Under the pieces are notes generated by a model. That model saw only the letters and a list, made by a program, of their open reading frames with translations, was not told the origin of the DNA and made no database searches. Below are positions 1 through 64,000 of a DNA stretch of 64,000 bases, in pieces. The stretch's first letter is position 1. Each line of letters starts with the position of its first letter. The translations under genes were made by a program, and so were the position numbers. This DNA comes from Ferruginibacter sp. (GTDB lineage Bacteria > Bacteroidota > Bacteroidia > Chitinophagales > Chitinophagaceae). The DNA is taken from positions 9,640 to 73,639 of the forward strand of contig JANOZW010000254.1 in NCBI GenBank assembly GCA_031429575.1. The letters are read 5' to 3'.

Positions 1-897
1 GGCATTAGAACCTGTAAGGCTCATCATGCTTTCAAATTGTATATGGCGACTAAGCTCAGGCTTATCGCCTACTACTTTTTTATTTTCTGCGTATTGCTTG
101 CTAAATTCTGTTGGAGTTAGCCAAGTGCCTAAAAAATCAGCGCCAAGACTTACAATTGTTTTTGCTTTATCAAAACGATATTGCGGTAATGCTCTTTTAC
201 CATAAGCCGCTTCGTTTGCTTGCAACATACCGCTGTAACTTACTGCATCGTATTGTACGTGGCGGCTACCAGGGTATTTTGCTAAAAACTCCGTTATTAT
301 TTGTAAGGTAGAAGGAGAATGAATGGTAGAAGTAAGTAGTACCAATCCTTTTCCTGCTAAACCCGTAATAGCATCTCCAATTAGTTTGTCAAAATTTTCA
401 AAGCTAGTAACTTCTTTAAAACCGTTTGCTGCTTTTTGTTGTGGATGGCGAAGACGGATAGGATCGTATAAATCCAACACAGACGCTTGAGACTGTGCAC
501 TTGTACCACCTTTTGTTAGCGGCGATAATTCGTTTCCTTCTATTTTAATTGGACGACCATCTCTTTGCTTTACTACAACACTAATTGCGTCACCGGCATT
601 TACATAAGTAGATGCATAATAATTAGCCACTCCCATTACCACATTATCTGGTCTTTGTAAGTATGGTACGGCTTTGCGTACAGGCATTTCGCAACCTGCA
701 GCTATGGCAGCAGCAGCGGTACTAAAACCTAGGTATTTAAGAAAATCTCTTCTTGGCGTTTTTGCATCAAGCAAACCCTTGCTATCAAGCTCTTCAATAG
801 GAAGTAATTCTTCTTGAAACTCTTTTTCAGTAGATTGTTTAAATCTATCTGACTGTGTTAGGTCTCCGAAATTTTGCCAATATTGTTTATTACTCAT
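1..897 (-). CDS. actB: Alternative complex III subunit ActB (TAT-variant molybdopterin oxidoreductase-like), 5' part; runs off the window start
   Basis: Not in the ORF track. Manual translation from ATG at 897: MSNKQYWQNFGDL...KTPRRDFLKYLGFSTAAAAIAAGCEMPVRKAVPYL...DGRPIKIEGN...ASVLDLYDP; lies directly downstream of actA. Confidence 0.9.
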   Translation of the reverse strand, partial: MSNKQYWQNFGDLTQSDRFKQSTEKEFQEELLPIEELDSKGLLDAKTPRRDFLKYLGFSTAAAAIAAGCEMPVRKAVPYLQRPDNVVMGVANYYASTYVNAGDAISVVVKQRDGRPIKIEGNELSPLTKGGTSAQSQASVLDLYDPIRLRHPQQKAANGFKEVTSFENFDKLIGDAITGLAGKGLVLLTSTIHSPSTLQIITEFLAKYPGSRHVQYDAVSYSGMLQANEAAYGKRALPQYRFDKAKTIVSLGADFLGTWLTPTEFSKQYAENKKVVGDKPELSRHIQFESMMSLTGSNA

Positions 898-906
898 ACT
901 TTTTTG

Positions 907-1033
907 AAATGTGCAAATGTGCAAATATGCAAATGTGCTAATTCTTTAAAATCAAACCTTATTTTTTATTTAAAACTTCGCCATTCTAGGGCTCTTTATT
1001 TGCAAATTTGCATATCGGCACATTTGCAAATTC
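907..1033. repeat. Two inverted arrays of an 8-mer (AAATGTGC-like x4 at 907-938; GCACATTT-like x4 at 1002-1033) around a 63-bp spacer
   Basis: Read directly: AAATGTGC AAATGTGC AAATATGC AAATGTGC ... GCAAATTT GCATATCG GCACATTT GCAAATT. Confidence 0.85.
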
Positions 1034-1036
1034 TCT

Positions 1037-2302
1037 TTAGTAGTGACACTTCTGACACTCCGTACCACCAATACTTTCTACTGTTACGCTATCCATTTTA
1101 TGATCCTTAATGTCTTTATGGAATTTTTCGTAAATGCTATAAAATTTATTACCTGTACTATCTGCTTTATTGTAAAAATCAACTTTGCTTTCTCTATGGC
1201 AATTGATACACCAGCCCATGCTTAAATCAGAAAACTGATACACTTCAGGCATTTCTTGAATATTGCCATGGCAGGTTTGACAATTTTGCTTACCCACTTT
1301 TACGTGTTGGCTATGGTTAAAATATACATGGTCAGGTAGGTTGTGTATTTTTACCCAAGGAATAGCGGTTGCACCATCAGGTATGCCATCTTTATTTTTA
1401 TCAGGATTGTATTCTTTTTTCTCAGGATTCCATCCTGCGTAAGCATATAATTTTTGAATTTCAGCCGTGCCATTTACAGATGAACCATCTGCCTTTGTAA
1501 TGGCTTCTCCTTTGTATTCTTTAATGGCCATGTGGCAATTCATACATACGTTTACCGATGGTATGCTGCCACTTTTACTATCTTGCGTACCACCATGGCA
1601 GTACAAACAACTTATTTGATTTGTACCTGCATGTACCTTATGAGAATAATAAATAGGCTGCTCGGGTTGGTAATCTTTCATACGACCTGCGCTCATAGCA
1701 CCTTCTACCATTAGATATCCACCTAGGCCAAAAAGCATCAGTACACCTATCATTAAGTATGATTTATTTCTATAGAAAGGAACAGGTTCACCACGAAGTA
1801 CACCCTCTTTATCATCAGATAATTTACGAAGGTTACTATTTACTTGTAATAAAATAAAAGCTACCACAGCTAAAATAAGAGTAAGTATTCCGAAAAGTAA
1901 AGAGTTATCTGAACCAGTTTCCTTACTCTCACCCTTTGGAACTGCCGGTGGGATATATGAATCTACATAATCTAAAATCGCATCAACTTCTGATTTCTTT
2001 AAAGTTGGAAAAGCCGTCATAATCGTAGGCTTCCATTTAGCAAATAATGCCTTCGCATAAGGATCAGAGGCAATCATTCCCGCAGGATTTGCCATCCACT
2101 TATAAACATATTCTTTGTCGGGCTGTCTATCTCTTACACCTTTTAACATAGGACCTGTGTAGTCTGCATCAACTTTATGACAACTGGCACATTGCGCTTT
2201 AAACAGCGCTTCGCCTTGTGCAAAAGCACTATTGTTAGAGATAAAACCAATAAGGATAAGGCTTGCAACGAACCTAGAAATGAATTTTTTGTAACGAATC
2301 AT
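1037..2302 (-). CDS. actA: Alternative complex III multiheme cytochrome c ActA (monoheme + pentaheme)
   Basis: Six CxxCH motifs (CASCH, CLYCH, CMNCH, CQTCH, CINCH, CQKCH), QPIYYSHKVHAG and HVYFNHSQH; upstream of actB. Confidence 0.92.
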   Translation of the reverse strand: MIRYKKFISRFVASLILIGFISNNSAFAQGEALFKAQCASCHKVDADYTGPMLKGVRDRQPDKEYVYKWMANPAGMIASDPYAKALFAKWKPTIMTAFPTLKKSEVDAILDYVDSYIPPAVPKGESKETGSDNSLLFGILTLILAVVAFILLQVNSNLRKLSDDKEGVLRGEPVPFYRNKSYLMIGVLMLFGLGGYLMVEGAMSAGRMKDYQPEQPIYYSHKVHAGTNQISCLYCHGGTQDSKSGSIPSVNVCMNCHMAIKEYKGEAITKADGSSVNGTAEIQKLYAYAGWNPEKKEYNPDKNKDGIPDGATAIPWVKIHNLPDHVYFNHSQHVKVGKQNCQTCHGNIQEMPEVYQFSDLSMGWCINCHRESKVDFYNKADSTGNKFYSIYEKFHKDIKDHKMDSVTVESIGGTECQKCHY

Positions 2303-2345
2303 ACAATTAAGCCGGGTTTTTGGTAGAAAATGGCTATTCCGTTTG

Positions 2346-2353
2346 CAAAAGTA
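2346..2353 (-). promoter_or_regulatory. Bacteroidota sigma-A -7 element (TAnnTTTG) upstream of actA
   Basis: Minus strand reads TACTTTTG about 44 nt before the actA ATG; no well-spaced -33 element found. Confidence 0.5.
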
Positions 2354-2651
2354 AGACAGGATGTTGACAAACTATCAACATTTTGAATCTTTTTTTAGGA
2401 GATTGTTAACTATTTTATGCAAACGTTGGAAAGTTTAGTAGTGTAGCAATTTTCTTCCATGTAAAAATATATTAACGTAAAAAACGAAGTAGAGATTGTA
2501 TAAACTTATGCACCTACTTTCAGATAAAAACCATTAACAGCTTTGCAAATATTTCAGATAGGGACGCATAAGATTATTAATGAAATGAAAATCTAAAAAA
2601 TTATTTTATGAATGGATATGTTTTCCCAATTTTTTGATTGATTTTTGCGCC

Positions 2652-2936
2652 ATGCTAAAAAAGCTGCAAGAAAAATGGAAGGTTGGTATAGGTAGGTTAA
2701 TATTAATTATTGCCACTTTTGCGATGGGGGGCAGTTTATGTGGATATTTGGGCAGAAAACTACTTGGTTTTACTGGCATGGAAAAAGGAGTGCTTTGGGT
2801 AGTAGCGTATGTTTTATTGGTAACCATACTTTGGCCACTGTGTGTAATTGTAATTAGCATTCCGCTTGGGCAGTTTGTTTTTTTTAGAAATTATTTGAAG
2901 AAAGTATTTGCACGAATTAGTGGGAGGAAGAAGTAA
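2652..2936 (+). CDS. Small two-TM membrane protein (DUF6787-like)
   Basis: MLKKLQEKWKV...IIATFAMGGSLCG...ILWPLCVIVISIPLGQFVFF pattern; ATG 2652 preferred over the track start. Confidence 0.65.
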   Translation: MLKKLQEKWKVGIGRLILIIATFAMGGSLCGYLGRKLLGFTGMEKGVLWVVAYVLLVTILWPLCVIVISIPLGQFVFFRNYLKKVFARISGRKK

Positions 2937-2966
2937 ATTGTTTAATGGTTGCATGGCTAAATTGTT
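2935..2966 (+). repeat. Degenerate 8-mer array x4 overlapping the stop codon
   Basis: AAATTGTT TAATGGTT GCATGGCT AAATTGTT. Confidence 0.5.
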
Positions 2967-3031
2967 GTGTAGCACATTTAGAAAACGTTGATAACATATT
3001 GTTCACTAGCTATACAAAATAAATACCTAAA

Positions 3032-3625
3032 ATGAACATAGCCATATTTGCAAGCGGGGGTGGGAGTAATGCGGAGGTGATTATAAAAACGTTGCCAGCA
3101 TTATTACTAGAAAAAAAAACTTCTGACAATATTGATTTAATTGTTACCAATAATGCAAAAGCGGCTGTACTGCACATTGCAGCTGAAAATAATATTGCCT
3201 CAGAAATTATAGATGTAAAAAATAAAACGGAAGAGGAATTATCTGTTTCCTATTTAGATATTCTTACCAAACATAACATCGGTTTTATAGTGCTGGCGGG
3301 TTATCTAAAAAAAATACCTATAGATGTTATAAAAGCATTTCCACAAAAAATAATAAATATACATCCTGCGTTATTACCCGCTTATGGTGGCGCAGGCATG
3401 TATGGTATGCGTGTGCACGAGGCTGTGATAAGTGCAGGCGAAAAACAAAGTGGTATTACCATTCATTTTGTAGATGAAGTGTATGACCATGGAGAAATAA
3501 TTTTTCAAGCAAGTTGTGATTTGAAAGAAGGGGAAACCAGAGAGAGTTTATCCGCAAAAATATTAGCACTGGAACATTTACATTTTAGTAATATAATTTC
3601 GGACGCTATTGTTTCACTACTCTAA
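3032..3625 (+). CDS. purN: Phosphoribosylglycinamide formyltransferase
   Basis: IAIFASGGGSN, LAGYLK, NIHPALLP, SGITIHFVDEVYDHG motifs. Confidence 0.95.
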   Translation: MNIAIFASGGGSNAEVIIKTLPALLLEKKTSDNIDLIVTNNAKAAVLHIAAENNIASEIIDVKNKTEEELSVSYLDILTKHNIGFIVLAGYLKKIPIDVIKAFPQKIINIHPALLPAYGGAGMYGMRVHEAVISAGEKQSGITIHFVDEVYDHGEIIFQASCDLKEGETRESLSAKILALEHLHFSNIISDAIVSLL

Positions 3626-3751
3626 ATCTTGTTTCTAAATATCGCCTTCATTAAATACATAAACCTGCGCTAAGATTATAGAATGCATTTTTCTCTGGGT
3701 TCAAATAATTTTTATAAATTTTCTTTATCTAATATCAATAATAATTACCTC

Positions 3752-4912
3752 TTATTCTTTTATAAATCTAAGTAAAACATTTGTTGATTTATCTTCTTTT
3801 TGCAATATGATGAAATAGTTACCAGCAGATAATTCATTATTGATTGGTAATTTAAAGGAGTAAACACTATCAAGGGTAATCTTTTTTTGGAGATAAAACT
3901 TTCCACTTACATCCAATAAGCTAACTAGGTAGTCACCTTTAAACAATACATCTTTAGATGCAATGGTAATATTTTTCTCTTTTGTTACAGGATTTGGATA
4001 ACAATACACATTCTGGTTTTGTTTGCTGCCACAAGTGCCATCAAATAATACGATTGGTGAATATTTAAAAGTGCCATCATTGTCAATGGATTTTAATCTC
4101 ACAAATAAAGTAGGTGATTTTATCTGGTCAAAAATTGCAATAGAAGTATCATACTTATTTTTATTTTCAGCTTTTAACGAACCTATCTTGGCAAAATTAG
4201 TACCGTCTTTGCTTAGTTCTACGTCATATTTTAAAACATTTGTTTCCTCACTTACAGACCAATTAACATCAATGTGGCAATCTTTATTATAAGCCCTAAA
4301 ATTACTAATGGTAACAGGTAAAACGCTAGCAATAATGGTGTATTGAACAAAAGCATTATTATTTCCAGAATTGTCGTCGGAAAGTACAAAACTAGGATTG
4401 TTGTTAGCAACAAAAAAATTGCCCGTTACAGTTGATGTTGCAAGTGTATTAGCTTTTACATCAAAAACAAATTGCCCATTAAAATCAATTGGTAATGCTG
4501 TGTTAATTATACATCTTATTTTGGGTTGGCTACCAGTGGTGATGTACGAAAAAGTAAAATAGTTACTTAATGCTGCGTTACTTAAATAATTATTTAAAGC
4601 CGTGGCATTAGCAGTAACAGCAGGGTTAAGAACAAATTTTGTTCCAAGGCCAATATCTATGAAAGCTGTATTAGCAGGGATGGCACTAGATAAACTTAAA
4701 TTAAAAACATCTAACTTAATTTTATATATACTATTAAGAGATATAGAATTTGCATCTACAGAAACATCCGCTACATTGGTAACATCAAACGACCCTAATG
4801 CTGGGTCTGCAAAAACGGGTGTTGTCTGCGCATAGCTCGATAAAGAAGCAATAATAGGAATCAAGAGTATTAAGGTATAACGAAAAGATAGTGATACGTA
4901 ATTTTTTTTCAT
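3752..4912 (-). CDS. T9SS type A sorting domain protein with an uncharacterised N-terminal Ig-like domain
   Basis: Signal peptide ending SYA-Q, LPVTISNF linker, C-terminal YPNP...AGNYFI CTD. Confidence 0.85.
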   Translation of the reverse strand: MKKNYVSLSFRYTLILLIPIIASLSSYAQTTPVFADPALGSFDVTNVADVSVDANSISLNSIYKIKLDVFNLSLSSAIPANTAFIDIGLGTKFVLNPAVTANATALNNYLSNAALSNYFTFSYITTGSQPKIRCIINTALPIDFNGQFVFDVKANTLATSTVTGNFFVANNNPSFVLSDDNSGNNNAFVQYTIIASVLPVTISNFRAYNKDCHIDVNWSVSEETNVLKYDVELSKDGTNFAKIGSLKAENKNKYDTSIAIFDQIKSPTLFVRLKSIDNDGTFKYSPIVLFDGTCGSKQNQNVYCYPNPVTKEKNITIASKDVLFKGDYLVSLLDVSGKFYLQKKITLDSVYSFKLPINNELSAGNYFIILQKEDKSTNVLLRFIKE

Positions 4913-5050
4913 GCCAATTTTTTTATTTTCAATTTTAGTTATTTCAACGGAATTGTATTTCTTATTTTCAGATTTTTATGTAAAATAAAATTGCCTAAAC
5001 CTACATAACAAATCATTTTGTATTCTTATTAATGTACATGTTATAAAAAC

Positions 5051-5084
5051 AAATTCAGAACCACCTTTAAGTGAATCTGAATTT
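5051..5084 (-). terminator. Possible intrinsic terminator downstream of the 5110 gene
   Basis: AAATTCAGA...TCTGAATTT stem with an A-rich left flank (U-rich on the minus strand). Confidence 0.4.
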
Positions 5085-5109
5085 GCATATTATGTTTAAG
5101 TTAGCTTAA

Positions 5110-6228
5110 TTATTGTTTCAAAAACTTAAGTACAATTGGTTTTTCGTCATCTTTTATTAAAGTAACAAAATACATTCCTGCCGGTAAAAACCCAGTTTTT
5201 ACTTTAAACTGTACTTGGTTTTTCAACGTTTCTTCTGTACGCTTCAATTCATTACCTGCTGCATTGGTTAATCTTATACTATACTTACCATTAAATATAC
5301 CAGCTTTTGCCTGCAGTGCTACTTCAGTTACCTCTGCTTTAACAGGATTTGGATATATAGAAACATCAAAACCAGTGTTACATATGTTATTGTTGTAAAT
5401 TTTTTCTGAATAAAGATATTGTCCATTTTCATTTTCTGCTTTTACTCTTACAGTAACGGCAGCGTTTACCATTTTGTCCAACAAATAGCCATATGATACT
5501 CCGCCAGATGCAAGTATTGTTTTTACAGGTACAAAAGTTAAACCATCCTCAGAAGTTTCAATTACAAATTGCTTTACCTCTTTAGCATTGTCGAGTACAG
5601 TCCAATTTACATCCAACATACAAGAGCGAGCTTTTGCAGAAAATTGAGTAAATTTTATCTCAAGAGGCTTTACATTATTGTAAGTTAAAGAAGTGGAATT
5701 GTTGTTTGGGTTGTTATCTGACAAAGTGTTATTAGGATTTTTTTCGTTGCTTACAAGCAGTTGACAAACCACCGTAGAGCTACCTGCTTTATTTGGAATT
5801 AGTATAAATGATGCTTTGCCAGAAAACTTAGCAGGCAAATCTTTATATAATATCCCAAATAAAATATATTGCTTTGAATCTGGAGCTTGTTTTAGCATCC
5901 ATTTAAAGTAACTGCTCAATGGAAGATTCTGCAAACTATTTAAATCCGTTCCTAATTTAAATTTACTTCCTAATGTAAGCATTATCCTACAACTACCAGA
6001 AGGCACTATTGCATCGTTATCATTATTCAATACGGTAAATTGAATTTTTACTGGGGATCCACTCACCAACATATCTGTATTTACAAATCCATCTGTAGGA
6101 TTACTAATCGTTAGGTTTTCTATAGCAGGATCACTAGCGCTAGATTTTACATGCCTGTTATAAGATTGGCCATAAGAAGAAACTGCCATAACAAATGTTA
6201 TAAGCAAAACGAAAGCTATTTTTTTCAT
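5110..6228 (-). CDS. T9SS type A sorting domain protein, paralog of 3752-4912
   Basis: MKKIAF signal peptide (ATG 6228), PLEIKFTQF linker, IYPNPV...AGMYFV CTD. Confidence 0.85.
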   Translation of the reverse strand: MKKIAFVLLITFVMAVSSYGQSYNRHVKSSASDPAIENLTISNPTDGFVNTDMLVSGSPVKIQFTVLNNDNDAIVPSGSCRIMLTLGSKFKLGTDLNSLQNLPLSSYFKWMLKQAPDSKQYILFGILYKDLPAKFSGKASFILIPNKAGSSTVVCQLLVSNEKNPNNTLSDNNPNNNSTSLTYNNVKPLEIKFTQFSAKARSCMLDVNWTVLDNAKEVKQFVIETSEDGLTFVPVKTILASGGVSYGYLLDKMVNAAVTVRVKAENENGQYLYSEKIYNNNICNTGFDVSIYPNPVKAEVTEVALQAKAGIFNGKYSIRLTNAAGNELKRTEETLKNQVQFKVKTGFLPAGMYFVTLIKDDEKPIVLKFLKQ

Positions 6229-6312
6229 AATCTTAATTTTATATTTTTTAACCTGCATTTTTTAAAAGTAGTCTGTTATGCATTTTTTAATGCATAACAG
6301 ACTTGTTGTATT

Positions 6313-9300
6313 TTATTCACCTGTGAAAATAATAGAGTTGCTATTATTGTTTAATCTTATTTCACCAGTTGCTGGTCTAAACTGTACGTTAAGGTTGAAC
6401 TTAGAGATATTAAGCGTATTTCTCTTCAAAGTAAATACAACCCTTAATTGCTCATTACAACCAATTGTGTTATTACCGTCTGTTCCTGTTCTAGAGAATT
6501 CCACATAAGATGAATTACTAAATGTTTGTACCCATTTACTATTATCTACTGTGTAAGTAATTTGAGAAGGGAAGCCATTTACATCTGTCCAAGTGAGCAA
6601 ACTTTGATTAAATATAACTTGATAACCTGCCGGCTTAAAGATACGTATCACAGAAGCAGTTGCTGCTTTGCCATTTATTTCCGTTAAGTTATACGCTATG
6701 GTTTTTTCATCACCATTTGCTGCATATAAATTATCAGCAGTCTGGGAACCGATGGCTACATCCGTATTTTGCGCTTCAGTAATTATCAATGCTGAATTTA
6801 AAATTCTGCTACAAGAAATACTGTTAGCATCACGAATTTGTACATTGTAAGTGCCTGCATTCACACTATAGCTACCACTGTTTTGCCAGCTTGTTCCACC
6901 GTTAATACTGTATTGGTATGAACCAGAACCGCCTGTTGGATTACTAATTGTAATAGTTGCACTATTGAAATTGCCCGCACAAGCTGCATTAGTAGGAGTT
7001 ACAGTAGCATTCAATATTGCTGCTTGAGTAATCGTCACTGATACACTTGATGTACAGCCATTAGCATCGGTTACGGTGTAACTGTATGCGCCTGCACTTA
7101 CCGTAAACGCTCCTGTTCCTGTATATGGTGCTGTTCCGCCTGTTGCTGATACGGTTACGGTGGTGGTTCCTCCAAAACAATTTATTGTTCCTGCTACTGC
7201 AGTGGCTACTAATTGGGTTGGTTGGCTTACCGTTCCTGTTACGGTTGACGTACATCCGTTTGCATCGGTTACGGTGTAACTATATGCTCCTGCACTTACT
7301 GTAAACGCTCCTGTTCCTGTATATGGTGATGTGCCGCCTGTTGCTGATACCGTTACTGTTGTTGTTCCACCAAAACATCCGATAGTTCCTGCTACTGCTG
7401 TTGCTACTAATTGGGTTGGTTGTGTTACTGTGTAATTCAATATTACAAATTGCCCAACGAAATCTTCTACTCTAATGCTGTATGCACCAGCAATTAAACT
7501 GCTGAAAGTTGAACTTGTCTGCCAAGTAACGCCATTATCTTTACTATATCTGTATGGTGTAGTACCACCAGAAGCCAATACGGTGATACTTCCATTATTG
7601 CCTCCATAACAACTTACATTAGTTGTAGTTTGCAAAATAGCCGTGAAATTGCTTAATATGGTATATTGAAGTTCTGAATGATTATTAGTTAAATCTATAT
7701 CTACTAAAGTTTCAGTAGCATTATTATGATTTGTAACAAGAATATCGCTACTTACTAGAGAAGTACCCGCTATTACTCCTTTAACATCAAAGTTAGCCAC
7801 AGCATTGTAATCTATTGGTAGAACTGCTATCTGATCTCCAATAAGTATTTGATGGCCTGCTACTGTAGAGAATGTCCAAGAAAATTCTATTGGAAGTACC
7901 GTCGCTAAAGCACTAGGATTGTTAAGAATTAGTTTATCACCTAGGTCAATTTTAACCTTAATAGTTCCACTTGGTACTGCATGCTCCAAACTAAAGTTTA
8001 AGATTGGAACATTAAGGGTATTAACTGCTAGGTAAGGTATTAAGTTTGCATTAATCAATGTGTTTGTTGCATCTGTAATATTTATAGCTACCAATGCTGG
8101 ATCTGATTCCACCACTGTTATTATTGTAAAACTTGCTGCAATGGTATGCGCCACTGTTACATTAGTAAATGTATAAGTATTAGCTGTACCTACTGATAAA
8201 CCATCTACCAAAACATTGGTTATTGCATATCCAGTATTAGGAGTAATATTGAAAGTTTGATTTGCTCCGAATGCAACAATTACAGATCCGCTTGGCGAAA
8301 TTGACCCGCCTGTTCCAGCCGATGCTGTGATAGTTTGACTACTTACAACAAAGCTTGCTGTAATGGTATGATTTGCAATTACAGATGTAAATGTGTAAGT
8401 AACAACTGCACCTACCGATACTCCATCTACTAAAACATCAGCTACATTGTATCCTGAATTTGGTGTAATGGTATAGGTTTGATTTCCTGTTCCAAGGCAA
8501 CTGAGCGTAGTTACACCAGATGGTGAAATACTTCCGTTTAAACCTGCAGAAGCAGTAATGCTATAATTAGCATTGATAACAAAATTTACTGCTGTGCGGC
8601 AAATTGATGCATTAGAACATGCTGCATAGAAAGTAGTAGTACCTGCTGTATTTGTATTAGCTAAGCCCGAACCAGCAACACCTACGGGATTAAAAGGAGA
8701 GCCAGTTCCAATAGCTGTACCACCAGATGCACTAGTGTACCATTCAATATTTCCCGCAGCTTGAAGCATTAATTGCCCTCCTACAGGAGGGGTTATTGCC
8801 CAAGAGTAAGCTGCAGTTGAATTGCCAGTAGTTGTTGAGTATGTTGTTGAATATAATGTATATGTTGTTCCTGCTGTTAAAGTCATCAATAACTGCGGAT
8901 CGTTTCCTGGACCAGTGTCATCATCTCCTTTAATCCATGTTCCACCGCCACTACAGTTGCCTGGCACAAATGCTCCTGTTGTAATATATGCCATACCATC
9001 ATCAGTTGATGTCATGTCAAATGCATAACTACCTGTAACACTTACCCTGAATTGTTGTGCTTGATAACCTCTTTGTACAGCGGCATCAAAAGAACATGTG
9101 GAAGTATTAATAATAGATGCTGTTGGACGCAATGCTTTTAGATCAGTAGCCGTGAAAGTTCCATTTAAAGTAGTTCCTGCATTTGCAAAACCTGCACAGC
9201 TTTTTGCAGCAACCGCAGCTATTGTTCCAATTTCATTTGCACAAATATTAGCGGCTGTACCAGTAATAATAGGATCTGTTTGAATCACTACTGCTACACT

Positions 9301-12300
9301 TCCTTCAGGGCCCCAGCATCCCAATGCAGATTGTGCTCTAAAATAATAGGTTCCAGAACTTGTAACTGTTTGCGAAGAAGATGCTGTGGTTGTAGAGATA
9401 CCACCAGAGGTTGTACCCTGAAAATACATCGTACCATCATTTCCATTAGACGCTGTAATTATTGTGCTTGTACAGAAAGTACCAACTCCGCTAGCGATAG
9501 TTACCACAGGAAGCGGATTAACAGTGATAGTAACCATTGAAGAATTATCCGTAGATGTATTCGTAGCACAAGTAACCCTTAACCAATAATAAGTAGTGGC
9601 ACTTACTAAACCTGTGGTAAGTGTTGCTGGGTTAGTTTGTCCTGAAATTATGTTTCCAGCATTTGGGTAGTCTCCTAAAACAGTAGATGAAATCCACTGA
9701 TATGTACTTCCAGTTCCTGATGAATAACCTGTAGCTGTTATAGTTGGAGTGCCGGATCCACAGAAAGAAGAAGATCCCGAGGCAGTACCAGCTAAAGCTG
9801 TAGTACATCCTGGTGAAGTGAATTCATCAGCACCAATATCTGGTGTAGATGCATCACGAGCATCGTTATCAAAGTCATTGATTGTTGAAATTGCTGTTGC
9901 TTTTGTATCTATGCCTGCGTTTGACGTTGTAACCAAATGTAAATCCGTATTTGAAGTAAATACAGGGGCAACGTTAATAGAATTACCATTTCCTCCAAAA
10001 CCTGTAGTTAATGTTGCTAGGGTTGTTCTGTCAGTTGCAGCTATATTTCCAAGTACAGCAGAAGCTGCATTAAAGGTATTGCTTACAAAATAATCGTTAT
10101 AGTTAATGTTTGCAAATGCCGTATTGGCTGCTGCTGAATAAATAGCATAGTTTTTTTGAGTTGTACTAGTAGCAACCTGATTATTTACCAATAAGTTGTT
10201 ACGTATATCCAATACACTTGCCCCTGAGCCAATATATAATGCGGTTGTAAGTGCGGTTGTAGAACCAGCGCCCATGCTTCCATACATATTCACACTATTG
10301 TAGTATACGTTAATACCACCTGTTGTTGTGCCTAAGCTTGTACTGTTTCCAATTGTACCAATAGCTATACCCATACTGGAAGAATTGGTAAACCCAGAAA
10401 AGTTAGACCCACTTACACCACTAATAAAGTTGTTGGCAATCGTTAGGTTACTAGTAGCTGTTCCAGTACCTATAGTAATACCACGACCACCATAACCACC
10501 TGTGTTAGTAGTTAATGACTTTGTAATATTATTTCTGGTAACAGATGAAGAAACAAAGCCTGTTTCAAGAGAAATACCTGTAGGTGCCTGAGTTGTTGTG
10601 GTTTCTTCACTTACTGTATTTTGACTTATAGAACTATTTAAAGCATTTCCAAGCTGCATTCCAAGGGATGCTAGTGTACCAGTATAGGTAATTGAATTCC
10701 CAATAATGGCTAAATTATCATCCCCACCTGTTGAAACAGAAGCTGTACCATTCGCATAAATACCGATAGGTGCAACAGTAACAGCATTGTTCTGTAAAGT
10801 TACATTATCATTATCTGCACCAGATGTTCCTGGCGTATTTCCACCAACAGCAATACCATATCCTATTGAAGTAGCCACACCTGTGCTAATATTGCAATTT
10901 TTAATTGTATTATTTGTTGCTCCCAAGCCTGCTCCAAGACTAACGAATGAAATCCCAGTTGAGGCTGTTGTAGCAGTATTGGTAATAGTAAGATCACGGG
11001 TTGTAGTACCATTGTTACTACCGTCTACAGTCACATAATCTGCACCATTTAATTTTATTAAAGCAGCACTTGCTAGCGCACCACTAATAGTTGATGTTAC
11101 ACCAGCCGCTGGTTTAATGGTTAATGTATTAGTAGCACTTGCGCCTGTAAATGCATTAATTGTAAGTGGGAAAGTTTCTGTTGTTGAGCTATAATCAGAC
11201 TGTAGAGCAAATGTAACTGCACTACCAACTCCGTAAGCATTTAAATCTAAAATAGCATCTGTTAATTTAGTATAGTTAGGTGCTACTTGAGAAGCGCCAA
11301 TTTGGTATATCCCATTTAAAGCTGCTTTAATTATTCTTGTTCCCGCTGGCGCAGTTACAGATGGTGTTTGTACAGTTCCAATATTAAATCCGATACATTC
11401 TGCATCAAGTACATTACTAACTGTAGCACTTGCCGGCACATCATACACTAACCAGAAATAGTTGGTTCCTTCTGCTAACATTTGCGAACCGGTAACTGTA
11501 TAGGGAACTGATGGTGTTGGTACATCTGCACCAAATTGCGTGGTAGTTGCAAATGTATTGCTTGTGCCAGTATAATACACTCTAGCATTAGCAATATCAG
11601 CTGCAGAGCTTGTAGAACCTGTTGTATTGAAATCCATACTGCTTAAAGTGAGTGGACTTGCATTTCCTAGCGTTACTATCTGTACCCCAATTATTTGTTG
11701 GTTAGTAGCTGGTTTTACAATTGCCGTAGTAACAGCTTGAGTAGTTGTACTTGAAACATATGACATTGAAACGGCTTTTATACCCAATGCATAATAATTT
11801 GCTAAGGTTGTAATTAGTGGAGGAGCCTGAGTTGTTATTGTTGTAGCTGTAACCGTAGGCGAAGCTCCACCGGCTAAATCATAAGCACCAGCTAAACTTG
11901 CACTACTAGCAATTGCATTGGCTGTACCTAATGCTGTAGCTGTTTGTTCAGTAAGTTTAAGTTGTGTGCTTGTAAAATCGCCCGATACTAAAGATGTTGC
12001 CCAGTACCTATTGCTGTTTAATGATGTCATATTTACACCTGCTGTTCCTGCTGCATCTGCATCAAAAACCTCCGCCATAATTACTGGGCCAGCAGCACCT
12101 GTTGTAATATTAACCAAATCAAGTGGATTAAATCCTGATTTTCCTATTGGGAAACTATATGTAGTTATACCTGTTAAAGATGGAGGTAAAGTAAGTTGTA
12201 GCGGTCCGTTTACCCAACCACCAATACCGCTCACTACAGATGCACCACCTGAGAGGGCAGTAATTGGTGCTGCCGATGCCACAAACGTTGTTGTATTAGT

Positions 12301-15249
12301 TACACTTGCTACAGTAGTTCCTGGAGGAAAAGCGCCCACACCCGCACTAACCGATATGTTCATACCTGCTAAAAGGTTTGTTGTACTTGTAACTGTTATG
12401 GTCGTACCTGTAGAGGTTGCACCTGCAGCGGATGTATATGCACTTCGAATTGTACTCGTAGTTGTTGCACCTGTAATATTTACAATGTTTGCTGCACTAG
12501 TAATTAAATTACCAGACTGAAGTGTTAATGTACCTATGCTTAATGCGCCACCTGCTACTGTTATGTTATTGAGATTACCAATTGTAGCTGCAGATATACT
12601 TCTGGTTGTTGGTATTTCAAACCCAGTTGTTCGAGCAGCAGTCTCATATTGATATAGGACACTGTATGTACCAGTTCCTAAGTTAAATGTAGGCGTAGCT
12701 GCAAATGAACCACCGGGAGTCGTTAAGCCAGTAGAACCAATTTGTACGGAAGTAGCTAAAGCGGCACCTGTACCAATTGTAATTAAATTTGATCCGCTAA
12801 TTGTGCCTATAAATAAGTTAACCCTTAAAACAGGCGTATTGTTTGTAGTTGATATCGTTAAACCACCACCATTTTGAAGTGAAATTACGCCAACATTGGT
12901 TAGCACAGTTCCAGTTCCAGTATAAGTTTGGGCAGTATTTGTAAAAGATAAAAATTGTAAAGTAGATGTAGTAGCGATACCCGTTAAAACACCATTATTG
13001 GTAAATGTAGTTCCACGCTGTGAGTAAGTACCTGCAAGTATATCTATTTTTCCAGCAGCACTAATAGTTGTGTTACCAGAAACGATTAAACTACCTGTTG
13101 AACTTGCACTTTGAAGACTACCTCCCGTAGCAAAAACATTTCCCGTAACGTTTAATGTTCCAGTAGTAAGTGCTCTGAAAAGCCCTGTACCTGTGGCAGT
13201 GATGGTTAAATCTCCCTTAATTACGCCAGTTGTGCTAGTTGTAAACCAACTCATCGTTCCTGAAGCTGCCGGGCAATTGTAAATAAAATTACCAAAAGAT
13301 TGTACTGCATTTGTTGCTGTAGTAGTAGAAGTAGTAATTCCACTGATTGTTACAGTAGAAGTAGTGTTCCAAGTTGCCAAAGGAATCCATGGAGCTGCAG
13401 TTGTTGCGCCAGAGACATTATATTGAGATCCGTTTGCAAAAACCAGTGTTGCTGCAGATCCTGTTACGTTTCCGTTTGTAGTAATATTTGCTGTTGCAAC
13501 ATTGTTTATAACACCCGTGCTTGCTACAGTAACAACTGTACCAGTACCGCCTGTTGTAAGAAAAGAATTTGATGTAGTTGCCGCAGTAGTAGTACCTGCA
13601 ACTGTAAGTGTTCCTGCTATAGTACCAGTCATACCAGTACCTGTAGCAAAAACCATAGAAATTGGGTTGACTGTATTTGTAAGCAATATAGAACTACCTG
13701 CTCCAATACTTAATTCATCTCCAACTGAACCAGTTAATGTTAATATCCTTTGTGTAGTTGCACTAGATTGTATTGTAGTGGCTGTGCTATTGGTGATTTG
13801 TAACGATCCAATTGATGCACTAGCACTAACACTAATTGTACCTGCTAAGCCTGCAGTTGTTCCCATACCATCAACAACCAATATATCAGAAGTTAGCGGA
13901 GTGGCCCTTGTGGTACCAGTATTATTAGCCAACGTATTCCAATTGGCTGCTGTATTCCAATCACCACCTGTTGCGCCTACCCAATAATATGTGGCTGCAG
14001 CGGTTGTAGCTTGCGTTCCGGCAATTCCATTGCTTACCGCTCCCTCACTAACCGAAACAACTCTCCAAGTATATGAAGTGCCAGGTGTAAGACCAGTAAC
14101 TGCCAAAGTATTTGTACCTACAAGTGTAGTGTTTAGATAGTTATACGTAGTACCTCCATCTGTAGAACTATAAACTGCATATTTTACAATGCCAGTTATT
14201 GGTGACGCCGCTGCCCAGTTAAGTGTCATTCCTCCAGCTGTAATAGCTGAAAATGTAAGTGGCGCTGTAGGAGCCGCTGTTGTAGGAGGAATAAAACGAT
14301 AGTATTTTCTGCTTCCGTTTGAAGTAGAATTTAAACTTGTAATAGTAGAAGAAGCTGTGTAGCTATTTGAAGTTACAGTAGCTGTTGTATTAGGGGCATT
14401 GGTACTCGTATTTAGTGTTACAACATTATTTACCGTTGTATTAGAAGATAACCCTACATAATAAAGTGCGGGTGTAGCAGCATTTGTTGCCATTGCACCA
14501 TACACATATTCAATAGCTCCAGTAGATTCGTATAAGCGTACCTGCCAAGTTGCAGTACCCGGAGCAACTGGGGTAATGAACCTAACCATGATATTTGTCC
14601 ATTGAATAACCAAAGTACGATTAGGTGCTGTGCCTACAATTTTTGCGATTACATTTCCATCCGATCCAGTTTGCATATCATTTGCAAAAGCCGCAATAGT
14701 GGGAACTGTAGTATTTGGTATAGCATATACAGTACTACCTGGTGCAACTCCCATTGTCATTATTCCGTTTGCAGTAACTCCAAAGTTTGCATACCTACTT
14801 CCCATTAAAAAGAATTCAAAAGTACTCCCAACTCCAAGATTGGTATTGGTTAAAGCAGAAACGCCATCATCAATACCAGCTCCAAGCAGTGAAGTAGTTC
14901 CAGTAGTCATGTCAATAGCATTGCTATTCATATCCAAAGCCAAAGAGCCATTGGTGCCAGTGGTAACAGTGGTAGGGCTTGGCAAATAATTAACTGTGCT
15001 CTGTGCATTTGCACCTATAGCACCTATAATTAATATGCTTCCTAATAGGAATGCATAAACAACTTGTTTTGCAAACACAAAAAAAGCAGGCTCACTAGCT
15101 TGCTTGGCACCCTGACTTGCAGAGGTAGATTGATTGTTTGCTGCTAAAACCAATGTATGGTTTGTAACATTGCTATTGCCCGTAAGCGTAGCTGTTGATT
15201 TTATCAAGCTTCGGAGAAAAGCAGTAATAAGGGTAAAGAAAATTTTCAT
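6313..15249 (-). CDS. Giant (2978 aa) secreted adhesin-like protein: FN3, beta-helix-like repeats, BNR/neuraminidase N-terminal-like domain, InlB B-repeat-like x2, SprB-like repeats; no recognisable T9SS CTD
   Basis: Continuous Thr/Ala/Gly/Ser-rich ORF; LTPGTSYTWRVVSV (FN3), TITASAGxxGSISPSG x2, CFGGTTTVTVSATGG...YTVTDANGC x2; no YPNP or PNxFTPNGDG at the C-terminus. Confidence 0.85.
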   Translation of the reverse strand: MKIFFTLITAFLRSLIKSTATLTGNSNVTNHTLVLAANNQSTSASQGAKQASEPAFFVFAKQVVYAFLLGSILIIGAIGANAQSTVNYLPSPTTVTTGTNGSLALDMNSNAIDMTTGTTSLLGAGIDDGVSALTNTNLGVGSTFEFFLMGSRYANFGVTANGIMTMGVAPGSTVYAIPNTTVPTIAAFANDMQTGSDGNVIAKIVGTAPNRTLVIQWTNIMVRFITPVAPGTATWQVRLYESTGAIEYVYGAMATNAATPALYYVGLSSNTTVNNVVTLNTSTNAPNTTATVTSNSYTASSTITSLNSTSNGSRKYYRFIPPTTAAPTAPLTFSAITAGGMTLNWAAASPITGIVKYAVYSSTDGGTTYNYLNTTLVGTNTLAVTGLTPGTSYTWRVVSVSEGAVSNGIAGTQATTAAATYYWVGATGGDWNTAANWNTLANNTGTTRATPLTSDILVVDGMGTTAGLAGTISVSASASIGSLQITNSTATTIQSSATTQRILTLTGSVGDELSIGAGSSILLTNTVNPISMVFATGTGMTGTIAGTLTVAGTTTAATTSNSFLTTGGTGTVVTVASTGVINNVATANITTNGNVTGSAATLVFANGSQYNVSGATTAAPWIPLATWNTTSTVTISGITTSTTTATNAVQSFGNFIYNCPAASGTMSWFTTSTTGVIKGDLTITATGTGLFRALTTGTLNVTGNVFATGGSLQSASSTGSLIVSGNTTISAAGKIDILAGTYSQRGTTFTNNGVLTGIATTSTLQFLSFTNTAQTYTGTGTVLTNVGVISLQNGGGLTISTTNNTPVLRVNLFIGTISGSNLITIGTGAALATSVQIGSTGLTTPGGSFAATPTFNLGTGTYSVLYQYETAARTTGFEIPTTRSISAATIGNLNNITVAGGALSIGTLTLQSGNLITSAANIVNITGATTTSTIRSAYTSAAGATSTGTTITVTSTTNLLAGMNISVSAGVGAFPPGTTVASVTNTTTFVASAAPITALSGGASVVSGIGGWVNGPLQLTLPPSLTGITTYSFPIGKSGFNPLDLVNITTGAAGPVIMAEVFDADAAGTAGVNMTSLNSNRYWATSLVSGDFTSTQLKLTEQTATALGTANAIASSASLAGAYDLAGGASPTVTATTITTQAPPLITTLANYYALGIKAVSMSYVSSTTTQAVTTAIVKPATNQQIIGVQIVTLGNASPLTLSSMDFNTTGSTSSAADIANARVYYTGTSNTFATTTQFGADVPTPSVPYTVTGSQMLAEGTNYFWLVYDVPASATVSNVLDAECIGFNIGTVQTPSVTAPAGTRIIKAALNGIYQIGASQVAPNYTKLTDAILDLNAYGVGSAVTFALQSDYSSTTETFPLTINAFTGASATNTLTIKPAAGVTSTISGALASAALIKLNGADYVTVDGSNNGTTTRDLTITNTATTASTGISFVSLGAGLGATNNTIKNCNISTGVATSIGYGIAVGGNTPGTSGADNDNVTLQNNAVTVAPIGIYANGTASVSTGGDDNLAIIGNSITYTGTLASLGMQLGNALNSSISQNTVSEETTTTQAPTGISLETGFVSSSVTRNNITKSLTTNTGGYGGRGITIGTGTATSNLTIANNFISGVSGSNFSGFTNSSSMGIAIGTIGNSTSLGTTTGGINVYYNSVNMYGSMGAGSTTALTTALYIGSGASVLDIRNNLLVNNQVATSTTQKNYAIYSAAANTAFANINYNDYFVSNTFNAASAVLGNIAATDRTTLATLTTGFGGNGNSINVAPVFTSNTDLHLVTTSNAGIDTKATAISTINDFDNDARDASTPDIGADEFTSPGCTTALAGTASGSSSFCGSGTPTITATGYSSGTGSTYQWISSTVLGDYPNAGNIISGQTNPATLTTGLVSATTYYWLRVTCATNTSTDNSSMVTITVNPLPVVTIASGVGTFCTSTIITASNGNDGTMYFQGTTSGGISTTTASSSQTVTSSGTYYFRAQSALGCWGPEGSVAVVIQTDPIITGTAANICANEIGTIAAVAAKSCAGFANAGTTLNGTFTATDLKALRPTASIINTSTCSFDAAVQRGYQAQQFRVSVTGSYAFDMTSTDDGMAYITTGAFVPGNCSGGGTWIKGDDDTGPGNDPQLLMTLTAGTTYTLYSTTYSTTTGNSTAAYSWAITPPVGGQLMLQAAGNIEWYTSASGGTAIGTGSPFNPVGVAGSGLANTNTAGTTTFYAACSNASICRTAVNFVINANYSITASAGLNGSISPSGVTTLSCLGTGNQTYTITPNSGYNVADVLVDGVSVGAVVTYTFTSVIANHTITASFVVSSQTITASAGTGGSISPSGSVIVAFGANQTFNITPNTGYAITNVLVDGLSVGTANTYTFTNVTVAHTIAASFTIITVVESDPALVAINITDATNTLINANLIPYLAVNTLNVPILNFSLEHAVPSGTIKVKIDLGDKLILNNPSALATVLPIEFSWTFSTVAGHQILIGDQIAVLPIDYNAVANFDVKGVIAGTSLVSSDILVTNHNNATETLVDIDLTNNHSELQYTILSNFTAILQTTTNVSCYGGNNGSITVLASGGTTPYRYSKDNGVTWQTSSTFSSLIAGAYSIRVEDFVGQFVILNYTVTQPTQLVATAVAGTIGCFGGTTTVTVSATGGTSPYTGTGAFTVSAGAYSYTVTDANGCTSTVTGTVSQPTQLVATAVAGTINCFGGTTTVTVSATGGTAPYTGTGAFTVSAGAYSYTVTDANGCTSSVSVTITQAAILNATVTPTNAACAGNFNSATITISNPTGGSGSYQYSINGGTSWQNSGSYSVNAGTYNVQIRDANSISCSRILNSALIITEAQNTDVAIGSQTADNLYAANGDEKTIAYNLTEINGKAATASVIRIFKPAGYQVIFNQSLLTWTDVNGFPSQITYTVDNSKWVQTFSNSSYVEFSRTGTDGNNTIGCNEQLRVVFTLKRNTLNISKFNLNVQFRPATGEIRLNNNSNSIIFTGE
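7052..7428 (-). repeat. Tandem 198-bp (66-aa) intragenic duplication of an SprB-like repeat
   Basis: Matching anchors gtacagcca (7052) and gtacatccg (7250); protein copies nearly identical. Confidence 0.9.
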
Positions 15250-16109
15250 ATTTGCTGTTTATAGGTGTTTTATATTCTGATTAGGATGTTTTATATTTTA
15301 ACTAAATTATTTTTTCACTTTAAAAAATTCCCACTAAGTATAGCTATGCATACTTACAAGATAATTTTGTACAACTCTTATTGAGTCCTTATTTAACAAT
15401 AAAATATTGTACAAATAAATTCAATATTAAAATGGTATTGTAGCTGTAGTGCTAAGCACAGCTTGGTTTACAGCGTTTATTAATTGGTTAAACAATTTTT
15501 CGTTTGGCTAAAATGCCAATAGGATAATGGATGGACGTTAGTTTGACAAACCAATAATAGACTTTAATTTGGGATTGACAAATTAGGTAAATGCTATTTT
15601 TATTCTTATCAATGTTTAAACACTTATGGGTAAAAAATATAATAAGATTGGCGAAAAAAAATTCACTAATTAATAAAATGTTAAATAAACAAATACCCAT
15701 AAGATTAAATAAACATGTTTGGATATATAGATTATTTTATGCATGCATTTCATAAAATGAGAATAAGATTGTGAATAAGATGTTAAAATGTTTTGGCGTT
15801 TTTTAATGCCCGAAACGTAAAAACACTATAGAAAATAGAGACATGATTTATTAAAAAATGGAGATTTACATAACCATGGGTAAGATTGGGTGATAAATAG
15901 AAATTAAACAAACCATCTTAATATACAAGCAAATGCTTTACTAGCTTTACTTTCCGCTGATTTTAGTTAGCTTGTACATTTCATCTTTCTCTTTTCATAT
16001 TATTTTATTACAGTATCGTATTTTTACGTTGTTCTCAAAATCCTGTTAAATAACTCTTTTAAGTTTTTTCTATATCGTTTTGTGCCGTAATATTACCACA
16101 CAAACAATC

Positions 16110-16865
16110 ATGCCCTTGCGTATAATTTTTACTTTGTTATTTATTTTCATTTATACGAATCATGCCTTTACACAAATAAGGGTTAGTGGTACTGTATTAG
16201 ATAAGAGTAAAATAAATTATGTAGAAGGCGTTCAAGTTATCAATACAGGTGGTAAAGTTGCTTTTACAGATTCGCTTGGGCATTATAGCATACCAGCAAA
16301 AAATGGTGACTCATTATATTTTGTATATAACAATAAGCCTACACAAAAATTTGCTGTGGGTAGTATTCCCAACCCTGAGCAATTTGATATTTCTATACAC
16401 TTAAACATAAAAGGAAAATTCAAAGTTTTAAAAGAAGTAATTGTTTACTCTAAAAATTACAAACAAGATTCGTTGGAAAACAGGCAGAATTATGCGGAAG
16501 TGTTTTCTTTTCAAAAGGAAGGGATTGGTACGTCTATTACACCAAGTGGTGGTGTAGGGCTAGATGCCAATGCGCTTATAAATATGTTTCGGTTTAAAAG
16601 AAATAAAAGGATAAAGGCTTTTCAACAAAGACTAGAAATTGAAGAACAAGAAAAATATGTAAGCTATCGTTTTAGTAAAAATTTTGTGGGTCGTACTACA
16701 CAGCTGAAGGGAGCTGCGTTAGATACTTTTTTAATTTGGTATCGCCCGTCGTATGAGTTTGTAAGTACCAGTAGTTTAATAGAGTTTAATCAGTTTGTGC
16801 TTAATGCATCTTATCACTACAAAAAGATTATGGGTATTGGGGAAGGGAAAAAGGAGGAAGAATAA
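16110..16865 (+). CDS. Secreted protein with CarboxypepD_reg-like N-terminal domain
   Basis: Signal peptide, then QIRVSGTVLD...TDSLGHYSI...GDSLYF...LKEVIV. Confidence 0.75.
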   Translation: MPLRIIFTLLFIFIYTNHAFTQIRVSGTVLDKSKINYVEGVQVINTGGKVAFTDSLGHYSIPAKNGDSLYFVYNNKPTQKFAVGSIPNPEQFDISIHLNIKGKFKVLKEVIVYSKNYKQDSLENRQNYAEVFSFQKEGIGTSITPSGGVGLDANALINMFRFKRNKRIKAFQQRLEIEEQEKYVSYRFSKNFVGRTTQLKGAALDTFLIWYRPSYEFVSTSSLIEFNQFVLNASYHYKKIMGIGEGKKEEE

Positions 16866-16907
16866 ATTGTTTGGTATTTGTGGTTTGTAGTTGTTTGTTT
16901 GGTGTTT
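16866..16907 (+). repeat. Degenerate 7-mer array x6 starting immediately after a stop codon
   Basis: ATTGTTT GGTATTT GTGGTTT GTAGTTG TTTGTTT GGTGTTT. Confidence 0.65.
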
Positions 16908-16933
16908 TGTGCTACTTGTCTATCTCTCTTAAT

Positions 16934-17101
16934 TTATAAATCTTTTGCGTAAATTTTTTTTGTGCCGCCTTTGCCGTCGGATACAACCATGTATGTATTT
17001 GTAGCTTTGGTTTCTACTTTTACTCTTTGTATAGCCCTAGCTAAAGCTTCCATTATTTTTGGTGAAAGGTCTTCACTTACTTTTTTATTAACGAGATTCA
17101 T
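16934..17101 (-). CDS. 55-aa protein coupled to the zeta-toxin-like ATPase (candidate partner/antitoxin)
   Basis: Manual translation MNLVNKKVSEDLSPKIMEALARAIQRVKVETKATNTYMVVSDGKGGTKKIYAKDL*; start overlaps the upstream gene end by 14 nt; below the ORF-track length cutoff. Confidence 0.7.
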   Translation of the reverse strand: MNLVNKKVSEDLSPKIMEALARAIQRVKVETKATNTYMVVSDGKGGTKKIYAKDL

Positions 17102-17657
17102 TTCCTATGATGTTGTTATATATTGTAAAGTTAAGTATTTCTTTTATTCCATCTATTGATTTACCTATGATTTGGTATTCCTGCCCAGAATTATCAAGCA
17201 AATACCAATTTTGAACCACAGATGCGTATTTAGGGAAATTTGCCAATCCCTTTTTATACCTTCTTTCAATTACATCTTGAGGGATATTATGCCCTCCTTT
17301 TTTTACCCTTATTGATACTCTCTCAAACGCCATTTCCGCACTTTCAAGGTTTACAAAAAACAGGGTAACGATAAAATCGTTCAACTTGGCTTTTTCTATA
17401 ATCTTTAAATATGTAAGCCCAGATAGGGTAGTTTCAAAAGCAAAACTTTGTTTGTTTTTAATGAGAGAATCAATTCTTTGAAGCATTGTTCTCGCAGCTG
17501 CAATAGCGGCTGATTCTACATCATCTCTATTTATTGCACGAGCAATTTCATCCGCATTTACAAATTCAATAGTTTGAAAAACCTCGGGCAATAGATTATA
17601 CGCTGCAGTAGTTTTTCCTGCACCATTACAACCAGCTATGATAAAGAGTTCTGGCAT
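17088..17657 (-). CDS. Zeta-toxin-like P-loop ATPase/kinase (COG4185-type)
   Basis: IIAGCNGAGKTT Walker A, FVNADEIA, SFAFETTLSG, RVKKGGHNIP. Confidence 0.85.
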   Translation of the reverse strand: MPELFIIAGCNGAGKTTAAYNLLPEVFQTIEFVNADEIARAINRDDVESAAIAAARTMLQRIDSLIKNKQSFAFETTLSGLTYLKIIEKAKLNDFIVTLFFVNLESAEMAFERVSIRVKKGGHNIPQDVIERRYKKGLANFPKYASVVQNWYLLDNSGQEYQIIGKSIDGIKEILNFTIYNNIIGNESR

Positions 17658-17743
17658 TATATATTGTTGAATTGATAAATTGTTTTATTGTTGATGGCTT
17701 TATTTAATTACAAGCAACTTTTAAAAATACTCACTAAGTTGTA

Positions 17744-19801
17744 TTAATAATTCACCAATCGCTCCACCATTTCTCCCAACCTTCCATAAGCCATAAAGTT
17801 TTTTTCAAGCTCTATACTAAATGGAATAGGGGTATCCAAACTTGCGCAACGCATAACAGGAGCATCTAATTTATCAAAACAATTTTCGCCAATCCATGCG
17901 GCTATTTCGCCGCCAATGCCACCAGTGAGGGAATCTTCGTGCAATATTAAAACCTTACCCGTTTTTTCTGTAACCATTTTTATGGCATCAAAATCTAATG
18001 GCAATAATGTTCTCAAATCTAATATCTCTATACTAATATCCTTATTTTTTTCTGCATACTCTATTGCCCAATGTACACCTGCACCATACGTAATTATGCT
18101 TATGTCATCGCCATGCTGTACATATCTTGCTTTACCAATTTCTATTTCATAATACTCATCTGGCACTTGCCCACTCACACTTCTATACAAAGCTTTATGC
18201 TCAAAAAACAATACAGGGTTAGGGTCATTAATAGCTGCTATCATTAATCCTTTTGCATCTTCGGGTGTGCTTGGATAAACCACTTTTAACCCCGGCGTAT
18301 GCACAAACCAAGCCTCATTGCTCTGGCTATGAAATGGCCCTGCGCCTACACCGCCGCCCGTTGGCATGCGTATAACTACATCGGCCCCTTGCCCCCAGCG
18401 GTAATGTATTTTAGCCAAATTATTTATTATTTGATTAAAGCCTACGGTTGCAAAATCTGCAAATTGCATTTCCATTACTGCTTTAAAACCTTCCAAACTT
18501 AACCCTAACGCACTGCCTACAATGGCGCTCTCACACAAGGGTGTATTGCGTACTCTATCTTTGCCAAACAATTCTACAAAACCTTCTGTTACTTTAAATG
18601 CGCCACCATACTCTGCAATATCTTGTCCCATTAAAATTAAATTCTCATGTTTTTGCATGGATTGTTTTAGGGCGTCGGAAATGCCGTTGATGAATTTTTT
18701 TTCTGTTTCGTTTCTCGTTTCTCGTATCTCGTTTGGTTCGTTTCTTGTTTCTCGTTTCTCGTTGAGTGATACTTTGGAGTTATCATAAACCGTTGTTGTC
18801 TGTTGTCTGAGGTCTGTCGTCTTTTTTGCATAAACATCTCCAATTTCCTCTGTCGTATTCGCTACAATTTTATTTGCCTTATACGCTTCGGCTAGTTCTG
18901 TTTCTATATACGTTTTGGTATCAGCTTTTATTTTTTCTATTGCTTCCGCAGTTAAATGTTCTTCATCAAGCAACCAAGCTTCATAATTTTTCACAGGATC
19001 TTTCTTTTCCCATTCGCTAAATAATTCTGGAGGTACATATTTTACACCGCTGGCTTCTTCGTGCCCACGCATGCGAAACGTCATACACTCTATTAAATAT
19101 GGTTTTTGATTTTTTATACAATATTCTCGAATGCCTTTTATGGTGTCATACACTTCCAGTAAATTATTACCATCAATGCGAACACCTTCCATGCCGTAAC
19201 CTTTTGCTTTGTCCACCAAACTTTCGCAGCGGTATTGTTCATTTACTGGTGTACTCAATCCATATCCGTTATTTTCTATTACAAATATTACTGGCAAATC
19301 CCACACGGCTGCTGTGTTTAATGCTTCATGAAAATCACCTTCGCTTGTACCACCATCTCCAGTAAAAGCAAGTGATACTTTTTGTTGTTTTTTTAATTTA
19401 TATGCAAGCGCTACACCATCAGCAATGGCTAATTGTGGGCCAAGATGAGAAATCATTCCGCAAATGTGATGTTCTTTACTACCAAAATGAAAACTACGCT
19501 CACGCCCTTTGCTATAACCTTCTTTATTGCCTTGCCATTGCATAAATAATTTACTTAGTGGCATATTACGACCTGTAAACACACCTAGGTTTCTATGTAA
19601 CGGCATTATCCATTCATTTTGTTGCATGGCGGCTGTAACACCTACCGATATTGCCTCCTGCCCAATACCGCTAAACCATTTAGATATTTTTCCTTGGCGT
19701 AACAACACGAGCATTTTTTCCTCTATCATGCGGGGCAGCAAAATAGATTTATACAATGCTATAAGTTTTTCTGGCGATAATCCTTTTTGTAAAAAATTCA
19801 T
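17744..19801 (-). CDS. 2-oxoacid (2-oxoisovalerate-type) dehydrogenase E1, fused alpha/beta
   Basis: TPP motif GDGGTSEGDFHEALN, FRMRGHEE, GQDIAEYGG, FHSQ; ATG 19801 preferred because the track extension to 19909 translates a repeat array. Confidence 0.9.
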   Translation of the reverse strand: MNFLQKGLSPEKLIALYKSILLPRMIEEKMLVLLRQGKISKWFSGIGQEAISVGVTAAMQQNEWIMPLHRNLGVFTGRNMPLSKLFMQWQGNKEGYSKGRERSFHFGSKEHHICGMISHLGPQLAIADGVALAYKLKKQQKVSLAFTGDGGTSEGDFHEALNTAAVWDLPVIFVIENNGYGLSTPVNEQYRCESLVDKAKGYGMEGVRIDGNNLLEVYDTIKGIREYCIKNQKPYLIECMTFRMRGHEEASGVKYVPPELFSEWEKKDPVKNYEAWLLDEEHLTAEAIEKIKADTKTYIETELAEAYKANKIVANTTEEIGDVYAKKTTDLRQQTTTVYDNSKVSLNEKRETRNEPNEIRETRNETEKKFINGISDALKQSMQKHENLILMGQDIAEYGGAFKVTEGFVELFGKDRVRNTPLCESAIVGSALGLSLEGFKAVMEMQFADFATVGFNQIINNLAKIHYRWGQGADVVIRMPTGGGVGAGPFHSQSNEAWFVHTPGLKVVYPSTPEDAKGLMIAAINDPNPVLFFEHKALYRSVSGQVPDEYYEIEIGKARYVQHGDDISIITYGAGVHWAIEYAEKNKDISIEILDLRTLLPLDFDAIKMVTEKTGKVLILHEDSLTGGIGGEIAAWIGENCFDKLDAPVMRCASLDTPIPFSIELEKNFMAYGRLGEMVERLVNY
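18704..18821. repeat. Two 7-mer arrays (TTTCTCG-like; TGTTGTC-like) in-frame in the E1 alpha/beta linker
   Basis: TTTCTCG TTTCTCG TATCTCG tttggttcg TTTCTTG TTTCTCG TTTCTCG (18711-18761); TGTTGTC TGTTGTC TGAGGTC TGTCGTC (18794-18821). Confidence 0.85.
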
Positions 19802-19818
19802 AATGCGAAGATAGGAAA

Positions 19819-19853
19819 GTTCAAGGTTCAAGGTTGAAGGTTCAAGGTTCAGG
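19819..19853. repeat. 7-mer array (GTTCAAG) x5 just upstream of the E1 start
   Basis: GTTCAAG GTTCAAG GTTGAAG GTTCAAG GTTCAGG. Confidence 0.85.
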
Positions 19854-19980
19854 TAACAAAATTCGTACCCATCCTTTAAGAAATTATTTATTACTTTTAA
19901 ATAAATCATTGGTTATAAAAAACATTCTATTTTCCAATTAAACTAATTGTTTAATTTGTTTGAACTATAAAATAATCTAC

Positions 19981-20646
19981 ATGCAAACAGACAACAATAA
20001 TGCATTTGTAATTTCATATTTAAACCTACGCTTAGGTTTAGGGTTTGTAGGTTTTTTTCTTCCGATAATTTTAATGGCGGGCACATGGGGGTTGGCAGAT
20101 TGTACCCAGTTACAACCTTCGTTAAGCCATTATTATTATACCATTATGGGAGATTATTTTGTAGGCTCTTTGTGTGCCGTAGCCATGTTTTTATTTTTTT
20201 ATAAAGGGGTAGATAAGCAAGACGGCATCATTGCAAACTTTGCTGCAGTATTTGCTTTATTGGTTGCATTTTTCCCTACCAACCCCAGTGTAGATTCTAT
20301 TTGCCAATACATTTCTACCAATAAAGTTGCGTCTGTAAATGCTGTACATTATTCAGCCGCAGCCTTACTATTTGCAAGCTTTGCTTATTTTTCTATTTTT
20401 TTATTTACCAAAACTGATCCTACAAAAGAAATGACAGCGCATAAAAAAATGAGGAATCGTATTTATGTAACTTGTGGTATTATCATTATTATTTGTGTGA
20501 CTCTTATTGCCATATATAATTTTGTTGGCAAACTAGAAACAACTTTTGCTAAATATAAACCAACCTTGGTATTAGAAAGTATTGCACTCTTTGCATTTGG
20601 CACATCGTGGATTACAAAGGGAGAAATGATTTTGAAGGATGTATAA
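19981..20646 (+). CDS. Multi-pass membrane protein (DUF998-like)
   Basis: ISYLNLRLGLGFVGFFLP, SLSHYYYT, VHYSAAALLF, ESIALFAFGTSWITKGE. Confidence 0.65.
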   Translation: MQTDNNNAFVISYLNLRLGLGFVGFFLPIILMAGTWGLADCTQLQPSLSHYYYTIMGDYFVGSLCAVAMFLFFYKGVDKQDGIIANFAAVFALLVAFFPTNPSVDSICQYISTNKVASVNAVHYSAAALLFASFAYFSIFLFTKTDPTKEMTAHKKMRNRIYVTCGIIIIICVTLIAIYNFVGKLETTFAKYKPTLVLESIALFAFGTSWITKGEMILKDV

Positions 20647-20654
20647 AAAATTTA

Positions 20655-20918
20655 TTAATAGCTTATGCCTACACCACAAGTTAAAAATCCAAGCAAGAGC
20701 AAGAGTCCACCACTCATTAAAAAACCTTGTGCATAGCGTTTATCTTCTGCCATTAATAAAAATAAACCTACTACTAGCGCAATGAGCCCACCCACAAGAA
20801 ATACCAAACCTACAACTATTGATAATTCGCTTATAATATTTTGTGTGATTGTATAGATTACTGAAAATAAAATTGCACCTGCAAGATTTATTAAAATGAT
20901 TTTTACTGGTAGTTTCAT
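20655..20918 (-). CDS. 87-aa membrane peptide C with C-terminal TM-Cys motif
   Basis: Three hydrophobic segments; ends KRYAQGFLMSGGLLLLLGFLTC-GVGISY; 4-nt gap from the upstream gene. Confidence 0.8.
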   Translation of the reverse strand: MKLPVKIILINLAGAILFSVIYTITQNIISELSIVVGLVFLVGGLIALVVGLFLLMAEDKRYAQGFLMSGGLLLLLGFLTCGVGISY

Positions 20919-20922
20919 ATAT

Positions 20923-21186
20923 CTAAATTTTTACTTGGTACATAGAACAAATACTAAGACCAATAACCAAAGAAATACCTGCACTCATTAATAACCCCTT
21001 GCCTATATTTCGAGTGCTTAAAAAAATACACAAAATTATACCAACAAATAAATATAAAACAGAGAGCAATAAACCAGATAAGCCAACCATGGCTAACTGC
21101 TCTGTGCTATTATAAAAAAATACTCCTGCCCCAATGATAGCATAAGTTATTAAACAAAATATTAGGGTGTTTTTAAAATCTTTCAT
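20923..21186 (-). CDS. 87-aa membrane peptide B with C-terminal TM-Cys motif
   Basis: Ends RNIGKGLLMSAGISLVIGLSIC-SMYQVKI. Confidence 0.8.
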   Translation of the reverse strand: MKDFKNTLIFCLITYAIIGAGVFFYNSTEQLAMVGLSGLLLSVLYLFVGIILCIFLSTRNIGKGLLMSAGISLVIGLSICSMYQVKI

Positions 21187-21198
21187 TTAACAATTGTT

Positions 21199-21405
21199 TT
21201 AATGCCCACCACCAAAACTCATATTACTGCACATTGAAAACCCAATTACTACAAACACACCAAATAGCAATATCCCTCCCAGCAAAAATCTCAATCCTAC
21301 TTTTCGTTTCTGTTCATCGCTGCTGCACATTTTTACAATACCCATTATTACAAATATTAATGGCAACACAACTACAATAAATAATAATGCTATTAACGCT
21401 TCCAT
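21199..21405 (-). CDS. 68-aa membrane peptide A with C-terminal TM-Cys motif
   Basis: Ends KRKVGLRFLLGGILLFGVFVVIGFSMC-SNMSFGGGH; 9 nt after the rSAM stop. Confidence 0.8.
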   Translation of the reverse strand: MEALIALLFIVVVLPLIFVIMGIVKMCSSDEQKRKVGLRFLLGGILLFGVFVVIGFSMCSNMSFGGGH

Positions 21406-21414
21406 AATTATTTT

Positions 21415-22821
21415 TTACACAGGTAAACTTTCTCTTTCGGCCTGCAATATTTTTAAATACGCTTCCTTATCATCTCTATAAAAAAGATTCATGGTTTCAA
21501 AAGGTATGATGCGCCCATCCTTATGTACAATGTGTACGCAACTTTTTTTAATGGCTCGTACATCAAAATCATATGCATCTATAAAACGCATAATTATTAT
21601 ACGAAATAAATTTTCGTAGCCTAAACCTGGAGCTTCTATTTGTGGCAAACAACAAAGCAATTGTTTCATATTTTCTTCTACCCTATCTACAGAAATACCT
21701 GTGCTAAAAATATCAATCATTTTTTCTTTTAGCGCATCGTCTTGCTCATAAATAATGGTGTTGCGGCTATTGTCTAATAAATGGGTTGGATCAATATAGC
21801 GTGTAAGGGGAAAAGTTTGTCCTGATAATTTTAATGCATAACCCATCACCAAAGCATCTGGGTTACAAGGTACAGGCAACAAATCATTTGGTTTAAAAAT
21901 ATTGGTTTGTTCTAGTATTTTTCTGCGCACATCTGTTAGCGTAATCCTATCTGTAGCAGGGTTAAAGTTTTCTGTACGACCTGCTACTTGTGTAGGCTGA
22001 AACGTAACACCTCTTACACACTTTTGTTTGAGTGCAAATTCAATTATCTTTCCTATTTCATCATCATTTACTCCTTGCTGCAATGTTACTACCAATGTTG
22101 TTGAAAGATTTAATGCATTCAAATGTTCCAATGCTTTCATTCTTGTTTCAGTTAAATCTTTACCACGCAATTGCTCTAATGCAGATGATTTAAAGGAATC
22201 AAATTGCAAATAAATTTCAAAGTCGGGCGCATAAGTAGCTAGTTGCTTTGTAAACTCAAAATCTTTTGCGATTCTTATTCCATTTGTATTAAGCATTAAA
22301 TGCTTTATCGGTTTCTTTTTTGCAATATCCATTATGGCAAAAAAATCTGGATGCACCGTAGGTTCTCCTCCACTTATTTGTACTACATCTGGCGAACCTT
22401 CTGCAGCTACAATTATATCGAGCATTTTTTCTACTTCTTCCACCGTTCTGTGTCTTCCATAATGTGGGCTACTCATGGCATAGCAAGTAGGGCAAGCAAG
22501 GTTGCACCTATCTGTAATTTCAATAACCGTAAGGCAACTGTGCTGCTCATGATCTTGGCAAAGCCCACAATCGTACGGGCAACCATAATGTGTTTTTGTG
22601 GTAAAATGCAATGGCGTTTCCGAAGGCTTATTATAATTACGAATGTTTTTATAATACTCAATATCGGTTGCAATCAACACTTTTTCAAAGCCATGTTCAC
22701 GACATGTTTTAAGCATATACACATTGTCGTTTTCAAAAACAATTTTAGCATCTACACGTCGTAGGCATGTGCTACAAATACTTAGTGTAAAATCGTAATA
22801 GGTGTAGGGGCGGTTAGGCAT
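21415..22821 (-). CDS. Radical SAM enzyme, Tes/GDGT-MAS (MJ0619, COG1964)-like
   Basis: N-terminal CSTC...CREH, GCPYDCGLCQDH, rSAM CNLACPTC, ISGGEPTVH, C-terminal SCVH...GRIIPF; ATG 22821 overlaps the lgt-like stop. Confidence 0.8.
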   Translation of the reverse strand: MPNRPYTYYDFTLSICSTCLRRVDAKIVFENDNVYMLKTCREHGFEKVLIATDIEYYKNIRNYNKPSETPLHFTTKTHYGCPYDCGLCQDHEQHSCLTVIEITDRCNLACPTCYAMSSPHYGRHRTVEEVEKMLDIIVAAEGSPDVVQISGGEPTVHPDFFAIMDIAKKKPIKHLMLNTNGIRIAKDFEFTKQLATYAPDFEIYLQFDSFKSSALEQLRGKDLTETRMKALEHLNALNLSTTLVVTLQQGVNDDEIGKIIEFALKQKCVRGVTFQPTQVAGRTENFNPATDRITLTDVRRKILEQTNIFKPNDLLPVPCNPDALVMGYALKLSGQTFPLTRYIDPTHLLDNSRNTIIYEQDDALKEKMIDIFSTGISVDRVEENMKQLLCCLPQIEAPGLGYENLFRIIIMRFIDAYDFDVRAIKKSCVHIVHKDGRIIPFETMNLFYRDDKEAYLKILQAERESLPV

Positions 22822-23569
22822 TTGCTTGCAATAGTTTTTTGGGTTGAAGTATATATTTATAATAATAAATAAAACCAATAATTGAAGTTAGTTGAATTGT
22901 AGATAACCCAACTAAAACAGTGTAAGAAGGTTTGATAAATTCTTGTGAAAATCTATATACACAATACGCAATCATAAATATTTTAAACCTTGCACCTTCG
23001 GCTAATGTATATTTTTTTCCTATTTGCCTAAGACCAATCCAAAGTATTAAAAGGAATATAATTTCATATAAACTTACAGGATGACGCAGTAAACCATCAC
23101 CCAAATTCATTCCTGTAAAAAATGTTGTAACCTTGCCATACGTTTCTTCATACACGCCCATACTAAAACATCCGATGCGCCCGATGATAAGCGCTAATAT
23201 AATTGGATACGTAAACAAATCGCCACTGTTTCGTTTTTCTCCAATGATTTTTTTAATGAGTTCTACGCCAAATAATCCTCCTAAAAAACCACCCAATACT
23301 GTTTTATTACTATAGATGTATAGCAAAATATTTTTGGTGAGAAATAACTCATAGGGTCTTTCTAGTGAGCCTACCAGCCTACTTCCTATTAGTGAACCAA
23401 AAATAGCACCTATCAAAATCCATAGTCTATTTTCAGTTTTTATACTGTCGCCCTGCTTCTTTTTGAGAAAAATAAAATATCGAAAACCAATAAAAAATGC
23501 CAGCACTTCTGTAATAGCATGAAGTGGTAAGGTATTATTGCCAAAAGAAATTCCTATGGGGAAATGCAT
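22814..23569 (-). CDS. Prolipoprotein diacylglyceryl transferase (Lgt) family paralog
   Basis: Multi-TM; KTVLGGFLGG, GRIGCF, RHPVSLYE, YRFSQEFIK; ATG 23569 (MHFP) preferred. Confidence 0.85.
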   Translation of the reverse strand: MHFPIGISFGNNTLPLHAITEVLAFFIGFRYFIFLKKKQGDSIKTENRLWILIGAIFGSLIGSRLVGSLERPYELFLTKNILLYIYSNKTVLGGFLGGLFGVELIKKIIGEKRNSGDLFTYPIILALIIGRIGCFSMGVYEETYGKVTTFFTGMNLGDGLLRHPVSLYEIIFLLILWIGLRQIGKKYTLAEGARFKIFMIAYCVYRFSQEFIKPSYTVLVGLSTIQLTSIIGFIYYYKYILQPKKLLQANA

Positions 23570-23583
23570 TTTTAAAAATTTAA

Positions 23584-24237
23584 CTATTGCTTTACCCAAA
23601 TGATACCACCAGGGTTTCTTTCATAAGAAATAATGCCATTATTTTTTGCAAGTATAAATTTATATACACCAGCTTTTTTATTTACAAACGTATCTCTACT
23701 AATTATTTGAACAGTTGGGTAAGAGTTTCCAGCTACATTATAATTAGAAAAATTTTGGACTGTTGCATTTATGCCATCACCATCACTAAAACTAACTTTA
23801 TCAAAGCCGTTTTCTATTATGCCTACTCCTGAAATATTGTTTTGGTATAAATAAATAGAAACATTTCTACCAACATCTGTGGAATAAACGGCTTGTGATA
23901 CAGATAACATAACATTAAATATTGAACGCCCTGAAGAATCTGTTTTAGTACTTCTGAGCGCTTTTACAGCTTCACAAGATCCTGTAGTACTTTTTACTTG
24001 ATACTCTGACGTAGAATCTGTTAACCTAAGATTAAAAGTATCATATGCATTGGTACTATTCTTAAAAATTAATTTTTGATTACTTTTATATGGAAACCAG
24101 CTATCTAGTAACGCATCATTATATCCACCACATGGTACTGTTTTAGAGCAAGTGCTTTCACAAGAATATATAGAAAGTATAAAGGGGCATAGTATCATAA
24201 ATATTATACTTTTTTTATTGATATTTATTTTATACAT
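23584..24237 (-). CDS. Putative lipoprotein, hypothetical
   Basis: Hydrophobic N-terminus with lipobox-like SIYS-C, then ESTCSKTVPC. Confidence 0.7.
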   Translation of the reverse strand: MYKININKKSIIFMILCPFILSIYSCESTCSKTVPCGGYNDALLDSWFPYKSNQKLIFKNSTNAYDTFNLRLTDSTSEYQVKSTTGSCEAVKALRSTKTDSSGRSIFNVMLSVSQAVYSTDVGRNVSIYLYQNNISGVGIIENGFDKVSFSDGDGINATVQNFSNYNVAGNSYPTVQIISRDTFVNKKAGVYKFILAKNNGIISYERNPGGIIWVKQ

Positions 24238-24303
24238 GATAATACACTTAGAATTGTGTTTTAAAAGTACAACAAATAATCCTTAGAGCAAATATTTTAA
24301 CTA

Positions 24304-24329
24304 CAAAAAAGCCAAGCCTTTCGGCTTGG
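24304..24329 (-). terminator. Intrinsic terminator of the ECF operon
   Basis: Minus strand GCCAAGCC-GAAA-GGCTTGGC-TTTTTT. Confidence 0.85.
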
Positions 24330-24352
24330 CGATACCAAATTCAAAAAAATAT

Positions 24353-25402
24353 TTACCGAAATTTTATTGATCCATAATCATTATTGATACTAATTTTTGC
24401 GGTACCATTTCCTATTTTCGCTTCGTGCTTTTTGGTAAAATTGCAGCATCCATCTTCATCATCATCTTTATCTGTTTTTATTTCTAGTGCTTTGTTTTTA
24501 CTCTTTACATTACCGTAAGAAGAATTAATCATAAAACTTGCATTGGCCCTTTCGTCCACGGTTATTTCCATAGTAGAGTACCCGTTTGTCATTTTCACAT
24601 TGCCAATATCTTTACCAAAACCTAATGTAATATCGCTACTATAATCAAAGTGCATTTCGCCATTTCCATTTATGGTTGCTATATCACAATTGCCATAGCC
24701 AATTTTAAAATCAGGATTGATCAACGATTTTATATCAGCATTGCCATACTCAATAGCTATTTCATTAGATTCGCTGCTTAAAACTCCTGCAGATAAATTA
24801 CCATACTCGTTTACAATATCGAGCGCTCCAGCAAAATCATCAATATTTGTATTTCCAAATTCGTTACGTAGTTTCATCTTTGTAGAAGATGGCAAATAAA
24901 CAGTATAATTTATTCTCATCGATTGTGAATTGCCATTATAAGAATAATTATAGTTATCATCACAATCGCACTTTTCATTACTCTTACTACTTTTAGATGT
25001 AGTTGTAGAAATTGTTTTAGAAATGGAAGCCCCATTGCCGTTATCATCATAGTGAACACTATTGCCACCGCCATAAGACTGGTCTATTACTGTTTTAAAA
25101 CTAACCAATCCGTCATTTTTACTATGTTTTATAACAATACCATCTATTATTTTTACGGCTTTTGCTTCTGTTCTAGCACTTACTTCTATTTCAATATCTA
25201 CTTTTATTTTATTCTCCGCCCAAGTGTTTATTTTAATATCGCCAAACTTATTACTAAGCGATACTTTATCGCTACCACTTAGTTCATATGTTTGTGTAAT
25301 ATTTTTCTTTTTTTCTACGTCGGTTTTATTGCTGGCATTTTGCGCACTTGCATTATTACCTGCTATAAGCAACATCAGTACTAGTTTAAATATTGTTTTC
25401 AT
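24353..25402 (-). CDS. Secreted DUF4097/adhesin-like beta-repeat protein
   Basis: MKTIFK signal peptide; repeated xxNxYGxxxI motifs (NKFGDI, NEFGNT, NEYGNL, SSYGNV, NDYGSI). Confidence 0.75.
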   Translation of the reverse strand: MKTIFKLVLMLLIAGNNASAQNASNKTDVEKKKNITQTYELSGSDKVSLSNKFGDIKINTWAENKIKVDIEIEVSARTEAKAVKIIDGIVIKHSKNDGLVSFKTVIDQSYGGGNSVHYDDNGNGASISKTISTTTSKSSKSNEKCDCDDNYNYSYNGNSQSMRINYTVYLPSSTKMKLRNEFGNTNIDDFAGALDIVNEYGNLSAGVLSSESNEIAIEYGNADIKSLINPDFKIGYGNCDIATINGNGEMHFDYSSDITLGFGKDIGNVKMTNGYSTMEITVDERANASFMINSSYGNVKSKNKALEIKTDKDDDEDGCCNFTKKHEAKIGNGTAKISINNDYGSIKFR

Positions 25403-26111
25403 AATCCTTCTTTTTTTTGATTGTTTCAATCTTGTTTAAAATAATTAATTGTTTATTTAGCAAATCGATTTGTACTTGTAGGTTATAAATCATAGCATTT
25501 ATTAAGGCCGATTTATTGTTTGTATTGGGCAATTGTTTGTTAAGCTGCTTATACGTTTGGTTTAATTCAGCTATGTCTTCTGAAAAGTTTTTATATACCT
25601 CGGGGTCATTTTTAGCAAGCTTTTTAATTTCGTTTCCTTTATAAGTAATCAGTTTAGCAAAGTGTGTTTTACTCTCATTAAAAGCAAGCATTTCTTCATC
25701 TTCAACTATGTATTTCGATGGCTTTTGCTTTTCTTCGGTATTTTCTAAAGACTGTTTTGCAATAAATTTTTCTTCTTTATTTACTGGATCGTTAATGTTA
25801 TTTTTAGGTGTATCTATTGTTATTAAAGCTTTAGTGTCTTTTTGCTCATCAGATTGTTTTACAATATTTGGTTGTGCAGGCTCTGTATTTTTTTGATTAA
25901 AGAAAAATATACCGCCTCCAATTAACAAAATCACCGAAGCAGCTGCTACCCACTTATACATATTTATTTTTCGTACCGCAGCTTTTTGGTGCAACTGTAC
26001 ATTATTTACTTTCAAATCAGCCTCTAGTTTATTCCACAGCTTTTCAGATGGTTTATAATCATTAAACGCATCTTTATTTTGCTTCATAAAATTTTCAAGG
26101 TTCTTACTCAT
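25386..26111 (-). CDS. Probable anti-sigma factor (single TM, C-terminal coiled coil)
   Basis: LENFMKQNKDAFNDYKPSEKLWNKLE N-terminus, TM helix, directly downstream of an ECF sigma. Confidence 0.7.
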   Translation of the reverse strand: MSKNLENFMKQNKDAFNDYKPSEKLWNKLEADLKVNNVQLHQKAAVRKINMYKWVAAASVILLIGGGIFFFNQKNTEPAQPNIVKQSDEQKDTKALITIDTPKNNINDPVNKEEKFIAKQSLENTEEKQKPSKYIVEDEEMLAFNESKTHFAKLITYKGNEIKKLAKNDPEVYKNFSEDIAELNQTYKQLNKQLPNTNNKSALINAMIYNLQVQIDLLNKQLIILNKIETIKKKKDYENNI

Positions 26112-26157
26112 TGTTTTTTATTTAGCCAAAACATCTCTAAAAATTATTCTTTTTTTA

Positions 26158-26196
26158 CCTCACCTTTAATTCCTCTCTCCCGCAAAAAAGCGGGAC
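26158..26196 (-). repeat. REP-like hairpin with GGTGAGG tail
   Basis: TCCCGC-AAAAAA-GCGGGA stem; minus-strand tail AAAGGTGAGG resembles the copies at 39478 and 40110. Confidence 0.5.
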
Positions 26197-26220
26197 AAGC
26201 CGGAGCGCAAAAGGTAACTT

Positions 26221-26769
26221 TTAGAGATGTTTTAAAATTTGTAATAATTTTTGTTTTGCTCGCATATATTGTGTACGTGTGGTGCTGGTGGCTACGTGCA
26301 TTATCTCTGCTATTTCTTCGTGGTCGTAGCCTTCTAGCAAATACAAACTCAATACCGTTCTATATCCATCTGGCAATTGCTGTATTGCCGCTTTTACCTC
26401 TTCTACTTTGTATATAATCTCTTCCTCGTTTATCGTATCTTCCTCCATCAAATTTTCTGTTACTACTTTATCAATATCAATCAAATTGAGTTTTTTCTTT
26501 CTTAAATGATTAATACTTTTATTTATTACAATCGTTTTTAACCAGCCTCCAAAAGTACTCTCATAGCTAAATGTTTTTAGGTTATTAAACGCATCCATAA
26601 AACTATCTTGCAATACATCTTCTGCCTCGGCAAAATGATTTACAATTCTATAACAAGTGCTAAACATGGCTTTGCAATACCGCTGATACAATTCGCTATA
26701 GGCTTTCATTTCGCCTTGCAAACATTGTTTTACCAATTCATCTGTATGTATAGTGGCAGTTAGCTGCAA
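26221..26769 (-). CDS. ECF RNA polymerase sigma-70 factor
   Basis: AEDVLQDSF, FGGWLKTIVIN, LPDGYRTVLSLYLLEGYDHEEIA; TTG start. Confidence 0.92.
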   Translation of the reverse strand: MQLTATIHTDELVKQCLQGEMKAYSELYQRYCKAMFSTCYRIVNHFAEAEDVLQDSFMDAFNNLKTFSYESTFGGWLKTIVINKSINHLRKKKLNLIDIDKVVTENLMEEDTINEEEIIYKVEEVKAAIQQLPDGYRTVLSLYLLEGYDHEEIAEIMHVATSTTRTQYMRAKQKLLQILKHL

Positions 26770-26893
26770 ATGGTTTGTTTATATATAGTGACAAGCGTAT
26801 GTGAACAATGTTGCACGAAAGGTAAAATATTCTTAAAGAATTTTTTTACCGAATGAAAGAAGCATGAACGGACATTTAAAAGGTAAAATTTTT

Positions 26894-28078
26894 TTAGCGT
26901 ATACTAATAGCAAATAAGGAAATAAATAAAAGCTTACCATCTCTACTTATAATTAATTTTATAGATTCTTGTGCCTTTTGTAATAGATTTTCATATACCT
27001 GAATTTTACCTGAACAATCTTTTGAAATACAAATAATTTCATCTCCATTTTTTAAGCCTGCTTTTTCTGCGGGCGATTTAGAAACAATATCATCAACCAC
27101 AATTTTATTTTCGTAATTGTACAATGTCATACCTGTGTAAGCATAATCAAACGGGTCGTCAAAATTGGTATTTGGTTTTAAATAAATTTCTCTAGATGGA
27201 TAATTAAGCGTAACATTAAATCTACGCAAAATATCATTGCCCAACAAACCAGCTGTGTATGGGTATGATGTTACATTTTCTTCATCATCATACAAATTGG
27301 TGGGCACATTTCTAAAAACGTATGGCCCAATTTGTAATCGTTTTACTACTGTTAATCGCATTTTCTTTTTTCCATTCAGCCCTTGCACTTCAGTAATAAC
27401 GGGCTTTCTACGTGATAATAAGATTTTATTATCTTTTAAAAAGTTTTCTGTTAGTAATAAACATAGCCCTGCCCCAGTATCAAAATATAGATTGGTAGCT
27501 ATTTTCAATTTATCTTTTACATTAACCGTATGTGCTATCAATCTCGAAAAAGTTGGGTACATCATCGTACCACCACGCTCATATTTAAACTTGCCTGGTT
27601 TGTAAATTTTTATAAAAGAAGAGTCAAAGTTTATATCAAAAATATACCTACTTAACAAGGAAAACCCAATAATGCCATCTATCTTTTCTCCATATACACT
27701 ACTTAATAAACTATAATCATTTATATAAAAATTAAGGTTTTCCGTTTTGAGTTTACCCGTAGTTAATGTCTGATTAAATGCGTAAGATACATTTCTAGTG
27801 CCGCCAATGCCGCTTACGAGCGTATCTGTTACTCTAGATGCAATTTTGAACTCTGCACAAGTGGCTGAATCCAACGAAATGCCGCCACTACCAGTATCCA
27901 AAATAAAATTAAGCGGTTCAGCAATGTTATTCAGTTTTGCTTCAATGACGATAACACCTCCAGTATAAATTTTTATTGGAATTGTTTCTAGCCACACAGC
28001 ATCTTCTGCCTTTAGTTTATTTTGCGCTAAACAACTTTGAGCAGCTAAGAACCAAAATATAATATTAAACGTTTTTAT
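26894..28078 (-). CDS. Twin aspartyl-protease domain + PDZ protein
   Basis: FILDTGSGG and YFDTGAG motifs, GLLGNDIL, SPAEKAGLKNGD PDZ. The frame stays open 27 codons above the track GTG (27997) and encodes a signal peptide starting at ATA 28078; start is uncertain. Confidence 0.8.
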   Translation of the reverse strand: MKTFNIIFWFLAAQSCLAQNKLKAEDAVWLETIPIKIYTGGVIVIEAKLNNIAEPLNFILDTGSGGISLDSATCAEFKIASRVTDTLVSGIGGTRNVSYAFNQTLTTGKLKTENLNFYINDYSLLSSVYGEKIDGIIGFSLLSRYIFDINFDSSFIKIYKPGKFKYERGGTMMYPTFSRLIAHTVNVKDKLKIATNLYFDTGAGLCLLLTENFLKDNKILLSRRKPVITEVQGLNGKKKMRLTVVKRLQIGPYVFRNVPTNLYDDEENVTSYPYTAGLLGNDILRRFNVTLNYPSREIYLKPNTNFDDPFDYAYTGMTLYNYENKIVVDDIVSKSPAEKAGLKNGDEIICISKDCSGKIQVYENLLQKAQESIKLIISRDGKLLFISLFAISIR

Positions 28079-28144
28079 ATGGCAATACTTTTAATAATAC
28101 AAGTTAATGAATGTAATTTTGCAAAGCAATTTAAACTGGTTTTT

Positions 28145-29266
28145 ATGAATGTAAATGATTTATTAGCGAAAGCCCTGGCTTTTGAATTTCTTACTGTACA
28201 AGAAGGCGTATTTTTGTTTGAAAACGCTGCACTTACAGAATTAATGTATGTAGCAAATGAATGTAGAAAAGTACAAGTGCCTCATGGAAAGGTAACTTGG
28301 CAAATAGATAGAAACGTAAATACCACCAATGTATGTACCGCAAATTGTAAGTTTTGTAATTTTTACCGCATACCAGGCCATAAAGATGCCTACATAACAG
28401 ATATTGAAACTTACAAGAAAAAAATTGAAGAAACCATCATGTATGGTGGTGATCAATTGTTGTTACAAGGTGGCCACCACCCTGAGTTGGGTTTATCTTT
28501 TTATGTAAATTTATTTAAAGAATTAAAAAGCCTTTACCCAAATATAAAGCTCCATACACTTGGTCCGCCAGAAGTAGCACACATAACCAAGCTAGAAAAA
28601 AGCACACACAAGGAAGTGCTAGTTGCATTAAAAGCGGCTGGTATGGATAGCTTGCCAGGAGCAGGTGCAGAAATATTAACCGATAGGGTACGCCGATTAA
28701 TAAGCAAAGGAAAATGTGGTGCACAAGAATGGTTAGATGTAATGCATGAAGCACATAAATTAAACATTACCACATCTGCGACTATGATGTTTGGTCATGT
28801 AGAAACCTTGGAAGAACGTTTTGACCATCTCGTAAAAATAAGAGAAGTACAAAGCAGAAAGCCGGAAGATGCCAAAGGATTTTTAGCATTTATTCCATGG
28901 ACTTTTCAAGACGCAGATACCTTGCTCGCACGCATACGTGGTGTACACAATCTTACCACACCAGAAGAATATATTCGCATGATAGCCATGAGCCGTATTA
29001 TGCTACCCAATGTAAAAAACATACAAGCTAGTTGGCTTACGGTTGGTAAAGAAGTAGCACAAATTTGTTTGAATGCTGGCGCAAACGATTTTGGAAGTAT
29101 CATGATAGAAGAAAATGTAGTGAGTGCCGCAGGTGCACCGCATCGTTTTACATCCAATACCATTCAAGATTCTATACGTATGGCTGGCTTTGAGCCGCAG
29201 CTTCGCAATCAACAATACGAATGGAGAAAAATGCCAGAAATGAAAGAACAAGTAATAGATTATTAA
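28145..29266 (+). CDS. mqnC: Cyclic dehypoxanthinyl futalosine synthase (CofH/MqnC radical SAM)
   Basis: RNVNTTNVCTANCKFCNF, LLQGGHHP, LPGAGAEIL, FIPWTFQ, NIQASW, GANDFGS; ATG 28145 follows TAATTTTG at 28114-28121. Confidence 0.85.
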   Translation: MNVNDLLAKALAFEFLTVQEGVFLFENAALTELMYVANECRKVQVPHGKVTWQIDRNVNTTNVCTANCKFCNFYRIPGHKDAYITDIETYKKKIEETIMYGGDQLLLQGGHHPELGLSFYVNLFKELKSLYPNIKLHTLGPPEVAHITKLEKSTHKEVLVALKAAGMDSLPGAGAEILTDRVRRLISKGKCGAQEWLDVMHEAHKLNITTSATMMFGHVETLEERFDHLVKIREVQSRKPEDAKGFLAFIPWTFQDADTLLARIRGVHNLTTPEEYIRMIAMSRIMLPNVKNIQASWLTVGKEVAQICLNAGANDFGSIMIEENVVSAAGAPHRFTSNTIQDSIRMAGFEPQLRNQQYEWRKMPEMKEQVIDY

Positions 29267-29284
29267 ACACTTTATTAAAATACG

Positions 29285-29326
29285 AAAGCCATCAATATTT
29301 TTTTCAAAAATATTGATGGCTTTTTT
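29285..29326. terminator. Bidirectional terminator between convergent genes
   Basis: AAAGCCATCAATATTTTT...AAAAATATTGATGGCTTT followed by a T run. Confidence 0.8.
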
Positions 29327-29466
29327 AGTGGGCTAAGAAGCAATGATTGATCAGTGGTGGCAAATATGATTTTATTATTAATTGGCTTTTGATAAAAGCC
29401 AATTAATAATCTCCGTTTAACACTATATCATTTCTCATCTTTCATTTTGAAATAGATGTAAAAACA

Positions 29467-30633
29467 CTAAAGATTATTTTGCTTTTCTAAATTAAATATT
29501 TCAGATTTTCCTTTTACCATTTCCCAAATCATTAATCCAAACATGATGGTGAAAGGCAATGCTTTTAAGCCATGGCTGTAAATATAATCCAAGATAATAT
29601 GCGGTGTAGGGTCAATAGAAAGTACCGTACCAAAAAATAAAAACAACCACATAAAAATATTGAGTCCTTTACTTGGTTTTTGCAATGCATACCAAATACC
29701 AATTCCCCATATAGCAATGGCATAGCCATATATTTCACCAGCATGATTAAAAATGGCGCCCCATATTAGTAATACGCCTAAAAAATATAATCTGTAATTA
29801 TAATTTGAAAAAAGTTTATACCGTATGTACATAAAACAAAAAGTAACAACACCGCCTATTTGCAAAAATAATTTTCCAGCATCTGATATATTAAAGTAAG
29901 CCTGAATAAGACCTGTAAGGGAAATCCTTCCCATATTGTCCCTTTGATCAATGACCAATTCTGCATACCAATTATAATAGAGTGTACCTAGTTCTTTAGG
30001 AGAAATAACCAACAATGGCAATGCGCCTAACACCAACATAGCCACTATAAATTTTGCAATAAAATTTATTTTATTTGGGTACAATAAAAAAAGAGATGCC
30101 GCTACAATTGGATATGCTTTAATGTATGCACCAGCCGCAATTACAAAAGCTGCCAACCAATAATGTTTATTTTCGAAACTTAAAAATGCTGCTACCATTA
30201 GTATCGCTATCATTACATTGGACTGAGTACCTTGTAAGCAAGTAAGCATTTCTAAAATAGAAAAATAAGAAATGATTGCTTTTTTAGAATCATCAATACC
30301 TTTTATTTTATAAAAAAGATAAGGCATCAACATCATGTTCAAATTATTCCATAAAAAATAACCAATGTAGTATGGCAATGCTGCAAATGGCGAAAACAAC
30401 ATGGGAAAGCTAGGGCTGTATTGATATTGGTCAAAATAATCTTGTGGCCAAAATGCATAAATATCCTTATGCTGTAATAAATGATAATAAGAAAATCTAA
30501 ATATTTTCCACACATTTAATTTGTGGGTAATTATAGATTGAATATTAATAGCATTGATGCTAATAAAATAAATGATAAAAACAGTTTGCTTTTTAAGCCA
30601 GATAGAAGTTTTGGTATTTTCTAATCCTTGCAT
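29467..30633 (-). CDS. GT87/DUF2029-like membrane glycosyltransferase
   Basis: DQYQYSPSFPMLFSPF, QGTQSNV, IKAYP, multi-TM. Confidence 0.75.
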   Translation of the reverse strand: MQGLENTKTSIWLKKQTVFIIYFISINAINIQSIITHKLNVWKIFRFSYYHLLQHKDIYAFWPQDYFDQYQYSPSFPMLFSPFAALPYYIGYFLWNNLNMMLMPYLFYKIKGIDDSKKAIISYFSILEMLTCLQGTQSNVMIAILMVAAFLSFENKHYWLAAFVIAAGAYIKAYPIVAASLFLLYPNKINFIAKFIVAMLVLGALPLLVISPKELGTLYYNWYAELVIDQRDNMGRISLTGLIQAYFNISDAGKLFLQIGGVVTFCFMYIRYKLFSNYNYRLYFLGVLLIWGAIFNHAGEIYGYAIAIWGIGIWYALQKPSKGLNIFMWLFLFFGTVLSIDPTPHIILDYIYSHGLKALPFTIMFGLMIWEMVKGKSEIFNLEKQNNL

Positions 30634-30700
30634 ACGTTGAGTTTAATATTTGCAATATACATTTTTGAATTATACGTAAATCAAAAAATAAAAAATCTTT

Positions 30701-32077
30701 TTAAAACTCAATCACAACTGTTCTTACCTCACCCTTTGGAAAATACCAACTAGGGCCACTTTCTAATAAACGTTTGGCTTGCGCATCACATTTTTCATTT
30801 AATGATTTTTCTACTTTAATATTTCTTGGGTCTCCGTGTTTGTTTACCGTAAATGATAATATTACTTGCCCTTCATATTCTATTCCAAAATCATCAACTT
30901 CAGGTTTTATATGTTGTTTTACATAATTATAAAACGACTTTGCTTCTAAATTAAACCTACTACTATCCTTTTCTACGGTCTTTTGTTTTTTTAATGCCGC
31001 ATATTTATCAGCTTCTTCAGATTCTACTTGTACGCCAGCAACTTTACCTGCAAGTGTTTTATCAGATACCTTAGCACTACTGCTTCCTATAGATGCCCTT
31101 TTTCTATTTGTACCAACAGTAGTTACTACTACTTCATCTAAATTACTATTCTTATTATCTAATTTAAATGTTTGCGAAGCATTTGAATTTAACAGCGCTT
31201 CTTTTTTATCGTAACCAACGGCATCTATTGAAACATTAGTTACGCTATCAGCTGCTGTAAAATTATATCTGCCTTTATTATCCGTTTGTGTTACAATATT
31301 TGAATTTTTCAATTTAATGGTAGCGTTTTGCATAGGCCCACCTGTAGCTGTTTGCACAACGCCGTTGTAGTTATAAAAATTCATAGCGTTGTTTTGTGAA
31401 CTTTTATTTTGTACCAAGTCAAGCCCTTTTTCTTTATATCTAGTATTATCATCTAAAGCATCTTTTTGCAAAGGCTTTGCAGCCTCTGATTCCATGTTCA
31501 ATTCTGCCCTAGAAATAGCAGGTGATGTGGGTGCCGGTGGTATAGCTGTACTTGGTTTACTACTAAAATTATTATCTGCTAATTGTAAGGTAGTAGTATC
31601 AAGTTTTACATTGCCATTTGCAGGAGCAATATTCGTTTGTGATTCTGTAGCTAACCCTTGCGTTGTTGCTTCATTGGTTTCCGCATCTATTTTATTTGCA
31701 CCAATAATTGTATCAATTTTTTGCTCTTGCTGTGTTTCATTTTTTGCAAGCGGTGTTACATCATCTTTTTTATTTATGTTATAAAATAAATACCCTACAC
31801 CAAATACAATAGCGATAGAAGCCGCAGCTCTCATCCAAGTTTTATTAGAAGGTATAGCAATTACTTTTGTTTCATCCTTCTCTTTTAAAAATAATTTTTC
31901 TTTTATAGATTCAACATCTGCCGTAGCAGTATTTGTATGCACATAACCATCTAGCGCATCAGATAAAAATGGATCTTCCAATGCTGCTTTTTCAAGTGCA
32001 TGCATATCTTTTGCGGGCATATTGCCTGCATGATAACTTGCAAAATCTGCTGCGGTATATATTTTTTCGTTGTTCAT
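30701..32077 (-). CDS. Anti-sigma-like N-terminus + TM + CarboxypepD_reg-like + TonB C-terminal-like fusion
   Basis: YHAGNM...HALEKAALEDPFLSDALDGY, TM, TQTDNKGRYNF...LDEVVV, GQVILSFTVNKHG...AKRLLESGPSW; abuts an ECF sigma. Confidence 0.75.
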   Translation of the reverse strand: MNNEKIYTAADFASYHAGNMPAKDMHALEKAALEDPFLSDALDGYVHTNTATADVESIKEKLFLKEKDETKVIAIPSNKTWMRAAASIAIVFGVGYLFYNINKKDDVTPLAKNETQQEQKIDTIIGANKIDAETNEATTQGLATESQTNIAPANGNVKLDTTTLQLADNNFSSKPSTAIPPAPTSPAISRAELNMESEAAKPLQKDALDDNTRYKEKGLDLVQNKSSQNNAMNFYNYNGVVQTATGGPMQNATIKLKNSNIVTQTDNKGRYNFTAADSVTNVSIDAVGYDKKEALLNSNASQTFKLDNKNSNLDEVVVTTVGTNRKRASIGSSSAKVSDKTLAGKVAGVQVESEEADKYAALKKQKTVEKDSSRFNLEAKSFYNYVKQHIKPEVDDFGIEYEGQVILSFTVNKHGDPRNIKVEKSLNEKCDAQAKRLLESGPSWYFPKGEVRTVVIEF

Positions 32078-32656
32078 TTATTCTGCTTTTTGCAAAGCGG
32101 TTTTATCCATACATATTTTTAAATTTCTCCTACCGTTTTGTATAAAACTTCTTACTTTATTTATATCCAACGCTGTTGTATCTGCTATTTCTTTATAACA
32201 TTTTTCTTGCAAGTAAAAGAGTTGTATGGCTGCTTTTTGCTCCGTTGGCAGCTGTTCTATACAATGTTCCATTACTATTAAGTTGGTTTCTTTTTGCATC
32301 ACATCATCTAGATGCATATTTTCTTGCAAATGCATAAGGTCTGCATCAACATTAACAGGTTGGCTTTTTCTGCTGCGCAATTTCATTAAACAATGGTTTT
32401 TAGCTAGTTGATATAACCATCCTTTAAAATTGTCTATTTCATATTTTTTTACTTTCGTTACCAATTCCTCAAAAATATGTATTACTGCATCTTGCGCTTC
32501 ATCGGGTTCTTTAAAATATTTAAGACATACGCCGTATAACAAATCCATATAGCGGCCATACAAATCTCCAAGGGTGTCCATATTGCTCGTATCCTTGTAC
32601 TGCTGCACAAGTTCGCTATCGGTAAAGCTGGATGATATTTTTTTAATGAATGCCAA
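32078..32656 (-). CDS. ECF RNA polymerase sigma-70 factor
   Basis: AQDAVIHIF, FKGWLYQLAKNHCLMKLR, LFYLQEKCYKEIA, VRSFIQNGRRNLK. Confidence 0.92.
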   Translation of the reverse strand: MAFIKKISSSFTDSELVQQYKDTSNMDTLGDLYGRYMDLLYGVCLKYFKEPDEAQDAVIHIFEELVTKVKKYEIDNFKGWLYQLAKNHCLMKLRSRKSQPVNVDADLMHLQENMHLDDVMQKETNLIVMEHCIEQLPTEQKAAIQLFYLQEKCYKEIADTTALDINKVRSFIQNGRRNLKICMDKTALQKAE

Positions 32657-32860
32657 TAATATAAAGTTATAAAATTATTTTTTAAGCACTCTTCTTATAC
32701 TAATCTTTATACAATAAATATGTTTGGTTACTTATCATTATAAATACTAATAAAGGATATACTAGGTGGCATACTAAAAAAGATAAAGATTGAAAACTGC
32801 TTTTTTGTTCTACATCTTTATTTGTAATTACCATTGGTTAAATGTTTTACTCATGTCTAT

Positions 32861-33919
32861 CTATCCCCACCAAAACGCCGCAGCAATAATTATATACAAT
32901 CCAATTAGCGCTACACCTTCTAGCCAAATAGATTCACCATCGAAAACAATAAATGCACCAACAATAATAGACAATGCCAAAGAGGCTAATAAAAGTGGGC
33001 TGAGCACAAAAGATAAAATAGCACCCCCCATAAAAAAAGATAGTAAAACTAATAAAGGGAATAAACATATTGCAATTTGTAGAGAGCTATTTAAGATTAC
33101 ACTTACTGCATAGTCTGCTTTATTTTTTATGGCTAATTGAATACCCACTAAATTTTCAATAGCATTACCAGCAATGGCCACAATAACCAGTCCTGCAAAC
33201 ACATCATTTATACCTAATATTTTCATAGCAGGTTGTAGCGCTTCCACAAACCAATCTGACACAAATGCAGCACCCACTCCCGAGCCTGCCAGTACCAATA
33301 ATGTAATGGGCAATGACCATGAATTGTGATGCGCTTCACTTGATTCTGCAGGTACAATTGTTTTATCTCCCTTAATAGAAAATGTAAGACTAGCTACAAA
33401 AACCAATAATAATACAATGGCTACCATTACATTGAGCATGTTTATATGCGCATCTGCTGCGGTGTGTAGGTGGTGCGTAAGAGTAGGCACAGCTAATGCT
33501 GCAAAGGCTAACAACATTAAAGTAGCTATCATTTTGGGTGGTTCTGAATGAAACTTTTGTGTACCATTTTTTAGCCCCCCAAACAATAACGCCAAGCCAA
33601 ATACCAATAATGAATTGGCTAAAATAGAACCCACTAAAGCAGCTTGTACTACTTTATCTAACCCTGCACGCAAGGCAAATATGCATACAAACAACTCGGG
33701 CAAATTACCCAATGCAGATTGTAAAACCCCTGTAGCGCCCGGCCCCATTCTACTACCGAGTTGGTCTGTAGCATGACCAACGTTCATTGCTAGTAATACC
33801 AATGCAATGGCGCTAAATATAAAAAGCAAAACAGAATTTAATTCAAAATGTGTGGCTATGGCTGTAACAGCAGCCATTACAATAGCTGCGATGATGATGA
33901 TGATTTCTTTTTTGCTCAT
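32861..33919 (-). CDS. cax: Ca2+/H+ antiporter (CaCA family)
   Basis: Alpha-repeats LGNLPEL...GSILAN and IAGNAIEN...LNSSLQIA. Confidence 0.88.
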   Translation of the reverse strand: MSKKEIIIIIAAIVMAAVTAIATHFELNSVLLFIFSAIALVLLAMNVGHATDQLGSRMGPGATGVLQSALGNLPELFVCIFALRAGLDKVVQAALVGSILANSLLVFGLALLFGGLKNGTQKFHSEPPKMIATLMLLAFAALAVPTLTHHLHTAADAHINMLNVMVAIVLLLVFVASLTFSIKGDKTIVPAESSEAHHNSWSLPITLLVLAGSGVGAAFVSDWFVEALQPAMKILGINDVFAGLVIVAIAGNAIENLVGIQLAIKNKADYAVSVILNSSLQIAICLFPLLVLLSFFMGGAILSFVLSPLLLASLALSIIVGAFIVFDGESIWLEGVALIGLYIIIAAAFWWG

Positions 33920-34076
33920 GATAATTTTTAAAGTGAAACTTGTGAAAAATTTTATAAATACATTATAAATAAATTAAATGTTTTACTTGTTTGTAAGCGC
34001 TACCTTGCAAGCAAAGATATTTTTACAAAGTATATTTTAAAAATAAGGATTTTATTTATTCAGAACAATTAAAAAA

Positions 34077-34448
34077 ATGAAGATGAGCAACGAAAAACAG
34101 TTTGGCGTGTGGATGGATTCTCAACATGCTACGATAGCAGGAAAAAATGAAGCAGGCGAGTTTGTACTAATTGGCCATGTAAAAGGGGAAGAAACACCTC
34201 ACAATTCCAGTGAAAAAAACGCACATAATCATGAAAGAATGGTGCTAGCAAAATTTTTTAAAGAAATATCATCGCATATGCAAAATGCAACAGAAATACA
34301 TTTAACAGGAACGGGAACCGCACAAGAACAATTTATTCGCTACCTAGCAGATACGCCTCAGTTTAAAAATACAAAAACGGCTGAGTCCACATCTAATAAA
34401 ATGAGTGATGAAAGGTTGATTGAATTTATTTCTGAAATAATGAATTAA
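34077..34448 (+). CDS. Hypothetical protein, host-attachment/eRF1-like small domain
   Basis: QFGVWMDSQHATI...IHLTGTGTAQEQF pattern; assignment by recall. Confidence 0.55.
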   Translation: MKMSNEKQFGVWMDSQHATIAGKNEAGEFVLIGHVKGEETPHNSSEKNAHNHERMVLAKFFKEISSHMQNATEIHLTGTGTAQEQFIRYLADTPQFKNTKTAESTSNKMSDERLIEFISEIMN

Positions 34449-34455
34449 AGTAAAT

Positions 34456-34489
34456 GTAAAAGCCAGTATAGTAATATATCGGCTTTTAC
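34456..34489. terminator. Probable terminator between convergent genes
   Basis: GTAAAAGCC...GGCTTTTAC inverted repeat. Confidence 0.6.
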
Positions 34490-34494
34490 TTTAA

Positions 34495-34971
34495 CTAACT
34501 CTCCAAGCTTTTGTCAAATACTTTTATAGCCATCGAATTTTTAAGTTGCTTAAAAGGAAGCATTCTTTTTTCTTTTGGCAATCTTATTTCTGCTAAAATT
34601 TCTTTATCAACAAAACCACGTTCTAATGAATCTTCTACTGTATTGCTATAATACACCGCTTCTAATTTGCTCCAATATATAGCAGCAGTACACATAGGGC
34701 AAGGCTCCGCACTTGTATATATTTCACAGTTAGAAAGATCTATAGAATCTAGATTTTCACATGCATCCCTTATGGCCATTACTTCTGCATGTGCTGTGGG
34801 GTCGCAGTTTTTCATAACCTGATTTCCACTACTACCAATTATTTTACCATTTTTTACAATGATGGCTCCAAATGGCCCACCTGTTTTACTATCCAATGCA
34901 TATAAGCTAAGGTCAACTGCCATCTGCATAAAACGAGCTTTATCTTCTTTTGTAACTTTTTCTTTTTTCAT
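34495..34971 (-). CDS. guaD: Zn-dependent nucleoside/guanine deaminase (CDA fold)
   Basis: GGPFGAIIV, DPTAHAEV, EPCPMCTAAIYW. Confidence 0.75.
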   Translation of the reverse strand: MKKEKVTKEDKARFMQMAVDLSLYALDSKTGGPFGAIIVKNGKIIGSSGNQVMKNCDPTAHAEVMAIRDACENLDSIDLSNCEIYTSAEPCPMCTAAIYWSKLEAVYYSNTVEDSLERGFVDKEILAEIRLPKEKRMLPFKQLKNSMAIKVFDKSLES

Positions 34972-35127
34972 GTGTTTCTTTAATTGAACTTGACCATCCT
35001 AAAAAATTAAAACAAGCTAAGAAATTTACCGACATGCAGATTTTTGCTGTTGTAACTTTTTCTATGACTCATTTTATAAAATTATCTTTATTGGTATCTA
35101 CGAAATGTAAGCCATAAAGTTTTGATG

Positions 35128-35850
35128 TTATAAATAATTGTTTTGGATCAAGGGCATTTCATCGTAAGTTCTTCCACCAAGCTCACGCCCTGTTTTCTTT
35201 TTATTTACACCGCCCCATTGTTTAAAGAAAAACGCTGCGCCTTGTTCGTCGCATTGCTGTTTTATGTCCCACACCCAAGACTCATAAATGGGTCTTGCTT
35301 TTCTTCCGCTTTCTCCGCCTACAATTACCCAATCTATACCTTCCAAATTCATATTGTGTAGCGGACCAATTAATGGCTCACAAGACAAAAATTTTGTTTG
35401 TGCATTTGTTTCTCTTAAAAAATCTATTCTCTCCGTTACCCTTCCATCTTCTACAGAAACACCCATCCATATATTTTTTGTCCAAGTAAGTTGGTCATGT
35501 ATTTCGTATAATCTTTCTGCACGTTTGGTAAGCACTTGGTAAGTGTGTTGCGGCGTTTCGTTCATTACAAAAAATACTTTTTGTATAAATTCAATCGGCA
35601 CTTCGGGATGAAATAAATCGCTCATTGAATTTACAAAAACCACTTTTGGTTTTTTCCATGTAAAAGGTGTTTGCAAAGAATCTTCATGCGTTCTTACTTC
35701 AAAACTATCTTTGTATTTGTCTATGCCCATTGCGGTAAGCCTTCTTGTCATTACTTCTGCATAACAATACTTACAACCTGCTGATATTTTATTGCAACCC
35801 GTTGTTGGATTCCAAGTCATTTCTGTCCATTCTATTGAGGATTGTGACAT
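35128..35850 (-). CDS. DUF5131 (phage Gp37/Gp68) family three-Cys protein
   Basis: IEWTEMTWNPTTGCNKISAGCKYCYAE, FVNSMSDLFH, WVIVGGESG, FFFKQWGG. Confidence 0.9.
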   Translation of the reverse strand: MSQSSIEWTEMTWNPTTGCNKISAGCKYCYAEVMTRRLTAMGIDKYKDSFEVRTHEDSLQTPFTWKKPKVVFVNSMSDLFHPEVPIEFIQKVFFVMNETPQHTYQVLTKRAERLYEIHDQLTWTKNIWMGVSVEDGRVTERIDFLRETNAQTKFLSCEPLIGPLHNMNLEGIDWVIVGGESGRKARPIYESWVWDIKQQCDEQGAAFFFKQWGGVNKKKTGRELGGRTYDEMPLIQNNYL

Positions 35851-35852
35851 GG

Positions 35853-36065
35853 TTAGAAGATACTTTTTAGGTGCTTAATTATAAAGGAAATAATATTAGA
35901 AGGTGATTCACAAAATACCAAAACGAAAAAAAGGAAAAAATACAAAAGTTTATTAGTTACGAGGTCAAACCATATTTGCCAATTAACATGGTTGCTATCT
36001 CCATTTATTTCAACTTTATTTTTTTCTCTTTTATATTTCACTTGCTTTTTTTGTTCCAATTTCAT
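35853..36065 (-). CDS. Hypothetical 70-aa protein with C-terminal TM
   Basis: Basic N-terminus, one TM; stop lies 2 nt from the DUF5131 start. Confidence 0.5.
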   Translation of the reverse strand: MKLEQKKQVKYKREKNKVEINGDSNHVNWQIWFDLVTNKLLYFFLFFVLVFCESPSNIISFIIKHLKSIF

Positions 36066-36169
36066 AAAACATTATTTTATTGAAACAAAGGTTAACCGAT
36101 TTGTAAAAACAATTTAAAACAAAAAAGATGAATTTTGAACCCGTTTTGTTCTAATTGATATTCAATACT

Positions 36170-37909
36170 TTATAAATTATACCAATATTCTACTTTTTTA
36201 AATACAAATTCTTCATCCCATCTGTTATGTTTTAAAATTAATGAGTGAATAAGTAGAAGCCCAATTATACTAAAATATTTTTTTGAGGGATTCCATTCTT
36301 TTTCTGTTGGAGGAAATTCGCTTTTTAAAAACTGATAACATTGTTTACAAAATAAAGCTAAAAACCTATTTTGGGGTTCATGTAATTTACCTGTTGTAAT
36401 AAGTTTGAAAGAACCATTAGTTTTATTAAAATCTACATGTGATTCATAAAAATCTATTTCAAATTCAAAAGAGTGCTTTTCGTAATATTCTAAAAGAGCC
36501 TGCTCTACTAATTCAAAAGAAAGTCTTTCTTGTAAACTGTGTGAATTATCATCATGTTCTATTTTAAAATTTATTTCAGAAATTTTTTTCTTTGATTTCA
36601 AAAGTTCAATAATTTTTTTCCAAGATTGGTAATCGGTATTATTTTCAATTTCTTTGTTAAATAACAATTCGAATTGGTGACCAATTTGAACCCGTTTCTT
36701 CTGCAAACAAGAAAATATATAAAGAAGATATAGCACAGCATTATTAATCTCATAACGGTCTGTGATATTACAAACATCTTTTAAGTCATGATTATTATAA
36801 TCAATATTGCCAATATCGATAAATTCTTTATCAAAATACTTGTTTAATTTATCTAAATCTATTTCAAAGTCTTTAGGACTAAGATTTGAATCTTCAATTA
36901 TTAGTTTTTTTCTTTTTATTGCATTTCGAATGTGCGACCTTATGCTACTTAAATCAATATCAATATCAAATTCTTCATCATTTTTATTATGAAATTTTAC
37001 ATTAGCAAAATCCAATATCCTTGCTATAACTTCTATTTCTAGGTCAGTAGTTTTTTTATTGTCAAATTTAAAAGCGTTTACTCCCTTAAAAAAACTATGT
37101 AAGACGTTGCATAACCTGTGTCGAAATTGATTTGGCAATTGATTTTCATCATATACATTGGGAAACGAAAGAAGTTGCTTTTCCCAATTTTTTCTTGCCC
37201 CATTATTATAGTATTCAATTGTAGAGTCGTTAATATTTGACAATAATGAATCGTCATTTATTTTAATAGATTCTGTATTATAATGAAAAACAATTTGCTC
37301 GAGTATTGGCTTTTCAGTTTTACTATAAGAATAATCACACTCTGAAATCTTTAGTATTCGATGCAATTTTTTTACTTCGTTAGGGAATTCCTTAATTATT
37401 TTTCTTTGCTCAGGCCTATCATAAAATTCTACATCTCTCACATAAATTTGCTCAATTTTTGCGATAAGAAAAAGTATAAAATCCTTATAGTTTTCTAAAC
37501 CACAAATCTGAATAAAATCGCATATCTTCTTGAGCCTCTCCTTTGGAATTACTAACTTAAAAATATCTATTTCCAAATCATCAAGTTCTCGCATTCCAAC
37601 TTTAAAAATCGGAGTGAAAAATTCATTTAAAAAAACATTATATAAATTTCTTCGAGACAATTGTTCATCACTTGCGGGTATATCTGTTTTAAAAAGTTTA
37701 AATTCTTCAAGCTCAAACTTTGGTAAATCTGTTCTCATATCTTCCACAGGAAACTTTTCATAAACAACTTCTGAAAAAAAGCCATCAGGCTTTTTAAAAT
37801 GAAACACGTATGTCCATCTAGATTTATTTAACTCGATAAAAAAATCTTCTTTTATTTTAGGGAAAATGATATCTCCTTTTTCATCCCTTTTATATTTCTT
37901 CGATTCCAT
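36170..37909 (-). CDS. Hypothetical 579-aa low-GC protein
   Basis: Long ORF with no recognisable motif; spot GC counts 13/60, 21/60, 13/60 versus 26/60 in the neighbouring rSAM gene. Confidence 0.7.
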   Translation of the reverse strand: MESKKYKRDEKGDIIFPKIKEDFFIELNKSRWTYVFHFKKPDGFFSEVVYEKFPVEDMRTDLPKFELEEFKLFKTDIPASDEQLSRRNLYNVFLNEFFTPIFKVGMRELDDLEIDIFKLVIPKERLKKICDFIQICGLENYKDFILFLIAKIEQIYVRDVEFYDRPEQRKIIKEFPNEVKKLHRILKISECDYSYSKTEKPILEQIVFHYNTESIKINDDSLLSNINDSTIEYYNNGARKNWEKQLLSFPNVYDENQLPNQFRHRLCNVLHSFFKGVNAFKFDNKKTTDLEIEVIARILDFANVKFHNKNDEEFDIDIDLSSIRSHIRNAIKRKKLIIEDSNLSPKDFEIDLDKLNKYFDKEFIDIGNIDYNNHDLKDVCNITDRYEINNAVLYLLYIFSCLQKKRVQIGHQFELLFNKEIENNTDYQSWKKIIELLKSKKKISEINFKIEHDDNSHSLQERLSFELVEQALLEYYEKHSFEFEIDFYESHVDFNKTNGSFKLITTGKLHEPQNRFLALFCKQCYQFLKSEFPPTEKEWNPSKKYFSIIGLLLIHSLILKHNRWDEEFVFKKVEYWYNL

Positions 37910-37972
37910 TTTAATTTATTTTTCGCCAAGTACAATTTAAGTATTTCTTGTAATCCTGATACTTTAAATTTT

Positions 37973-39073
37973 TCAAAACAACTTCCCCTGCCCACCAGGC
38001 ACTCTAAAAATACTCGTATCCAAACTCCACTCTTCGGCATTCATATTATAGAGCAAACCATATTTTTTATATTGCTGTGCCACCATTTGTGCAATATTGC
38101 CTTCGCCACGCATGCGCACGCCCCAGCGGGTATCGTTTACTATTCCATCGTGGCTTTGCTCTATAAGGTGCCACACTTTATCTGCATGGTTCGGAAAATT
38201 TTTGTACAACCAATCATGAAACAAAAATTTTATAGCACCATTCAATCGTACAAAAGTATAAGCCGTAAACGTTGCACCATGGTCTGCCGCAGCTTTCATA
38301 ATGCGTTGCATTTCGTGTTCGTTAAGGCCCGGTATCATTGGCCCCATCATAATGCCCATACGCACGCCAGCTTTGCTTAGTTCTTCTATTACTTTTAGTT
38401 TTTGTTTTGCAGTGGTAGTGCGTGGCTCCATAATGCGGCGCAGGTCTTCGTTAAAAGATGTAATAGACACCATCGCCGATACAATTTTTTTCTTCGCCAT
38501 TTCTTGCAACACATCTTTGTCTTTTAGTATCCACGAGTTTTTGGTAAGTATGCCCACGGGTTGGTTAAATTCGTTGCACACTTCTAGCAATCCACGTGTG
38601 AGACGGTACTGCTGCTCCGCAGGTTGATAACAATCTGTATTACCGCTTAGCATTATGGGTGCACATTCCCATTTAGGGTGCATCAAAAATTTGCGAAGCA
38701 ATTGCGGTGCATTTTTCTTTATCAAAATCTTTTGTTCAAAATCTATACCTGCGCTGTAACCCCAGTATTCATGCACATTGCGTGCGTAGCAATATATGCA
38801 CCCATGCTCGCAACCTGCATACGGGTTCATGCTATAGCCCATGCCCACATCTTTACTTTCTACTTTATTCACAATCGTTTTCGATTGCATTTCTATGTAT
38901 TGTGTTTTTATATTCGATGCTTCCCAATCGTCAATGGCTTCTACATTTTCCTGCGTTATCTCATCTTTTAAGAATCGATTTTTTGTATTTATTTGTGCGC
39001 CACGTCCGTGATGGTATTGCACTTTTTGTGCTTGCTCGGTGGCTTTTACTTTATGGTGGTCTTGTTGTAGCAT
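37973..39073 (-). CDS. PA0069-family / spore-photoproduct-lyase-like radical SAM protein
   Basis: SMNPYAGCEHGCIYCYAR, SGNTDCYQP, EPRT, PMIPGLN; ends GGQGKLF. Confidence 0.88.
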   Translation of the reverse strand: MLQQDHHKVKATEQAQKVQYHHGRGAQINTKNRFLKDEITQENVEAIDDWEASNIKTQYIEMQSKTIVNKVESKDVGMGYSMNPYAGCEHGCIYCYARNVHEYWGYSAGIDFEQKILIKKNAPQLLRKFLMHPKWECAPIMLSGNTDCYQPAEQQYRLTRGLLEVCNEFNQPVGILTKNSWILKDKDVLQEMAKKKIVSAMVSITSFNEDLRRIMEPRTTTAKQKLKVIEELSKAGVRMGIMMGPMIPGLNEHEMQRIMKAAADHGATFTAYTFVRLNGAIKFLFHDWLYKNFPNHADKVWHLIEQSHDGIVNDTRWGVRMRGEGNIAQMVAQQYKKYGLLYNMNAEEWSLDTSIFRVPGGQGKLF

Positions 39074-39082
39074 GTTTATATT

Positions 39083-39409
39083 CCATGGATTGCATCCATG
39101 GTTACTAAAGGGGAACCCCGTTGGGGTTTGTTGTGAAAAAATTTTGTTTTTATTTTATCATTTTTTTGTTTGGGGCTGTGAGCAGAAAACCTTTCTTGAA
39201 CATTTGTCCGGGCTATCCGCTGTACCTTCGCTACGCTTCGGTGCCGCTTCTATCCCGCAGCTCTTCATCGGTATATCTTTTTTCAACTTTTATTATGCAA
39301 TAGATTACGTTTTGCACAATGTTCAACCCCGTTGGGGTTGTGTGTTACGATTGTGTTTCCTATCCATAGGTTGCACCCATGGTTACTCAAATTGAACCCC
39401 GTTGGGGTT
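39083..39409. repeat. REP mosaic: three AACCCC-GTT-GGGGTT hairpins and two CCATxGxTTGCAxCCATGG modules
   Basis: Hairpins at 39114-39128, 39325-39339, 39395-39409; modules begin at 39083 and 39364. Confidence 0.85.
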
Positions 39410-39477
39410 CGTCACAATCACAACTAATTCTTCGCAGTAATCTTCTAGTCGGTCTCCTAATCGGTCTTCGAGTTTCT

Positions 39478-39511
39478 CCCTCTCTACGAAGTGGAGAGGG
39501 TAAGGGTGAGG
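39478..39511 (+). repeat. REP CCCTCTC...GAGAGGG-GGGTGAGG
   Basis: CCCTCTC TACGAAGTG GAGAGGG TAAGGGTGAGG. Confidence 0.75.
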
Positions 39512-39514
39512 TGT

Positions 39515-40168
39515 TCAAAACAACGCCCCCTGCGCCACACCCACATCCAAGTTCTCAAATGCAAACCTTGCTGCTATTTCATATTTCATTTCGCCTACAG
39601 GTCGCTTTAGCAACAACATTGCATCAGCAATAAATCTTCCTGTAAAATGTCGGTGACTATATTCCAACCAGCCTTTTTCATATTGCCATGGTTGTAGTTT
39701 TCTTGCAATGGTAATGTAGGGCTCTAGCATAAAATGTGGCTTATGGTCATCATCAAACTTCATTAGCTTTTGCGCTTCGGTTCGTATTTGTTTTACCAAA
39801 CTTTGTATGGGTACTTTACTCACTACATTTATATATATGGTATGCGCAGGGAAACTTCCATAATCCCGCATTTCTATTTTTACAGGTTTAAAGCCCATAG
39901 CAATCATACGCAGTCGATGTATGATTCTCTTTTCTGCTATTTCGTATTGCCTAAAACTGACTAGCGTTACGTGCGGCTTGCTAAACAATGCCACAGATGA
40001 TTTGTAAGTATCATAAAATTCTTTTTTAATACCCATTATTTTATTACGTAAATCTTCGTGCGGATTAAGCACCAACAAATACTCGTAGGCTTTGTAGCCA
40101 GGCATCAGAGCCTCACCCTCGTTCCCTCTCCGCAAGAGAGGGAGGCCCAACATTTGTTTGTTTTTCAT
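39515..40168 (-). CDS. 2H phosphoesterase / 2'-5' RNA ligase family protein
   Basis: PHVTLV first 2H motif, second motif degenerate (PYITIAR); ends VAQGALF; alternative start ATG 40105. Confidence 0.75.
   Translation of the reverse strand: MKNKQMLGLPLLRRGNEGEALMPGYKAYEYLLVLNPHEDLRNKIMGIKKEFYDTYKSSVALFSKPHVTLVSFRQYEIAEKRIIHRLRMIAMGFKPVKIEMRDYGSFPAHTIYINVVSKVPIQSLVKQIRTEAQKLMKFDDDHKPHFMLEPYITIARKLQPWQYEKGWLEYSHRHFTGRFIADAMLLLKRPVGEMKYEIAARFAFENLDVGVAQGALF
40110..40146 (-). repeat. REP of the same family, inside the putative N-terminus of the 2H gene
   Basis: Minus strand GCCTCCCTCTC-TTGCG-GAGAGGG-AACGAGGGTGAGGC. Confidence 0.75.
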
Positions 40169-40274
40169 CTTTAGTAATTAAGCATTTCAACAGTTGTTTC
40201 TTTATTCAACAGTAAAAACAAGCGCAAAATGTTTGAGATAAAATTTGTTTAGTAATTATTTTAGCATAAATTTA

Positions 40275-40287
40275 CTAAATATTTTAG
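40275..40287. promoter_or_regulatory. CTAA-N5-TTAG palindrome (candidate Bacteroidota SOS/LexA-like box); second 1-mismatch site at 40252-40264
   Basis: CTAA ATATT TTAG (extends to TACTAAA..TTTAGTA); GTAA TTATT TTAG; lies in the divergent umuD/2H promoter region. Confidence 0.7.
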
Positions 40288-40306
40288 TACAACAAAACTT
40301 TTTTTT

Positions 40307-40738
40307 ATGGAAGTGGAAAACTTTTTTGGTAGCAGCTACACCGGTAGCAAGCGTTATACGCAGCATAATGTAGTAACAGCAAACGCCACAGGCTTTGGCG
40401 CAGCGGCCGATGATTATGCCGAACGAGGCATAGATCTCAATGAACAATTGATAAAAAACAAACCAGCCACTTTTTTTATGAAAGTGAGCGGCAGTAGCAT
40501 GATAAACGCAGGCATTTTTAATGGCGATGTGGTTATTGTAGATAAAAGCATAAAAGCCACTAACGGCAAAACAGTAATAGCCGTGGTAGATGGCGAAATG
40601 CTGATACGCCGCTACGAGCAATCGTTTAATAAACTTTTTTTAGCCGCCGAATCGCCTAGGGTTGCAAAAATAGAAATAAACGAAATGACCGATTTTAAAG
40701 TGTGGGGCGTGGTTACTTGTATTTTGAGGATGTTGTAG
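40307..40738 (+). CDS. umuD: UmuD-like S24 peptidase-domain protein
   Basis: ATGFGAAADDY...IDLNEQLIKNKPATFFMKVSGSSMINAGIFNGDVVIVDKS; VWGVVT. Confidence 0.8.
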   Translation: MEVENFFGSSYTGSKRYTQHNVVTANATGFGAAADDYAERGIDLNEQLIKNKPATFFMKVSGSSMINAGIFNGDVVIVDKSIKATNGKTVIAVVDGEMLIRRYEQSFNKLFLAAESPRVAKIEINEMTDFKVWGVVTCILRML

Positions 40739-40760
40739 AAGTACTCTATTTATAAAAAAA

Positions 40761-40857
40761 GTAGCCAAACCCTGACGACGGGTTTATCCCCCGTCAGCGG
40801 TTTAAACAGAGATTTCCTTCTTAACCGCCAACGGGGCGTAAAGCCACCGATGGGGTT
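40761..40857 (+). repeat. GTAG-footed double-hairpin repeat, left of RAYT
   Basis: GTAGCCAAACCCTGACGACGGG-TTTAT-CCCCCGTCAGCGGTTTAAA...CCAACGGGGC..GCCACCGATGGGGTT. Confidence 0.85.
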
Positions 40858-40914
40858 GTGCAAATGTTTCATTAATTTTAAAACCCTTTTAATTTGTATT
40901 TTAAACAAACCAAA

Positions 40915-41511
40915 ATGGAAATAAAACCACTAATAGAAGGTAAATATTTTCATATTTACAACCGTGGAGTAAACGGAGAAAATATTTTTAAAGAAGAAGC
41001 CAATTACTATTATTTTTTACAACAATATAAAAAATATTGTGCTGATGTTTTTGAAACATATTCTTATGCGCTACTAAAAAATCATTTTCATTTATTTGTT
41101 TATGTAAAAGAGGGCGCAATTGTAAAAAGAGACGACGGTAAAGGAGAGATAAAATTAAACGCATCAAAACAACTATCTCATTTGTTTAATTCTTACGCAC
41201 AAGCTATAAATAAATTTTTTAATAGAACAGGTTCTTTATTTTAATCTCCATTTGAAAGAAAAATGGTAGATAATGATAATTATTTTACTTCGATGATTTA
41301 TTACTGTCATTACAACGCACAACTGCACCAAATGTTAGAAAGAAGTTTTAAAGATTGCCCTTTCTCATCTTATTATTCAATAATAGAAAATGATAATAAT
41401 ATTGTTGCTGCAGATAAAGTATTAGATTGGTTTGGTGGTAAAGATGCTTTTGTAAAACAACACGAGGAAAGATATGAAAATAAAAAAATTGTAAGTTTTG
41501 GAATAGAGTAA
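40915..41511 (+). pseudogene. REP-associated tyrosine transposase (RAYT, Y1 HUH) with an in-frame TAA at 41242-41244
   Basis: YFHIYNRG, YALLKNHFHL (HUH), NRTGSLF*SPFERK...YYCHYNA...CPFSSY; the two track ORFs (40894, 41263) share one frame. Confidence 0.85.
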
Positions 41512-41534
41512 ACATTCCTCGTTTTTAAAAAAGA

Positions 41535-41633
41535 GTAGCCAAAACCCTGACGGCGGGTTTATCCCCCGTCAGCGGTTTAAATGCAGACTTCCTATTTAAT
41601 CGCCAACCGGGTTAAATAGCCGCTGTTGGGGTT
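41535..41633 (+). repeat. GTAG-footed double-hairpin repeat, right of RAYT (direct repeat of 40761-40857)
   Basis: GTAGCCAAAACCCTGACGGCGGG-TTTAT-CCCCCGTCAGCGGTTTAAA...CCAACCGGGT..GCCGCTGTTGGGGTT. Confidence 0.85.
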
Positions 41634-41807
41634 CACCATCTCTTTAATAATTTGGAAAGTATTTACAAAAGGTATTATGAGGATAATTAACCCCTCAACA
41701 ATCTTAATAGAAATTTCTAATGTAGCGAAAACTTATCCAATAAGAAATGTACATTCATTAAAAAAGCAATCATTAACGATTGCTTTTTTAATGAATACGT
41801 TATGGCA

Positions 41808-42134
41808 TTATTTATTTCCTTTAAAACGCTTATCCGGCGTACCATCTTTTTTTAATGGAACATTGGTTGCAGTAGCTTTATAACGCTTATCAGGCGTACC
41901 ATCCGCTTTTAATTTTACTCCACCAGTAGTTGCAGCAGGAGCAGTTGTAACAGGTTTTGCAGCTGCAGGTGTTTTTGTTGTACTAGCAGCTGCTGCTGTG
42001 GTTTTTGTATTAGCTGCCGGTTTAGCTGCTACTTCTTTACCTGGCTTAGCTGGAGCTACGGCTGTTTTTGTTTGTGCAGATGCAATACCTGCAAAGCCTA
42101 ATACAAACGCAAAGGCTACGAATAATTTTTTCAT
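41808..42134 (-). CDS. Small secreted Ala/Lys/Thr/Pro-rich protein with a duplicated KxDGTPDKR[YF]K motif
   Basis: Signal peptide MKKLF...ASA-Q; LKADGTPDKRYK and LKKDGTPDKRFK. Confidence 0.8.
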   Translation of the reverse strand: MKKLFVAFAFVLGFAGIASAQTKTAVAPAKPGKEVAAKPAANTKTTAAAASTTKTPAAAKPVTTAPAATTGGVKLKADGTPDKRYKATATNVPLKKDGTPDKRFKGNK

Positions 42135-42355
42135 AATGTAGTTTTAAATAAATAATTTAATAATGTAAAGAAACATAATATGTTGTTAAGTAGATGCAAA
42201 AAAAATTGCATCGTCATAGAAAAGTAAAAATATAAATTTTTAGTATAGCAAAAAATACTTGGGTAAAATTAAAAGCAATTTAAAAAAATGTTTTACGTTT
42301 ACAACACAACCCCTTTATTAAACTAATCTTATTGGTCATTTTAATCATCTCCCCC

Positions 42356-43063
42356 ATGTTAACAAATCTTAAAAATTTCTTACTTGTATTATTTTTTCTT
42401 TCTTCCATAAAAATGGCAAATGGCCAAGTGAGGCAAGTGCTAGAAGCCATCAAGCCAGCTAAAGCTTTTGAAGGCACGCCAATATTAAAAAAGAAATCAC
42501 AAGTGCTGCAAGTAGGTATTGGTGCTCCAAATAATATCGCATCATTTATTAATGCGCCAGCTGCTACTATCAATGCCATTGGTGGCATTTTAGGCGGGCT
42601 TGGTTTAGGTACAGGCACACAATCATCTTCTACAACTACAAATAAAGTAGGTCCATTTTATTTAGACTATGAATATTTAATACAAGAAAACCTTGGGCTT
42701 GGTATCGGCTTTTCTTATGCAAGTGCTACACAAGTTGGTACAATACCTTTACTTGTTCCTACAACTACTACAGCAAAAGTTTCCGCAGCATCGGTTTTAT
42801 TTTCTACCGTGTACCATTTTTACATAACCGACAAATTAGACCCATACAGCAAAGTGTCTATTGGTGCTACATTGTGGAAGGGTAGTTATAAAAATGAAAA
42901 TGGTTCAGACGCTGGTACTTTACCATTGCCAACTCCTATTGCTTATAGAGCACTTGTTGGTCTTCGTTATTTTGTCAGTCCAAATATTGCACCTTATGGC
43001 GAAGCAAGTTATAGCAATTTAAAATTTTCTGCCAACATAGGTGTAGCTTTTAAACTTCAATAA
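42356..43063 (+). CDS. Outer-membrane beta-barrel protein
   Basis: Signal peptide, alternating beta strands, C-terminal ANIGVAFKLQ. Confidence 0.75.
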   Translation: MLTNLKNFLLVLFFLSSIKMANGQVRQVLEAIKPAKAFEGTPILKKKSQVLQVGIGAPNNIASFINAPAATINAIGGILGGLGLGTGTQSSSTTTNKVGPFYLDYEYLIQENLGLGIGFSYASATQVGTIPLLVPTTTTAKVSAASVLFSTVYHFYITDKLDPYSKVSIGATLWKGSYKNENGSDAGTLPLPTPIAYRALVGLRYFVSPNIAPYGEASYSNLKFSANIGVAFKLQ

Positions 43064-43083
43064 TAATTTGAAAAAAGGTTTTA

Positions 43084-44096
43084 CTAAAATTTATAAACCA
43101 CGCCTGGTATTATTCTTCCATTTGCATAATCAAATGAATAAGATAAGGTGCCTTTGTGTTTAGAAACTTTATTATCGATAACTTTTCTATTATGTTTTAC
43201 AACTTGCTTGGCACATAAATATCCCAATGCAATGGCTAAAGGATAATCACCTGCCCAATGCACTTTATTATTCATCATAGAAAAACCAACAAGCCCTGTA
43301 ATAGAATAACCTACTGGCTTTATCCATTTTTTTCAGGATAATTTTCTGTAAAAATTGTAACCGTACTCATTAAAGTAGCTAAGTGACCAGATGGGAAAGC
43401 ATCGTAGTTAGGCGTATTGGTTTGATAATTTTTAAATGATGGGAAGAAATGCCAAGCTCCACCACGCTGCGTTGCAGCAACCGGGGTTTGCCTGCCTGTA
43501 ATTCTTTTTATAAATTGTGTACCCACTCCCATTACAATAAATGATTCTGCCAATTGATTGGCCGTACTTAGTGCCCTATAATCTTTGTGTATTTTGCCAT
43601 AAGTAAAAAGACCTGCTCCAATTAATAAACTAGGAAACCCCTGCCCCAATTGATATAATGCTGTGTTTATGTTTTTAGGAGCTTTGAATAAACTTATATC
43701 TGTTTTACCCATTTTTATATTTAGAATGTCTTTATAATTTTCATCAGCATTTAAATGAATATTGTTTGAAAATTTTTCAACTCCGTCAATCATTGGCTGG
43801 TCTAGCAAAACTAAAAGCGCCGTAGATGCTGCCACCAACAAAACAGGTTTTACAGCATTTTTTTTAAAAGGAGCTTTAGCAATGCCCACAAAATCTTTTG
43901 GCAAATTGGTTAGAAAACTAAATGACTTTGGTTTTGTGTAAATAAATATTTTACCATTACCTATATGATAGCTTTGTTCATTCGGTAAAACTATTTTCTT
44001 TTGTAGAATAGTTGAATCGCTAGATGTAGTTTGGCAAAAACTCATTAATGGATAACCAACGCAAATAAAAATACAAAGGAGATTCTTACATTTCAT
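43084..44096 (-). pseudogene. PAP2-family phosphatase split by a -1 frameshift in an A7 run (43327-43333)
   Basis: KRITGRQTP and FPSGH in the first ORF; one extra A gives ENYPEKKWIKPVGYSITGLVGFSMMNNKVHWAGDY and joins the 43084-43278 ORF. Confidence 0.8.
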
Positions 44097-44104
44097 GTGC
44101 TACA

Positions 44105-44890
44105 TTATTTTCTGAAATTATACACAAATGCTACTCCACCATTACCAGCTTGGTAGTAAGGCATAATCAATGCATTCATTGGTTTATTTTTAAAAAACTT
44201 CTTTTTTATAGATGGATAAATCCAGTAAGCCAATTTGGTAGAAAGAATACCAAAGCCCGCACCGGCTACAACATCACTTACCCAATGCTTATTATTGTAC
44301 ACCCTTAACGAACCTACTGTAGCAGCTACGGCATATCCCACTATGCCATACCACGGTGATACATCTTTATATTCTTGTCTTAAAAACTCTGCACTCGCAA
44401 ATGCAGTAGTTGTATGGCCCGAAGGAAAAGAGTTATCACAAGATCCATCAGGTCTTGCAGATTTGGTAGTATATTTTAGTGGTTTTACAAACCCTGTAGA
44501 AATAATGGTAGTCAATGTATATAGCGTTGTTCTATCTTTTAAGTTATTTTTTCCTTTTACCCCGCACAAATTAAGCGCATACACAGAGATAGCTGGGGCA
44601 AATTGTAAGTAGTTATCTATTGTTGTTTTAAAGCCTACATGGTTTGTAATAATAGTAGCCTTAGTACTTTTATCCAATTGTTTTAACTCATTGCTACCTT
44701 GTGCTATAAACCCATATGTAATTAAACCTACAGGAATGATTAACGCTTTTAACGTAGTTTTTGTATCGTAGTTTTTGGAAATAGCTTTATTTACAGGTGC
44801 TTGTACGTAGATAGACGTATCTACTACCATTTGCTGGGCATTGCAAAATAGTATGCCAAATGTAGCAATACAAACGAAAAGTGTCTTCAT
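44105..44890 (-). CDS. PAP2-family phosphatase
   Basis: KYTTKSARPDGS, SFPSGHT, LRVYNNKHWVSDV. Confidence 0.88.
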   Translation of the reverse strand: MKTLFVCIATFGILFCNAQQMVVDTSIYVQAPVNKAISKNYDTKTTLKALIIPVGLITYGFIAQGSNELKQLDKSTKATIITNHVGFKTTIDNYLQFAPAISVYALNLCGVKGKNNLKDRTTLYTLTTIISTGFVKPLKYTTKSARPDGSCDNSFPSGHTTTAFASAEFLRQEYKDVSPWYGIVGYAVAATVGSLRVYNNKHWVSDVVAGAGFGILSTKLAYWIYPSIKKKFFKNKPMNALIMPYYQAGNGGVAFVYNFRK

Positions 44891-45200
44891 TAATTAAAAT
44901 TCTGGTGTCGCAAATATAGCAAAATCATCTTCTATAATGATTTTAATAACATTTTGTTTTCGTAACCAAATGCTTATCAGCATTGCTGTTTAAACGTTAA
45001 GTAAGTTTAACATTTTTTGGCAATTCTTTTGCAAATGGTATGGTTACATTACATATTCTCATTTTGACTAATTCTACGTTGCAGCATTAATAAAACATTA
45101 TTTTATGAAGTCGCATTTATACTTGTCGATTTTATTATAAAATGTAAGTTTCTATTATTAATGTTGTATAATAATCTACATAAACATTAAAATGTAACGT

Positions 45201-46082
45201 ATGAAAAAAGTAAAAAAAAGATATACTTATTTTGGGATGATTCTTATTGGTTTGGCAATTTTTATTGCTGCTTGCCAAAAACAAGTTGATGAATCAATTC
45301 GCAACTCAGATACCAAAAAGGTATCTATTTATCTTACAGATGACCCGTGCAACTTCGATTCTTTATTTGTGGATATTCGTTACGTAGAAATAAAAATTGA
45401 CACATCTAAAAAACACAGAGATGATGACGATCATGGAGATGATGATGATGATGGAGATGATGACCATCACAACCACGACTCCTACGGTTATTGGGATACA
45501 CTTAGTATAAATGCAGGTGTTTACAATATTTTAAAATTGAGAAATGGGCTTGACACATTGCTTGCGAGTGGTAATATTGCAGCAGGAAAAATTAGAAAAA
45601 TAAGAATAACACTTGGTACAAATAATTCAATAGTAGTTGGCGGTGTTACTAAGCCACTTACATTATTGGCTGGCACTAATCGTTATGTATATGTAAAAAT
45701 ACATAAGGATGATGAAGATGATCACATTTCAACACAAAGTACTATTTGGTTAGACTTTGATGTGTGCAAATCTATAAAACAAATTGGTGGGCAATATTAT
45801 CTCAAACCATATTTAAAAACATTTAGCAATAAAAAATCTGGAAGGGTTGAAGGGAAAATTTTGCCTCGTGCAGCATTGCCATTTATACAAATATTTAATG
45901 CAACAGATTCAGGTTTTGCCATACCAGAAAACGACGGTAGATATAAAATAAGGGGATTGAAACCTGGTGTGTATAAAATTATATTTTATGGTCACAATGG
46001 TTATTTTGATACCACTATTTCAAATATAAATGTTAACAGAGATAGAGAAACGCAAATTCAAACCATCACCTTACATAATTAA
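45201..46082 (+). CDS. DUF4382-like lipoprotein with an Asp/His-rich insert
   Basis: Lipobox IAA-C, IYLTDDP, VDIRYVEI, LDFDVCKSI...YYLKP. Confidence 0.8.
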   Translation: MKKVKKRYTYFGMILIGLAIFIAACQKQVDESIRNSDTKKVSIYLTDDPCNFDSLFVDIRYVEIKIDTSKKHRDDDDHGDDDDDGDDDHHNHDSYGYWDTLSINAGVYNILKLRNGLDTLLASGNIAAGKIRKIRITLGTNNSIVVGGVTKPLTLLAGTNRYVYVKIHKDDEDDHISTQSTIWLDFDVCKSIKQIGGQYYLKPYLKTFSNKKSGRVEGKILPRAALPFIQIFNATDSGFAIPENDGRYKIRGLKPGVYKIIFYGHNGYFDTTISNINVNRDRETQIQTITLHN

Positions 46083-46211
46083 TTTACCCCCTATGATTAA
46101 CTAAGGTCGGAATTTTTCAGGCCTTTTTTATTATGTGTATTTAAGAAAACTTCTTTGTGTAGTTATTATTTATCCAAATATTATTTACAACTTTGTAAAA
46201 ATATTTAATGA

Positions 46212-46721
46212 ATGAATTTTAAACCAACAGATAATAAAGAAACTATTTTTAATACTGTTTCAAATTATTTATCAGAAAAAGAGTTACGCATCGCCTCAAA
46301 AGATGAAACAAGACCATGGGGTGGTTTTTTTGTACTTGATGAAAGTGATGCCGATAAATTTATTACTGCTTTTTTCCCTCACCTAACAAATGCTGCATTA
46401 AATATTTCAGGAAAACTAAGTCCTAAAATATTGGTAGTAGCTCCTGATAAAAGATTGAGCTGGCAATACCACCATCGCCGTGCAGAAATATGGAAACTTA
46501 TAGCTGGCGAAGCCGCAGTAATGGTAAGTGATACAGATGAAGAAACAGACATAATACATTTAGCCAAGGGCGATATCATCGAATTAAAACAAGGCGAAAG
46601 GCACCGTTTAATAGGTACAGATAGTTGGGGTATTATTGCAGAAATTTGGAGGCATACCGATGCCGAAAACCCAAGCGATGAAGAAGATATTGTGCGGGTG
46701 CAGGATGATTTTGGAAGATAG
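46212..46721 (+). CDS. Cupin, mannose-6-phosphate isomerase-like
   Basis: RPWGGF, LSWQYHHRRAEIW, RHRL, SDEEDIVRVQDDFGR. Confidence 0.8.
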   Translation: MNFKPTDNKETIFNTVSNYLSEKELRIASKDETRPWGGFFVLDESDADKFITAFFPHLTNAALNISGKLSPKILVVAPDKRLSWQYHHRRAEIWKLIAGEAAVMVSDTDEETDIIHLAKGDIIELKQGERHRLIGTDSWGIIAEIWRHTDAENPSDEEDIVRVQDDFGR

Positions 46722-46790
46722 GCTTTCACTTCACATAATAAAGAAAATATCTTATAAAAAATTACAATCACATTTACCTTAAATTAATGT

Positions 46791-48236
46791 ATGCTTACAG
46801 AACTAGAACCAAAAGGCATTTGGAATAACTTTTCGTTATTAAATGCAGTACCACGTGCTTCCAAAAAAGAAAGACAAGTTATTGATTTTATAAAATCTTA
46901 TGGTAGTGCTTTACATCTTTCTGTATATGAAGATGAAGTGGGAAATGTAATTATAAAAAAGCCTGCTACCATTGGTATGGAAAGCAAACCGCCAGTTTGT
47001 TTGCAAAGCCATTTGGATATGGTACATCAAAAAAATAATGACACCAATTTTGATTTTGCCACCCAAGGTATAGATATGTACATAGACGGAGATTGGGTAA
47101 AAGCAAAAGGCACAACATTAGGCGCAGACAATGGAATGGGTGTTGCAGCCATCATGACTATTTTAGAAAGCACAGACATTCCACACCCTCCTATTGAAGC
47201 GTTGTTTACGATAGATGAAGAAACAGGAATGACTGGAGCACTTGCACTTAAAGGTGGATTATTAGATGCCAAATACATGCTTAACTTAGATACAGAAGAA
47301 GACAACGAACTTACCATTGGTTGCGCTGGAGGTATTGATGTTACAGGCACTGGCGTATATGAAGAAGTAAAACCTACCAGCAACTCAATTGCTTTTAAAA
47401 TTAATGTAAAAGGTTTAAAAGGTGGTCACTCTGGTGTTGAAATTCACAAAGGTTTGGCAAATGCAAATAAATTAATGAATCGTTTTTTGTGGAATACATC
47501 CAAGCATATAAATTTTGAAATAGCTAGTATTGATGGAGGCAGTTTAAGAAATGCCATACCGAGAGAATCTTTTGCAGAAATTTTTGTTTCAGAAAAAGAT
47601 GTTGCAGCATTTGAAAAATTAATAACTGAATACGCTGCTATTTATAAAAGCGAATATCAATTCAGTGACCCTAATCTAGCATTTGAATTTGAAAAAATAG
47701 CATCAACACAAAATGTGTTGGATGCAAAAACACACACCAATTTATTAAACAGTATTTATGCTATTCCCAATGGTATTTTTAGAATGGATAGCAATATTGC
47801 AGGGCTTGTGCAAACGAGTAATAATTTGGCTAAAGTAACTGTAAAAAATGGTAGCTACTCCATACAATGCTTAACCCGCAGTAGTGTAAACTCCGAAAAA
47901 ATGGATTTGGCAAATATGATTGAAGCCTCATTTAATTTAATGGGTGCAACTACAAATTTTGGTGGGGATTACCCAGGTTGGACTCCAAAACCAAATAATG
48001 AAATTGTGAAACTGATGGTAACAAAATATAAGGAGCTACATAATGACGAACCTTTGGTAAACGCTTGCCATGCAGGTTTGGAGTGTGGCATATTGGGCAC
48101 CAATTACCCTTCCATGCAAATGATATCTTTTGGACCTACCATTCACGGTGCGCATAGTCCAGATGAAAGAGTGAGTATTAGTAGCGTACAAAAATTTTGG
48201 AAATATTTATTGGCGGTTTTGAAAGATATAAATTGA
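46791..48236 (+). CDS. pepD: Aminoacyl-histidine dipeptidase
   Basis: LQSHLDMV, TTLGADNG, DEETGMTGA, GLKGGHSG, HAGLECG, GAHSPDE. Confidence 0.93.
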   Translation: MLTELEPKGIWNNFSLLNAVPRASKKERQVIDFIKSYGSALHLSVYEDEVGNVIIKKPATIGMESKPPVCLQSHLDMVHQKNNDTNFDFATQGIDMYIDGDWVKAKGTTLGADNGMGVAAIMTILESTDIPHPPIEALFTIDEETGMTGALALKGGLLDAKYMLNLDTEEDNELTIGCAGGIDVTGTGVYEEVKPTSNSIAFKINVKGLKGGHSGVEIHKGLANANKLMNRFLWNTSKHINFEIASIDGGSLRNAIPRESFAEIFVSEKDVAAFEKLITEYAAIYKSEYQFSDPNLAFEFEKIASTQNVLDAKTHTNLLNSIYAIPNGIFRMDSNIAGLVQTSNNLAKVTVKNGSYSIQCLTRSSVNSEKMDLANMIEASFNLMGATTNFGGDYPGWTPKPNNEIVKLMVTKYKELHNDEPLVNACHAGLECGILGTNYPSMQMISFGPTIHGAHSPDERVSISSVQKFWKYLLAVLKDIN

Positions 48237-48306
48237 TTGCCTAGTAAATTATTAATGCCAATATCAAAAAAAGATATTGGCATTTTTATAATATAAAAAA
48301 TACATT

Positions 48307-50154
48307 CTAATATCCTCTCACATCTCTCCCTTCCATAAAATTTATAAATGCTTTGTTGCATACACGGTTTCCACCAGGTGTAGGATAGTTGCCTGTAAAA
48401 TACCAATCACCTTTATTATTGGGGCAAGCTTCGTGTAAAGTTTCTATGGTTTGATAAATTACTTGCACAGGTATGATTACATCATCTGGTGTTATCAGTT
48501 GAGCAATTTTGTTTGATATTTCGCCAAGGGTAAATGGCTTATAAACCAACCGTACAAGATTTTCAGTATGCAGTTTGTTTTCTTGCTGAAGCACTTTACA
48601 TTTTTCTAAAATCTCTGTCAATAAACTTTCTTGTCCTTTTTCTTTTAGTAATGCTACAGCGGCTTTAAAGGCAATAAAATCACCCATCTTACTCATATCT
48701 ATGCCATAGCAATCAGGGTAACGAATTTGAGGAGCAGATGATACAACAATTATTTTTTTAGGCTTTAATCTGTTTAACATTCTAATGATACTTTCTTTTA
48801 GTGTTGTACCCCTCACGATGCTATCGTCAATTACCACTAATGTATCTTCATCTTTTTTTACAGTACCATACGTAATATCATATACGTGTTGCACCATTTC
48901 ATTTCGGCTACTATCTTCTGTAATAAACGTACGAAGTTTCACATCTTTTATGGCAATTTTTTCAATGCGAATTTTTCGGTTTATCATTTCCGATAATTTG
49001 GCATCATCAAAGTCTTTATTCCAACTCAGTATTCTTTCTTTTTTTATTTCGTTTAAATAATCTTCAGCGCCTTTTATTAAACCGTAAAAAGCCGTTTCTG
49101 CAGTGTTGGGTATAAAAGAAAAAATGGTGTTCTTTAAATCGTAGTCTATCGTTTTTAAAATAATAGGACTAAGGTTATAGCCAAGTGCTATTCTTTCTCT
49201 GTAAATTTTTTCATCACTACCTCTACTAAAATAAATGCGCTCAAAACTGCAAGCTTTTCTTTCTTGCGCAGGTACAATTTCTTCAATGCTATAACTGCCA
49301 TCTGCTTTTGCAATCAATGCCATACCGGGCATTAGCTCCTTTACTTCGTTTTCTTCTAAATTAAAAGCGGTACGTATAGCAGCACGCTCACTTGCCGCAA
49401 CAATTATTTCATCATTTACATAATAATACGATGGGCGAATGCCATGCGCATCCCTTACTGCAAATGCATCTCCATTGCCTGTAATACCTGCCACATGAAA
49501 ACCCCCATCAAACAGCGGCACTGCTTTTCTAAGCATATCTACAATATCTGGATTGCCAGGGTTTGCCTCATCTGCTTTTACGAGAAAATGATACAACACT
49601 TCCATCATAGCAGCAAGGTCACTTTGCTTTTCAAAATCACCTGGTACTCTGTTTATTAGCGCAAAAAGTTCTTCTGTATTCACCAAATTAAAATTACCTG
49701 CCAGGGTAAGGTTACGACTTGGTATGGTATGTTTTTTTATAAAAGGGTGGCAAAATTGCACATCATTTTTCCCCTGAGTACCATAGCGTAAATGGCCAAG
49801 CAGCACCTCTCCTAAAACAGGGATGTGCCCTTTCATTAAACCCGGATGGTTTTTTATATCGGGCTGGTATTTTTCTATTTCATTTATTTCGTTGCCTATT
49901 TGTTGAAACAAATCTGCAATAGGCTGCTGCGCACAACTGCGTATGCGATACAAAAAAGGATAACCTGGCTCAGTATTCAGTTTTACAGCAGCTATACCTG
50001 CGCCATCTTGCCCACGATTGTGCTGCTTTTCCATAAGCAAGTACAACTTATTAAGGCCATACAATACTGATTTGTGTTGCTGTTGGTAATAACTAAATGG
50101 TTTTCTTAGTCGAATGAAAGCTAGGCCGCATTCGTGTTTTATTGCATCGCTCAT
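48307..50154 (-). CDS. purF: Amidophosphoribosyltransferase
   Basis: KHEC-G Ntn start, HNRGQDGAG, HLRYGT, VIDDSIVRGTT, YGIDM. Confidence 0.93.
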   Translation of the reverse strand: MSDAIKHECGLAFIRLRKPFSYYQQQHKSVLYGLNKLYLLMEKQHNRGQDGAGIAAVKLNTEPGYPFLYRIRSCAQQPIADLFQQIGNEINEIEKYQPDIKNHPGLMKGHIPVLGEVLLGHLRYGTQGKNDVQFCHPFIKKHTIPSRNLTLAGNFNLVNTEELFALINRVPGDFEKQSDLAAMMEVLYHFLVKADEANPGNPDIVDMLRKAVPLFDGGFHVAGITGNGDAFAVRDAHGIRPSYYYVNDEIIVAASERAAIRTAFNLEENEVKELMPGMALIAKADGSYSIEEIVPAQERKACSFERIYFSRGSDEKIYRERIALGYNLSPIILKTIDYDLKNTIFSFIPNTAETAFYGLIKGAEDYLNEIKKERILSWNKDFDDAKLSEMINRKIRIEKIAIKDVKLRTFITEDSSRNEMVQHVYDITYGTVKKDEDTLVVIDDSIVRGTTLKESIIRMLNRLKPKKIIVVSSAPQIRYPDCYGIDMSKMGDFIAFKAAVALLKEKGQESLLTEILEKCKVLQQENKLHTENLVRLVYKPFTLGEISNKIAQLITPDDVIIPVQVIYQTIETLHEACPNNKGDWYFTGNYPTPGGNRVCNKAFINFMEGRDVRGY

Positions 50155-50218
50155 TACAGAAATCTGTTGTGCTTGTGAGGTAGAAATTGCAAAATTAGTT
50201 TATTAGCATACAGCAAAC

Positions 50219-50248
50219 AAAAAACCCTCTTGAAACAGAGGGTTTTTT
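50219..50248 (-). terminator. Intrinsic terminator
   Basis: AAAAAACCCTCT-TGAAAC-AGAGGGTTTTTT. Confidence 0.8.
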
Positions 50249-50268
50249 ACAAACAATATATTAATAGC

Positions 50269-50988
50269 CTATAAACCACTAATGGTAAGACCAATTTGTA
50301 TCAACTTAGTATCTGGTGCTACGCCATCTTTAAATAGGCTTGTAAGTCCGTAAGAGCCATATAAACTGAAAATACCATACCCCACACGTGCAGTAGCAGC
50401 TATTCTTGTTCCGTTAAAAAAGTTTTTAGAGTTTTCTTTAACCGTAAGTGCATTTATTTTTGTACCTGCAGAATTTTGCAATGTTTTTCCTTTGGTATGT
50501 GCATTAAGCAATGTGCCTAATTTTACCCCGATAGCTCCTTTAATAGATTTGTTAGGGTTAGAAGGATCCGCAGTAAACCTAAGCTCTAACGGAATTTCTA
50601 AATATGCGGTAGCCAATTTATATTTCTTATAGTTGTTACCTGTATCAGTTCTTACAAAAGGTAAAACAGATTTTGCAGCTGCTATATTAACCTGCATTTT
50701 TTTAAAATAAATATTACTTGTACCAAATCCAATACCTGCTGCTATGCTAAATTTTGGGCTATTTTTAAATTGCTTGTTATACATTACATATATATTGGCA
50801 CTACGGTTAAATCCTTTAATATAATTGCTAACACTATCTGCTGTACCACTCCATATGTTTGTACCTACTTGAAACATAAAATGATCTGCTGCACGATCTG
50901 TTATTGTTTTTTCTTTTTTAGTAGTAGTTTGTGCAAAAGCACTAGCCGTAACCAACACTGCAAAAAGTATAATTGATATTTTTCTCAT
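50269..50988 (-). CDS. Outer-membrane beta-barrel (porin-family) protein
   Basis: Signal peptide, YLEIPLELRF, ARVGYGIFSLY, C-terminal IGLTISGL. Confidence 0.75.
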   Translation of the reverse strand: MRKISIILFAVLVTASAFAQTTTKKEKTITDRAADHFMFQVGTNIWSGTADSVSNYIKGFNRSANIYVMYNKQFKNSPKFSIAAGIGFGTSNIYFKKMQVNIAAAKSVLPFVRTDTGNNYKKYKLATAYLEIPLELRFTADPSNPNKSIKGAIGVKLGTLLNAHTKGKTLQNSAGTKINALTVKENSKNFFNGTRIAATARVGYGIFSLYGSYGLTSLFKDGVAPDTKLIQIGLTISGL

Positions 50989-51047
50989 AAAAAGTTCTTA
51001 GCCCGCAAAAATACTTGTGCAGGGGTTAACGAAAGGTTAAACATTAT

Positions 51048-51084
51048 AAAAAACAGTCCCTACACTGGGTGTAGGGACTGTTTT
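51048..51084 (-). terminator. Terminator after the tRNA
   Basis: AAAACAGTCCCTACAC-TGG-GTGTAGGGACTGTTTT perfect stem. Confidence 0.85.
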
Positions 51085-51087
51085 GTG

Positions 51088-51161
51088 TGGGCCCACCTGG
51101 GCTCGAACCAGGGACCACCTGATTATGAGTCAGGTGCTCTAACCAACTGAGCTATAGGCCC
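51088..51161 (-). tRNA. tRNA with CAT anticodon, most likely tRNA-Ile2 (lysidine); CCA not encoded
   Basis: GGGCCTA-TAGCTCAGTTGGTTAGAGC-ACCTGA-CTCATAA-TCAGGT-GGTC-CCTGG-TTCGAGC-CCAGG-TGGGCCC-A; lacks the initiator GGG/CCC anticodon stem. Confidence 0.9.
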
Positions 51162-51259
51162 TTTCTTATAATAAAAAGTTTTTACAAACAATCTATTTTT
51201 GAAGAAGGATTGTAAAAGTAAGCAAATTCGGATATTTGCAAAAATATAAATAGAAAATA

Positions 51260-51883
51260 ATGGCAGAATTAAAGAATATCATCTTCGATTTGGGAGCAGT
51301 GCTTATAAATATTGACTATAAAAAAACAGAAAGAGCCTTTATTGCATTAGGGGTTGAAAATTTTGAAACCATGTATTCCCAATTTACAGCGGATGCTATT
51401 TTTGAAAAATTAGAAACAGGGAAAATAAGCAATGCAGATTTTTATGATAAACTCATTTCTTTAGGTGATAATAAGATTACAGCCGCACAAATAAAAAATG
51501 CTTGGAATGGACTGGTTCTGGACTGGCGTGCGGAAAGTTTGAATTTTTTAGAAGCGCTTTCTCCAAAATACAAGCTTTTTTTGTTAAGTAATACCAATGC
51601 TATTCATCATGAGTGTTTTATCAATAGCCTAAAAATTGAAACCAATAGAACAGAAATAGATAGTTTATTTACCAAAGCATATTACTCTCACGAAATACAT
51701 TTTAGAAAGCCAAATGCAAATATTTTTGAATTTGTAGCGAAGGATGCTAAAATAAACATGGAAGAAACACTGTTTATAGATGATTCTAGTAATAATATTG
51801 ACATGGCAAAATTATTAGGTTTTAAATCACATTTGCTGCTCGAGGGGGAAAGAATTGAAAACCTCAATTACAATGATTATTAA
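51260..51883 (+). CDS. HAD-superfamily phosphatase
   Basis: IIFDLGAVL, LLSNTN, RKP, FIDD. Confidence 0.9.
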   Translation: MAELKNIIFDLGAVLINIDYKKTERAFIALGVENFETMYSQFTADAIFEKLETGKISNADFYDKLISLGDNKITAAQIKNAWNGLVLDWRAESLNFLEALSPKYKLFLLSNTNAIHHECFINSLKIETNRTEIDSLFTKAYYSHEIHFRKPNANIFEFVAKDAKINMEETLFIDDSSNNIDMAKLLGFKSHLLLEGERIENLNYNDY

Positions 51884-51885
51884 AA

Positions 51886-53433
51886 TTATCTTGGCTTCTG
51901 TGCCAAAAACTTTTCCCTAATAATATTTTCTACTGGCACATCCTTAAGTTTACTTTCTATCCATGATATTACATCTAAATAAACAAAGGCTCTGGTTTCA
52001 AAACGATTTTGCTCATGTGCTTTTAGTTTTACCAATAATTGTTGCAACGCTGGTTTTATATCTTTTGGCTCTACATGAAATGATTTTCGAAGAAAATTAA
52101 AGATATCTTCTTCTACCGTACTCATGTTTTCCATTTTGGCCATAAAACGATAGACCGATTTTATGAGGTACTCAATTAAAGTATAATTACCCAATTCGTA
52201 ATGTGCTATTAACTGCAACAAACGACTGTAACACTGTAAGTCTGTTCTTAGATCAACTTTCCAGTTAATAATTTTATTTAAGTAATCTATAGCTGTGCTA
52301 CTATCACCGCTGCCAAAATACAAAGAAGCAATTTTATAATAAAAAATAAGTACCCGATGTTTATCCAAATACATGTCAAATTCATCCAACTGCTTTATCA
52401 ATGCGGGTATCATGGCCAAGCCTTCAGTAAAAGTACCTTCGGTAAAATGTAAATTTATTTTTGTGGTATATAAATAGGTAAAGGTTTGTATTTTATTATT
52501 TTCATTATTTAGCACAATATCTTCTTGCGTAAATGTTTCAAACTTTTCAATGGTTTCCTTTAATTTTTTTGCATTGCGGAGATTGAAATGTGCGCCCATT
52601 AAATTGTGCATACCTTTTATGTAGTGCATGGTTTCTATCTCAATCATATGCGGTTCTTCCAAAAATAAATCCACCCATTTTTGTGCATACCGATAGTACA
52701 TTAAAAAATCTTGGCAAATAAACGCTCGCCAACAATGGCATTGGTACAAGTACAATTTTTCGTAAAATGTATTTACCAAGGCAGTGTTTTCTGCTAAGCC
52801 ATTTTTAAATATTTTTTTAATACTGTCTTCTTCTTTCTTTGTTCTGGCATGCCCATTTTTTATGTACCAGCCGTATAATTTTAATGCTAAGCTCGAAAGT
52901 ATATTTATGCTTGTAATTTTTTCTGCTGCATTTTTAGATTCTTCTGCTATCTCTTCTGCCCTATTTTCGATACTTCTAGTTAAATAAAGTCCTTCTATTT
53001 TCTTTTCAAAAAAAAGCACTTGTATTAAATACGTTATTTGATTATTGGCTGCAGCTATGCGTTTAGTTTTATCTAAAATATTTAAACTTTGCAAATACAA
53101 TCCTTTGTTGTACAATATTCTTGCATGATCCATCTGCTCGTGTAGCTGCAAATCTATATTGTCCACATCTTTTATTAAACGTAGGCTATCTAAAATTTGC
53201 TTGTACAAATTGGCGCTGATGTTAGACAATTGTTGCTTGCTAATAGCAGGGTTTTTTTTGAGCAACAGCACTTCATTGTAATCCTCCATTTTATCTAATG
53301 CATCAAAAAGCTTTACCGTTTTTAAATTATCGGTTTCGGTATTTCTATTGGCAAATAGTTTAAAATTTCGCTTTTCTGATTTTTTAAGCGATTTTATTAA
53401 GAGAAATAAGGCATTGTTAGAGCGATTAGGCAT
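51886..53433 (-). CDS. Conserved hypothetical helical (TPR-like) protein divergent from leuA
   Basis: LFLLIKSLKKSEKRNFKLF N-terminus, helical repeat-like body. Confidence 0.7.
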   Translation of the reverse strand: MPNRSNNALFLLIKSLKKSEKRNFKLFANRNTETDNLKTVKLFDALDKMEDYNEVLLLKKNPAISKQQLSNISANLYKQILDSLRLIKDVDNIDLQLHEQMDHARILYNKGLYLQSLNILDKTKRIAAANNQITYLIQVLFFEKKIEGLYLTRSIENRAEEIAEESKNAAEKITSINILSSLALKLYGWYIKNGHARTKKEEDSIKKIFKNGLAENTALVNTFYEKLYLYQCHCWRAFICQDFLMYYRYAQKWVDLFLEEPHMIEIETMHYIKGMHNLMGAHFNLRNAKKLKETIEKFETFTQEDIVLNNENNKIQTFTYLYTTKINLHFTEGTFTEGLAMIPALIKQLDEFDMYLDKHRVLIFYYKIASLYFGSGDSSTAIDYLNKIINWKVDLRTDLQCYSRLLQLIAHYELGNYTLIEYLIKSVYRFMAKMENMSTVEEDIFNFLRKSFHVEPKDIKPALQQLLVKLKAHEQNRFETRAFVYLDVISWIESKLKDVPVENIIREKFLAQKPR

Positions 53434-53612
53434 TGTAATAATTTATAGCTAAAAACCTTTGCTAGCTTATGTTTTAACATAAAATAGACTTTTTGTATGT
53501 TGTAAAAATAACGTAAATATGAATGTGTATTGAAAAATAATCATCCTAACTTAGAAATAATGAGAAAGTGTAGAATGAATATTTTCTCTTTTTATAAACA
53601 ATTCAAAGTGCC

Positions 53613-54785
53613 ATGAACACAAATAAAATTTTAATTTTTGATACAACATTAAGGGATGGTGAGCAAGTACCAGGTTGTAAATTAAATACGAAAGAAAAAG
53701 TGGCTTTGGCACTTGAGTTGGAAAATTTAGGTGTTGATATTATTGAAGCGGGTTTTCCCATTTCTTCTGCAGGCGATTTTGAAAGTGTGGAAGCAATATC
53801 AAAAATTTTGAAAAATACGATAGTGTGTGGCTTAAGCAGAGCGGTAGAAAAAGATATTGAAACAGCTGCTGCTGCATTAAAGTATGCTAAACGCCCAAGG
53901 ATACACACAGGTATTGGCACATCTGACTACCACATAAAATCTAAATTTAATGCTACGCAAGATGAGATTTTGGCACGAGCCATACAATGTGTACAATGGG
54001 CAAGAAATTTTACAGATGATGTAGAATTTTATGCAGAAGATGCAGGCAGAACAGACAATGAATATTTGGCAAGGGTAATAGAAGCGGTGATAAAAGCAGG
54101 AGCAACAACCGTAAATATTCCTGATACAACGGGTTATTGTTTGCCGCATGAGTATGGAAATAAAATTGCATTTCTCGTAAATAATGTACCCAATATTGAT
54201 AAAGCTATAATAAGTTGTCATTGCCACAACGATCTAGGATTGGCTACAGCAAACAGTATTGCAGGAATTATAAATGGTGCAAGACAAATAGAATGTACTA
54301 TTAACGGATTGGGAGAAAGAGCAGGCAATACTTCGCTTGAAGAAGTAGTGATGGTGATAAAGCAACACAAAGAATTAAATTTTTATACAGATGTAAATGC
54401 AAAGTTGCTAAACCCAATGAGCAGAAATGTGAGCGATACCATGCGTATGCCAGTGCAGCCCAACAAGGCTATCGTAGGTAGCAATGCATTTTCGCATTCA
54501 TCTGGCATACACCAAGATGGGTTTTTGAAAAATGCCCAGACGTATGAAATTATAAACCCTGATGAAGTGGGAGCGGATAGTTCTAAAATTATTTTAACAG
54601 CAAGAAGTGGTAGAAGTGCTTTGGCGTATAGGTTTCAGAACTTAGGATTTGTATTTGATAGAAATGATATTGATGCATTATATGAAGAATTTGAAAAAGT
54701 GGCAGATATAAAAAAAGAAATTGTGGATAGTGATTTGAAGGAGTTAGCAACTGCGTATAATAATAGTATAGTGGTTAATAATTAA
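53613..54785 (+). CDS. leuA: 2-isopropylmalate synthase, short form
   Basis: [38 protein letters not shown]; 390 aa. Confidence 0.9.
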
Positions 54786-54808
54786 AAAAGATTGATTTTA
54801 GTAAGAAT

Positions 54809-54873
54809 GTCAGGGTGAGCTTGTCGAACCCGACGTAGTATAATAAACCCATCTTCGACAAGCTCAGACTGAC
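54809..54873. repeat. REP doublet (GTCAGxxTGAGCTTGTCGAA inverted pair)
   Basis: 54809-54828 and 54854-54873 are reverse complements with 2 mismatches. Confidence 0.85.
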
Positions 54874-54897
54874 AGTTCATTAATTTGAAAATATAAA

Positions 54898-56298
54898 ATG
54901 GCAAAAACATTATTCGATAAAATTTGGGACAAGCACACCGTAAAAGAAATAGACGGTGGCATCACCGTATTGTATATTGATAAACATTTAATACATGAAG
55001 TAACGAGCCCGCAAGCATTTAAAGGCATTGAAAACAGAGGGGTATCAGTTTTTAGGCCAAACCAAATTGTAGCCACAGCTGATCATAATGTACCAACCAT
55101 TAACCAACATCTACCCATAAAAGATGAATTGGGAAGATTGCAGGTGGAAAAGTTAATAGAGAATTGTAAAAATCATAATATAGAATTATATGGCCTTGGG
55201 CACAAATACCAAGGCATTGTGCATGTGATTGGGCCTGAGCTTGGCATAACACAACCCGGTATGACGATTGTGTGCGGAGACAGCCATACATCTACACATG
55301 GCGCATTTGGATGCATTGCATTTGGCATAGGCACGAGCGAAGTAGAAATGGTTTTTGCAACACAATGTGTAATGCAGAGCAGACCCAAAACCATGCGAAT
55401 AAATGTAGATGGTGTTTTGAGTAAGGGCGTTTTATCGAAAGATATTGTGTTGTATATTTTAGCACAAATAACAGCTAGTGGGGCTACAGGTTATGCCGTA
55501 GAATTTGCAGGCTCTACCATTCGCAGTTTAAGCATGGAAGCTCGTATGACCATTTGTAACATGAGCATAGAAATGGGTGGGCGATGTGGATTGATAGCAC
55601 CAGATGAAACAACTTTTGATTACATAAAAGGCAGACAATTTGCACCAGTCGATACAGCTTGGGATGCGGCTCTGGCAAAATGGAAAACATTATTCAGCGA
55701 TGATGATGCAATATTTGATAAAGAAATTTTTATAAAAGCAGAAGATATATCCCCAATGATTACATATGGCACCAACCCTGGTATGGGCATTGCGATTAGC
55801 GCAATCATACCAGCGGTTGATACTATTAACGAAAGCGATAAAGCGGGTTTTGTAAAATCACTTGCGTACATGGGTTTGCAAGAAGGTAAAAAAATTGCAG
55901 GACAAAAAATAGATTATGTATTTATTGGAAGCTGCACCAATAGCCGCATTGAAGACTTGCGTATGGTGGCCAATTTTGTAAAAGGAAAAACAAAATCTGC
56001 TGATGTAGAAGTGTGGATTGTGCCAGGCAGCAAGCAAGTAGAACAACAAGCCATTGAAGAAGGCATTGATAAGATATTTATTGAAGCGGGGTTTCAACTG
56101 CGCCAACCGGGTTGTAGTGCATGCTTGGGAATGAATGAAGATAAAATACCTGCTGGTAAATATTGTATAAGTACAAGCAATAGAAATTTTGAAGGAAGGC
56201 AAGGCGCAGGTGCAAGAACATTATTGGCAAGTCCGCTAAGTGCGGCGGCGGCGGCTATTACAGGCTACATCACTGATGTACGTGAACTATTAAATTAA
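54898..56298 (+). CDS. leuC: 3-isopropylmalate dehydratase large subunit
   Basis: [48 protein letters not shown]. Confidence 0.97.
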
Positions 56299-56301
56299 TT
56301 T

Positions 56302-56886
56302 ATGCAAGCAATAAAAACGATACAATCAAGGTTTGTTCCGCTTAATATAGAAAACGTGGACACTGATCAAATTATACCTGCACGATTTTTAAAAGGAACA
56401 ACAAGAGATGGTTTTGGTAAAAATTTATTTAGAGATTGGCGTTACATAAATGATGATGAGCAAACACCAAAAGCAGATTTTGTTTTAAACCAACCTGAAT
56501 ACAAAGGGGAGATATTAGTAGCAGGAAAAAATTTTGGTTGTGGCTCATCGAGAGAGCATGCAGCTTGGGCCATAACAGATGCGGGCTTTAAAGTAGTGGT
56601 ATCTAGTTTTTTCGCAGATATTTTTAGAAACAATGCATTGAACAATGGGTTGCTGCCTGTAATTGTGAGCGATGATTTTTTACAAAAAATATTTTCGCAG
56701 AGCAATGATGCAACACTTACAGTTGATGTAGAAAAACAAACGATAAAAATAAATGCAACAAATGACACGGAGACATTTGAAATAAATTCTTATAAAAAAG
56801 CCTGTTTGCTAAATGGGTATGACGATATAGATTATTTATTGGGAATGAAAAATGAGATTGAGGCATTTGAGAAAGAATATGTGTAG
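56302..56886 (+). CDS. leuD: 3-isopropylmalate dehydratase small subunit
   Basis: [25 protein letters not shown]. Confidence 0.97.
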
Positions 56887-56938
56887 GAATTCGCCTGTGG
56901 CAAATTCTATTGCGAACACGCCACAGGCGTGTTCCTAC
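56883..56938. repeat. GTAG-footed REP doublet
   Basis: GTAGGAATTCGCCTGTGGC...GCCACAGGCGTGTTCCTAC. Confidence 0.85.
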
Positions 56939-56952
56939 GAAAGAAAAACAAC

Positions 56953-58083
56953 ATGCATAAAATAATAAAGGTGAAACATATTACAGTAATAGAAGGAGAT
57001 GGAATTGGACCAGAGGTGGTAGCACAATCCATAAAAGTATTAGATGCTATTGCCAATCGTTTTAATCACAATTTTGATTATACATATGTTTTAATGGGAG
57101 CGGTGGCTATAGATAAAACTGGAAATCCTTTGCCGCAAGAAACGGTGGATGCTTGTATGGCTTCGGATGGGATTTTGTTTGGTGCCATTGGCCATCCAAA
57201 ATATGACAACGACCCAAGCGCAAAAGTAAGGCCTGAACAGGGTTTGCTTGGTTTGAGAAAAGTATTAGAATTGTTTGCAAACATTAGGCCTGTTACAGCC
57301 TACAAAGCATTACAACATTTAAGTCCGCTTAAGACAAGCAATATTGAAGGCGTGGATATGGTAATTTATAGAGAGCTAACAGGTGGGATTTATTTTGGTA
57401 AGAAAGAAATAAACGAAGCAAAAACAATTGCGGTAGATGAATGCAAATACAGCAAAGAAGAAATAGAACGCATTACACATGTAGCATTTAAGGCAGCGCA
57501 GACAAGACGTAAAAAAGTAACACTTATTGATAAAGCAAATGTTTTGGAAACATCAAGATTATGGAGAACAATTGTAAAAGAAATTGCTTTGGAATATGCA
57601 GATGTAGAATTGGATTTTTTGTTTGTGGACAATGCCGCCATGCAAATAATATTAAATCCAAAACAATTTGATGTGATACTAACAGAAAATATGTTTGGCG
57701 ATATTATTAGCGATGAAGCAAGTGTAATAAGTGGCTCATTGGGCATGTTGCCATCTGCATCGCTTGGAAAAAAATATGCACTATTTGAGCCCATTCATGG
57801 CTCCTACCCACAAGCGGCAGGAAAAGATATTGCAAACCCCATTGGGTCTATTTTATCTGCTGCTATGTTGCTAGACCATTTTGAAATGTTTGAAGAAGCA
57901 GCATTAGTAAGAGAAGCAACCAATTGGGCAATAACAAATGGATACATAACAAAAGATATTGATGATGAGAATTTTTATTTCACCTCTACCATTGGCGATA
58001 TAATAAGTGAGTATATAAATAATGCAGAACACGGTAGCGTGAATATTGATAATATTTTATTGAGAAAATCTACGGTAATCTAG
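56953..58083 (+). CDS. leuB: 3-isopropylmalate dehydrogenase
   Basis: GDGIGPEV, RELTGGIYFG, DKANVL, NMFGDIISD, EPIHGSYP; ATG 56953. Confidence 0.96.
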   Translation: MHKIIKVKHITVIEGDGIGPEVVAQSIKVLDAIANRFNHNFDYTYVLMGAVAIDKTGNPLPQETVDACMASDGILFGAIGHPKYDNDPSAKVRPEQGLLGLRKVLELFANIRPVTAYKALQHLSPLKTSNIEGVDMVIYRELTGGIYFGKKEINEAKTIAVDECKYSKEEIERITHVAFKAAQTRRKKVTLIDKANVLETSRLWRTIVKEIALEYADVELDFLFVDNAAMQIILNPKQFDVILTENMFGDIISDEASVISGSLGMLPSASLGKKYALFEPIHGSYPQAAGKDIANPIGSILSAAMLLDHFEMFEEAALVREATNWAITNGYITKDIDDENFYFTSTIGDIISEYINNAEHGSVNIDNILLRKSTVI

Positions 58084-58181
58084 GTGTAGATAAAAGATGA
58101 AAAATGATATACTGTTGAATGGAGCGTCGCCAATGAAGATTAATCAGGGCTCTTCAGCTCGTAAACAAAAAAATTAAACAA

Positions 58182-58241
58182 ATGAAAAATATTATTACAA
58201 AAGTAAAGTTGATTATTAAAACAAATCGAGCGCAGGGATAA
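58182..58241 (+). CDS. Candidate attenuator leader peptide MKNIITKVKLIIKTNRAQG
   Basis: 19 aa with 4 Ile, 1 Val, 1 Leu, 81 nt upstream of ilvE; 3' GCAGGG can pair with CCCTGC of the downstream hairpin. Confidence 0.55.
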   Translation: MKNIITKVKLIIKTNRAQG

Positions 58242-58261
58242 ATTATCTAACAAAAAAGATA

Positions 58262-58293
58262 AAGACCCTGCCTCCACAAAGTAGCAGGGTCTT
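58262..58293 (+). terminator. Hairpin between the leader and ilvE (candidate attenuator terminator)
   Basis: AAGACCCTGC...GCAGGGTCTT 10-bp stem; weak U tract. Confidence 0.5.
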
Positions 58294-58322
58294 ACATTAT
58301 ATAACAAAATAATAAAACGAAT

Positions 58323-59210
58323 ATGTATTTTAACGAGAACACCATTCTTTATTTTAACAACGAGTATGTTTTAGCAGCAGAAGCTAAAACGGGTTTGTTT
58401 GACCAATCGCTTCACTATGGTTATGCAGTATTTGAGGGTATACGATCTTATGCAACAGAAAACGGAACAAAAATTTTTAAGCCTGTAGAACATTTTGAAA
58501 GATTAAAATTTTCTTGTGATAGCGTGGGTATTCCACTTGCATATAACACACAACAAATGATAGATATTTCTTACGAAGTATTGGAAAAAAATAATTTGGA
58601 AGATGCGTATTTGCGTCCACTGGTTTTTTGCCCACCAAATATGAGTTTGCAAAAAGCATCCTCATCTATGTTGATGATAACGGCTTGGAGTTGGGGCGCA
58701 TACCTTGGCGATAAATTAATACGAGTAATGACCTCTTCTTTTCAAAGACCAAACCCAAAAGGTTTTAAAATTCATGCAAAAATTAGTGGGCATTATGTAA
58801 ATTCTATTATGGCTTGTCAAGAAGCAAAAGACAATGGATACGATGAAGCACTTTTGCTAGACATTAATGGCAATGCAGCTGAAGGGCCGGGTGCAAATTT
58901 ATTTATAGAAAAAGATGGAAAATTATTTACGCCGCCATCTACTTTTATTTTACCCGGCATCACTAGAGCAACGGTGATAGAAATATGTGCAGCGCTTGGT
59001 ATAGCTGTAGAAGAAAAAATATTTACGGTTGATGAAATAAAAAATGCGGATAGCGCTTTTTATTGTGGTACAGCTGCGGAAGTTATTGGATGGCAATCAA
59101 TAGATGATTATGTTTTTCCGAAAGCTTGGGATGAGTCGATTGGGAAAATTATACAAGCGGCATATAAGGCAAAGGTGTTGGAGCATGAGTTTAAAATGGA
59201 GTTGGTTTGA
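58323..59210 (+). CDS. ilvE: Branched-chain amino acid aminotransferase
   Basis: LHYGYAVFEGIR, KISGHYVNS, EGPGANLF, ILPGITR, GTAAEV. Confidence 0.95.
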   Translation: MYFNENTILYFNNEYVLAAEAKTGLFDQSLHYGYAVFEGIRSYATENGTKIFKPVEHFERLKFSCDSVGIPLAYNTQQMIDISYEVLEKNNLEDAYLRPLVFCPPNMSLQKASSSMLMITAWSWGAYLGDKLIRVMTSSFQRPNPKGFKIHAKISGHYVNSIMACQEAKDNGYDEALLLDINGNAAEGPGANLFIEKDGKLFTPPSTFILPGITRATVIEICAALGIAVEEKIFTVDEIKNADSAFYCGTAAEVIGWQSIDDYVFPKAWDESIGKIIQAAYKAKVLEHEFKMELV

Positions 59211-59266
59211 TTTAATAAAATATAAAAATGTTTCGTGCGGTTCTATCAATGAGATGTAAAAATTTT

Positions 59267-59400
59267 GAATTGCCCTGCGCTTTAGCGCAGGGATAAATAA
59301 CAAAGTTAAAAGGGCTTTAGCCCGCTATAGCAGACCATTTGGGGCTAAAGCCCCTTTAGGGGAAATGCTTTTATCACCGACCTAAAGGTCAGTGCAATTC
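59267..59400. repeat. 134-bp nested palindromic element
   Basis: 30-nt outer arms GAATTGC..CTTTAG..GATAA / TTATC..CTAAAG..GCAATTC; inner GGGCTTTAGCCC / GGGCTAAAGCCC. Confidence 0.85.
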
Positions 59401-59437
59401 ATAAAGGTCGATGCAATTTATAAACTGGATTAACAAT

Positions 59438-61120
59438 ATGACAGAACTCAATAAATATTCAAAAACAATAACGCAAGATGAAACACAGCCTGCAGCGCAA
59501 GCCATGTTGTATGGCATTGGCTTAACAGAAGATGATTTGAAGAAAGCACAAGTGGGCGTAGTAAGCATGGGCTATGATGGCAATACTTGCAATATGCATT
59601 TGAATGATTTGGCAAAGCTCGTAAAGCAAGGCGTGTGGGAAAATGATTTGGTAGGATTAATTTTTAATACCATTGGCATAAGCGATGGCATAAGCAATGG
59701 CACGGATGGCATGCGTTACAGCTTGGTGAGTAGAGATATTATTGCGGATAGTATTGAAGCGGTTTGTGGTGGATTTTATTATGATGGATTAATTGCATTG
59801 CCAGGTTGCGATAAAAATATGCCTGGTTCTATAATGGCAATGGGTAGGCTGAACCGCCCGTCGATAATGGTTTACGGTGGAACGATAGCAGCAGGAAATT
59901 ATAAAGGAGAAGAATTAAATATCATTTCTTCGTTTGAAGCATTGGGTAAAAAAATTGCTGGTACCATTACGCCCGAAGATTTTAAAGAAGTGATAAAACA
60001 CAGTTGTCCGGGCGCTGGTGCATGCGGCGGAATGTACACAGCCAACACCATGGCAAGCGCTATTGAGGCATTGGGTATGAGTTTGCCTTACTCATCTAGC
60101 AACCCAGCATTGAGCGAAGAAAAGAAAAAAGAATGTTTAGATGCTGGTAAGGCTATAAAATTATTGTTGGAAAAAGACATCAAGCCAAAAGATATCATGA
60201 CACGTAAAGCATTTGAAAATGCAATTACGATTATCATGATTTTTGGTGGAAGTACCAATGCTGTGTTGCATTTAATTGCCATGGCAAAAGCTGTGGATGT
60301 GGAATTGAGTATCGATGATTTTCAAATCATAAGCGATAAAACGCCTGTGCTTGCAGACTTTAAGCCTAGTGGGAAATACTTGATGCAAGAGTTGCATGCG
60401 CATGGTGGTGTGCCAAGTGTAATGAAATATTTATTAGAGAAAGGATTATTGCATGGTGATTGCATGACCGTAACTGGAAAAACGGTAGCAGAAAATTTAA
60501 AAGATATTAAGTTGTTGGATTTTGATGCACAAAAAATAATTTATCCCTTAGAGCAGCCATTAAAAGCCACTGGGCATTTACAAATACTCTATGGCAATCT
60601 TGCAGAAAAAGGAAGTGTAGCAAAAATAAGTGGTAAAGAAGGGGAAAGATTTGAAGGAACGGCAAGGGTGTTTAATGGAGAAAAAGATTTGGTGCAAGGC
60701 ATAAGTAATGGGCGAGTAAAAAAAGGGGATGTAGTAGTTATAAGATACGAAGGACCACGAGGTGCACCTGGCATGCCTGAAATGCTAAAACCTACAAGTG
60801 CCATTACCGGCGCAGGTTTGGGCAAAGATGTAGCACTAATTACTGATGGAAGATTTAGTGGTGGTAGTCATGGTTTTGTGGTTGGGCATATTACACCTGA
60901 GGCATTTAATGGTGGGTTAATAGCACTGGTGGAAGAGGATGATATTATTGAAATAGATATTGCTACAAAAAAAATGACATTAAAAGTGAGTGAGGACATT
61001 ATTGCAGAGCGTAGGAAAATTTGGCAACAACCTGCATTGAAAGTAACAAAAGGTGTATTATATAAATATGCAAATACGGTGAAAGATGCCTCACAAGGTT
61101 GTGTAACAGATGAGGCCTAA
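59438..61120 (+). CDS. ilvD: Dihydroxy-acid dehydratase
   Basis: [45 protein letters not shown]; ATG 59438. Confidence 0.97.
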
Positions 61121-61130
61121 AATATTTTTT

Positions 61131-62879
61131 ATGGAAACATTAGAATTAATTGAAGAAAAAATTGACAGTAAGAAGCAGGCTATTTTAAGCGGCGGGCAAG
61201 CTGTGTTAGAAGCTTTCATTGCAGAAAATGTGGATACCATTTTTGGATACCCTGGCGGAGCAATTATGCCAATATATGATGCACTGTACGATTATGCAGA
61301 TAAAGTAAAACATATTCTCGTGCGCCATGAGCAAGGTGCCATACATGCTGCACAAGGCTACGCTCGTGTGAGTGGAAGAATAGGTGTGGTATTTGCAACG
61401 AGTGGGCCTGGTGCTACAAATTTAGTAACAGGTTTAGCAGATGCTATGATAGATAGTACACCTGTTGTATGTATCACTGGGCAAGTGTTTGCGCATTTGT
61501 TGGGTACTGATGCTTTTCAAGAAATTGATGTTATTAATATTACAACGCCTGTTACAAAATGGAACTATCAAGTAACGGATGCTACAGAAATACCTGCTGT
61601 ATTGGCTAAAGCATTTTATATAGCAGGCAGCGGAAGACCTGGGCCAGTGTTGATTGACATTACAAAAAATGCGCAGCTACAACAATTCGAGTATGAAGGC
61701 TACAATAAATGTAATCACATAAGAAGTTATAGACCAAAACCAATTGTACGGAAAGAATATATAGAAGCTGCAGCAGCATTAATAAACAATGCTGAAAAGC
61801 CATTTGTAATTTTTGGGCAAGGTATTATTCTTGGAAATGCAGAAAAAGAATTTATTGAGTTTATTGAAAAAGCTGGTATTCCATCTGCATGGACAATAAT
61901 GGGTATGAGTGCTATTCCTACAGACCATCCACTCGGCGTGGGTATGCTTGGTATGCATGGCAATTATGGACCAAATGTTTTGACGAATGAATGTGATGTA
62001 TTGATTGCAGTTGGAATGCGTTTCGATGATAGAGTTACTGGCAGGTTGGACAAATATGCCAAGCAAGCAAAAATAATTCACCTTGATATAGACCCTTCCG
62101 AAATTGATAAAAATGTAAAAACAACCGTGCCAGTGTGGGGAGATTGTAAAGAAACTTTACCAATGCTTACCGCATTGGTTGAGCAAAAAAAACATGAAGC
62201 TTGGTATAATAAGTTTAAAGAATATCAACAAAAAGAAGAGGAGAAATGCATACTGCCTGAAATGAATCCTACTACGGATGAGATGACAATGGGCGAAGTG
62301 ATAAATGCTTTGAATGAATTAACAAATGGTGAAGCTGTGATTGTAACTGATGTAGGGCAACACCAAATGGTAGCATGCCGATATGCAAAATACAACAATA
62401 GTAAAAGTAATATAACTAGTGGTGGTTTAGGTACAATGGGCTTTGCATTACCAACGGCCATTGGTGCAAAATATGGAGCGCCAAATAAAACTATTATTGC
62501 TATTGCAGGTGATGGTGGTATTCAAATGACGATACAAGAGTTGGGGACGATAATGCAATTTAATGTTGATGTAAAAATATTAATTCTCAATAATCAATTT
62601 CTTGGAATGGTACGCCAATGGCAACAACTGTTTCATGAAAAAAGATATTCGTTTGTAGATATTACAAGTCCTGATTTTGTGCAAGTAGCCAAAGGATATT
62701 ATATAGATGGGCAACGAGTAAGTGAAAGAACAAAATTGAAAGAGGCCCTGCAAACAATGCTCAATCATAAAGGAAGTTATTTTTTAGAAGTGATGGTGGG
62801 TAAAGAAAACAATGTGTTTCCGATGGTACCGCAAGGTAGAGGGGTTTCGGAAATTATTTTGAGTAAGGAAGAGTTGTAA
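61131..62879 (+). CDS. ilvB: Acetolactate synthase large subunit
   Basis: FGYPGGAI, RHEQGA, TSGPGATN, GMLGMHG, GDGGIQM...NNQFLGMVRQWQ; ATG 61131. Confidence 0.97.
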   Translation: METLELIEEKIDSKKQAILSGGQAVLEAFIAENVDTIFGYPGGAIMPIYDALYDYADKVKHILVRHEQGAIHAAQGYARVSGRIGVVFATSGPGATNLVTGLADAMIDSTPVVCITGQVFAHLLGTDAFQEIDVINITTPVTKWNYQVTDATEIPAVLAKAFYIAGSGRPGPVLIDITKNAQLQQFEYEGYNKCNHIRSYRPKPIVRKEYIEAAAALINNAEKPFVIFGQGIILGNAEKEFIEFIEKAGIPSAWTIMGMSAIPTDHPLGVGMLGMHGNYGPNVLTNECDVLIAVGMRFDDRVTGRLDKYAKQAKIIHLDIDPSEIDKNVKTTVPVWGDCKETLPMLTALVEQKKHEAWYNKFKEYQQKEEEKCILPEMNPTTDEMTMGEVINALNELTNGEAVIVTDVGQHQMVACRYAKYNNSKSNITSGGLGTMGFALPTAIGAKYGAPNKTIIAIAGDGGIQMTIQELGTIMQFNVDVKILILNNQFLGMVRQWQQLFHEKRYSFVDITSPDFVQVAKGYYIDGQRVSERTKLKEALQTMLNHKGSYFLEVMVGKENNVFPMVPQGRGVSEIILSKEEL

Positions 62880-62880
62880 G

Positions 62881-62908
62881 GCCCCCTAAATCCCCCGCAG
62901 GGGGACTT
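62881..62908 (+). repeat. REP, left of ilvN
   Basis: GCCCCCTAAATCCCCCGCAGGGGGACTT. Confidence 0.85.
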
Positions 62909-62936
62909 GCCCACGTAGTAGATTAAAATATAGATT

Positions 62937-63527
62937 ATGCAAAAACAAGAATTCACCATAACCGTTTATACCGAAAACCAAATTGGTTTACTCGTTCGTA
63001 TCGCTATTATTTTTTCTCGTAGAAAAATAAATATTGATAGTTTAAATACCTCGCCAAGTGAAATTGAAAGTGTGCATCGTTTTACCATTGTAATAAACGA
63101 AACAGAAGAAGTAGTAAGAAAATTGTGCAGACAAATAGAAAAGCAAGTAGAAGTTTTAAAAACATATTACAACAACAACGATGAAATAGTGTGGCAAGAA
63201 TTGGCTTTGTACAAAGTGCCTACAGATATAATTGCAGAGCAAGTGCAGGTAGAAAGATTATTGAGTCAGCATGGCGCAAAAGCTGTCGTTATAAGAAAAG
63301 ATTATACCGTTTTTGAAGTAGCAGGACACAGAGAAGAAACAGATAATTTAATAAAAGTATTAGAGCCTTTTGGCTTAATAGAATTTGTGCGCAGTGCAAG
63401 AATAGCTATCATAAAAAATAGTGAAGGCTTTCATAAAAAATTAAAAGAGTTTGAATATAGAGAACCGGGCGAGGCTACAATAGAGAACGAATTTTTGAAT
63501 CAGAACGAAGAAGTCTTCTCCATGTAG
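62937..63527 (+). CDS. ilvN: Acetolactate synthase small (ACT) subunit
   Basis: ENQIGLLVRIAIIFSRRKINIDSL, IEFVRSARIAI. Confidence 0.95.
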   Translation: MQKQEFTITVYTENQIGLLVRIAIIFSRRKINIDSLNTSPSEIESVHRFTIVINETEEVVRKLCRQIEKQVEVLKTYYNNNDEIVWQELALYKVPTDIIAEQVQVERLLSQHGAKAVVIRKDYTVFEVAGHREETDNLIKVLEPFGLIEFVRSARIAIIKNSEGFHKKLKEFEYREPGEATIENEFLNQNEEVFSM

Positions 63528-63554
63528 CAGTTGGCAATGGGCAGTTGGCATAGG
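63527..63554 (+). repeat. 7-mer array x4 at the ilvN stop
   Basis: GCAGTTG GCAATGG GCAGTTG GCATAGG. Confidence 0.7.
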
Positions 63555-63637
63555 GTTTATAATGAAACCGAAAATCATAAAAAAAAGCTTTTTGACGACT
63601 AAAAATAAAAAACCAATTCAATAATCACAAAGTTCAC

Positions 63638-63665
63638 AAGTCCCCCTTCGGGGGATTTAGGGGGC
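63638..63665 (-). repeat. REP, right of ilvN (inverted copy, 27/28 identical)
   Basis: Reverse complement GCCCCCTAAATCCCCCGAAGGGGGACTT. Confidence 0.85.
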
Positions 63666-63679
63666 TACAATTAAATACA

Positions 63680-64000
63680 ATGGCAAATTATTTCAACAGC
63701 TTACCACTTAGAGAACAACTAAATCAACTTGCAGTATGCGAGTTTATGAACAGCAGCGAATTTACAAATGGTGTAGATGCACTCAAAGGATTAAAAATGG
63801 TAATCGTAGGTTGTGGCGCACAAGGCTTAAACCAAGGTTTAAATTTAAGAGACTCTGGTTTAGATGTTTCGTATACATTACGCAGTGAAGCTATAACAGA
63901 AAAAAGAGCATCATGGAAAAATGCCACAGATAATAATTTTGTAGTGGGCACGTACGAAGAACTCATTCCTTCTGCTGATTTGGTGTTGAACCTAACACCA
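63680..64000 (+). CDS. ilvC: Ketol-acid reductoisomerase (long-form type), 5' part; runs off the window end
   Basis: [17 protein letters not shown]...[20 protein letters not shown]...[13 protein letters not shown]. Confidence 0.95.

Follow-up and report, generated by a model that had tools for sequence, protein, structure and literature searches.

To our knowledge, current models require every T9SS substrate to carry its own C-terminal sorting domain (CTD). A locus within a 64,000-nt stretch of Ferruginibacter sp. DNA (hereafter the window) raises the question of how a giant adhesin-like protein with no recognizable domain of this kind could be held on the cell surface, and whether the two small, CTD-bearing proteins encoded next to it have a part in this. 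The SprA translocon of T9SS is encoded in the window's genome.

A giant protein and two small proteins share a domain

The three genes lie on the minus strand of the window: the giant adhesin-like gene P0003 (2978 aa; 6313..15249) and the two small genes P0002 (small protein 1, 382 aa; 5110..6258) and P0001 (small protein 2, 386 aa; 3752..4912). P0003 begins with an N-terminal extension followed by a Sec signal peptide and continues through fn3, BNR_assoc_N and Ig_7 domains to a domain that we call A4 (aa 2380–2531; 7657..8112, minus strand), SprB-type repeats (6778..7656, minus strand) and a conserved ~150-aa C-terminal β-sandwich, A5 (6316..6777, minus strand). The SprB model PF13573 matches three stretches within the last 662 aa of P0003 (E = 3e-18) and gives 1e-47 to 1e-49 in orthologous giants. 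The neighbours of P0003 encode a formyltransferase, a cytochrome c, a zeta-toxin-like kinase and an E1 dehydrogenase; none of them matches PorP/SprF, and a 261-aa ORF at 16080–16865 matches nothing.

A4 is a ~150-aa domain common to all three proteins, with the small-protein copies at aa 33–193 of P0001 (4334..4816, minus strand) and aa 41–194 of P0002 (5677..6138, minus strand). Its presence in the giant and both small genes had been proposed by eye in a preliminary description of this DNA and is borne out by pairwise BLASTP, which aligns P0001 with P0003 at 6e-14 (32% identity), P0002 with P0003 at 4e-10 (28% identity) and P0001 with P0002 over their full length at 9e-38. The domain boundaries proposed there were right to within a few bases, and the motif recognized by eye corresponds to the columns conserved across 58 copies of A4, namely D4, P5, N39, P47, L57-G58, F77, P99, S118, N128, L136, D138, N143-N144 and Y150. 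Type-specific columns occur as well, among them domain positions 51, 87, 89, 94, 98, 116 and 124. Only the view that A4 makes up the whole passenger of the small proteins proved wrong, as a further ~100-aa β domain precedes the CTD.

The small proteins of the family (~370 aa) consist of a signal peptide, A4, this spacer and a type A CTD. P0001 and P0002 have signal peptides ending in AQ or GQ and match TIGR04183 with 26.2 bits (E = 5.8e-6) and 28.4 bits (E = 1.2e-6), respectively, at a cut-off of 23, and PF18962 (Por_Secre_tail) with 24.5 and 30.3 bits at a cut-off of 27. Judged from sequence, both are type A CTD cargo, with a ~75-aa C-terminal sorting domain and a Sec signal peptide. The spacer has only weak F5/8-C and SusE-like matches. 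Domains of the spacer type, likewise ~100-aa β domains, are also present in unrelated T9SS cargo.

A4 is a lineage-restricted domain with a predicted β-sandwich fold

Scans against Pfam and NCBIfam, run with the entire proteins, the excised domains and every member of the alignments, assigned neither A4 nor A5 to a family, and a profile search of PDB sequences gave no significant match. The DUF11 (PF01345) model matches neither domain even at E ≤ 1–10. The CARDB (PF07705) model likewise has no sequence match to either, the likeness being restricted to the fold level (3idu, E of only about 2–5e-4 for both A4 and A5), and cohesin (PF00963) has no Pfam match and a fold likeness of only TM ~0.5. 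A4 is thus not simply an annotated DUF11 or CARDB domain, and its earlier characterization as a paralogous, unnamed, Ig/DUF11-like module holds, with the likeness to DUF11 confined to the fold. Both A4 and A5 have a D-x4-NN or E-x4-NN motif at their ends, which is typical of DUF11/CARDB.

The AlphaFold (AF2) monomer model of A4 is a complete 10-strand β-sandwich (pLDDT 94, and 96 over residues 1–10). Its Foldseek neighbours, all of them weak β-sandwich matches, include Gram-positive pilin and AgI/II domains, CARDB and cohesin-like modules; even those to the CnaA-like pilin and AgI/II domains (E ~5e-5, TM ~0.5) are weak and generic to sandwiches. Homology between A4 and A5 was undetectable by hhalign, though the two have structural neighbours in common. 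As modelled, A4 is a lineage-restricted, unannotated β-sandwich with a predicted fold that may be CnaA/DUF11/CARDB-like. Neither A4 (best column 83%, n = 58) nor A5 (best column 75%, n = 20) has an invariant lysine, so that the CLIPPER/CnaA isopeptide triad is absent from both; the bond itself, a Lys–Asn isopeptide formed with a catalytic Asp/Glu and a conserved first-strand lysine, is missing from some DUF11 domains (bioRxiv 10.1101/2025.04.25.650565).

A profile search of 1.84 billion (1.84e9) representatives identified 156 A4 clusters, and A4 is present in ~17% of the sampled genomes of the window's genus, its relatives in public records being Ferruginibacter. Copies from different lineages are only 27–65% identical and cluster in position-specific clades, a pattern that implies long-standing, maintained paralogy and rules out recent conversion of neighbouring copies.

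Large proteins end in A5 and lack a recognizable CTD

A5 is predicted to fold into 11 strands over ~150 aa, its final strand is conserved (NN-x-NS-I-[IV]-...), and in P0003 its end is the last residue of the protein (...NNNSNSIIFTGE). Its structural neighbours comprise integrin calf, DUF11/CLIPPER (9ifr; E = 4.5e-5, TM 0.53/0.64, a weak and generic sandwich match), CARDB and cohesin folds, and no CTD structure is found among its top 50 structural matches. Since the CTD is a compact 3+4 sandwich (PMC11285876), the predicted A5 fold is unlike it. Furthermore, the type A and type B CTD models of Pfam and NCBIfam (TIGR04131 / CHU_C for type B) all fail to match P0003 at E ≤ 0.1, the 20 A5 tails searched with CTD models give zero matches at E ≤ 1, and the PNP motif is absent from all 114 further A5 proteins.

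Across the family, A4 occurs in two mutually exclusive contexts, large proteins without a CTD (565–5332 aa) and small proteins with one. The 156 clusters are either ~360–390 aa long, with A4 directly after the signal peptide, or long. The PNP CTD motif is found in 104 of the 110 full-length small proteins, and A5 occupies the C-terminus of 20 of the 24 long ones. Among the remaining four, a PNP motif resembling that of type A occurs in P0214, and the tails of the other three look unlike natural ends, so that these proteins were taken as truncated. Each of the 114 further A5 proteins carries A4, with A5 reaching the last residue and an A4-to-A5 spacing of 156–179 aa; every A5 detected in 151 genomes of the genus lay within an A4-containing ORF. 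The large proteins thus combine a variable N-terminal region with a fixed A4–SprB repeats–A5 end. Indeed, the giant of the window and that of another locus (L002) have only the last ~665 aa in common (62.6% identity), and their heads are unrelated.

Large genes are paired with small downstream genes

At 21 of the 22 junctions examined, a small A4+CTD gene lies directly downstream of the large gene in the same orientation; in all 21 pairs it encodes its own signal peptide and starts with an ATG 55–129 nt past the stop of the large gene. The single exception is a 565-aa large gene (L029) facing a convergent small gene. The pair is also present in the cultured Ferruginibacter sp. HRS2-29 (locus L040), where the large protein has 1362 aa and its partner 377 aa. 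Small A4 genes are found alone or in small-only pairs as well, implying that the dependency of large on small is one-way and that small A4 proteins without a large partner have some function of their own. At a single locus belonging to another genus, the protein encoded upstream ends in an A5-like tail but lacks A4; contact between A4 and A4 therefore cannot be universal. In a mirror-tree comparison, the A4 of large proteins correlates with that of the adjacent partner at r 0.59 and with that of nearby orphans at r 0.49. Neighbouring surface proteins often share domains in this genome; three proteins on contig C81, for example, have another DUF11-like domain in common.

A perfect 15-bp hairpin (6270..6303, minus strand; ΔG −21.4 kcal/mol, z −7.6) lies between the P0003 stop codon and the P0002 start codon, and a terminator-like hairpin with a U-tract is located 3' of P0002 (5049..5086, minus strand). 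Strong hairpins of differing sequence, often followed by a U-run, were found at all 18 large-to-small junctions folded, and the large and small genes may therefore not be co-transcribed one-to-one. The possibility that the two are one gene, joined through read-through or by sequencing error, is excluded by the separate ATG and canonical signal peptide of each small gene; moreover, at 7 of 20 loci the two genes are in different frames, which also counts against it.

Small proteins as candidate anchors or carriers of the adhesins

The conserved pairing of an untagged giant with tagged A4 neighbours suggests a possible role of the small proteins as anchors or escorts of the giant. Our main reading, to which we assign a probability of roughly 45%, is that T9SS delivers them as surface anchors or carriers onto which the CTD-less adhesin docks, the two forming a two-component system. 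The large component has a Sec signal peptide, an exchangeable N-terminal region and a fixed foot of A4, SprB repeats and A5, without a recognizable sorting domain, and the small component is type A CTD cargo in which A4, at the mature N-terminus, is the sole specific domain. In other Bacteroidota, PorU is known to remove the CTD of type A cargo and to link the cargo to the surface. For the binding, export and anchoring steps, we infer that the small protein would be exported by T9SS, whereupon PorU would cut off its CTD and link it to the surface, that its A4 would bind the foot of the large protein non-covalently, at either A4 or A5, and that the adhesin would thereby be held on the cell. If the complex already formed in the periplasm, the T9SS signal would be supplied in trans: the small type A protein would bind the foot through A4, at the translocon or already in the periplasm, and would then take the adhesin along through T9SS and keep it attached to the cell. 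We regard this form of export as unlikely; in the literature searched we found nothing relevant on CTD-less, piggyback or hitchhiking T9SS cargo and no T9SS precedent for a protein of several thousand residues leaving the cell by hitchhiking. The suggestion of the preliminary description that the module acts in hetero-assembly or in anchoring has circumstantial support, namely the near-constant adjacency (21/22), the lack of a CTD in the large proteins and the C-terminal module as the only part common to the giants.

Somewhat less probably, the genes may encode independent paralogous surface proteins, in which A4 would be a structural or ligand-binding sandwich spread by tandem duplication and shuffling; the neighbours would never touch, and the small proteins would be stand-alone binders. 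The orphan small genes and small-only tandem pairs fit this explanation and count against docking, as do the terminator-like hairpin separating the genes, the mirror-tree correlations, which reveal no clear excess of co-variation for the adjacent partner, and the second, unrelated DUF11-like domain common to neighbouring proteins on contig C81. However, large genes keep an immediate downstream co-oriented small gene at 21 of 22 junctions despite the low identity of their A4 copies, and A4 in large proteins is invariably part of one fixed C-terminal module with A5, behind heads that are exchanged, so that it behaves like a delivery or anchoring module and not like a ligand-binding tip. Moreover, if the proteins were independent, the large ones would lack a way of reaching the surface.

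Alternatively, A5 may itself serve as a non-canonical signal for secretion or anchoring, as a third class of T9SS CTD or for another pathway, with the small A4 proteins acting only after export, for instance as surface receptors of the adhesin, as spacers or as its regulators. CTDs outside types A and B have an accepted precedent in F. johnsoniae ChiA, A5 always lies at the last residue, where T9SS signals sit, with its final strand conserved, and the locus from the other genus retains an A5-like tail without A4. Nevertheless, we consider this explanation improbable, given that known CTDs are only about half as large as A5, that CTDs are missing from its top 50 structural neighbours, that CTD models do not match it even at E ≤ 1 and that the need for A4 on the partner is left unexplained. 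A pilus-like filament, in which large and small subunits would be joined covalently or by donor-strand exchange, is very improbable. Gram-positive pilin and isopeptide (CnaA-like) domains do occur among the fold neighbours, and the intercistronic hairpin could, by analogy with fimbrial operons, set an unequal dosage of subunits. However, no invariant lysine is available in A4 or A5 for an isopeptide triad, a pilin motif and a sortase signal are both absent, and no missing strand is apparent in the predicted A4 monomer, a complete and confident sandwich with an ordered first strand, which leaves the donor-strand-like mechanism of the preliminary description unsupported.

Comparison with known systems

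In the Bacteroidota T9SS context, the proposed docking arrangement resembles SprB of F. johnsoniae, a type B CTD adhesin with a cognate PorP/SprF-like shuttle (PMC12618676, PMC9143113), in that a very large SprB-repeat adhesin is encoded beside a dedicated small partner. It differs in that the large protein has neither a type A nor a type B CTD, and in that the partner is a soluble type A CTD cargo with a domain in common with the adhesin, not a PorP-like outer-membrane barrel. DUF11/CLIPPER (PF01345; PDB 9IFR) and CARDB (PF07705; PDB 3IDU) stalks are similar to A4 and A5 in size and, to judge from weak matches of the predicted structures, in fold class. However, the latter lack a sequence match to these models and a conserved isopeptide lysine, and whereas DUF11 and CARDB form tandem stalk repeats, here the domain is used once per protein at a fixed position.

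The cohesin–dockerin system of cellulosome scaffoldins is alike in concept, as there too, in the way proposed here, a ~150-aa β-sandwich lets a small anchored protein retain a large secreted protein, and both A4 and A5 have cohesin modules among their weak structural matches (TM ~0.5 only). By contrast, P0003 has no Pfam match to dockerin or EF-hand, the same sandwich is present on both partners and the host is a Gram-negative bacterium with T9SS. Hitchhiker export of PaoABC by Tat (PMC4273604) offers a parallel for the export proposed here, a protein without a targeting signal leaving with a signal-bearing partner, although the membrane and the machinery are different. Donor-strand pilins (chaperone–usher and the type V FimA/Mfa of Bacteroidota) have an incomplete Ig fold that lacks a strand, together with a donor extension at a terminus, whereas the fold of A4 is predicted, from a monomer model, to be complete.

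Implications for T9SS surface proteins

In the literature searched, we found no published description of the A4 large and small system, and a split adhesin with a small tagged partner sharing A4 may be previously undescribed for T9SS. Even if the ordinary reading holds, A4 and A5 constitute two clearly delimited domain families, absent from Pfam, whose folds are predicted with confidence, and they mark an entire family of large adhesins with SprB repeats, reaching >5000 residues, without a recognizable sorting domain. If the neighbour does anchor or carry the adhesin, a larger set of proteins would become assignable to the T9SS secretome, the free swapping of heads would be explained, and surface display in Bacteroidota would gain a compact docking pair of ~150 aa. 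Supply of the CTD in trans, if true, would represent an undescribed mode of T9SS cargo recognition.

A domain common to the giant protein and its small neighbours

The giant adhesin-like protein P0003 (6313-15249, minus strand, 2978 aa) and the two small proteins encoded downstream, P0002 (5110-6258, minus strand, 382 aa) and P0001 (3752-4912, minus strand, 386 aa), have in common one unnamed domain of ~150 aa, hereafter A4. BLASTP comparisons identify P0001 and P0002 as full-length homologues (9e-38, 29% identity) and align both to one and the same internal region of P0003 (6e-14 and 4e-10, respectively). According to tblastn, there are exactly three A4 copies in the window (4334-4816, 5677-6138 and 7657-8112); three more on contig C81 bring the genome to six. 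These searches bear out the domain that the preliminary description had proposed for three co-oriented genes, at essentially the same coordinates, and its motif corresponds to the columns conserved over 58 A4 copies: D4, P5, N39, P47, L57-G58, F77, P99, S118, N128, L136, D138, N143-N144 and Y150. A4 does not, as had been thought, form the whole passenger of the small proteins; a spacer domain of ~100 aa stands between it and the T9SS C-terminal sorting domain (CTD). The only matches of this spacer, F5/8-C and SusE-like, are weak, and it also occurs in unrelated T9SS cargo, which leaves A4 as the sole specific domain of the small proteins' passenger. At the annotated ATG of P0003, a ~60-aa extension precedes the hydrophobic signal sequence (15070-15249, minus strand); an in-frame GTG (VFAKQVVYAFLL...ANAQ|S) would yield a canonical signal peptide and may be the true start. 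Two ORFs flanking the locus, 16080-16865 (plus strand, 261 aa) and 19960-20646 (plus strand, 228 aa), have no Pfam match.

In Pfam and NCBIfam, A4 has no matching model, either as isolated segments (E <= 10) or as all 18 members of the domain alignment (E <= 1), and the A4 profile retrieved nothing significant among PDB sequences. The AlphaFold2 model built from the domain alignment is confident (pLDDT 94, pTM 0.88) and all-beta, with 10 strands. Its Foldseek neighbours in the PDB are generic beta-sandwiches with weak scores (E >= 4e-5, TM 0.45-0.6), including integrin alpha leg domains, Gram-positive pilin and AgI/II C-domains, the alpha-2-macroglobulin receptor-binding domain, CARDB 3idu, cohesin-like modules and TTHA1873. 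Thus, the earlier designation 'Ig/DUF11-like' is appropriate at the level of the fold, but by sequence A4 lies outside those families. The newly solved DUF11/CLIPPER domain is defined by an isopeptide triad (bioRxiv 10.1101/2025.04.25.650565), which A4 lacks, since no lysine is invariant among the 58 copies.

Few proteins carry A4, and they come from a narrow lineage. When 1.84 billion representative proteins were searched with a profile, only 156 clusters emerged at E <= 1e-3, and all named public relatives belong to Ferruginibacter, family Chitinophagaceae. Whole-genome searches detected A4 in 25 out of 151 sampled genomes of the genus, 2 out of 201 of the family and 1 out of 401 of the phylum, the last being the window's own genome, which also encodes the SprA translocon. 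One carrier of the system of large and small proteins has been cultured, Ferruginibacter sp. HRS2-29.

Two mutually exclusive architectures

A4 is found in two mutually exclusive architectures. Small proteins (~360-390 aa) consist of a signal peptide directly followed by A4 and end in a type A CTD, with the PNP motif in 104 of the 110 full-length members, whereas large proteins (565-5332 aa) carry A4 internally and a second conserved domain, A5 (~150 aa), at the C-terminus. In the large proteins a Sec signal peptide is present, and no T9SS signal is recognisable. A5 is terminal in 20 of 24 long representatives; one of the other four has a type A-like PNP motif, and the remaining three, with tails unlike natural ends, we take to be truncated. 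An independent retrieval yielded 114 further A5 proteins; all of them contain A4, end with the last residue of A5 and lack a CTD motif. Their A4-to-A5 spacing is 156-179 aa, equivalent to two SprB repeats; in P0003, too, SprB repeats (PF13573, 3e-18) occupy the region between the two domains. In the 151 genomes searched from the genus, every A5 lay within an ORF that also contains A4. No homology between A5 and A4 was detected by hhalign. A5 is confidently modelled (AlphaFold2, pLDDT 84) as an 11-strand sandwich, with the same structural neighbours as A4 plus DUF11/CLIPPER 9ifr (E 4.5e-5).

Between the window's giant and that of L002, from a related Ferruginibacter MAG, similarity is confined to the last ~665 aa (62.6% identity), spanning A4, SprB repeats and A5; none is seen over the preceding 2300 or more residues. 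More distant giants display the same pattern of a conserved foot and unrelated heads. A constant C-terminal module with exchangeable heads is what would be expected of a delivery or anchoring device rather than of a ligand-binding tip.

Gene pairing and junction hairpins

The arrangement of a giant gene with CTD genes, remarked on in the preliminary description, recurs: at 21 of 22 junctions (from the window, public loci and 20 stretches of genomes of the genus) the gene next to a large A4+A5 gene, downstream and on the same strand, is a small A4+CTD gene. Each of these small genes starts at an ATG of its own, 55-129 nt past the stop of the large gene, and encodes a separate signal peptide; the exception, the second large gene of locus L029, faces a convergent small gene. 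Flanking genes vary from locus to locus. Giant-type loci have two small genes; loci of the ~1-kb type have a single one, in many cases accompanied by an 'orphan' small gene at a distance of a few kb. Small genes are also found alone or as small-only pairs; thus, the dependency is one-way. The separate signal peptides exclude a large-small fusion protein. The small ORF is in the reading frame of the large one at 13 of 20 loci, against an expected one third, an excess that is probably not meaningful, the loci being related and their spacing common to them.

In a maximum-likelihood tree of the 58 A4 copies, clades follow gene position: giant-type large, 1-kb-type large, partner small, orphan small, and P0002-type and P0001-type, i.e. 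the first and second small genes of three-gene loci. The paralogy is thus old, with each position kept under selection, and recent conversion between neighbouring copies is excluded by the position-specific clades.

The window's own genome has a second, shorter cassette (L019; contig C81, 14000-33999). It encodes a 1012-aa CTD-less protein (13904-16942 of L019, plus strand; signal peptide, DUF11-like N-terminal domain, SprB repeats, A4, SprB repeats, A5), after which comes the gene of a 371-aa A4+CTD protein (17009-18124); an orphan 364-aa A4+CTD protein is encoded ~10 kb upstream (2222-3316). The ~1-kb-type large gene is directly preceded by genes for a TonB-dependent receptor and a secreted protein (8459-13853 in L019; 1491-5966 in L040, from HRS2-29). 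In L040 the secreted protein is of the Beta_helix_4 type, whereas in L019 it has 605 aa and no Pfam match. Because these genes are present in both genomes, the locus may exceed the large and small pair.

A perfect hairpin of 10-17 bp lies 8-20 nt after the large stop at all 18 folded large-to-small junctions (6270-6303, minus strand, in the window; the others are in L001, L002, L019, L022-L028, L030-L034, L036 and L039). Its sequence varies between loci, many hairpins are followed by a U-rich run, and the small gene's ATG is 35-45 nt beyond. The hairpin could be a terminator, attenuator or 3' stabiliser giving unequal dosage of the two proteins; the large and small genes may not simply be co-translated. 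A terminator-like hairpin with a U-tract also follows P0002 (~5049-5086, minus strand; the 126-nt stretch folds at z -3.6), and P0001 is followed by no comparable hairpin.

A candidate docking system

Judging from the sequences, the small protein may be a surface-attached type A cargo that docks the foot of the CTD-less adhesin, a reading to which we assign a probability of roughly 0.45. It is the most economical one, given large proteins with no recognisable T9SS signal and, constantly beside them, a T9SS cargo in which a copy of a foot domain is the only specific part. The small protein would be exported and attached to the surface by the route established for type A cargo, would then dock the large protein's foot through a sandwich-sandwich contact, either between two A4 copies or between A4 and A5, and might provide the sorting signal in trans; we infer the binding and export steps alike. 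A single case hints at contact between A5 and A4: in L039 (genome G147, another genus of the family; 3774-6868) a 649-aa protein that lacks A4 and ends in a degenerate A5-like domain is encoded upstream of an A4+CTD small gene. By eye, the N-terminus of this 649-aa protein has two repeats resembling the N-terminal region of the window's giant.

Alternatively, large and small proteins may be independent paralogous surface proteins, which we regard as possible but doubtful. Some evidence runs against docking: in mirror-tree comparisons with the large-protein A4, the adjacent partner (r 0.59) displays no extra co-variation over the orphan copy (r 0.49), the reference being A5 of the same chain (0.87). 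The junction hairpins likewise speak against it, and neighbouring surface proteins of this genome often have domains in common: on C81, another DUF11-like N-terminal domain (ANPTIGVIGLG...) is found in one CTD-less and two type A CTD proteins. Its carriers in L019 are at 3859-4938 (minus), 5025-7646 (minus) and 13904-16942 (plus), the CTD proteins having 359 and 873 aa; the copies look highly similar by eye, a second case of a domain common to untagged and tagged neighbours. It is rather unlikely that A5 is a new secretion signal and that the small proteins act only after export; A5 belongs to no Pfam family, is matched by neither type A nor type B CTD models, and is about twice as big as the compact 3+4 sandwich of the CTD fold (PMC11285876). 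A covalent or donor-strand filament, the latter suggested in the preliminary description, is very improbable: the modelled A4 monomer fold is complete, which disfavours strand donation, and the isopeptide lysine is missing.

The system closest to the pair of large and small proteins is SprB with its SprF/PorP-like shuttle, but here the large proteins lack a type B CTD, and their partner, a soluble type A cargo, is no outer-membrane barrel. The closest mechanistic analogy of the proposed docking is cohesin-dockerin mounting or hitchhiker export, for neither of which we found a T9SS report in the literature searched. Collectively, the finding is real and exceeds the preliminary description: Ferruginibacter and a few relatives, and they only, have two unannotated domains and a conserved architecture of two components, for which docking of the adhesin by its small partner is a well-motivated hypothesis.

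Follow-up and report, generated by a model that had tools for sequence, protein, structure and literature searches.

The window, the whole 64,000-nucleotide stretch of DNA analysed here, encodes a module with three kinds of parts: an Lgt paralog, a radical SAM enzyme related to the archaeal tetraether lipid synthase Tes/GDGT-MAS, and cysteine-bearing microproteins. A sequence-only reading of the locus had supposed such a system to be uncharacterised, and we likewise found no published description of it in the literature, so that the module is apparently undescribed. Judging from sequence comparisons, it probably makes a small protein with a specially modified lipid anchor. Our fuller proposal, to which we give slightly less than an even chance, is a three-part membrane module in which the small proteins would be stoichiometric substrates, their cysteine would be lipidated by the Lgt paralog, and the lipid tails would be joined by the radical SAM enzyme. 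If this is true, the product would be a microprotein with a macrocyclic or membrane-spanning lipid anchor.

Layout and distribution of the cassette

Six co-oriented genes occupy the minus strand at positions 20655-24237, with gaps of 14, -8, 9, 12, and 4 nt according to the open reading frame (ORF) list and homologue-supported starts, as the sequence-only reading had described them. A predicted lipoprotein (23584-24237, 217 aa in the ORF list) comes first, followed by the Lgt paralog (ORF 22814-23599), for which homologues support the ATG at 23569 (MHFPIG...) and hence a gene at 22814..23569 (about 251 aa). The radical SAM gene (ORF 21415-22878; homologue-supported ATG at 22821, MPNRPYTYYD...; gene 21415..22821, 468 aa) overlaps that of the paralog by 8 nt. 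The remaining three genes encode membrane proteins with two helices (pepA, 21199-21405, 68 aa) or three (pepB, 20923-21186, and pepC, 20655-20918, each 87 aa). On the same strand, an intrinsic-terminator-like hairpin (24311..24330; 8-bp stem with 6 G-C pairs, then a T-run) is the end of the upstream gene and the 5' boundary of the operon.

The lipoprotein has a signal peptide ending in ...LSIYSC, followed by a CxxCx5C motif, and belongs to no family according to Pfam and NCBIfam profile searches. Of 80 close loci, only about 20, from some Chitinophagaceae relatives, had a homologue (29-45% identity), and the gene was not found around the radical SAM gene in diverse loci; it is a lineage-specific passenger and not a core part. 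The claim of a six-gene system thus stood for the Lgt paralog, the radical SAM enzyme, and the small proteins, which are conserved, and had to be given up for the lipoprotein. Because the latter is limited to some close Chitinophagaceae loci, we speak of three kinds of parts, not of six genes.

Apart from these three, no genes are conserved near the radical SAM gene in diverse genomes, where the cassette contains no LspA or Lnt gene. The triad was found in Bacteroidota, Bacillales, Acidobacteriota, Spirochaetota (Spirochaetia), Planctomycetota (Phycisphaerales), and others. Among 301 Bacteroidota genomes, 25 carried the paralog and 26 the radical SAM gene, with both in 24; one genome had the paralog only, and two had only a radical SAM gene, in both cases a distant one. 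The pairwise identities of the two enzymes were correlated (rho 0.85; 0 of 999 permutations as high), indicating that they co-evolve. The sequence-only reading had made its case depend on small genes encoding a transmembrane helix and cysteine (TM-Cys) accompanying radical SAM and Lgt homologues, and they do so across phyla: at least one TM-Cys small ORF adjoins the radical SAM gene in 150 of 171 related loci, compared with a background rate of 3.1% among small ORFs in other parts of these loci, so that this arrangement is far beyond chance. Most of the 21 loci without one have a rearranged form of the cassette, with the small gene further downstream.

The rearranged form, found in CPR, DPANN, Elusimicrobia, and others, includes an ICMT-family methyltransferase (PF04140, 49 bits) and a DUF4395 protein; the window's cassette has no ICMT gene. 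In addition, a single predicted fusion protein (733 aa) combines LGT with the HMPTM zinc ribbon and Radical_SAM. That the small ORFs are spurious, with the Lgt and radical SAM genes as unrelated neighbours brought together by chance, is next to inconceivable; this reading is refuted by the same order and motif across phyla, the co-occurrence of the enzymes, the dedicated clade of the paralogs, and the fusion protein.

The Lgt paralog

The proposed membership in the Lgt family was borne out by the Pfam LGT profile (71.8 bits versus a gathering cut-off of 24.9; residues 15-245). The comparison with E. coli Lgt by hhalign gave a probability of 98.5%, and the AF2 model (pLDDT 93.7) has the Lgt fold with seven helices; its only significant PDB match by Foldseek was Lgt 5AZB (E 4.3e-7, probability 1.00). 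The periplasmic head of the paralog is shorter than in E. coli Lgt by about 23 residues (hhalign). With Lgt (phosphatidylglycerol:prolipoprotein diacylglyceryl transferase; PDB 5AZB/5AZC; PF01790), the enzyme of the first step of the Lgt-LspA-Lnt lipoprotein pathway, it has in common the fold, the family, and the catalytic centre, together with a presumed acceptor cysteine behind small residues and a hydrophobic helix in the N-in/C-out orientation. The difference is that the paralog is a second, dedicated copy, which does not reach the NCBIfam lgt equivalog TIGR00544 (28.4 bits versus a cut-off of 118.9). In our tree, the paralogs linked to the radical SAM gene form one clade apart from the housekeeping Lgt (support 100/100). 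A separate canonical lgt, expected from the outset, is present in the same genome (G000:C186:12555-13493, 107.9 bits), and each of the 20 carrier genomes checked also has a housekeeping copy, with two to three LGT-family genes per genome versus one in the five non-carriers checked. The presumed acceptors differ as well, since they are private microproteins with the cysteine after the last helix or the first of two, whereas those of Lgt are large secreted proteins with the cysteine in an N-terminal signal peptide.

The catalytic-centre residues G142-R143, E202, Y235, R239, and E/D243 (E. coli numbering) are kept and R246 is replaced by K in every aligned paralog with an ORF spanning those columns, two rearranged-form ORFs being incomplete in their loci. 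The roles of R143, R239, E243, Y235, and E202 have been described for Lgt (PMC4728403). The paralog is, on this sequence evidence, a putative diacylglyceryl transferase for the small proteins. His103 (HGGL) and Tyr26, both essential in E. coli, are changed in the Form A paralogs (H103 to L, M, or V; Y26 to H), and Y30 is replaced by E in the paralog. The changed acceptor-side residues H103 and Y26 count against the proposed lipidation. The tyrosine at Y26 is retained by the rearranged-form paralogs, and the housekeeping Lgt of the same genome also lacks H103, with Y in its place.

The cysteine-bearing small proteins

All three small proteins of the window end, as had been noticed from the sequence, in a hydrophobic helix, a cysteine, and a short tail: ...VIGFSMC-SNMSFGGGH in pepA (Cys59, codon 21229-21231), ...VIGLSIC-SMYQVKI in pepB (Cys80, codon 20947-20949), and ...LLGFLTC-GVGISY in pepC (Cys81, codon 20676-20678). 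In relatives, pepA orthologues carrying this motif immediately follow the radical SAM gene. The motif near the C-terminus of the small proteins is lipobox-like, L-L-[ILV]-G-[FLY]-[SGA]-[IVA]-C, and is followed by a tail of 2-12 residues; the cysteine is the sole invariant residue, and the tails are hypervariable. About 2.5 K/R versus 0.9 D/E precede the cysteine-bearing helix. In Terriglobia, the cysteine comes after the first helix and is followed by a second one, so the constant feature is a cysteine where an N-in/C-out helix ends on the outer side. The small proteins occur in one to four copies per locus and diverge fast, with 30-70% identity where the radical SAM enzyme is 89-96% identical, a copy number and a divergence that one would expect of substrates. 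Among relatives with radical SAM enzymes in that range, the Lgt paralogs share only 60-76% identity.

Canonical lipoprotein precursors have an N-terminal signal with [LVI][ASTVI][GAS]C and a mature domain behind it, a layout that we did not find in the small proteins, where the motif lies at the C-terminal helix. The position before the cysteine is mostly I, V, or A. The bulky I/V of the Bacteroidota is unlike the canonical lipobox and counts against lipidation, while the small proteins of Bacillales fit the lipobox consensus in a near-canonical way (LNAAC, FTAC, and VSAC).

Several small genes per locus with hypervariable tails have the logic of precursor peptides, and the Bacillales motifs match a cleavable lipobox. 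Both would suit a RiPP-like pathway in which the radical SAM enzyme modifies the peptide, the paralog lipidates the cysteine, and signal peptidase II, cutting before the cysteine, frees a short diacylglyceryl-Cys-tail lipopeptide as the active product. We regard this as quite improbable, since signal peptidase II cleaves poorly behind I/V, the residues that precede the cysteine in Bacteroidota, the tails measure only 2-12 residues and show no conservation, the "tail" of Terriglobia is a second transmembrane helix, and the radical SAM enzyme is of the lipid-binding Tes type, with no peptide-recognition domain. There is a precedent for a RiPP on the lipoprotein pathway, the RiPP-lipoprotein hybrid DybA (PMC12636315), which is also a small ribosomal peptide with S-diacylglyceryl on a lipobox cysteine and enzymatic tailoring. 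DybA differs in using the housekeeping Lgt/LspA/Lnt, a canonical N-terminal lipoprotein signal, and no dedicated Lgt, and its peptide is tailored by an MNIO (PMC12636315), where the cassette has a Tes-like radical SAM enzyme.

The radical SAM enzyme and the proposed chemistry

The earlier family assignment of the radical SAM enzyme agrees with the profile searches, in which Zn_ribbon_HMPTM and Radical_SAM were the only Pfam domains above threshold (a sub-threshold Fer4_12 match lies inside the core) and the best NCBIfam matches were TrsS and Tes. Neither equivalog cut-off was reached (Tes NF045702, 286.6 bits versus 450; TrsS NF045646, 330.7 bits versus 490). No SPASM or RRE domain was found with Pfam and NCBIfam, and SPASM maturase models matched the core only (residues about 110-300), far below their cut-offs. 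A check for selenocysteine revealed no in-frame TGA in the gene; a TGA noted for relative L025 proved to be the stop codon. The enzyme of the window differs from Tes in its bacterial host with ester lipids and in its pairing with an Lgt paralog and cysteine microproteins, whereas Tes is known as an enzyme that works by itself on free phospholipids. PMC9433317 and PMC8941075 mention no partner of Tes.

The homology with Tes (MJ0619, PDB 7TOL/7TOM) extends over the full length (7TOL, E 2.3e-64, query 11-457 to chain 24-505). Read against the motifs described for Tes/GDGT-MAS (PMC9433317), the rubredoxin site (CX2CX20CX2H), the N-terminal [4Fe-4S] cluster site (CX3CX2C plus His), and the CX3CX2C of the radical SAM cluster are kept, which makes three of the four Tes metal sites. 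From these residues and those of the paralog, both enzymes look catalytically competent. Their cysteines are invariant in 24 of 26 aligned sequences of Form A and the rearranged form, two distant outliers being different. In Tes, a C-terminal [4Fe-4S] cluster with the labile Met439 is the site of the C-S intermediate. The equivalent of Met439 is also kept, whereas other residues stand in place of the neighbouring Cys and of the PFC Cys, and the family has four other invariant cysteines (C319, C390, C391, and C428). In the alignment, the C-terminal cluster site thus appears to differ from that probably used by Tes, and because of this exchange of cysteines the chemistry may differ from C-C coupling.

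It is conceivable, if unlikely, that the paralog lipidates the cysteine and the radical SAM enzyme does something other than end-to-end tail coupling, such as a lipid-protein C-S or C-C link, oxidation in the region of the glyceryl thioether, or methylation. The rearranged C-terminal site and the score below the Tes cut-off fit this reading, and the ICMT-family methyltransferase and DUF4395 of the rearranged form hint at additional tailoring near a lipidated cysteine. The homology with GDGT-MAS over the full length, which takes in the C-terminal domain and the equivalent of Met439, argues in the other direction, as does the lack of RRE or SPASM peptide-binding domains.

In the lipid-anchor module that we propose, the small proteins would be used in the manner of precursor peptides. 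Their charge distribution suggests that pepA, pepB, and pepC insert in the cytoplasmic membrane with the last helix N-in/C-out, like a lipoprotein signal peptide, which would place the invariant cysteine at the outer helix end. The paralog, from its catalytic residues and Lgt fold, would move diacylglyceryl from a phospholipid, probably phosphatidylglycerol, to the thiol, and the product would be a thioether-linked lipid on the cysteine. The GDGT-MAS homology and the natural Lgt-radical SAM fusion point to a radical SAM enzyme at the cytoplasmic face, next to the paralog or in a complex with it. This enzyme would abstract a hydrogen from the distal end of one acyl chain and link that chain to a second. 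Besides the scores below the Tes and TrsS cut-offs, two points count against this sequence of steps. The enzyme would act from the cytoplasm and the cysteine is predicted to lie on the outer side, so that the lipid tails would have to be reached across the bilayer; and ester lipids of a membrane-spanning or macrocyclic kind are not known from Flavobacterium, Chitinophagaceae, or Paenibacillus.

The same two enzymes could instead form a synthase of free membrane-spanning lipids (iso-diabolic-acid-type or brGDGT precursors), with the small proteins structural or anchoring and unlipidated, which we rate as improbable. The cassette is present in Acidobacteriota and also in taxa rich in iso-C15:0 fatty acids, with tail ends similar to phytanyl ends, both in favor of free lipids. 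The acceptor in the Lgt family is, however, a cysteine thiol, and the one residue that never varies in the small proteins is a cysteine in a lipobox-like setting; being multi-copy and fast-evolving, they are also unlike a fixed subunit. Synthesis of brGDGT or iso-diabolic acid has been proposed for bacterial homologues of Tes (PMC8941075), and Mss is missing from Acidobacteria producing iso-diabolic acid (PMC13159169). Nevertheless, the cassette cannot be a general iso-diabolic acid synthase, because Form A was found in only 14 of 251 Acidobacteriota genomes and of 14 iso-diabolic acid producers only 3 have Tes homologues (PMC13159169). Mss itself, the bacterial membrane-spanning lipid synthase of Thermotoga and Clostridia, relevant to iso-diabolic acid and brGDGT biosynthesis, is likewise a radical SAM enzyme, for which coupling of fatty-acyl tails has been proposed or shown; by the description of its authors, it belongs to another radical SAM family, from anaerobes, which sets it apart from the enzyme studied here, and no Lgt partner or microprotein has been reported for it (PMC13159169).

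Eukaryotic CaaX processing (prenyl transferase, -aaX protease, and ICMT) offers an analogy only. The family of the lipid transferase and the lipid differ, the cassette has no protease gene, and the window's form has no ICMT. The likeness lies in a thioether lipid on a cysteine a few residues from the C-terminus and in the ICMT-family methyltransferase encoded in the rearranged form. ICMT-family enzymes also methylate other substrates.

Genes of the operon and their surroundings

Six close-set genes occupy the minus strand from 24237 to 20655, and the gaps reported in the sequence-only reading (14, -8, 9, 12 and 4 nt) were reproduced once the starts of the Lgt-family protein and of the radical SAM enzyme (rSAM) had been chosen to match homologues. 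They encode a predicted lipoprotein (23584-24237, 217 aa), the Lgt-family protein (22814-23569, 251 aa, starting MHFPIG), the rSAM (21415-22821, 468 aa, starting MPNRPYTYYD), and three small membrane proteins with a transmembrane helix and a Cys (TM-Cys), pepA (21199-21405, 68 aa), pepB (20923-21186, 87 aa), and pepC (20655-20918, 87 aa). The lipoprotein gene had been counted among the members of the system. It is unconserved, being confined to some close relatives, and we rejected it as a component. The term “cassette” is used here for the Lgt paralog, the rSAM, and the small protein or proteins.

A strong terminator-like hairpin (24311-24330) closes the gene upstream of the operon, and a convergent gene ends 8 nt past pepC. 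No Rfam family, riboswitch or other known RNA, was matched in the region, including upstream of the operon. Matches to sigma-70-type promoters were rarer than in shuffled sequence and so are uninformative for a Bacteroidota genome. Directly upstream on the minus strand (24353-26769), an ECF-type sigma factor is encoded at 26221-26769, a single-pass anti-sigma-like protein at 25386-26111, and a secreted repeat protein of 358 aa at 24353-25429; the terminator separates these genes from the operon, and they are not kept beside the cassette in diverse relatives. A fused E1 alpha/beta 2-oxoacid dehydrogenase gene (17744-19909, minus strand) has a linker (ca. 18700-18820) that encodes repeated RETRNE-like units, …NEKRETRNEPNEIRETRNETEKK….

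Distribution and linkage of the cassette

In a set of 301 Bacteroidota species genomes, 26 have the rSAM, 25 the paralog, and 24 both. The distribution is patchy, covering 20 of 143 genera and, within one genus, two of four genomes. Going by the names of near-identical proteins, the window belongs to the Chitinophagaceae, close to Ferruginibacter. The number of LGT-family genes in this phylum was two to three in the 15 carriers checked versus one in the five non-carriers checked, and one extra LGT-family gene was also found in carriers from the Acidobacteriota, Paenibacillus, Heyndrickxia, a spirochaete, and a planctomycete. The separate canonical lgt that the sequence-only reading had called for is present in the window's genome, on another contig and with a better score. 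Its other expectation, that small TM-Cys genes are conserved beside rSAM and Lgt homologues, also held when tested: in 150 of 171 usable loci, a simple hydrophobicity rule detected one or more small ORFs in the same orientation whose product has a hydrophobic helix and then a near-C-terminal Cys, against a background of 3.1% for small ORFs taken at random from these loci. The loci missed were mostly of a rearranged form (see below), with the small gene outside the search window.

When ORFs from 17-kb neighbourhoods of 20 diverse genomes were clustered, the only common genes were the paralog, the rSAM, and a small ORF. In the species-genome collection, the gene order of the window (paralog, rSAM, small protein or proteins; Form A) was found in Ferruginibacter, Niabella, Segetibacter, Flavobacterium, Mucilaginibacter, and Pedobacter, in Paenibacillus, Neobacillus, Heyndrickxia, and Brevibacillus, and in many Acidobacteriota, Spirochaetia, and Phycisphaerales, with rSAM identities to that of the window of 57 to 100%. 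The components change at very different rates, since identities to close relatives were 89 to 96% for the rSAM, 60 to 76% for the paralog, and 30 to 70% for the small proteins. Across 55 loci, the pairwise identities of the rSAM and those of the neighbouring paralog were strongly correlated (Spearman rho 0.85; none of 999 permutations as high), a correlation that in part reflects shared species history.

A metagenomic protein of 733 aa (P0148), a single predicted gene on a 3-kb contig, combines LGT, the HMPTM zinc ribbon, and Radical_SAM with an Ala/Pro-rich linker. It is predicted to be a real fusion, as a lone case for which a sequencing frameshift is possible. Because the C-terminus of Lgt is cytoplasmic according to its published topology, such a fusion would place the rSAM at the inner membrane face, beside the transferase. 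An acidobacterial open frame of 716 aa was also considered as an Lgt-rSAM fusion and rejected, the two genes being in different frames and the long frame a stop-free run in high-GC DNA.

In the rearranged form (loci L123, L124, and L130-L143; for example, L131:102-3700), the order is rSAM, ICMT-family methyltransferase (PF04140), DUF4395 membrane protein with the tail GxCP…CC, Lgt paralog, and small TM-Cys protein, and the rSAM is ca. 40% identical to that of the window. Its hosts are CPR bacteria, DPANN archaeal MAGs, Elusimicrobia, Desulfobulbaceae, Ignavibacteria, Chlorobaculum, and rumen Bacilli, among which the organism labels of MAGs, DPANN and CPR above all, may be wrong. In L134 and L137, from MAGs labelled Woesearchaeota and Pacearchaeota, an Lgt-family gene is part of the cassette, and mis-binning is possible; the contig of L133, labelled “archaeon,” is too short to reach any Lgt gene. 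An archaeal Lgt homologue is stated to be unknown in a passage of the recent literature (PMC12462473).

Features of the paralog, the radical SAM enzyme, and the small proteins

The Lgt-like protein exceeded the threshold of Pfam LGT (71.8 bits) and fell far under the cut-off of the NCBI lgt equivalog (28.4 versus 118.9 bits). A plain sequence search of the PDB with the paralog gave no match, and its likeness to Lgt was seen by profile and fold comparison. The profile comparison with E. coli Lgt gave a probability of 98.5% over 215 columns, with ca. 23 residues of the periplasmic head absent from the paralog, and E. coli Lgt was the sole significant PDB match of the AF2 model (pLDDT 93.7). We placed 49 Lgt-family proteins in a maximum-likelihood tree, where a branch with 100/100 support separated every rSAM-linked paralog from the housekeeping Lgts, including those from the carrier genomes themselves; the form found in the window was one group (support 100/99). 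A search of 1.84 billion proteins with the paralog profile retrieved 613 cluster representatives at E <= 1e-30, P0148 among them, and all Lgt relatives amounted to 10,595 at E <= 1e-10.

In the alignment with E. coli Lgt, residues G142-R143, G145, H196-P197, E202, Y235, R239, and E/D243 are kept in the Form A paralogs and in the distant L027, which have K in place of R246. The paralogs of the rearranged form keep G142-R143 and G145 where the ORF is complete in the locus. Throughout the Form A paralogs, Y26 is replaced by H, Y30 by E, and H103 by L, M, or V. In the structural study of Lgt, catalysis is attributed to R143, R239, and E243 and acceptor binding to the HGGL region (PMC4728403). As the catalytic residues are kept while H103 of the HGGL region is changed, the pattern fits a retained chemistry with a different acceptor.

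In one Chitinophagaceae genome (L126, G035:C10:163730-164443), an Lgt paralog of the rSAM-linked kind (39% identity) occurs without any rSAM and without an obvious TM-Cys neighbour; it may be a remnant or may have been put to a different use. Long C-terminal extensions occur in part of the paralog subfamily, as in P0269 (955 aa), which has HEAT repeats, and in P0195 and P0258 (about 465 aa); among the extended proteins, the rSAM appeared only in P0148.

The rSAM contains the HMPTM zinc ribbon and the Radical_SAM core (Pfam). Its best NCBIfam matches were TrsS (330.7 bits, cut-off 490) and Tes (286.6 bits, cut-off 450), by which it is assigned to the TrsS/Tes superfamily and to neither curated family. 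The archaeal tetraether synthase GDGT-MAS (PDB 7TOL) aligned to it over the full length (E 2.3e-64). The rubredoxin site CX2CX20CX2H is kept, as are the N-terminal cluster (CX3CX2C and a His) and the CX3CX2C motif of radical SAM enzymes. At the C-terminal cluster, the equivalent of the labile Met439 is kept; the Cys next to it and one further along the chain have been replaced. Four invariant Cys (C319, C390, C391, and C428) are peculiar to this family. Selenocysteine in the relative L025 was rejected, the “in-frame TGA” being a stop codon.

A Cys-anchored profile of 208 distinct small proteins read L(-7) L(-6) [ILV](-5) G(-4) [FLY](-3) [SGA](-2) [IVA](-1) C [SG](+1), with post-Cys tails mostly of 2 to 12 residues, 32% of them His-terminated. 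The 20 residues ahead of the helix held 2.5 K/R versus 0.9 D/E. The Bacillales versions (LNAAC, FTAC, VSAC) are essentially canonical lipoboxes. In Terriglobia and Acidoferrales (L210-L235; e.g., L210:2737-3135 and L222:2960-3489), the small gene is located between the paralog and the rSAM and encodes a permuted protein, with a helix, a lipobox-like Cys (…LLAGSSC… in Terriglobia), a loop, and a second helix. Since the Terriglobia Cys follows the first helix, the constant feature is a Cys at the outer end of a predicted N-in/C-out helix, which, judged from the sequences, is the geometry of an Lgt acceptor. Loci held one (96 loci), two (40), three (10), or four (2) copies. The terminal His (…NFH, …GGH, …MH), 5 to 10 residues past the Cys in about one-third of the small proteins, was found notably in Chitinophagaceae; it was noted in pepA and its orthologues in L029-L108.

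A possible lipidation pathway and the bacterial Tes homologues

In the model that we propose, the small proteins would be inserted in the membrane with the Cys at the outer leaflet, the paralog would join diacylglycerol to this Cys via a thioether, and the rSAM, held beside the paralog, would carry out a Tes-type hydrogen abstraction at the terminus of an acyl chain and then couple it to a second chain. We infer each chemical step, and the three steps together could well describe the cassette, at a little under even confidence. Given that a thioether cannot be a transient carrier, the small proteins would be consumed as substrates, and their multiplicity and fast divergence are consistent with this role. 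Iso-branched fatty acids are abundant in the main hosts, Bacteroidota, Bacillales, and Acidobacteriota. As noted by Zeng et al. (PMC8941075), the ends of such tails have the same structure as phytanyl ends.

More tentatively, and with doubt outweighing confidence, the cassette might represent an unrecognised protein-lipidation pathway of many bacterial phyla, in which the paralog lipidates private microproteins and a Tes cousin welds the far acyl ends, giving a protein-anchored macrocyclic or membrane-spanning lipid. If so, this lipid would stay with the protein fraction and be missed by ordinary lipid extraction. If the model holds, it would be a new kind of lipidation, in which a dedicated Lgt acts on substrates of its own and the lipid then undergoes radical tailoring, and its products would form a new class of ribosomally encoded lipoconjugate. 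In open-access literature and bioRxiv, we found no description of an Lgt paralog joined to a Tes-like rSAM or to such microproteins. Among published concepts, the closest is a RiPP that relies on the housekeeping lipoprotein pathway (PMC12636315), whereas the cassette has a dedicated Lgt paralog.

Bacterial Tes homologues have been known since 2022 with their function unconfirmed, and they guide guesses on the sources of the brGDGT palaeoclimate biomarkers (PMC8941075, PMC11868695); they have been proposed, without verification, as brGDGT or iso-diabolic acid synthases (PMC8941075). That a large, well-conserved subset of them is linked with both an Lgt paralog and Cys microproteins alters which substrate to test, and the pathway, if true, would supply a function for a large proportion of these unexplained homologues. 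In the Acidobacteria that produce iso-diabolic acid, the bacterial membrane-spanning lipid synthase Mss is absent and Tes homologues occur in 3 of 14 (PMC13159169). Acidobacterial iso-diabolic acid is freed by hydrolysis only and not by Bligh-Dyer extraction, behaviour that would be expected of a protein-bound cross-linked lipid, and the pathway would provide one testable source of it. Cassette orthologues were found in 14 of 251 Acidobacteriota genomes, so the cassette cannot be the general explanation; on this count, and on that of the Tes homologues among producers, we rejected it as the general iso-diabolic acid synthase of the phylum.

The question is directly testable, since carriers exist in culture, among the Bacteroidota (Ferruginibacter paludis, Niabella, Segetibacter aerophilus, and several Flavobacterium and Mucilaginibacter species) and the Bacillales (Paenibacillus lautus, P. 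glycanilyticus, Heyndrickxia, and Neobacillus).

Follow-up and report, generated by a model that had tools for sequence, protein, structure and literature searches.

Results and discussion

Three consecutive small genes in the window, the 64,000-nucleotide stretch of Ferruginibacter sp. DNA that was analysed, encode members of a large family of membrane mini-proteins whose last transmembrane (TM) helix is closed by an invariant cysteine, and which occurs together with a paralog of Lgt and a radical SAM enzyme. The reading we favor, tentatively and at a little under an even chance, is that the mini-proteins A, B and C serve the Lgt paralog as dedicated substrates, which it would S-lipidate at this Cys and which would stay uncleaved; the radical SAM enzyme would then tailor the lipid. 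What the analysis shows is the family with its invariant Cys, a predicted topology, a motif that is not canonical and the strict co-occurrence of three genes; the chemical steps are all inferred.

Mini-proteins A, B and C and their family

A, B and C close a tight minus-strand operon with the order lipoprotein, Lgt paralog, radical SAM enzyme, A, B, C. Mini-protein A (21405..21199, minus strand) has 68 amino acids and two TM helices, with the motif IGFSMC and the tail SNMSFGGGH. Both B (21186..20923, minus strand) and C (20918..20655, minus strand) have 87 amino acids and three TM helices, with the motifs IGLSIC and LGFLTC and the tails SMYQVKI and GVGISY, respectively; all three tails are as read in a preliminary description of this DNA. 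The invariant residue is Cys59 in A (codon 21231..21229), Cys80 in B (codon 20949..20947) and Cys81 in C (codon 20678..20676), all on the minus strand, i.e., 6-9 residues from the C-terminus and after the second or third TM helix. An AF2 model of C has helices at residues 3-26, 32-56 and 60-86 (pLDDT 83). When checked by eye, the ungapped alignment of B and C described earlier indeed has 8 identities over 19 positions (GKGLLMSAGISLVIGLSIC / AQGFLMSGGLLLLLGFLTC), and the residues preceding the Cys are likewise as described, with M, I and T at position -1 and G at position -4 in all three. A four-residue insertion previously placed in A is unnecessary, because A, if anchored on its Cys, matches the family gap-free from -16 to 0 (G-16, G-10, G-4).

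A profile built from 93 relatives retrieved the three proteins from the window's genome with E-values of 2e-21 for C (70.7 bits), 4e-19 for B (78.1 bits) and 7e-10 for A (41.2 bits), the best other E-value being no better than 8e-4. Searches for A, B and C gave no family in Pfam, NCBIfam or PADLOC, and the 93 members gave only sub-threshold database matches to unrelated TM families, in at most two of them. The family comprises at least 924 clusters at 50% identity. Small multi-TM ORFs chosen by position alone, downstream of the radical SAM gene in related loci, carry a near-C-terminal Cys in 103 of 107 cases; this Cys closes the last TM helix, is the sole invariant column of the 93-sequence alignment (mean column identity 24%) and is present in 150 of 150 best representatives of the 50%-identity clusters. 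Conservation of the Cys in homologous small ORFs, on which the earlier interpretation had been made to depend, was thus found; a paralog without Cys exists as a minority (L032, L035). Hydrophobicity or gap thresholds caused the ORF parser to miss the radical SAM ORF in 4 of 80 loci and a few mini-proteins, and L016, L112 and G259 were added back by eye.

Related loci contain one to four tandem mini-protein genes directly downstream of the radical SAM gene, and the mini-proteins share merely 52-69% identity where the radical SAM enzyme is 96% identical. Near-identical strains differ by 5/2, 6/3 and 21/7 synonymous/non-synonymous changes in the three ORFs. The excess of synonymous changes in each of them identifies A, B and C as real coding genes, and the mini-proteins are under purifying selection. 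Together, tandem paralogs, fast divergence and purifying selection are behavior that fits substrates rather than enzyme subunits.

The tails had been called hypervariable. They do vary between species, but the term is too strong. Members of one subtype have similar tails, strains with 98-99% radical SAM identity show few or no differences in them, and the A-type tail CSNMxFGGGH was found again in other genera. Tail entropy is 3.1-3.6 bits per position, and the N-terminal helices are about equally variable. Tail length ranges from 2 to 13 residues, with some tails of only 2-4, and 34% of all tails end in His. Some clades have short hydrophobic tails (CAVLLANS, CFVVA), in which the Cys may lie inside the helix instead of at the interface.

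Operon structure and co-occurrence

The first gene of the operon encodes an accessory lipoprotein (24237..23584, minus strand; 217 amino acids) with the canonical lipobox LSIYSC and a Cys-rich N-terminus. It matches no Pfam or NCBIfam family and lies upstream of the Lgt paralog in 18 of 80 loci. The 5' boundary of the operon is a terminator-like hairpin of the upstream gene (24311..24330, minus strand; an 8-bp stem with 6 GC pairs, then a T run). ECF sigma, anti-sigma and DUF4097 genes further upstream were considered as members of the system and rejected, as they accompany it in the closest relatives only and are absent from the 80 loci.

Among 251 genomes of the bacterial family, 31 contain both the mini-protein and the radical SAM enzyme, 3 the radical SAM enzyme only, 5 the mini-protein only and 212 neither (Fisher p = 5e-31). 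All three genomes with the radical SAM enzyme only have a diverged TM-Cys ORF adjoining the genes. In a 401-genome Bacteroidota sample, the Lgt paralog and the radical SAM enzyme occur together in 29 of 31 genomes, at a threshold that does not pick up the housekeeping Lgt. In G044/G194 and G326 the trio is dispersed yet complete, so linkage is dispensable. The trio also recurs with deeply diverged radical SAM subfamilies (59-77%, 41-43% and about 34% identity) and was found in Gemmatimonadota, Chloroflexota and Acidobacteriota (three loci, one per phylum). This distribution, over four or more phyla of bacteria, points to an undescribed pathway of lipid-protein modification. We did not find the cassette described in the literature on tetraether synthase, diacylglyceryl transferase and radical SAM precursor peptides.

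These data bear on the trivial explanation that A, B and C arose by chance as hydrophobic ORFs in AT-rich DNA and have nothing to do with the neighboring enzymes. Only their small size and low complexity speak for it. It is refuted by the co-occurrence statistics, by purifying selection, by a family size of at least 924 clusters and by profile E-values as low as 2e-21 in one genome, and has practically no probability left.

The last helix resembles a signal peptide

In 238 family members, position -21 is basic (R/K) in 82%, followed by a hydrophobic helix of about 20 residues and then the Cys, in agreement with the signal-peptide-like architecture proposed before. The density of K+R in these members falls from 0.27 at the N-terminus to 0.08 in loop 1, rises to 0.32-0.43 in the loop that precedes the last TM helix and drops to 0.03-0.04 in the tail. 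By the positive-inside rule, these charge statistics predict that the Cys and the tail are on the periplasmic face, as the preliminary description had it; the cytoplasmic location of the Cys that it had named as counterevidence is not what is predicted. Conservation in the last helix is concentrated on one face (G-18, L-14, G-10, L-6, G-4).

The family motif around the Cys is G-[FY]-[SA]-[VIT]-C-[STG]. The canonical lipobox, [LVI][ASTVI][GAS]C, has a small residue at -1, and a bulky or beta-branched residue at this position runs directly counter to the preference of signal peptidase II. The family has V, I, T or L at -1 in about 80% of its members and G at -4 in 87%, whereas of the 290 lipoprotein-like N-termini in the window's own genome, 73% have S, A or G at -1 and 3% have G at -4. 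A, B and C lack both an N-terminal signal peptide with lipobox and a small residue at -1, and are in this respect not canonical lipoproteins. They do have a basic n-region, a hydrophobic h-region and a Cys that is non-cytoplasmic by the positive-inside prediction.

A signal peptidase II-like architecture, together with short tandem precursor-like genes (one to four) that adjoin modifying enzymes and with tails that differ between species, would also suit RiPP-like precursors, in which the helix would act as leader and lipidation of the Cys would be followed by a cut in front of it, freeing diacylglyceryl lipopeptides of 2-13 residues. We consider this very unlikely. When all ORFs with 90 or more amino acids in the 80 loci were clustered, no conserved protease, exporter or transporter emerged among the neighbors, and the domain search of the radical SAM enzyme gave no RRE and no SPASM. 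The sole LspA gene of the genome is unlinked, and the residues at -1 are unsuited to signal peptidase II. The tails, conserved in subtypes and strains, are sometimes of only 2-4 residues and in some clades purely hydrophobic. The release of lipopeptides of 7-10 residues that was proposed earlier therefore finds no support in protease, exporter, -1 residue or tail length. The division into a conserved leader and a variable core is not clearly supported either: only the last helix is conserved, and the N-terminal helices vary about as much as the tail.

The Lgt paralog

The gene for the Lgt paralog (23569..22814, minus strand; 251 amino acids from the ATG at 23569) overlaps the start of the radical SAM gene by 8 nt. 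The protein matches Pfam LGT (PF01790) with an E-value of 6.9e-20 and 71.8 bits (cut-off 24.9) over profile positions 2-233 of 240, and scored 71.6 bits with the LGT profile in a whole-genome search. Its AF2 model has the seven-TM Lgt fold (pLDDT 87), and E. coli Lgt (5AZB) was the only PDB fold match at E <= 0.001 (E = 1.8e-6, probability 1.00, TM 0.56). A direct phmmer search against the PDB was uninformative (E = 0.3); the match came from the family profile and the fold search. Aligned to 5AZB through the family profile, the paralog shares the blocks GRIGC, YRF..[DE]F and RHPVxLYE, and R131, Y202, R206, R162, P164, Y168 and E169 are invariant in 18 Lgt paralogs. The residues that we take to be key in E. 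coli Lgt (R143, Y235, R239 and E243 in literature numbering, and the RHPxxLYE block) thus have counterparts in the paralog. From the fold and the residues kept, it looks like an active Lgt.

Two positions deviate. The counterpart of E. coli H103 is Leu (invariant L96), and that of N146 is Cys, which is also found in the 441-amino-acid housekeeping Lgt of this genome. Furthermore, the paralog scores 28.4 bits with the NCBIfam lgt equivalog TIGR00544, below the cut-off of 118.9. The missing H103 and N146 counterparts and the sub-equivalog score suggest that donor or acceptor of the Lgt paralog could differ. The housekeeping Lgt and the one LspA are both encoded elsewhere in the genome. The existence of this separate housekeeping Lgt, a motif unlike the genome's own lipoboxes and the position of the paralog next to the radical SAM gene in 78 of 80 loci agree with the earlier proposal that a dedicated Lgt handles a non-canonical lipobox.

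The radical SAM enzyme

The radical SAM gene (22821..21415, minus strand; 468 amino acids from the ATG at 22821) stops 9 nt before the start of A. Its product has the Pfam domains Zn_ribbon_HMPTM and Radical_SAM and is Tes/GDGT-MAS-like: residues 11-457 match PDB entry 7TOL with E = 2.3e-64, with the Zn-ribbon, CPYDCGLC and CxxxCxxC motifs aligned. It stays below the cut-offs of both NCBIfam Tes (NF045702; 286.6 bits, cut-off 450) and NCBIfam TrsS (NF045646; 330.7 bits, cut-off 490). Membership of TrsS, which the one paper found to name it lists in a selenoprotein table without giving a function, was rejected, none of the 401 Bacteroidota genomes having a protein above the TrsS cut-off. A selenoprotein reading of the radical SAM gene in one genome (G319) was rejected too; its in-frame TGA is most simply a stop codon, and the orthologue in G456 ends at the same place.

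The Cys of the C-terminal IPFC motif of GDGT-MAS is Glu in the radical SAM enzyme (IIPFETMN vs IIPFCTYN), so its chemistry need not be Tes-like. The loss of this cluster-region Cys allows another role for the mini-proteins, namely as tethers or partners of the radical SAM enzyme that supply a metal or cluster ligand in place of the IPFC Cys, with the Lgt paralog acting elsewhere. The many tails that end in His fit this idea, as Cys and His together could bind a metal. However, the charge statistics place the Cys opposite the cytoplasmic radical SAM enzyme, the equally strict co-occurrence of the Lgt paralog is left unexplained, and several divergent paralogs would be unusual for a cluster-donating subunit. 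We regard such a role as highly improbable.

A proposed function for the cassette

In the mechanism that we favor, lipidation of a dedicated substrate, the mini-protein would insert so that its last helix spans from the cytoplasmic basic loop to the periplasmic face, with the invariant Cys as its end and Ser, Thr or Gly as the next residue. The Lgt paralog would recognize this helix in the membrane and put a diacylglyceryl group on the Cys thiol. With no cleavage by signal peptidase II, the S-lipidated mini-protein would stay anchored by its helix and expose a short, uncharged tail to the periplasm. From the cytoplasmic side, the radical SAM enzyme would then reach acyl-tail ends close to the middle of the bilayer, like Tes, and tailor the lipid on the Cys, with C-C coupling of tail ends as the most plausible reaction. 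A supporting hint for lipidation of the Cys comes by analogy from one sister subfamily, in which a gene for an ICMT-family methyltransferase lies between the radical SAM and Lgt-like genes (loci L138, L139); the window's own cassette has no ICMT gene. ICMT-family enzymes methylate lipidated C-terminal Cys residues.

Alternatively, the enzymes may act on bulk membrane lipids, e.g., membrane-spanning ones, with the mini-protein as a stoichiometric helper and not the end product. Its Cys would then hold a lipid transiently, as a thioether or thioester, or the mini-protein would present an outer-leaflet lipid to the Tes-like enzyme. Such a carrier or scaffold is consistent with the clear homology of the radical SAM enzyme to GDGT-MAS, which couples lipid tails, and with the single conserved helix face, as expected of a protein-protein contact in the membrane. 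The cassette moreover sits with bacterial Tes homologues (Acidobacteriota, Chloroflexota) that are discussed as candidate makers of membrane-spanning lipids (PMC11868695). A generic carrier would not be expected to come as one to four rapidly diverging paralogs per locus whose tails differ by subtype, and we find this alternative unlikely, though worth serious consideration. The carrier and the dedicated substrate share the Cys-lipid bond and differ only in what counts as the product.

A further and decidedly doubtful extension is a protein-tethered membrane-spanning lipid, in which the mini-proteins are ribosomally made primers or anchors and the radical SAM enzyme joins the tail of the Lgt-added diacylglycerol to the tail of an inner-leaflet lipid, giving a covalent protein-bolalipid that staples the leaflets. 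If true, and as the trio is also found with the bacterial Tes homologues of Gemmatimonadota, Acidobacteriota and Chloroflexota, this cassette could be the missing context for the bacterial synthesis of membrane-spanning lipids of the brGDGT or diabolic-acid type.

If the Cys of the dedicated substrates is lipidated, the cassette would represent a second, dedicated branch of bacterial protein lipidation. It would rely on an Lgt paralog and on mini-proteins built for the purpose, whose non-canonical lipobox is internal and not cleaved, and it would be coupled to the kind of radical SAM enzyme that joins lipid tails in archaea. A small-protein family of at least 900 clusters, for which databases hold no model, also gains a name and a testable function. 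Metagenome surveys currently count bacterial Tes homologues as candidate markers for organisms that make tetraethers (brGDGT). In each lineage examined (three loci, one each in Acidobacteriota, Chloroflexota and Gemmatimonadota) these homologues belong to the three-gene cassette, which functional claims about them should consider. The hypothesis is directly testable because several cultured, non-pathogenic carriers exist, among them Niabella drilacis DSM 25811, Segetibacter aerophilus NBRC 106135, Filimonas zeae, Flavisolibacter nicotianae, Taibaiella koreensis, Pedobacter yulinensis and Olivibacter ginsenosidimutans.

Comparison with known systems

A close parallel to the first proposed step is bacterial lipoprotein maturation by Lgt and LspA. 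The enzyme belongs to the LGT family and has the Lgt fold with the conserved Arg/Arg/Glu/Tyr set, and its putative target presents basic residues, a hydrophobic helix and an outer-face Cys followed by a small polar residue. On the other hand, the "signal" in the mini-proteins is the last helix of a polytopic protein of 60-100 amino acids, a full TM segment of about 20 residues with its own motif around the Cys, the would-be mature part has only 2-13 residues, and cleavage is not expected. A short paralog of about 250 amino acids that coexists with a housekeeping Lgt is a further difference.

The radical SAM enzyme shares with Tes/GDGT-MAS (MJ0619 family; 7TOL, 7TOM; NF045702) full-length homology, the Zn-ribbon/rubredoxin-like CxxC...CxxH element and the CPYDCGLC and CxxxCxxC motifs. 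Unlike them, it falls below the Tes and TrsS equivalog cut-offs and has Glu for the IPFC Cys, and it is a bacterial enzyme accompanied by both an Lgt paralog and a Cys-tailed mini-protein, partners that, to our knowledge, the archaeal Tes system does not have.

Small, tandem, fast-evolving genes beside a radical SAM enzyme and a lipid-transferring enzyme recall lipidated RiPPs and radical SAM maturases (sactipeptides, selidamides, lipolanthines), but the cassette is without RRE, SPASM, leader protease and exporter, its "leader" is a membrane helix and the product is probably retained in the membrane. Eukaryotic CaaX processing, i.e., prenylation, tail removal and methylation by ICMT, is similar in having the presumptive lipidation Cys a few residues from the C-terminus and in the ICMT-family gene of the sister subfamily. 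The cassette differs from it in having neither prenyltransferase nor CaaX protease, a tail of 2-13 residues instead of three, and a Cys that follows a TM helix.

Operon layout and reality of the small genes

The three small membrane-protein ORFs A, B and C lie at the 3' end of a compact operon on the minus strand, in a Ferruginibacter-like bacterium of the Chitinophagaceae. Behind a terminator-like hairpin (24330..24311, minus strand) that closes the upstream gene, the operon opens with a lipoprotein of 217 aa that has a canonical lipobox (24237..23584). This is followed by a 251-aa LGT-family protein, the Lgt paralog (23569..22814, starting at the ATG used by its homologues), and a 468-aa Tes/GDGT-MAS-like radical SAM protein, rSAM (22821..21415), the first 8 nt of which overlap the end of the Lgt paralog gene. 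A (21405..21199), B (21186..20923) and C (20918..20655) follow after gaps of 9, 12 and 4 nt, respectively, and a convergent gene terminates beyond C at 20646.

A, B and C fall outside all models of Pfam, NCBIfam and PADLOC. From named genomes, we fetched 80 loci with close relatives of the window's rSAM and gathered small ORFs by position, length and the presence of at least two hydrophobic segments only. Among the 107 ORFs obtained (1-4 per locus), 103 had a Cys inside the last ~15 residues, and this was the sole invariant column when 93 non-redundant members were aligned (mean column identity 24%). When representatives of clusters formed at 50% identity were searched with the profile of this alignment, 924 matched at E ≤ 0.001, of which 159 had E ≤ 1e-10. 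Their lengths were 71-142 aa, and in the best 150 of them the Cys was always present (150/150). Since the Cys column contributes a minor part of the 58-84-bit scores, its conservation in the profile matches is not circular. The only matches in the window's own genome were A, B and C. Between strains with 98-99% identical rSAM, the three ORFs showed 5/2, 6/3 and 21/7 synonymous/non-synonymous changes, as compared to 93/5 for the radical SAM gene. The synonymous excess in all three indicates that they are translated and under purifying selection, which is far looser than on rSAM. Thus, several independent lines identify A, B and C as real genes of one family, here called mini-proteins.

Some tandem arrays also contain a minority 89-aa paralog (L032, 8588-; L035, 8624-; L004) that shares their 3-TM layout and basic loop but lacks the terminal Cys, ending ...LLLIGLIFYFLLNKY; it is possibly a degenerate copy or has a regulatory role. 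The 217-aa lipoprotein, which precedes the Lgt paralog in 18/80 loci, matched no known family. Past the lipobox it has a Cys-rich N-terminus (SC-ESTCSKTVPCGG in the window, GCTICSSKKITC and ACNTVCSTKKVGC in relatives), and it could be an accessory or a second substrate. A HicA/HicB-like toxin-antitoxin pair, absent from the window itself, separates the Lgt paralog and rSAM genes in L151 (2548-2977) and L154 (2549-2978), both with 98-99% rSAM identity to the window, and in L003 (87%).

Topology and the cysteine motif

The density of K+R was 0.27 at the N-terminus of 3-TM members, 0.08 in the first loop, 0.32-0.43 in the loop preceding the last helix and 0.03-0.04 in the tail after the Cys; 2-TM members have no K/R at the N-terminus. 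By the positive-inside rule, the Cys and tail are predicted to be periplasmic in both types, in agreement with the preliminary description. An AlphaFold2 model of C (pLDDT 83) has three helices, 3-26, 32-56 and 60-86.

Position frequencies from 238 members anchored on the Cys (position 0, 100%) gave R/K at -21 (82%), G/A at -18 and -16 (most members), L at -14 (82%), G at -10 (78%), L at -6 (84%), G at -4 (87%; S in the others, where -3 is G, e.g., LSGISC) and S/T/G at +1 (98%). Spaced i, i+4, the residues G-18, L-14, G-10 and L-6 mark out a single face of a helix of ~20 residues. The features first noticed in the window are indeed there, i.e., the 8/19 identities between B and C, the tails SNMSFGGGH, SMYQVKI and GVGISY, M, I or T at -1 and G at -4 in all three. 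The 4-aa insertion proposed for A is not needed, as A anchored on its Cys aligns to the family without it.

Tails are 2-13 residues long (median 7) and uncharged (D+E 0.4%, K+R 4%). S, G, F, L and N are abundant in them, and 34% of members have a terminal His. They had been called hypervariable, which is too strong a term. Their entropy is 3.1-3.6 bits per position, but the N-terminal helices are about equally variable. However, tails of near strains are identical or one conservative change apart, and the A-type tail CSNMxFGGGH was found again in other genera, e.g., Taibaiella, so tails are not free to drift.

For comparison, we collected 290 N-termini resembling those of lipoproteins from the same genome, allowing any uncharged residue at -1 to -4. 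These had S/A/G (73%) or V/I/L (9%) at -1, position -4 was G in 3% of them, and K/N/S followed the Cys, whereas the mini-proteins have V/I/T/L at -1 in about 80%, mostly G at -4, and S/T/G after the Cys. A motif so unlike the genome's lipoboxes fits recognition by a dedicated Lgt paralog, as was proposed earlier. Signal peptidase II requires a small residue at -1, and the V/I/T/L found there in most members argues against cleavage.

The preliminary description took the mini-proteins as RiPP-like precursors, lipidated on the Cys and cleaved before it. However, rSAM has neither an RRE nor a SPASM domain, and the neighbours in the 80 loci include no conserved protease or exporter; apart from the 217-aa lipoprotein, the only recurrent ones are LeuRS- and Dxs-like housekeeping genes. 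With a motif unsuited to LspA and constrained tails of sometimes just 2 residues, release of free lipopeptides is very improbable.

The partner enzymes and a proposed mechanism

The Lgt paralog scores above the Pfam LGT threshold and far under the NCBIfam lgt equivalog cut-off. The sole significant PDB match of its model (pLDDT 87) was E. coli Lgt (5AZB). Counterparts of R143, Y235, R239 and E243 and the RHPxxLYE block, for which roles are described in E. coli Lgt, are retained, while H103 is missing and N146 is replaced by Cys. The housekeeping Lgt (441 aa) and a single LspA are encoded elsewhere in the genome. This Lgt (contig C186:12555-13493; locus L087) has a large insertion past its GRIGC motif, Cys at the N146 position and Tyr at the H103 position.

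rSAM is homologous to GDGT-MAS/Tes over its full length (7TOL, E = 2e-64), keeps the Zn-ribbon, CPYDCGLC and CxxxCxxC motifs and scores under both the Tes and TrsS cut-offs. Its IIPFETMN, as opposed to IIPFCTYN in GDGT-MAS, has Glu instead of the Cys of IPFC, presumptively a cluster-region Cys, and its C-terminal region also has KKSCVH instead of RCCIH.

We propose that the mini-proteins may serve as dedicated, uncleaved substrates. The Lgt paralog would S-diacylglycerylate the periplasmic Cys, after which rSAM, acting at the cytoplasmic side, would modify the lipid tails, like Tes, which reportedly acts on tails meeting at the bilayer midplane (Lloyd et al. 2022; Zeng et al. 2022). Tandem paralogs (1-4 per locus), rapid copy-number turnover and fast divergence (52-69% identity where rSAM is 96% identical) make the mini-proteins substrate-like rather than enzyme-subunit-like. 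We infer all chemical steps, and consider Cys lipidation a tentative assignment with slightly less than an even chance of being right.

Co-occurrence and distribution

In 78/80 loci, the gene immediately 5' of rSAM encodes the Lgt paralog. Out of 251 genomes of the family, 34 have the rSAM gene, 36 a mini-protein profile match and 31 both (Fisher p = 5e-31). In all three genomes that had the enzyme only, a diverged TM-Cys ORF was next to the genes, in one case between the Lgt-like and radical SAM genes; in one mini-protein-only genome a contig end cuts off the enzyme, and three others gave weak matches with the C-terminus uncovered. Across a phylum sample of 401 genomes, the Lgt paralog and rSAM genes co-occurred in 29/31 genomes. 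In genus g21 and G326, the trio of Lgt paralog, rSAM and mini-protein sits at three separate places and all are kept, which argues that function, and not simply inheritance as an operon, ties them together. Genome G368 has two Lgt paralogs and two mini-protein matches (contigs C17 and C47), suggesting two cassettes. Genome G093 has an Lgt paralog (C10:163724-164452, 210 bits), with no rSAM at E ≤ 1e-40 and no mini-protein match.

Other Bacteroidota families have the trio with rSAM of 59-77% identity and motif variants GLGICG, GAGACA, GGCICG and NGMCN. It is also present with a third rSAM subfamily (about 34% identity), the members of which are ~70% identical across Gemmatimonadota, Chloroflexota and Acidobacteriota. 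The distribution outside Bacteroidota was assessed from three loci, one per phylum, where rSAM is flanked by an LGT gene and by a small TM protein whose C-terminal sequence is FGGCTVLVLSNLGNMH, FFGICLAIIYSSY or VFAVCRANSDKPWI. The loci of these phyla and genome G424 also have a second conserved small membrane protein after the rSAM gene, DPLRFCV[FW]TTVALLAW...GLxxS[KRD]C[FVI]L[RG]DPRL (L163, 4584-4955; L164, 4588-4860; L165, 3294-3668; L140, about 4278-4600, minus strand), which the window's subfamily lacks.

A sister subfamily (rSAM 41-43% identity) adds an ICMT-family methyltransferase and a DUF4395 protein, in the order rSAM, methyltransferase, DUF4395, LGT and small TM protein (L138, 6369-8448; L139, 4986-8585). 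The methyltransferase matches PF04140 at 5.6e-16, with isoprenylcysteine O-methyltransferase as closest NCBIfam family, and the small TM protein ends VGGCLLII or FGACMVGIGG... In these two loci, the ICMT-family enzyme beside a near-C-terminal Cys recalls CaaX processing.
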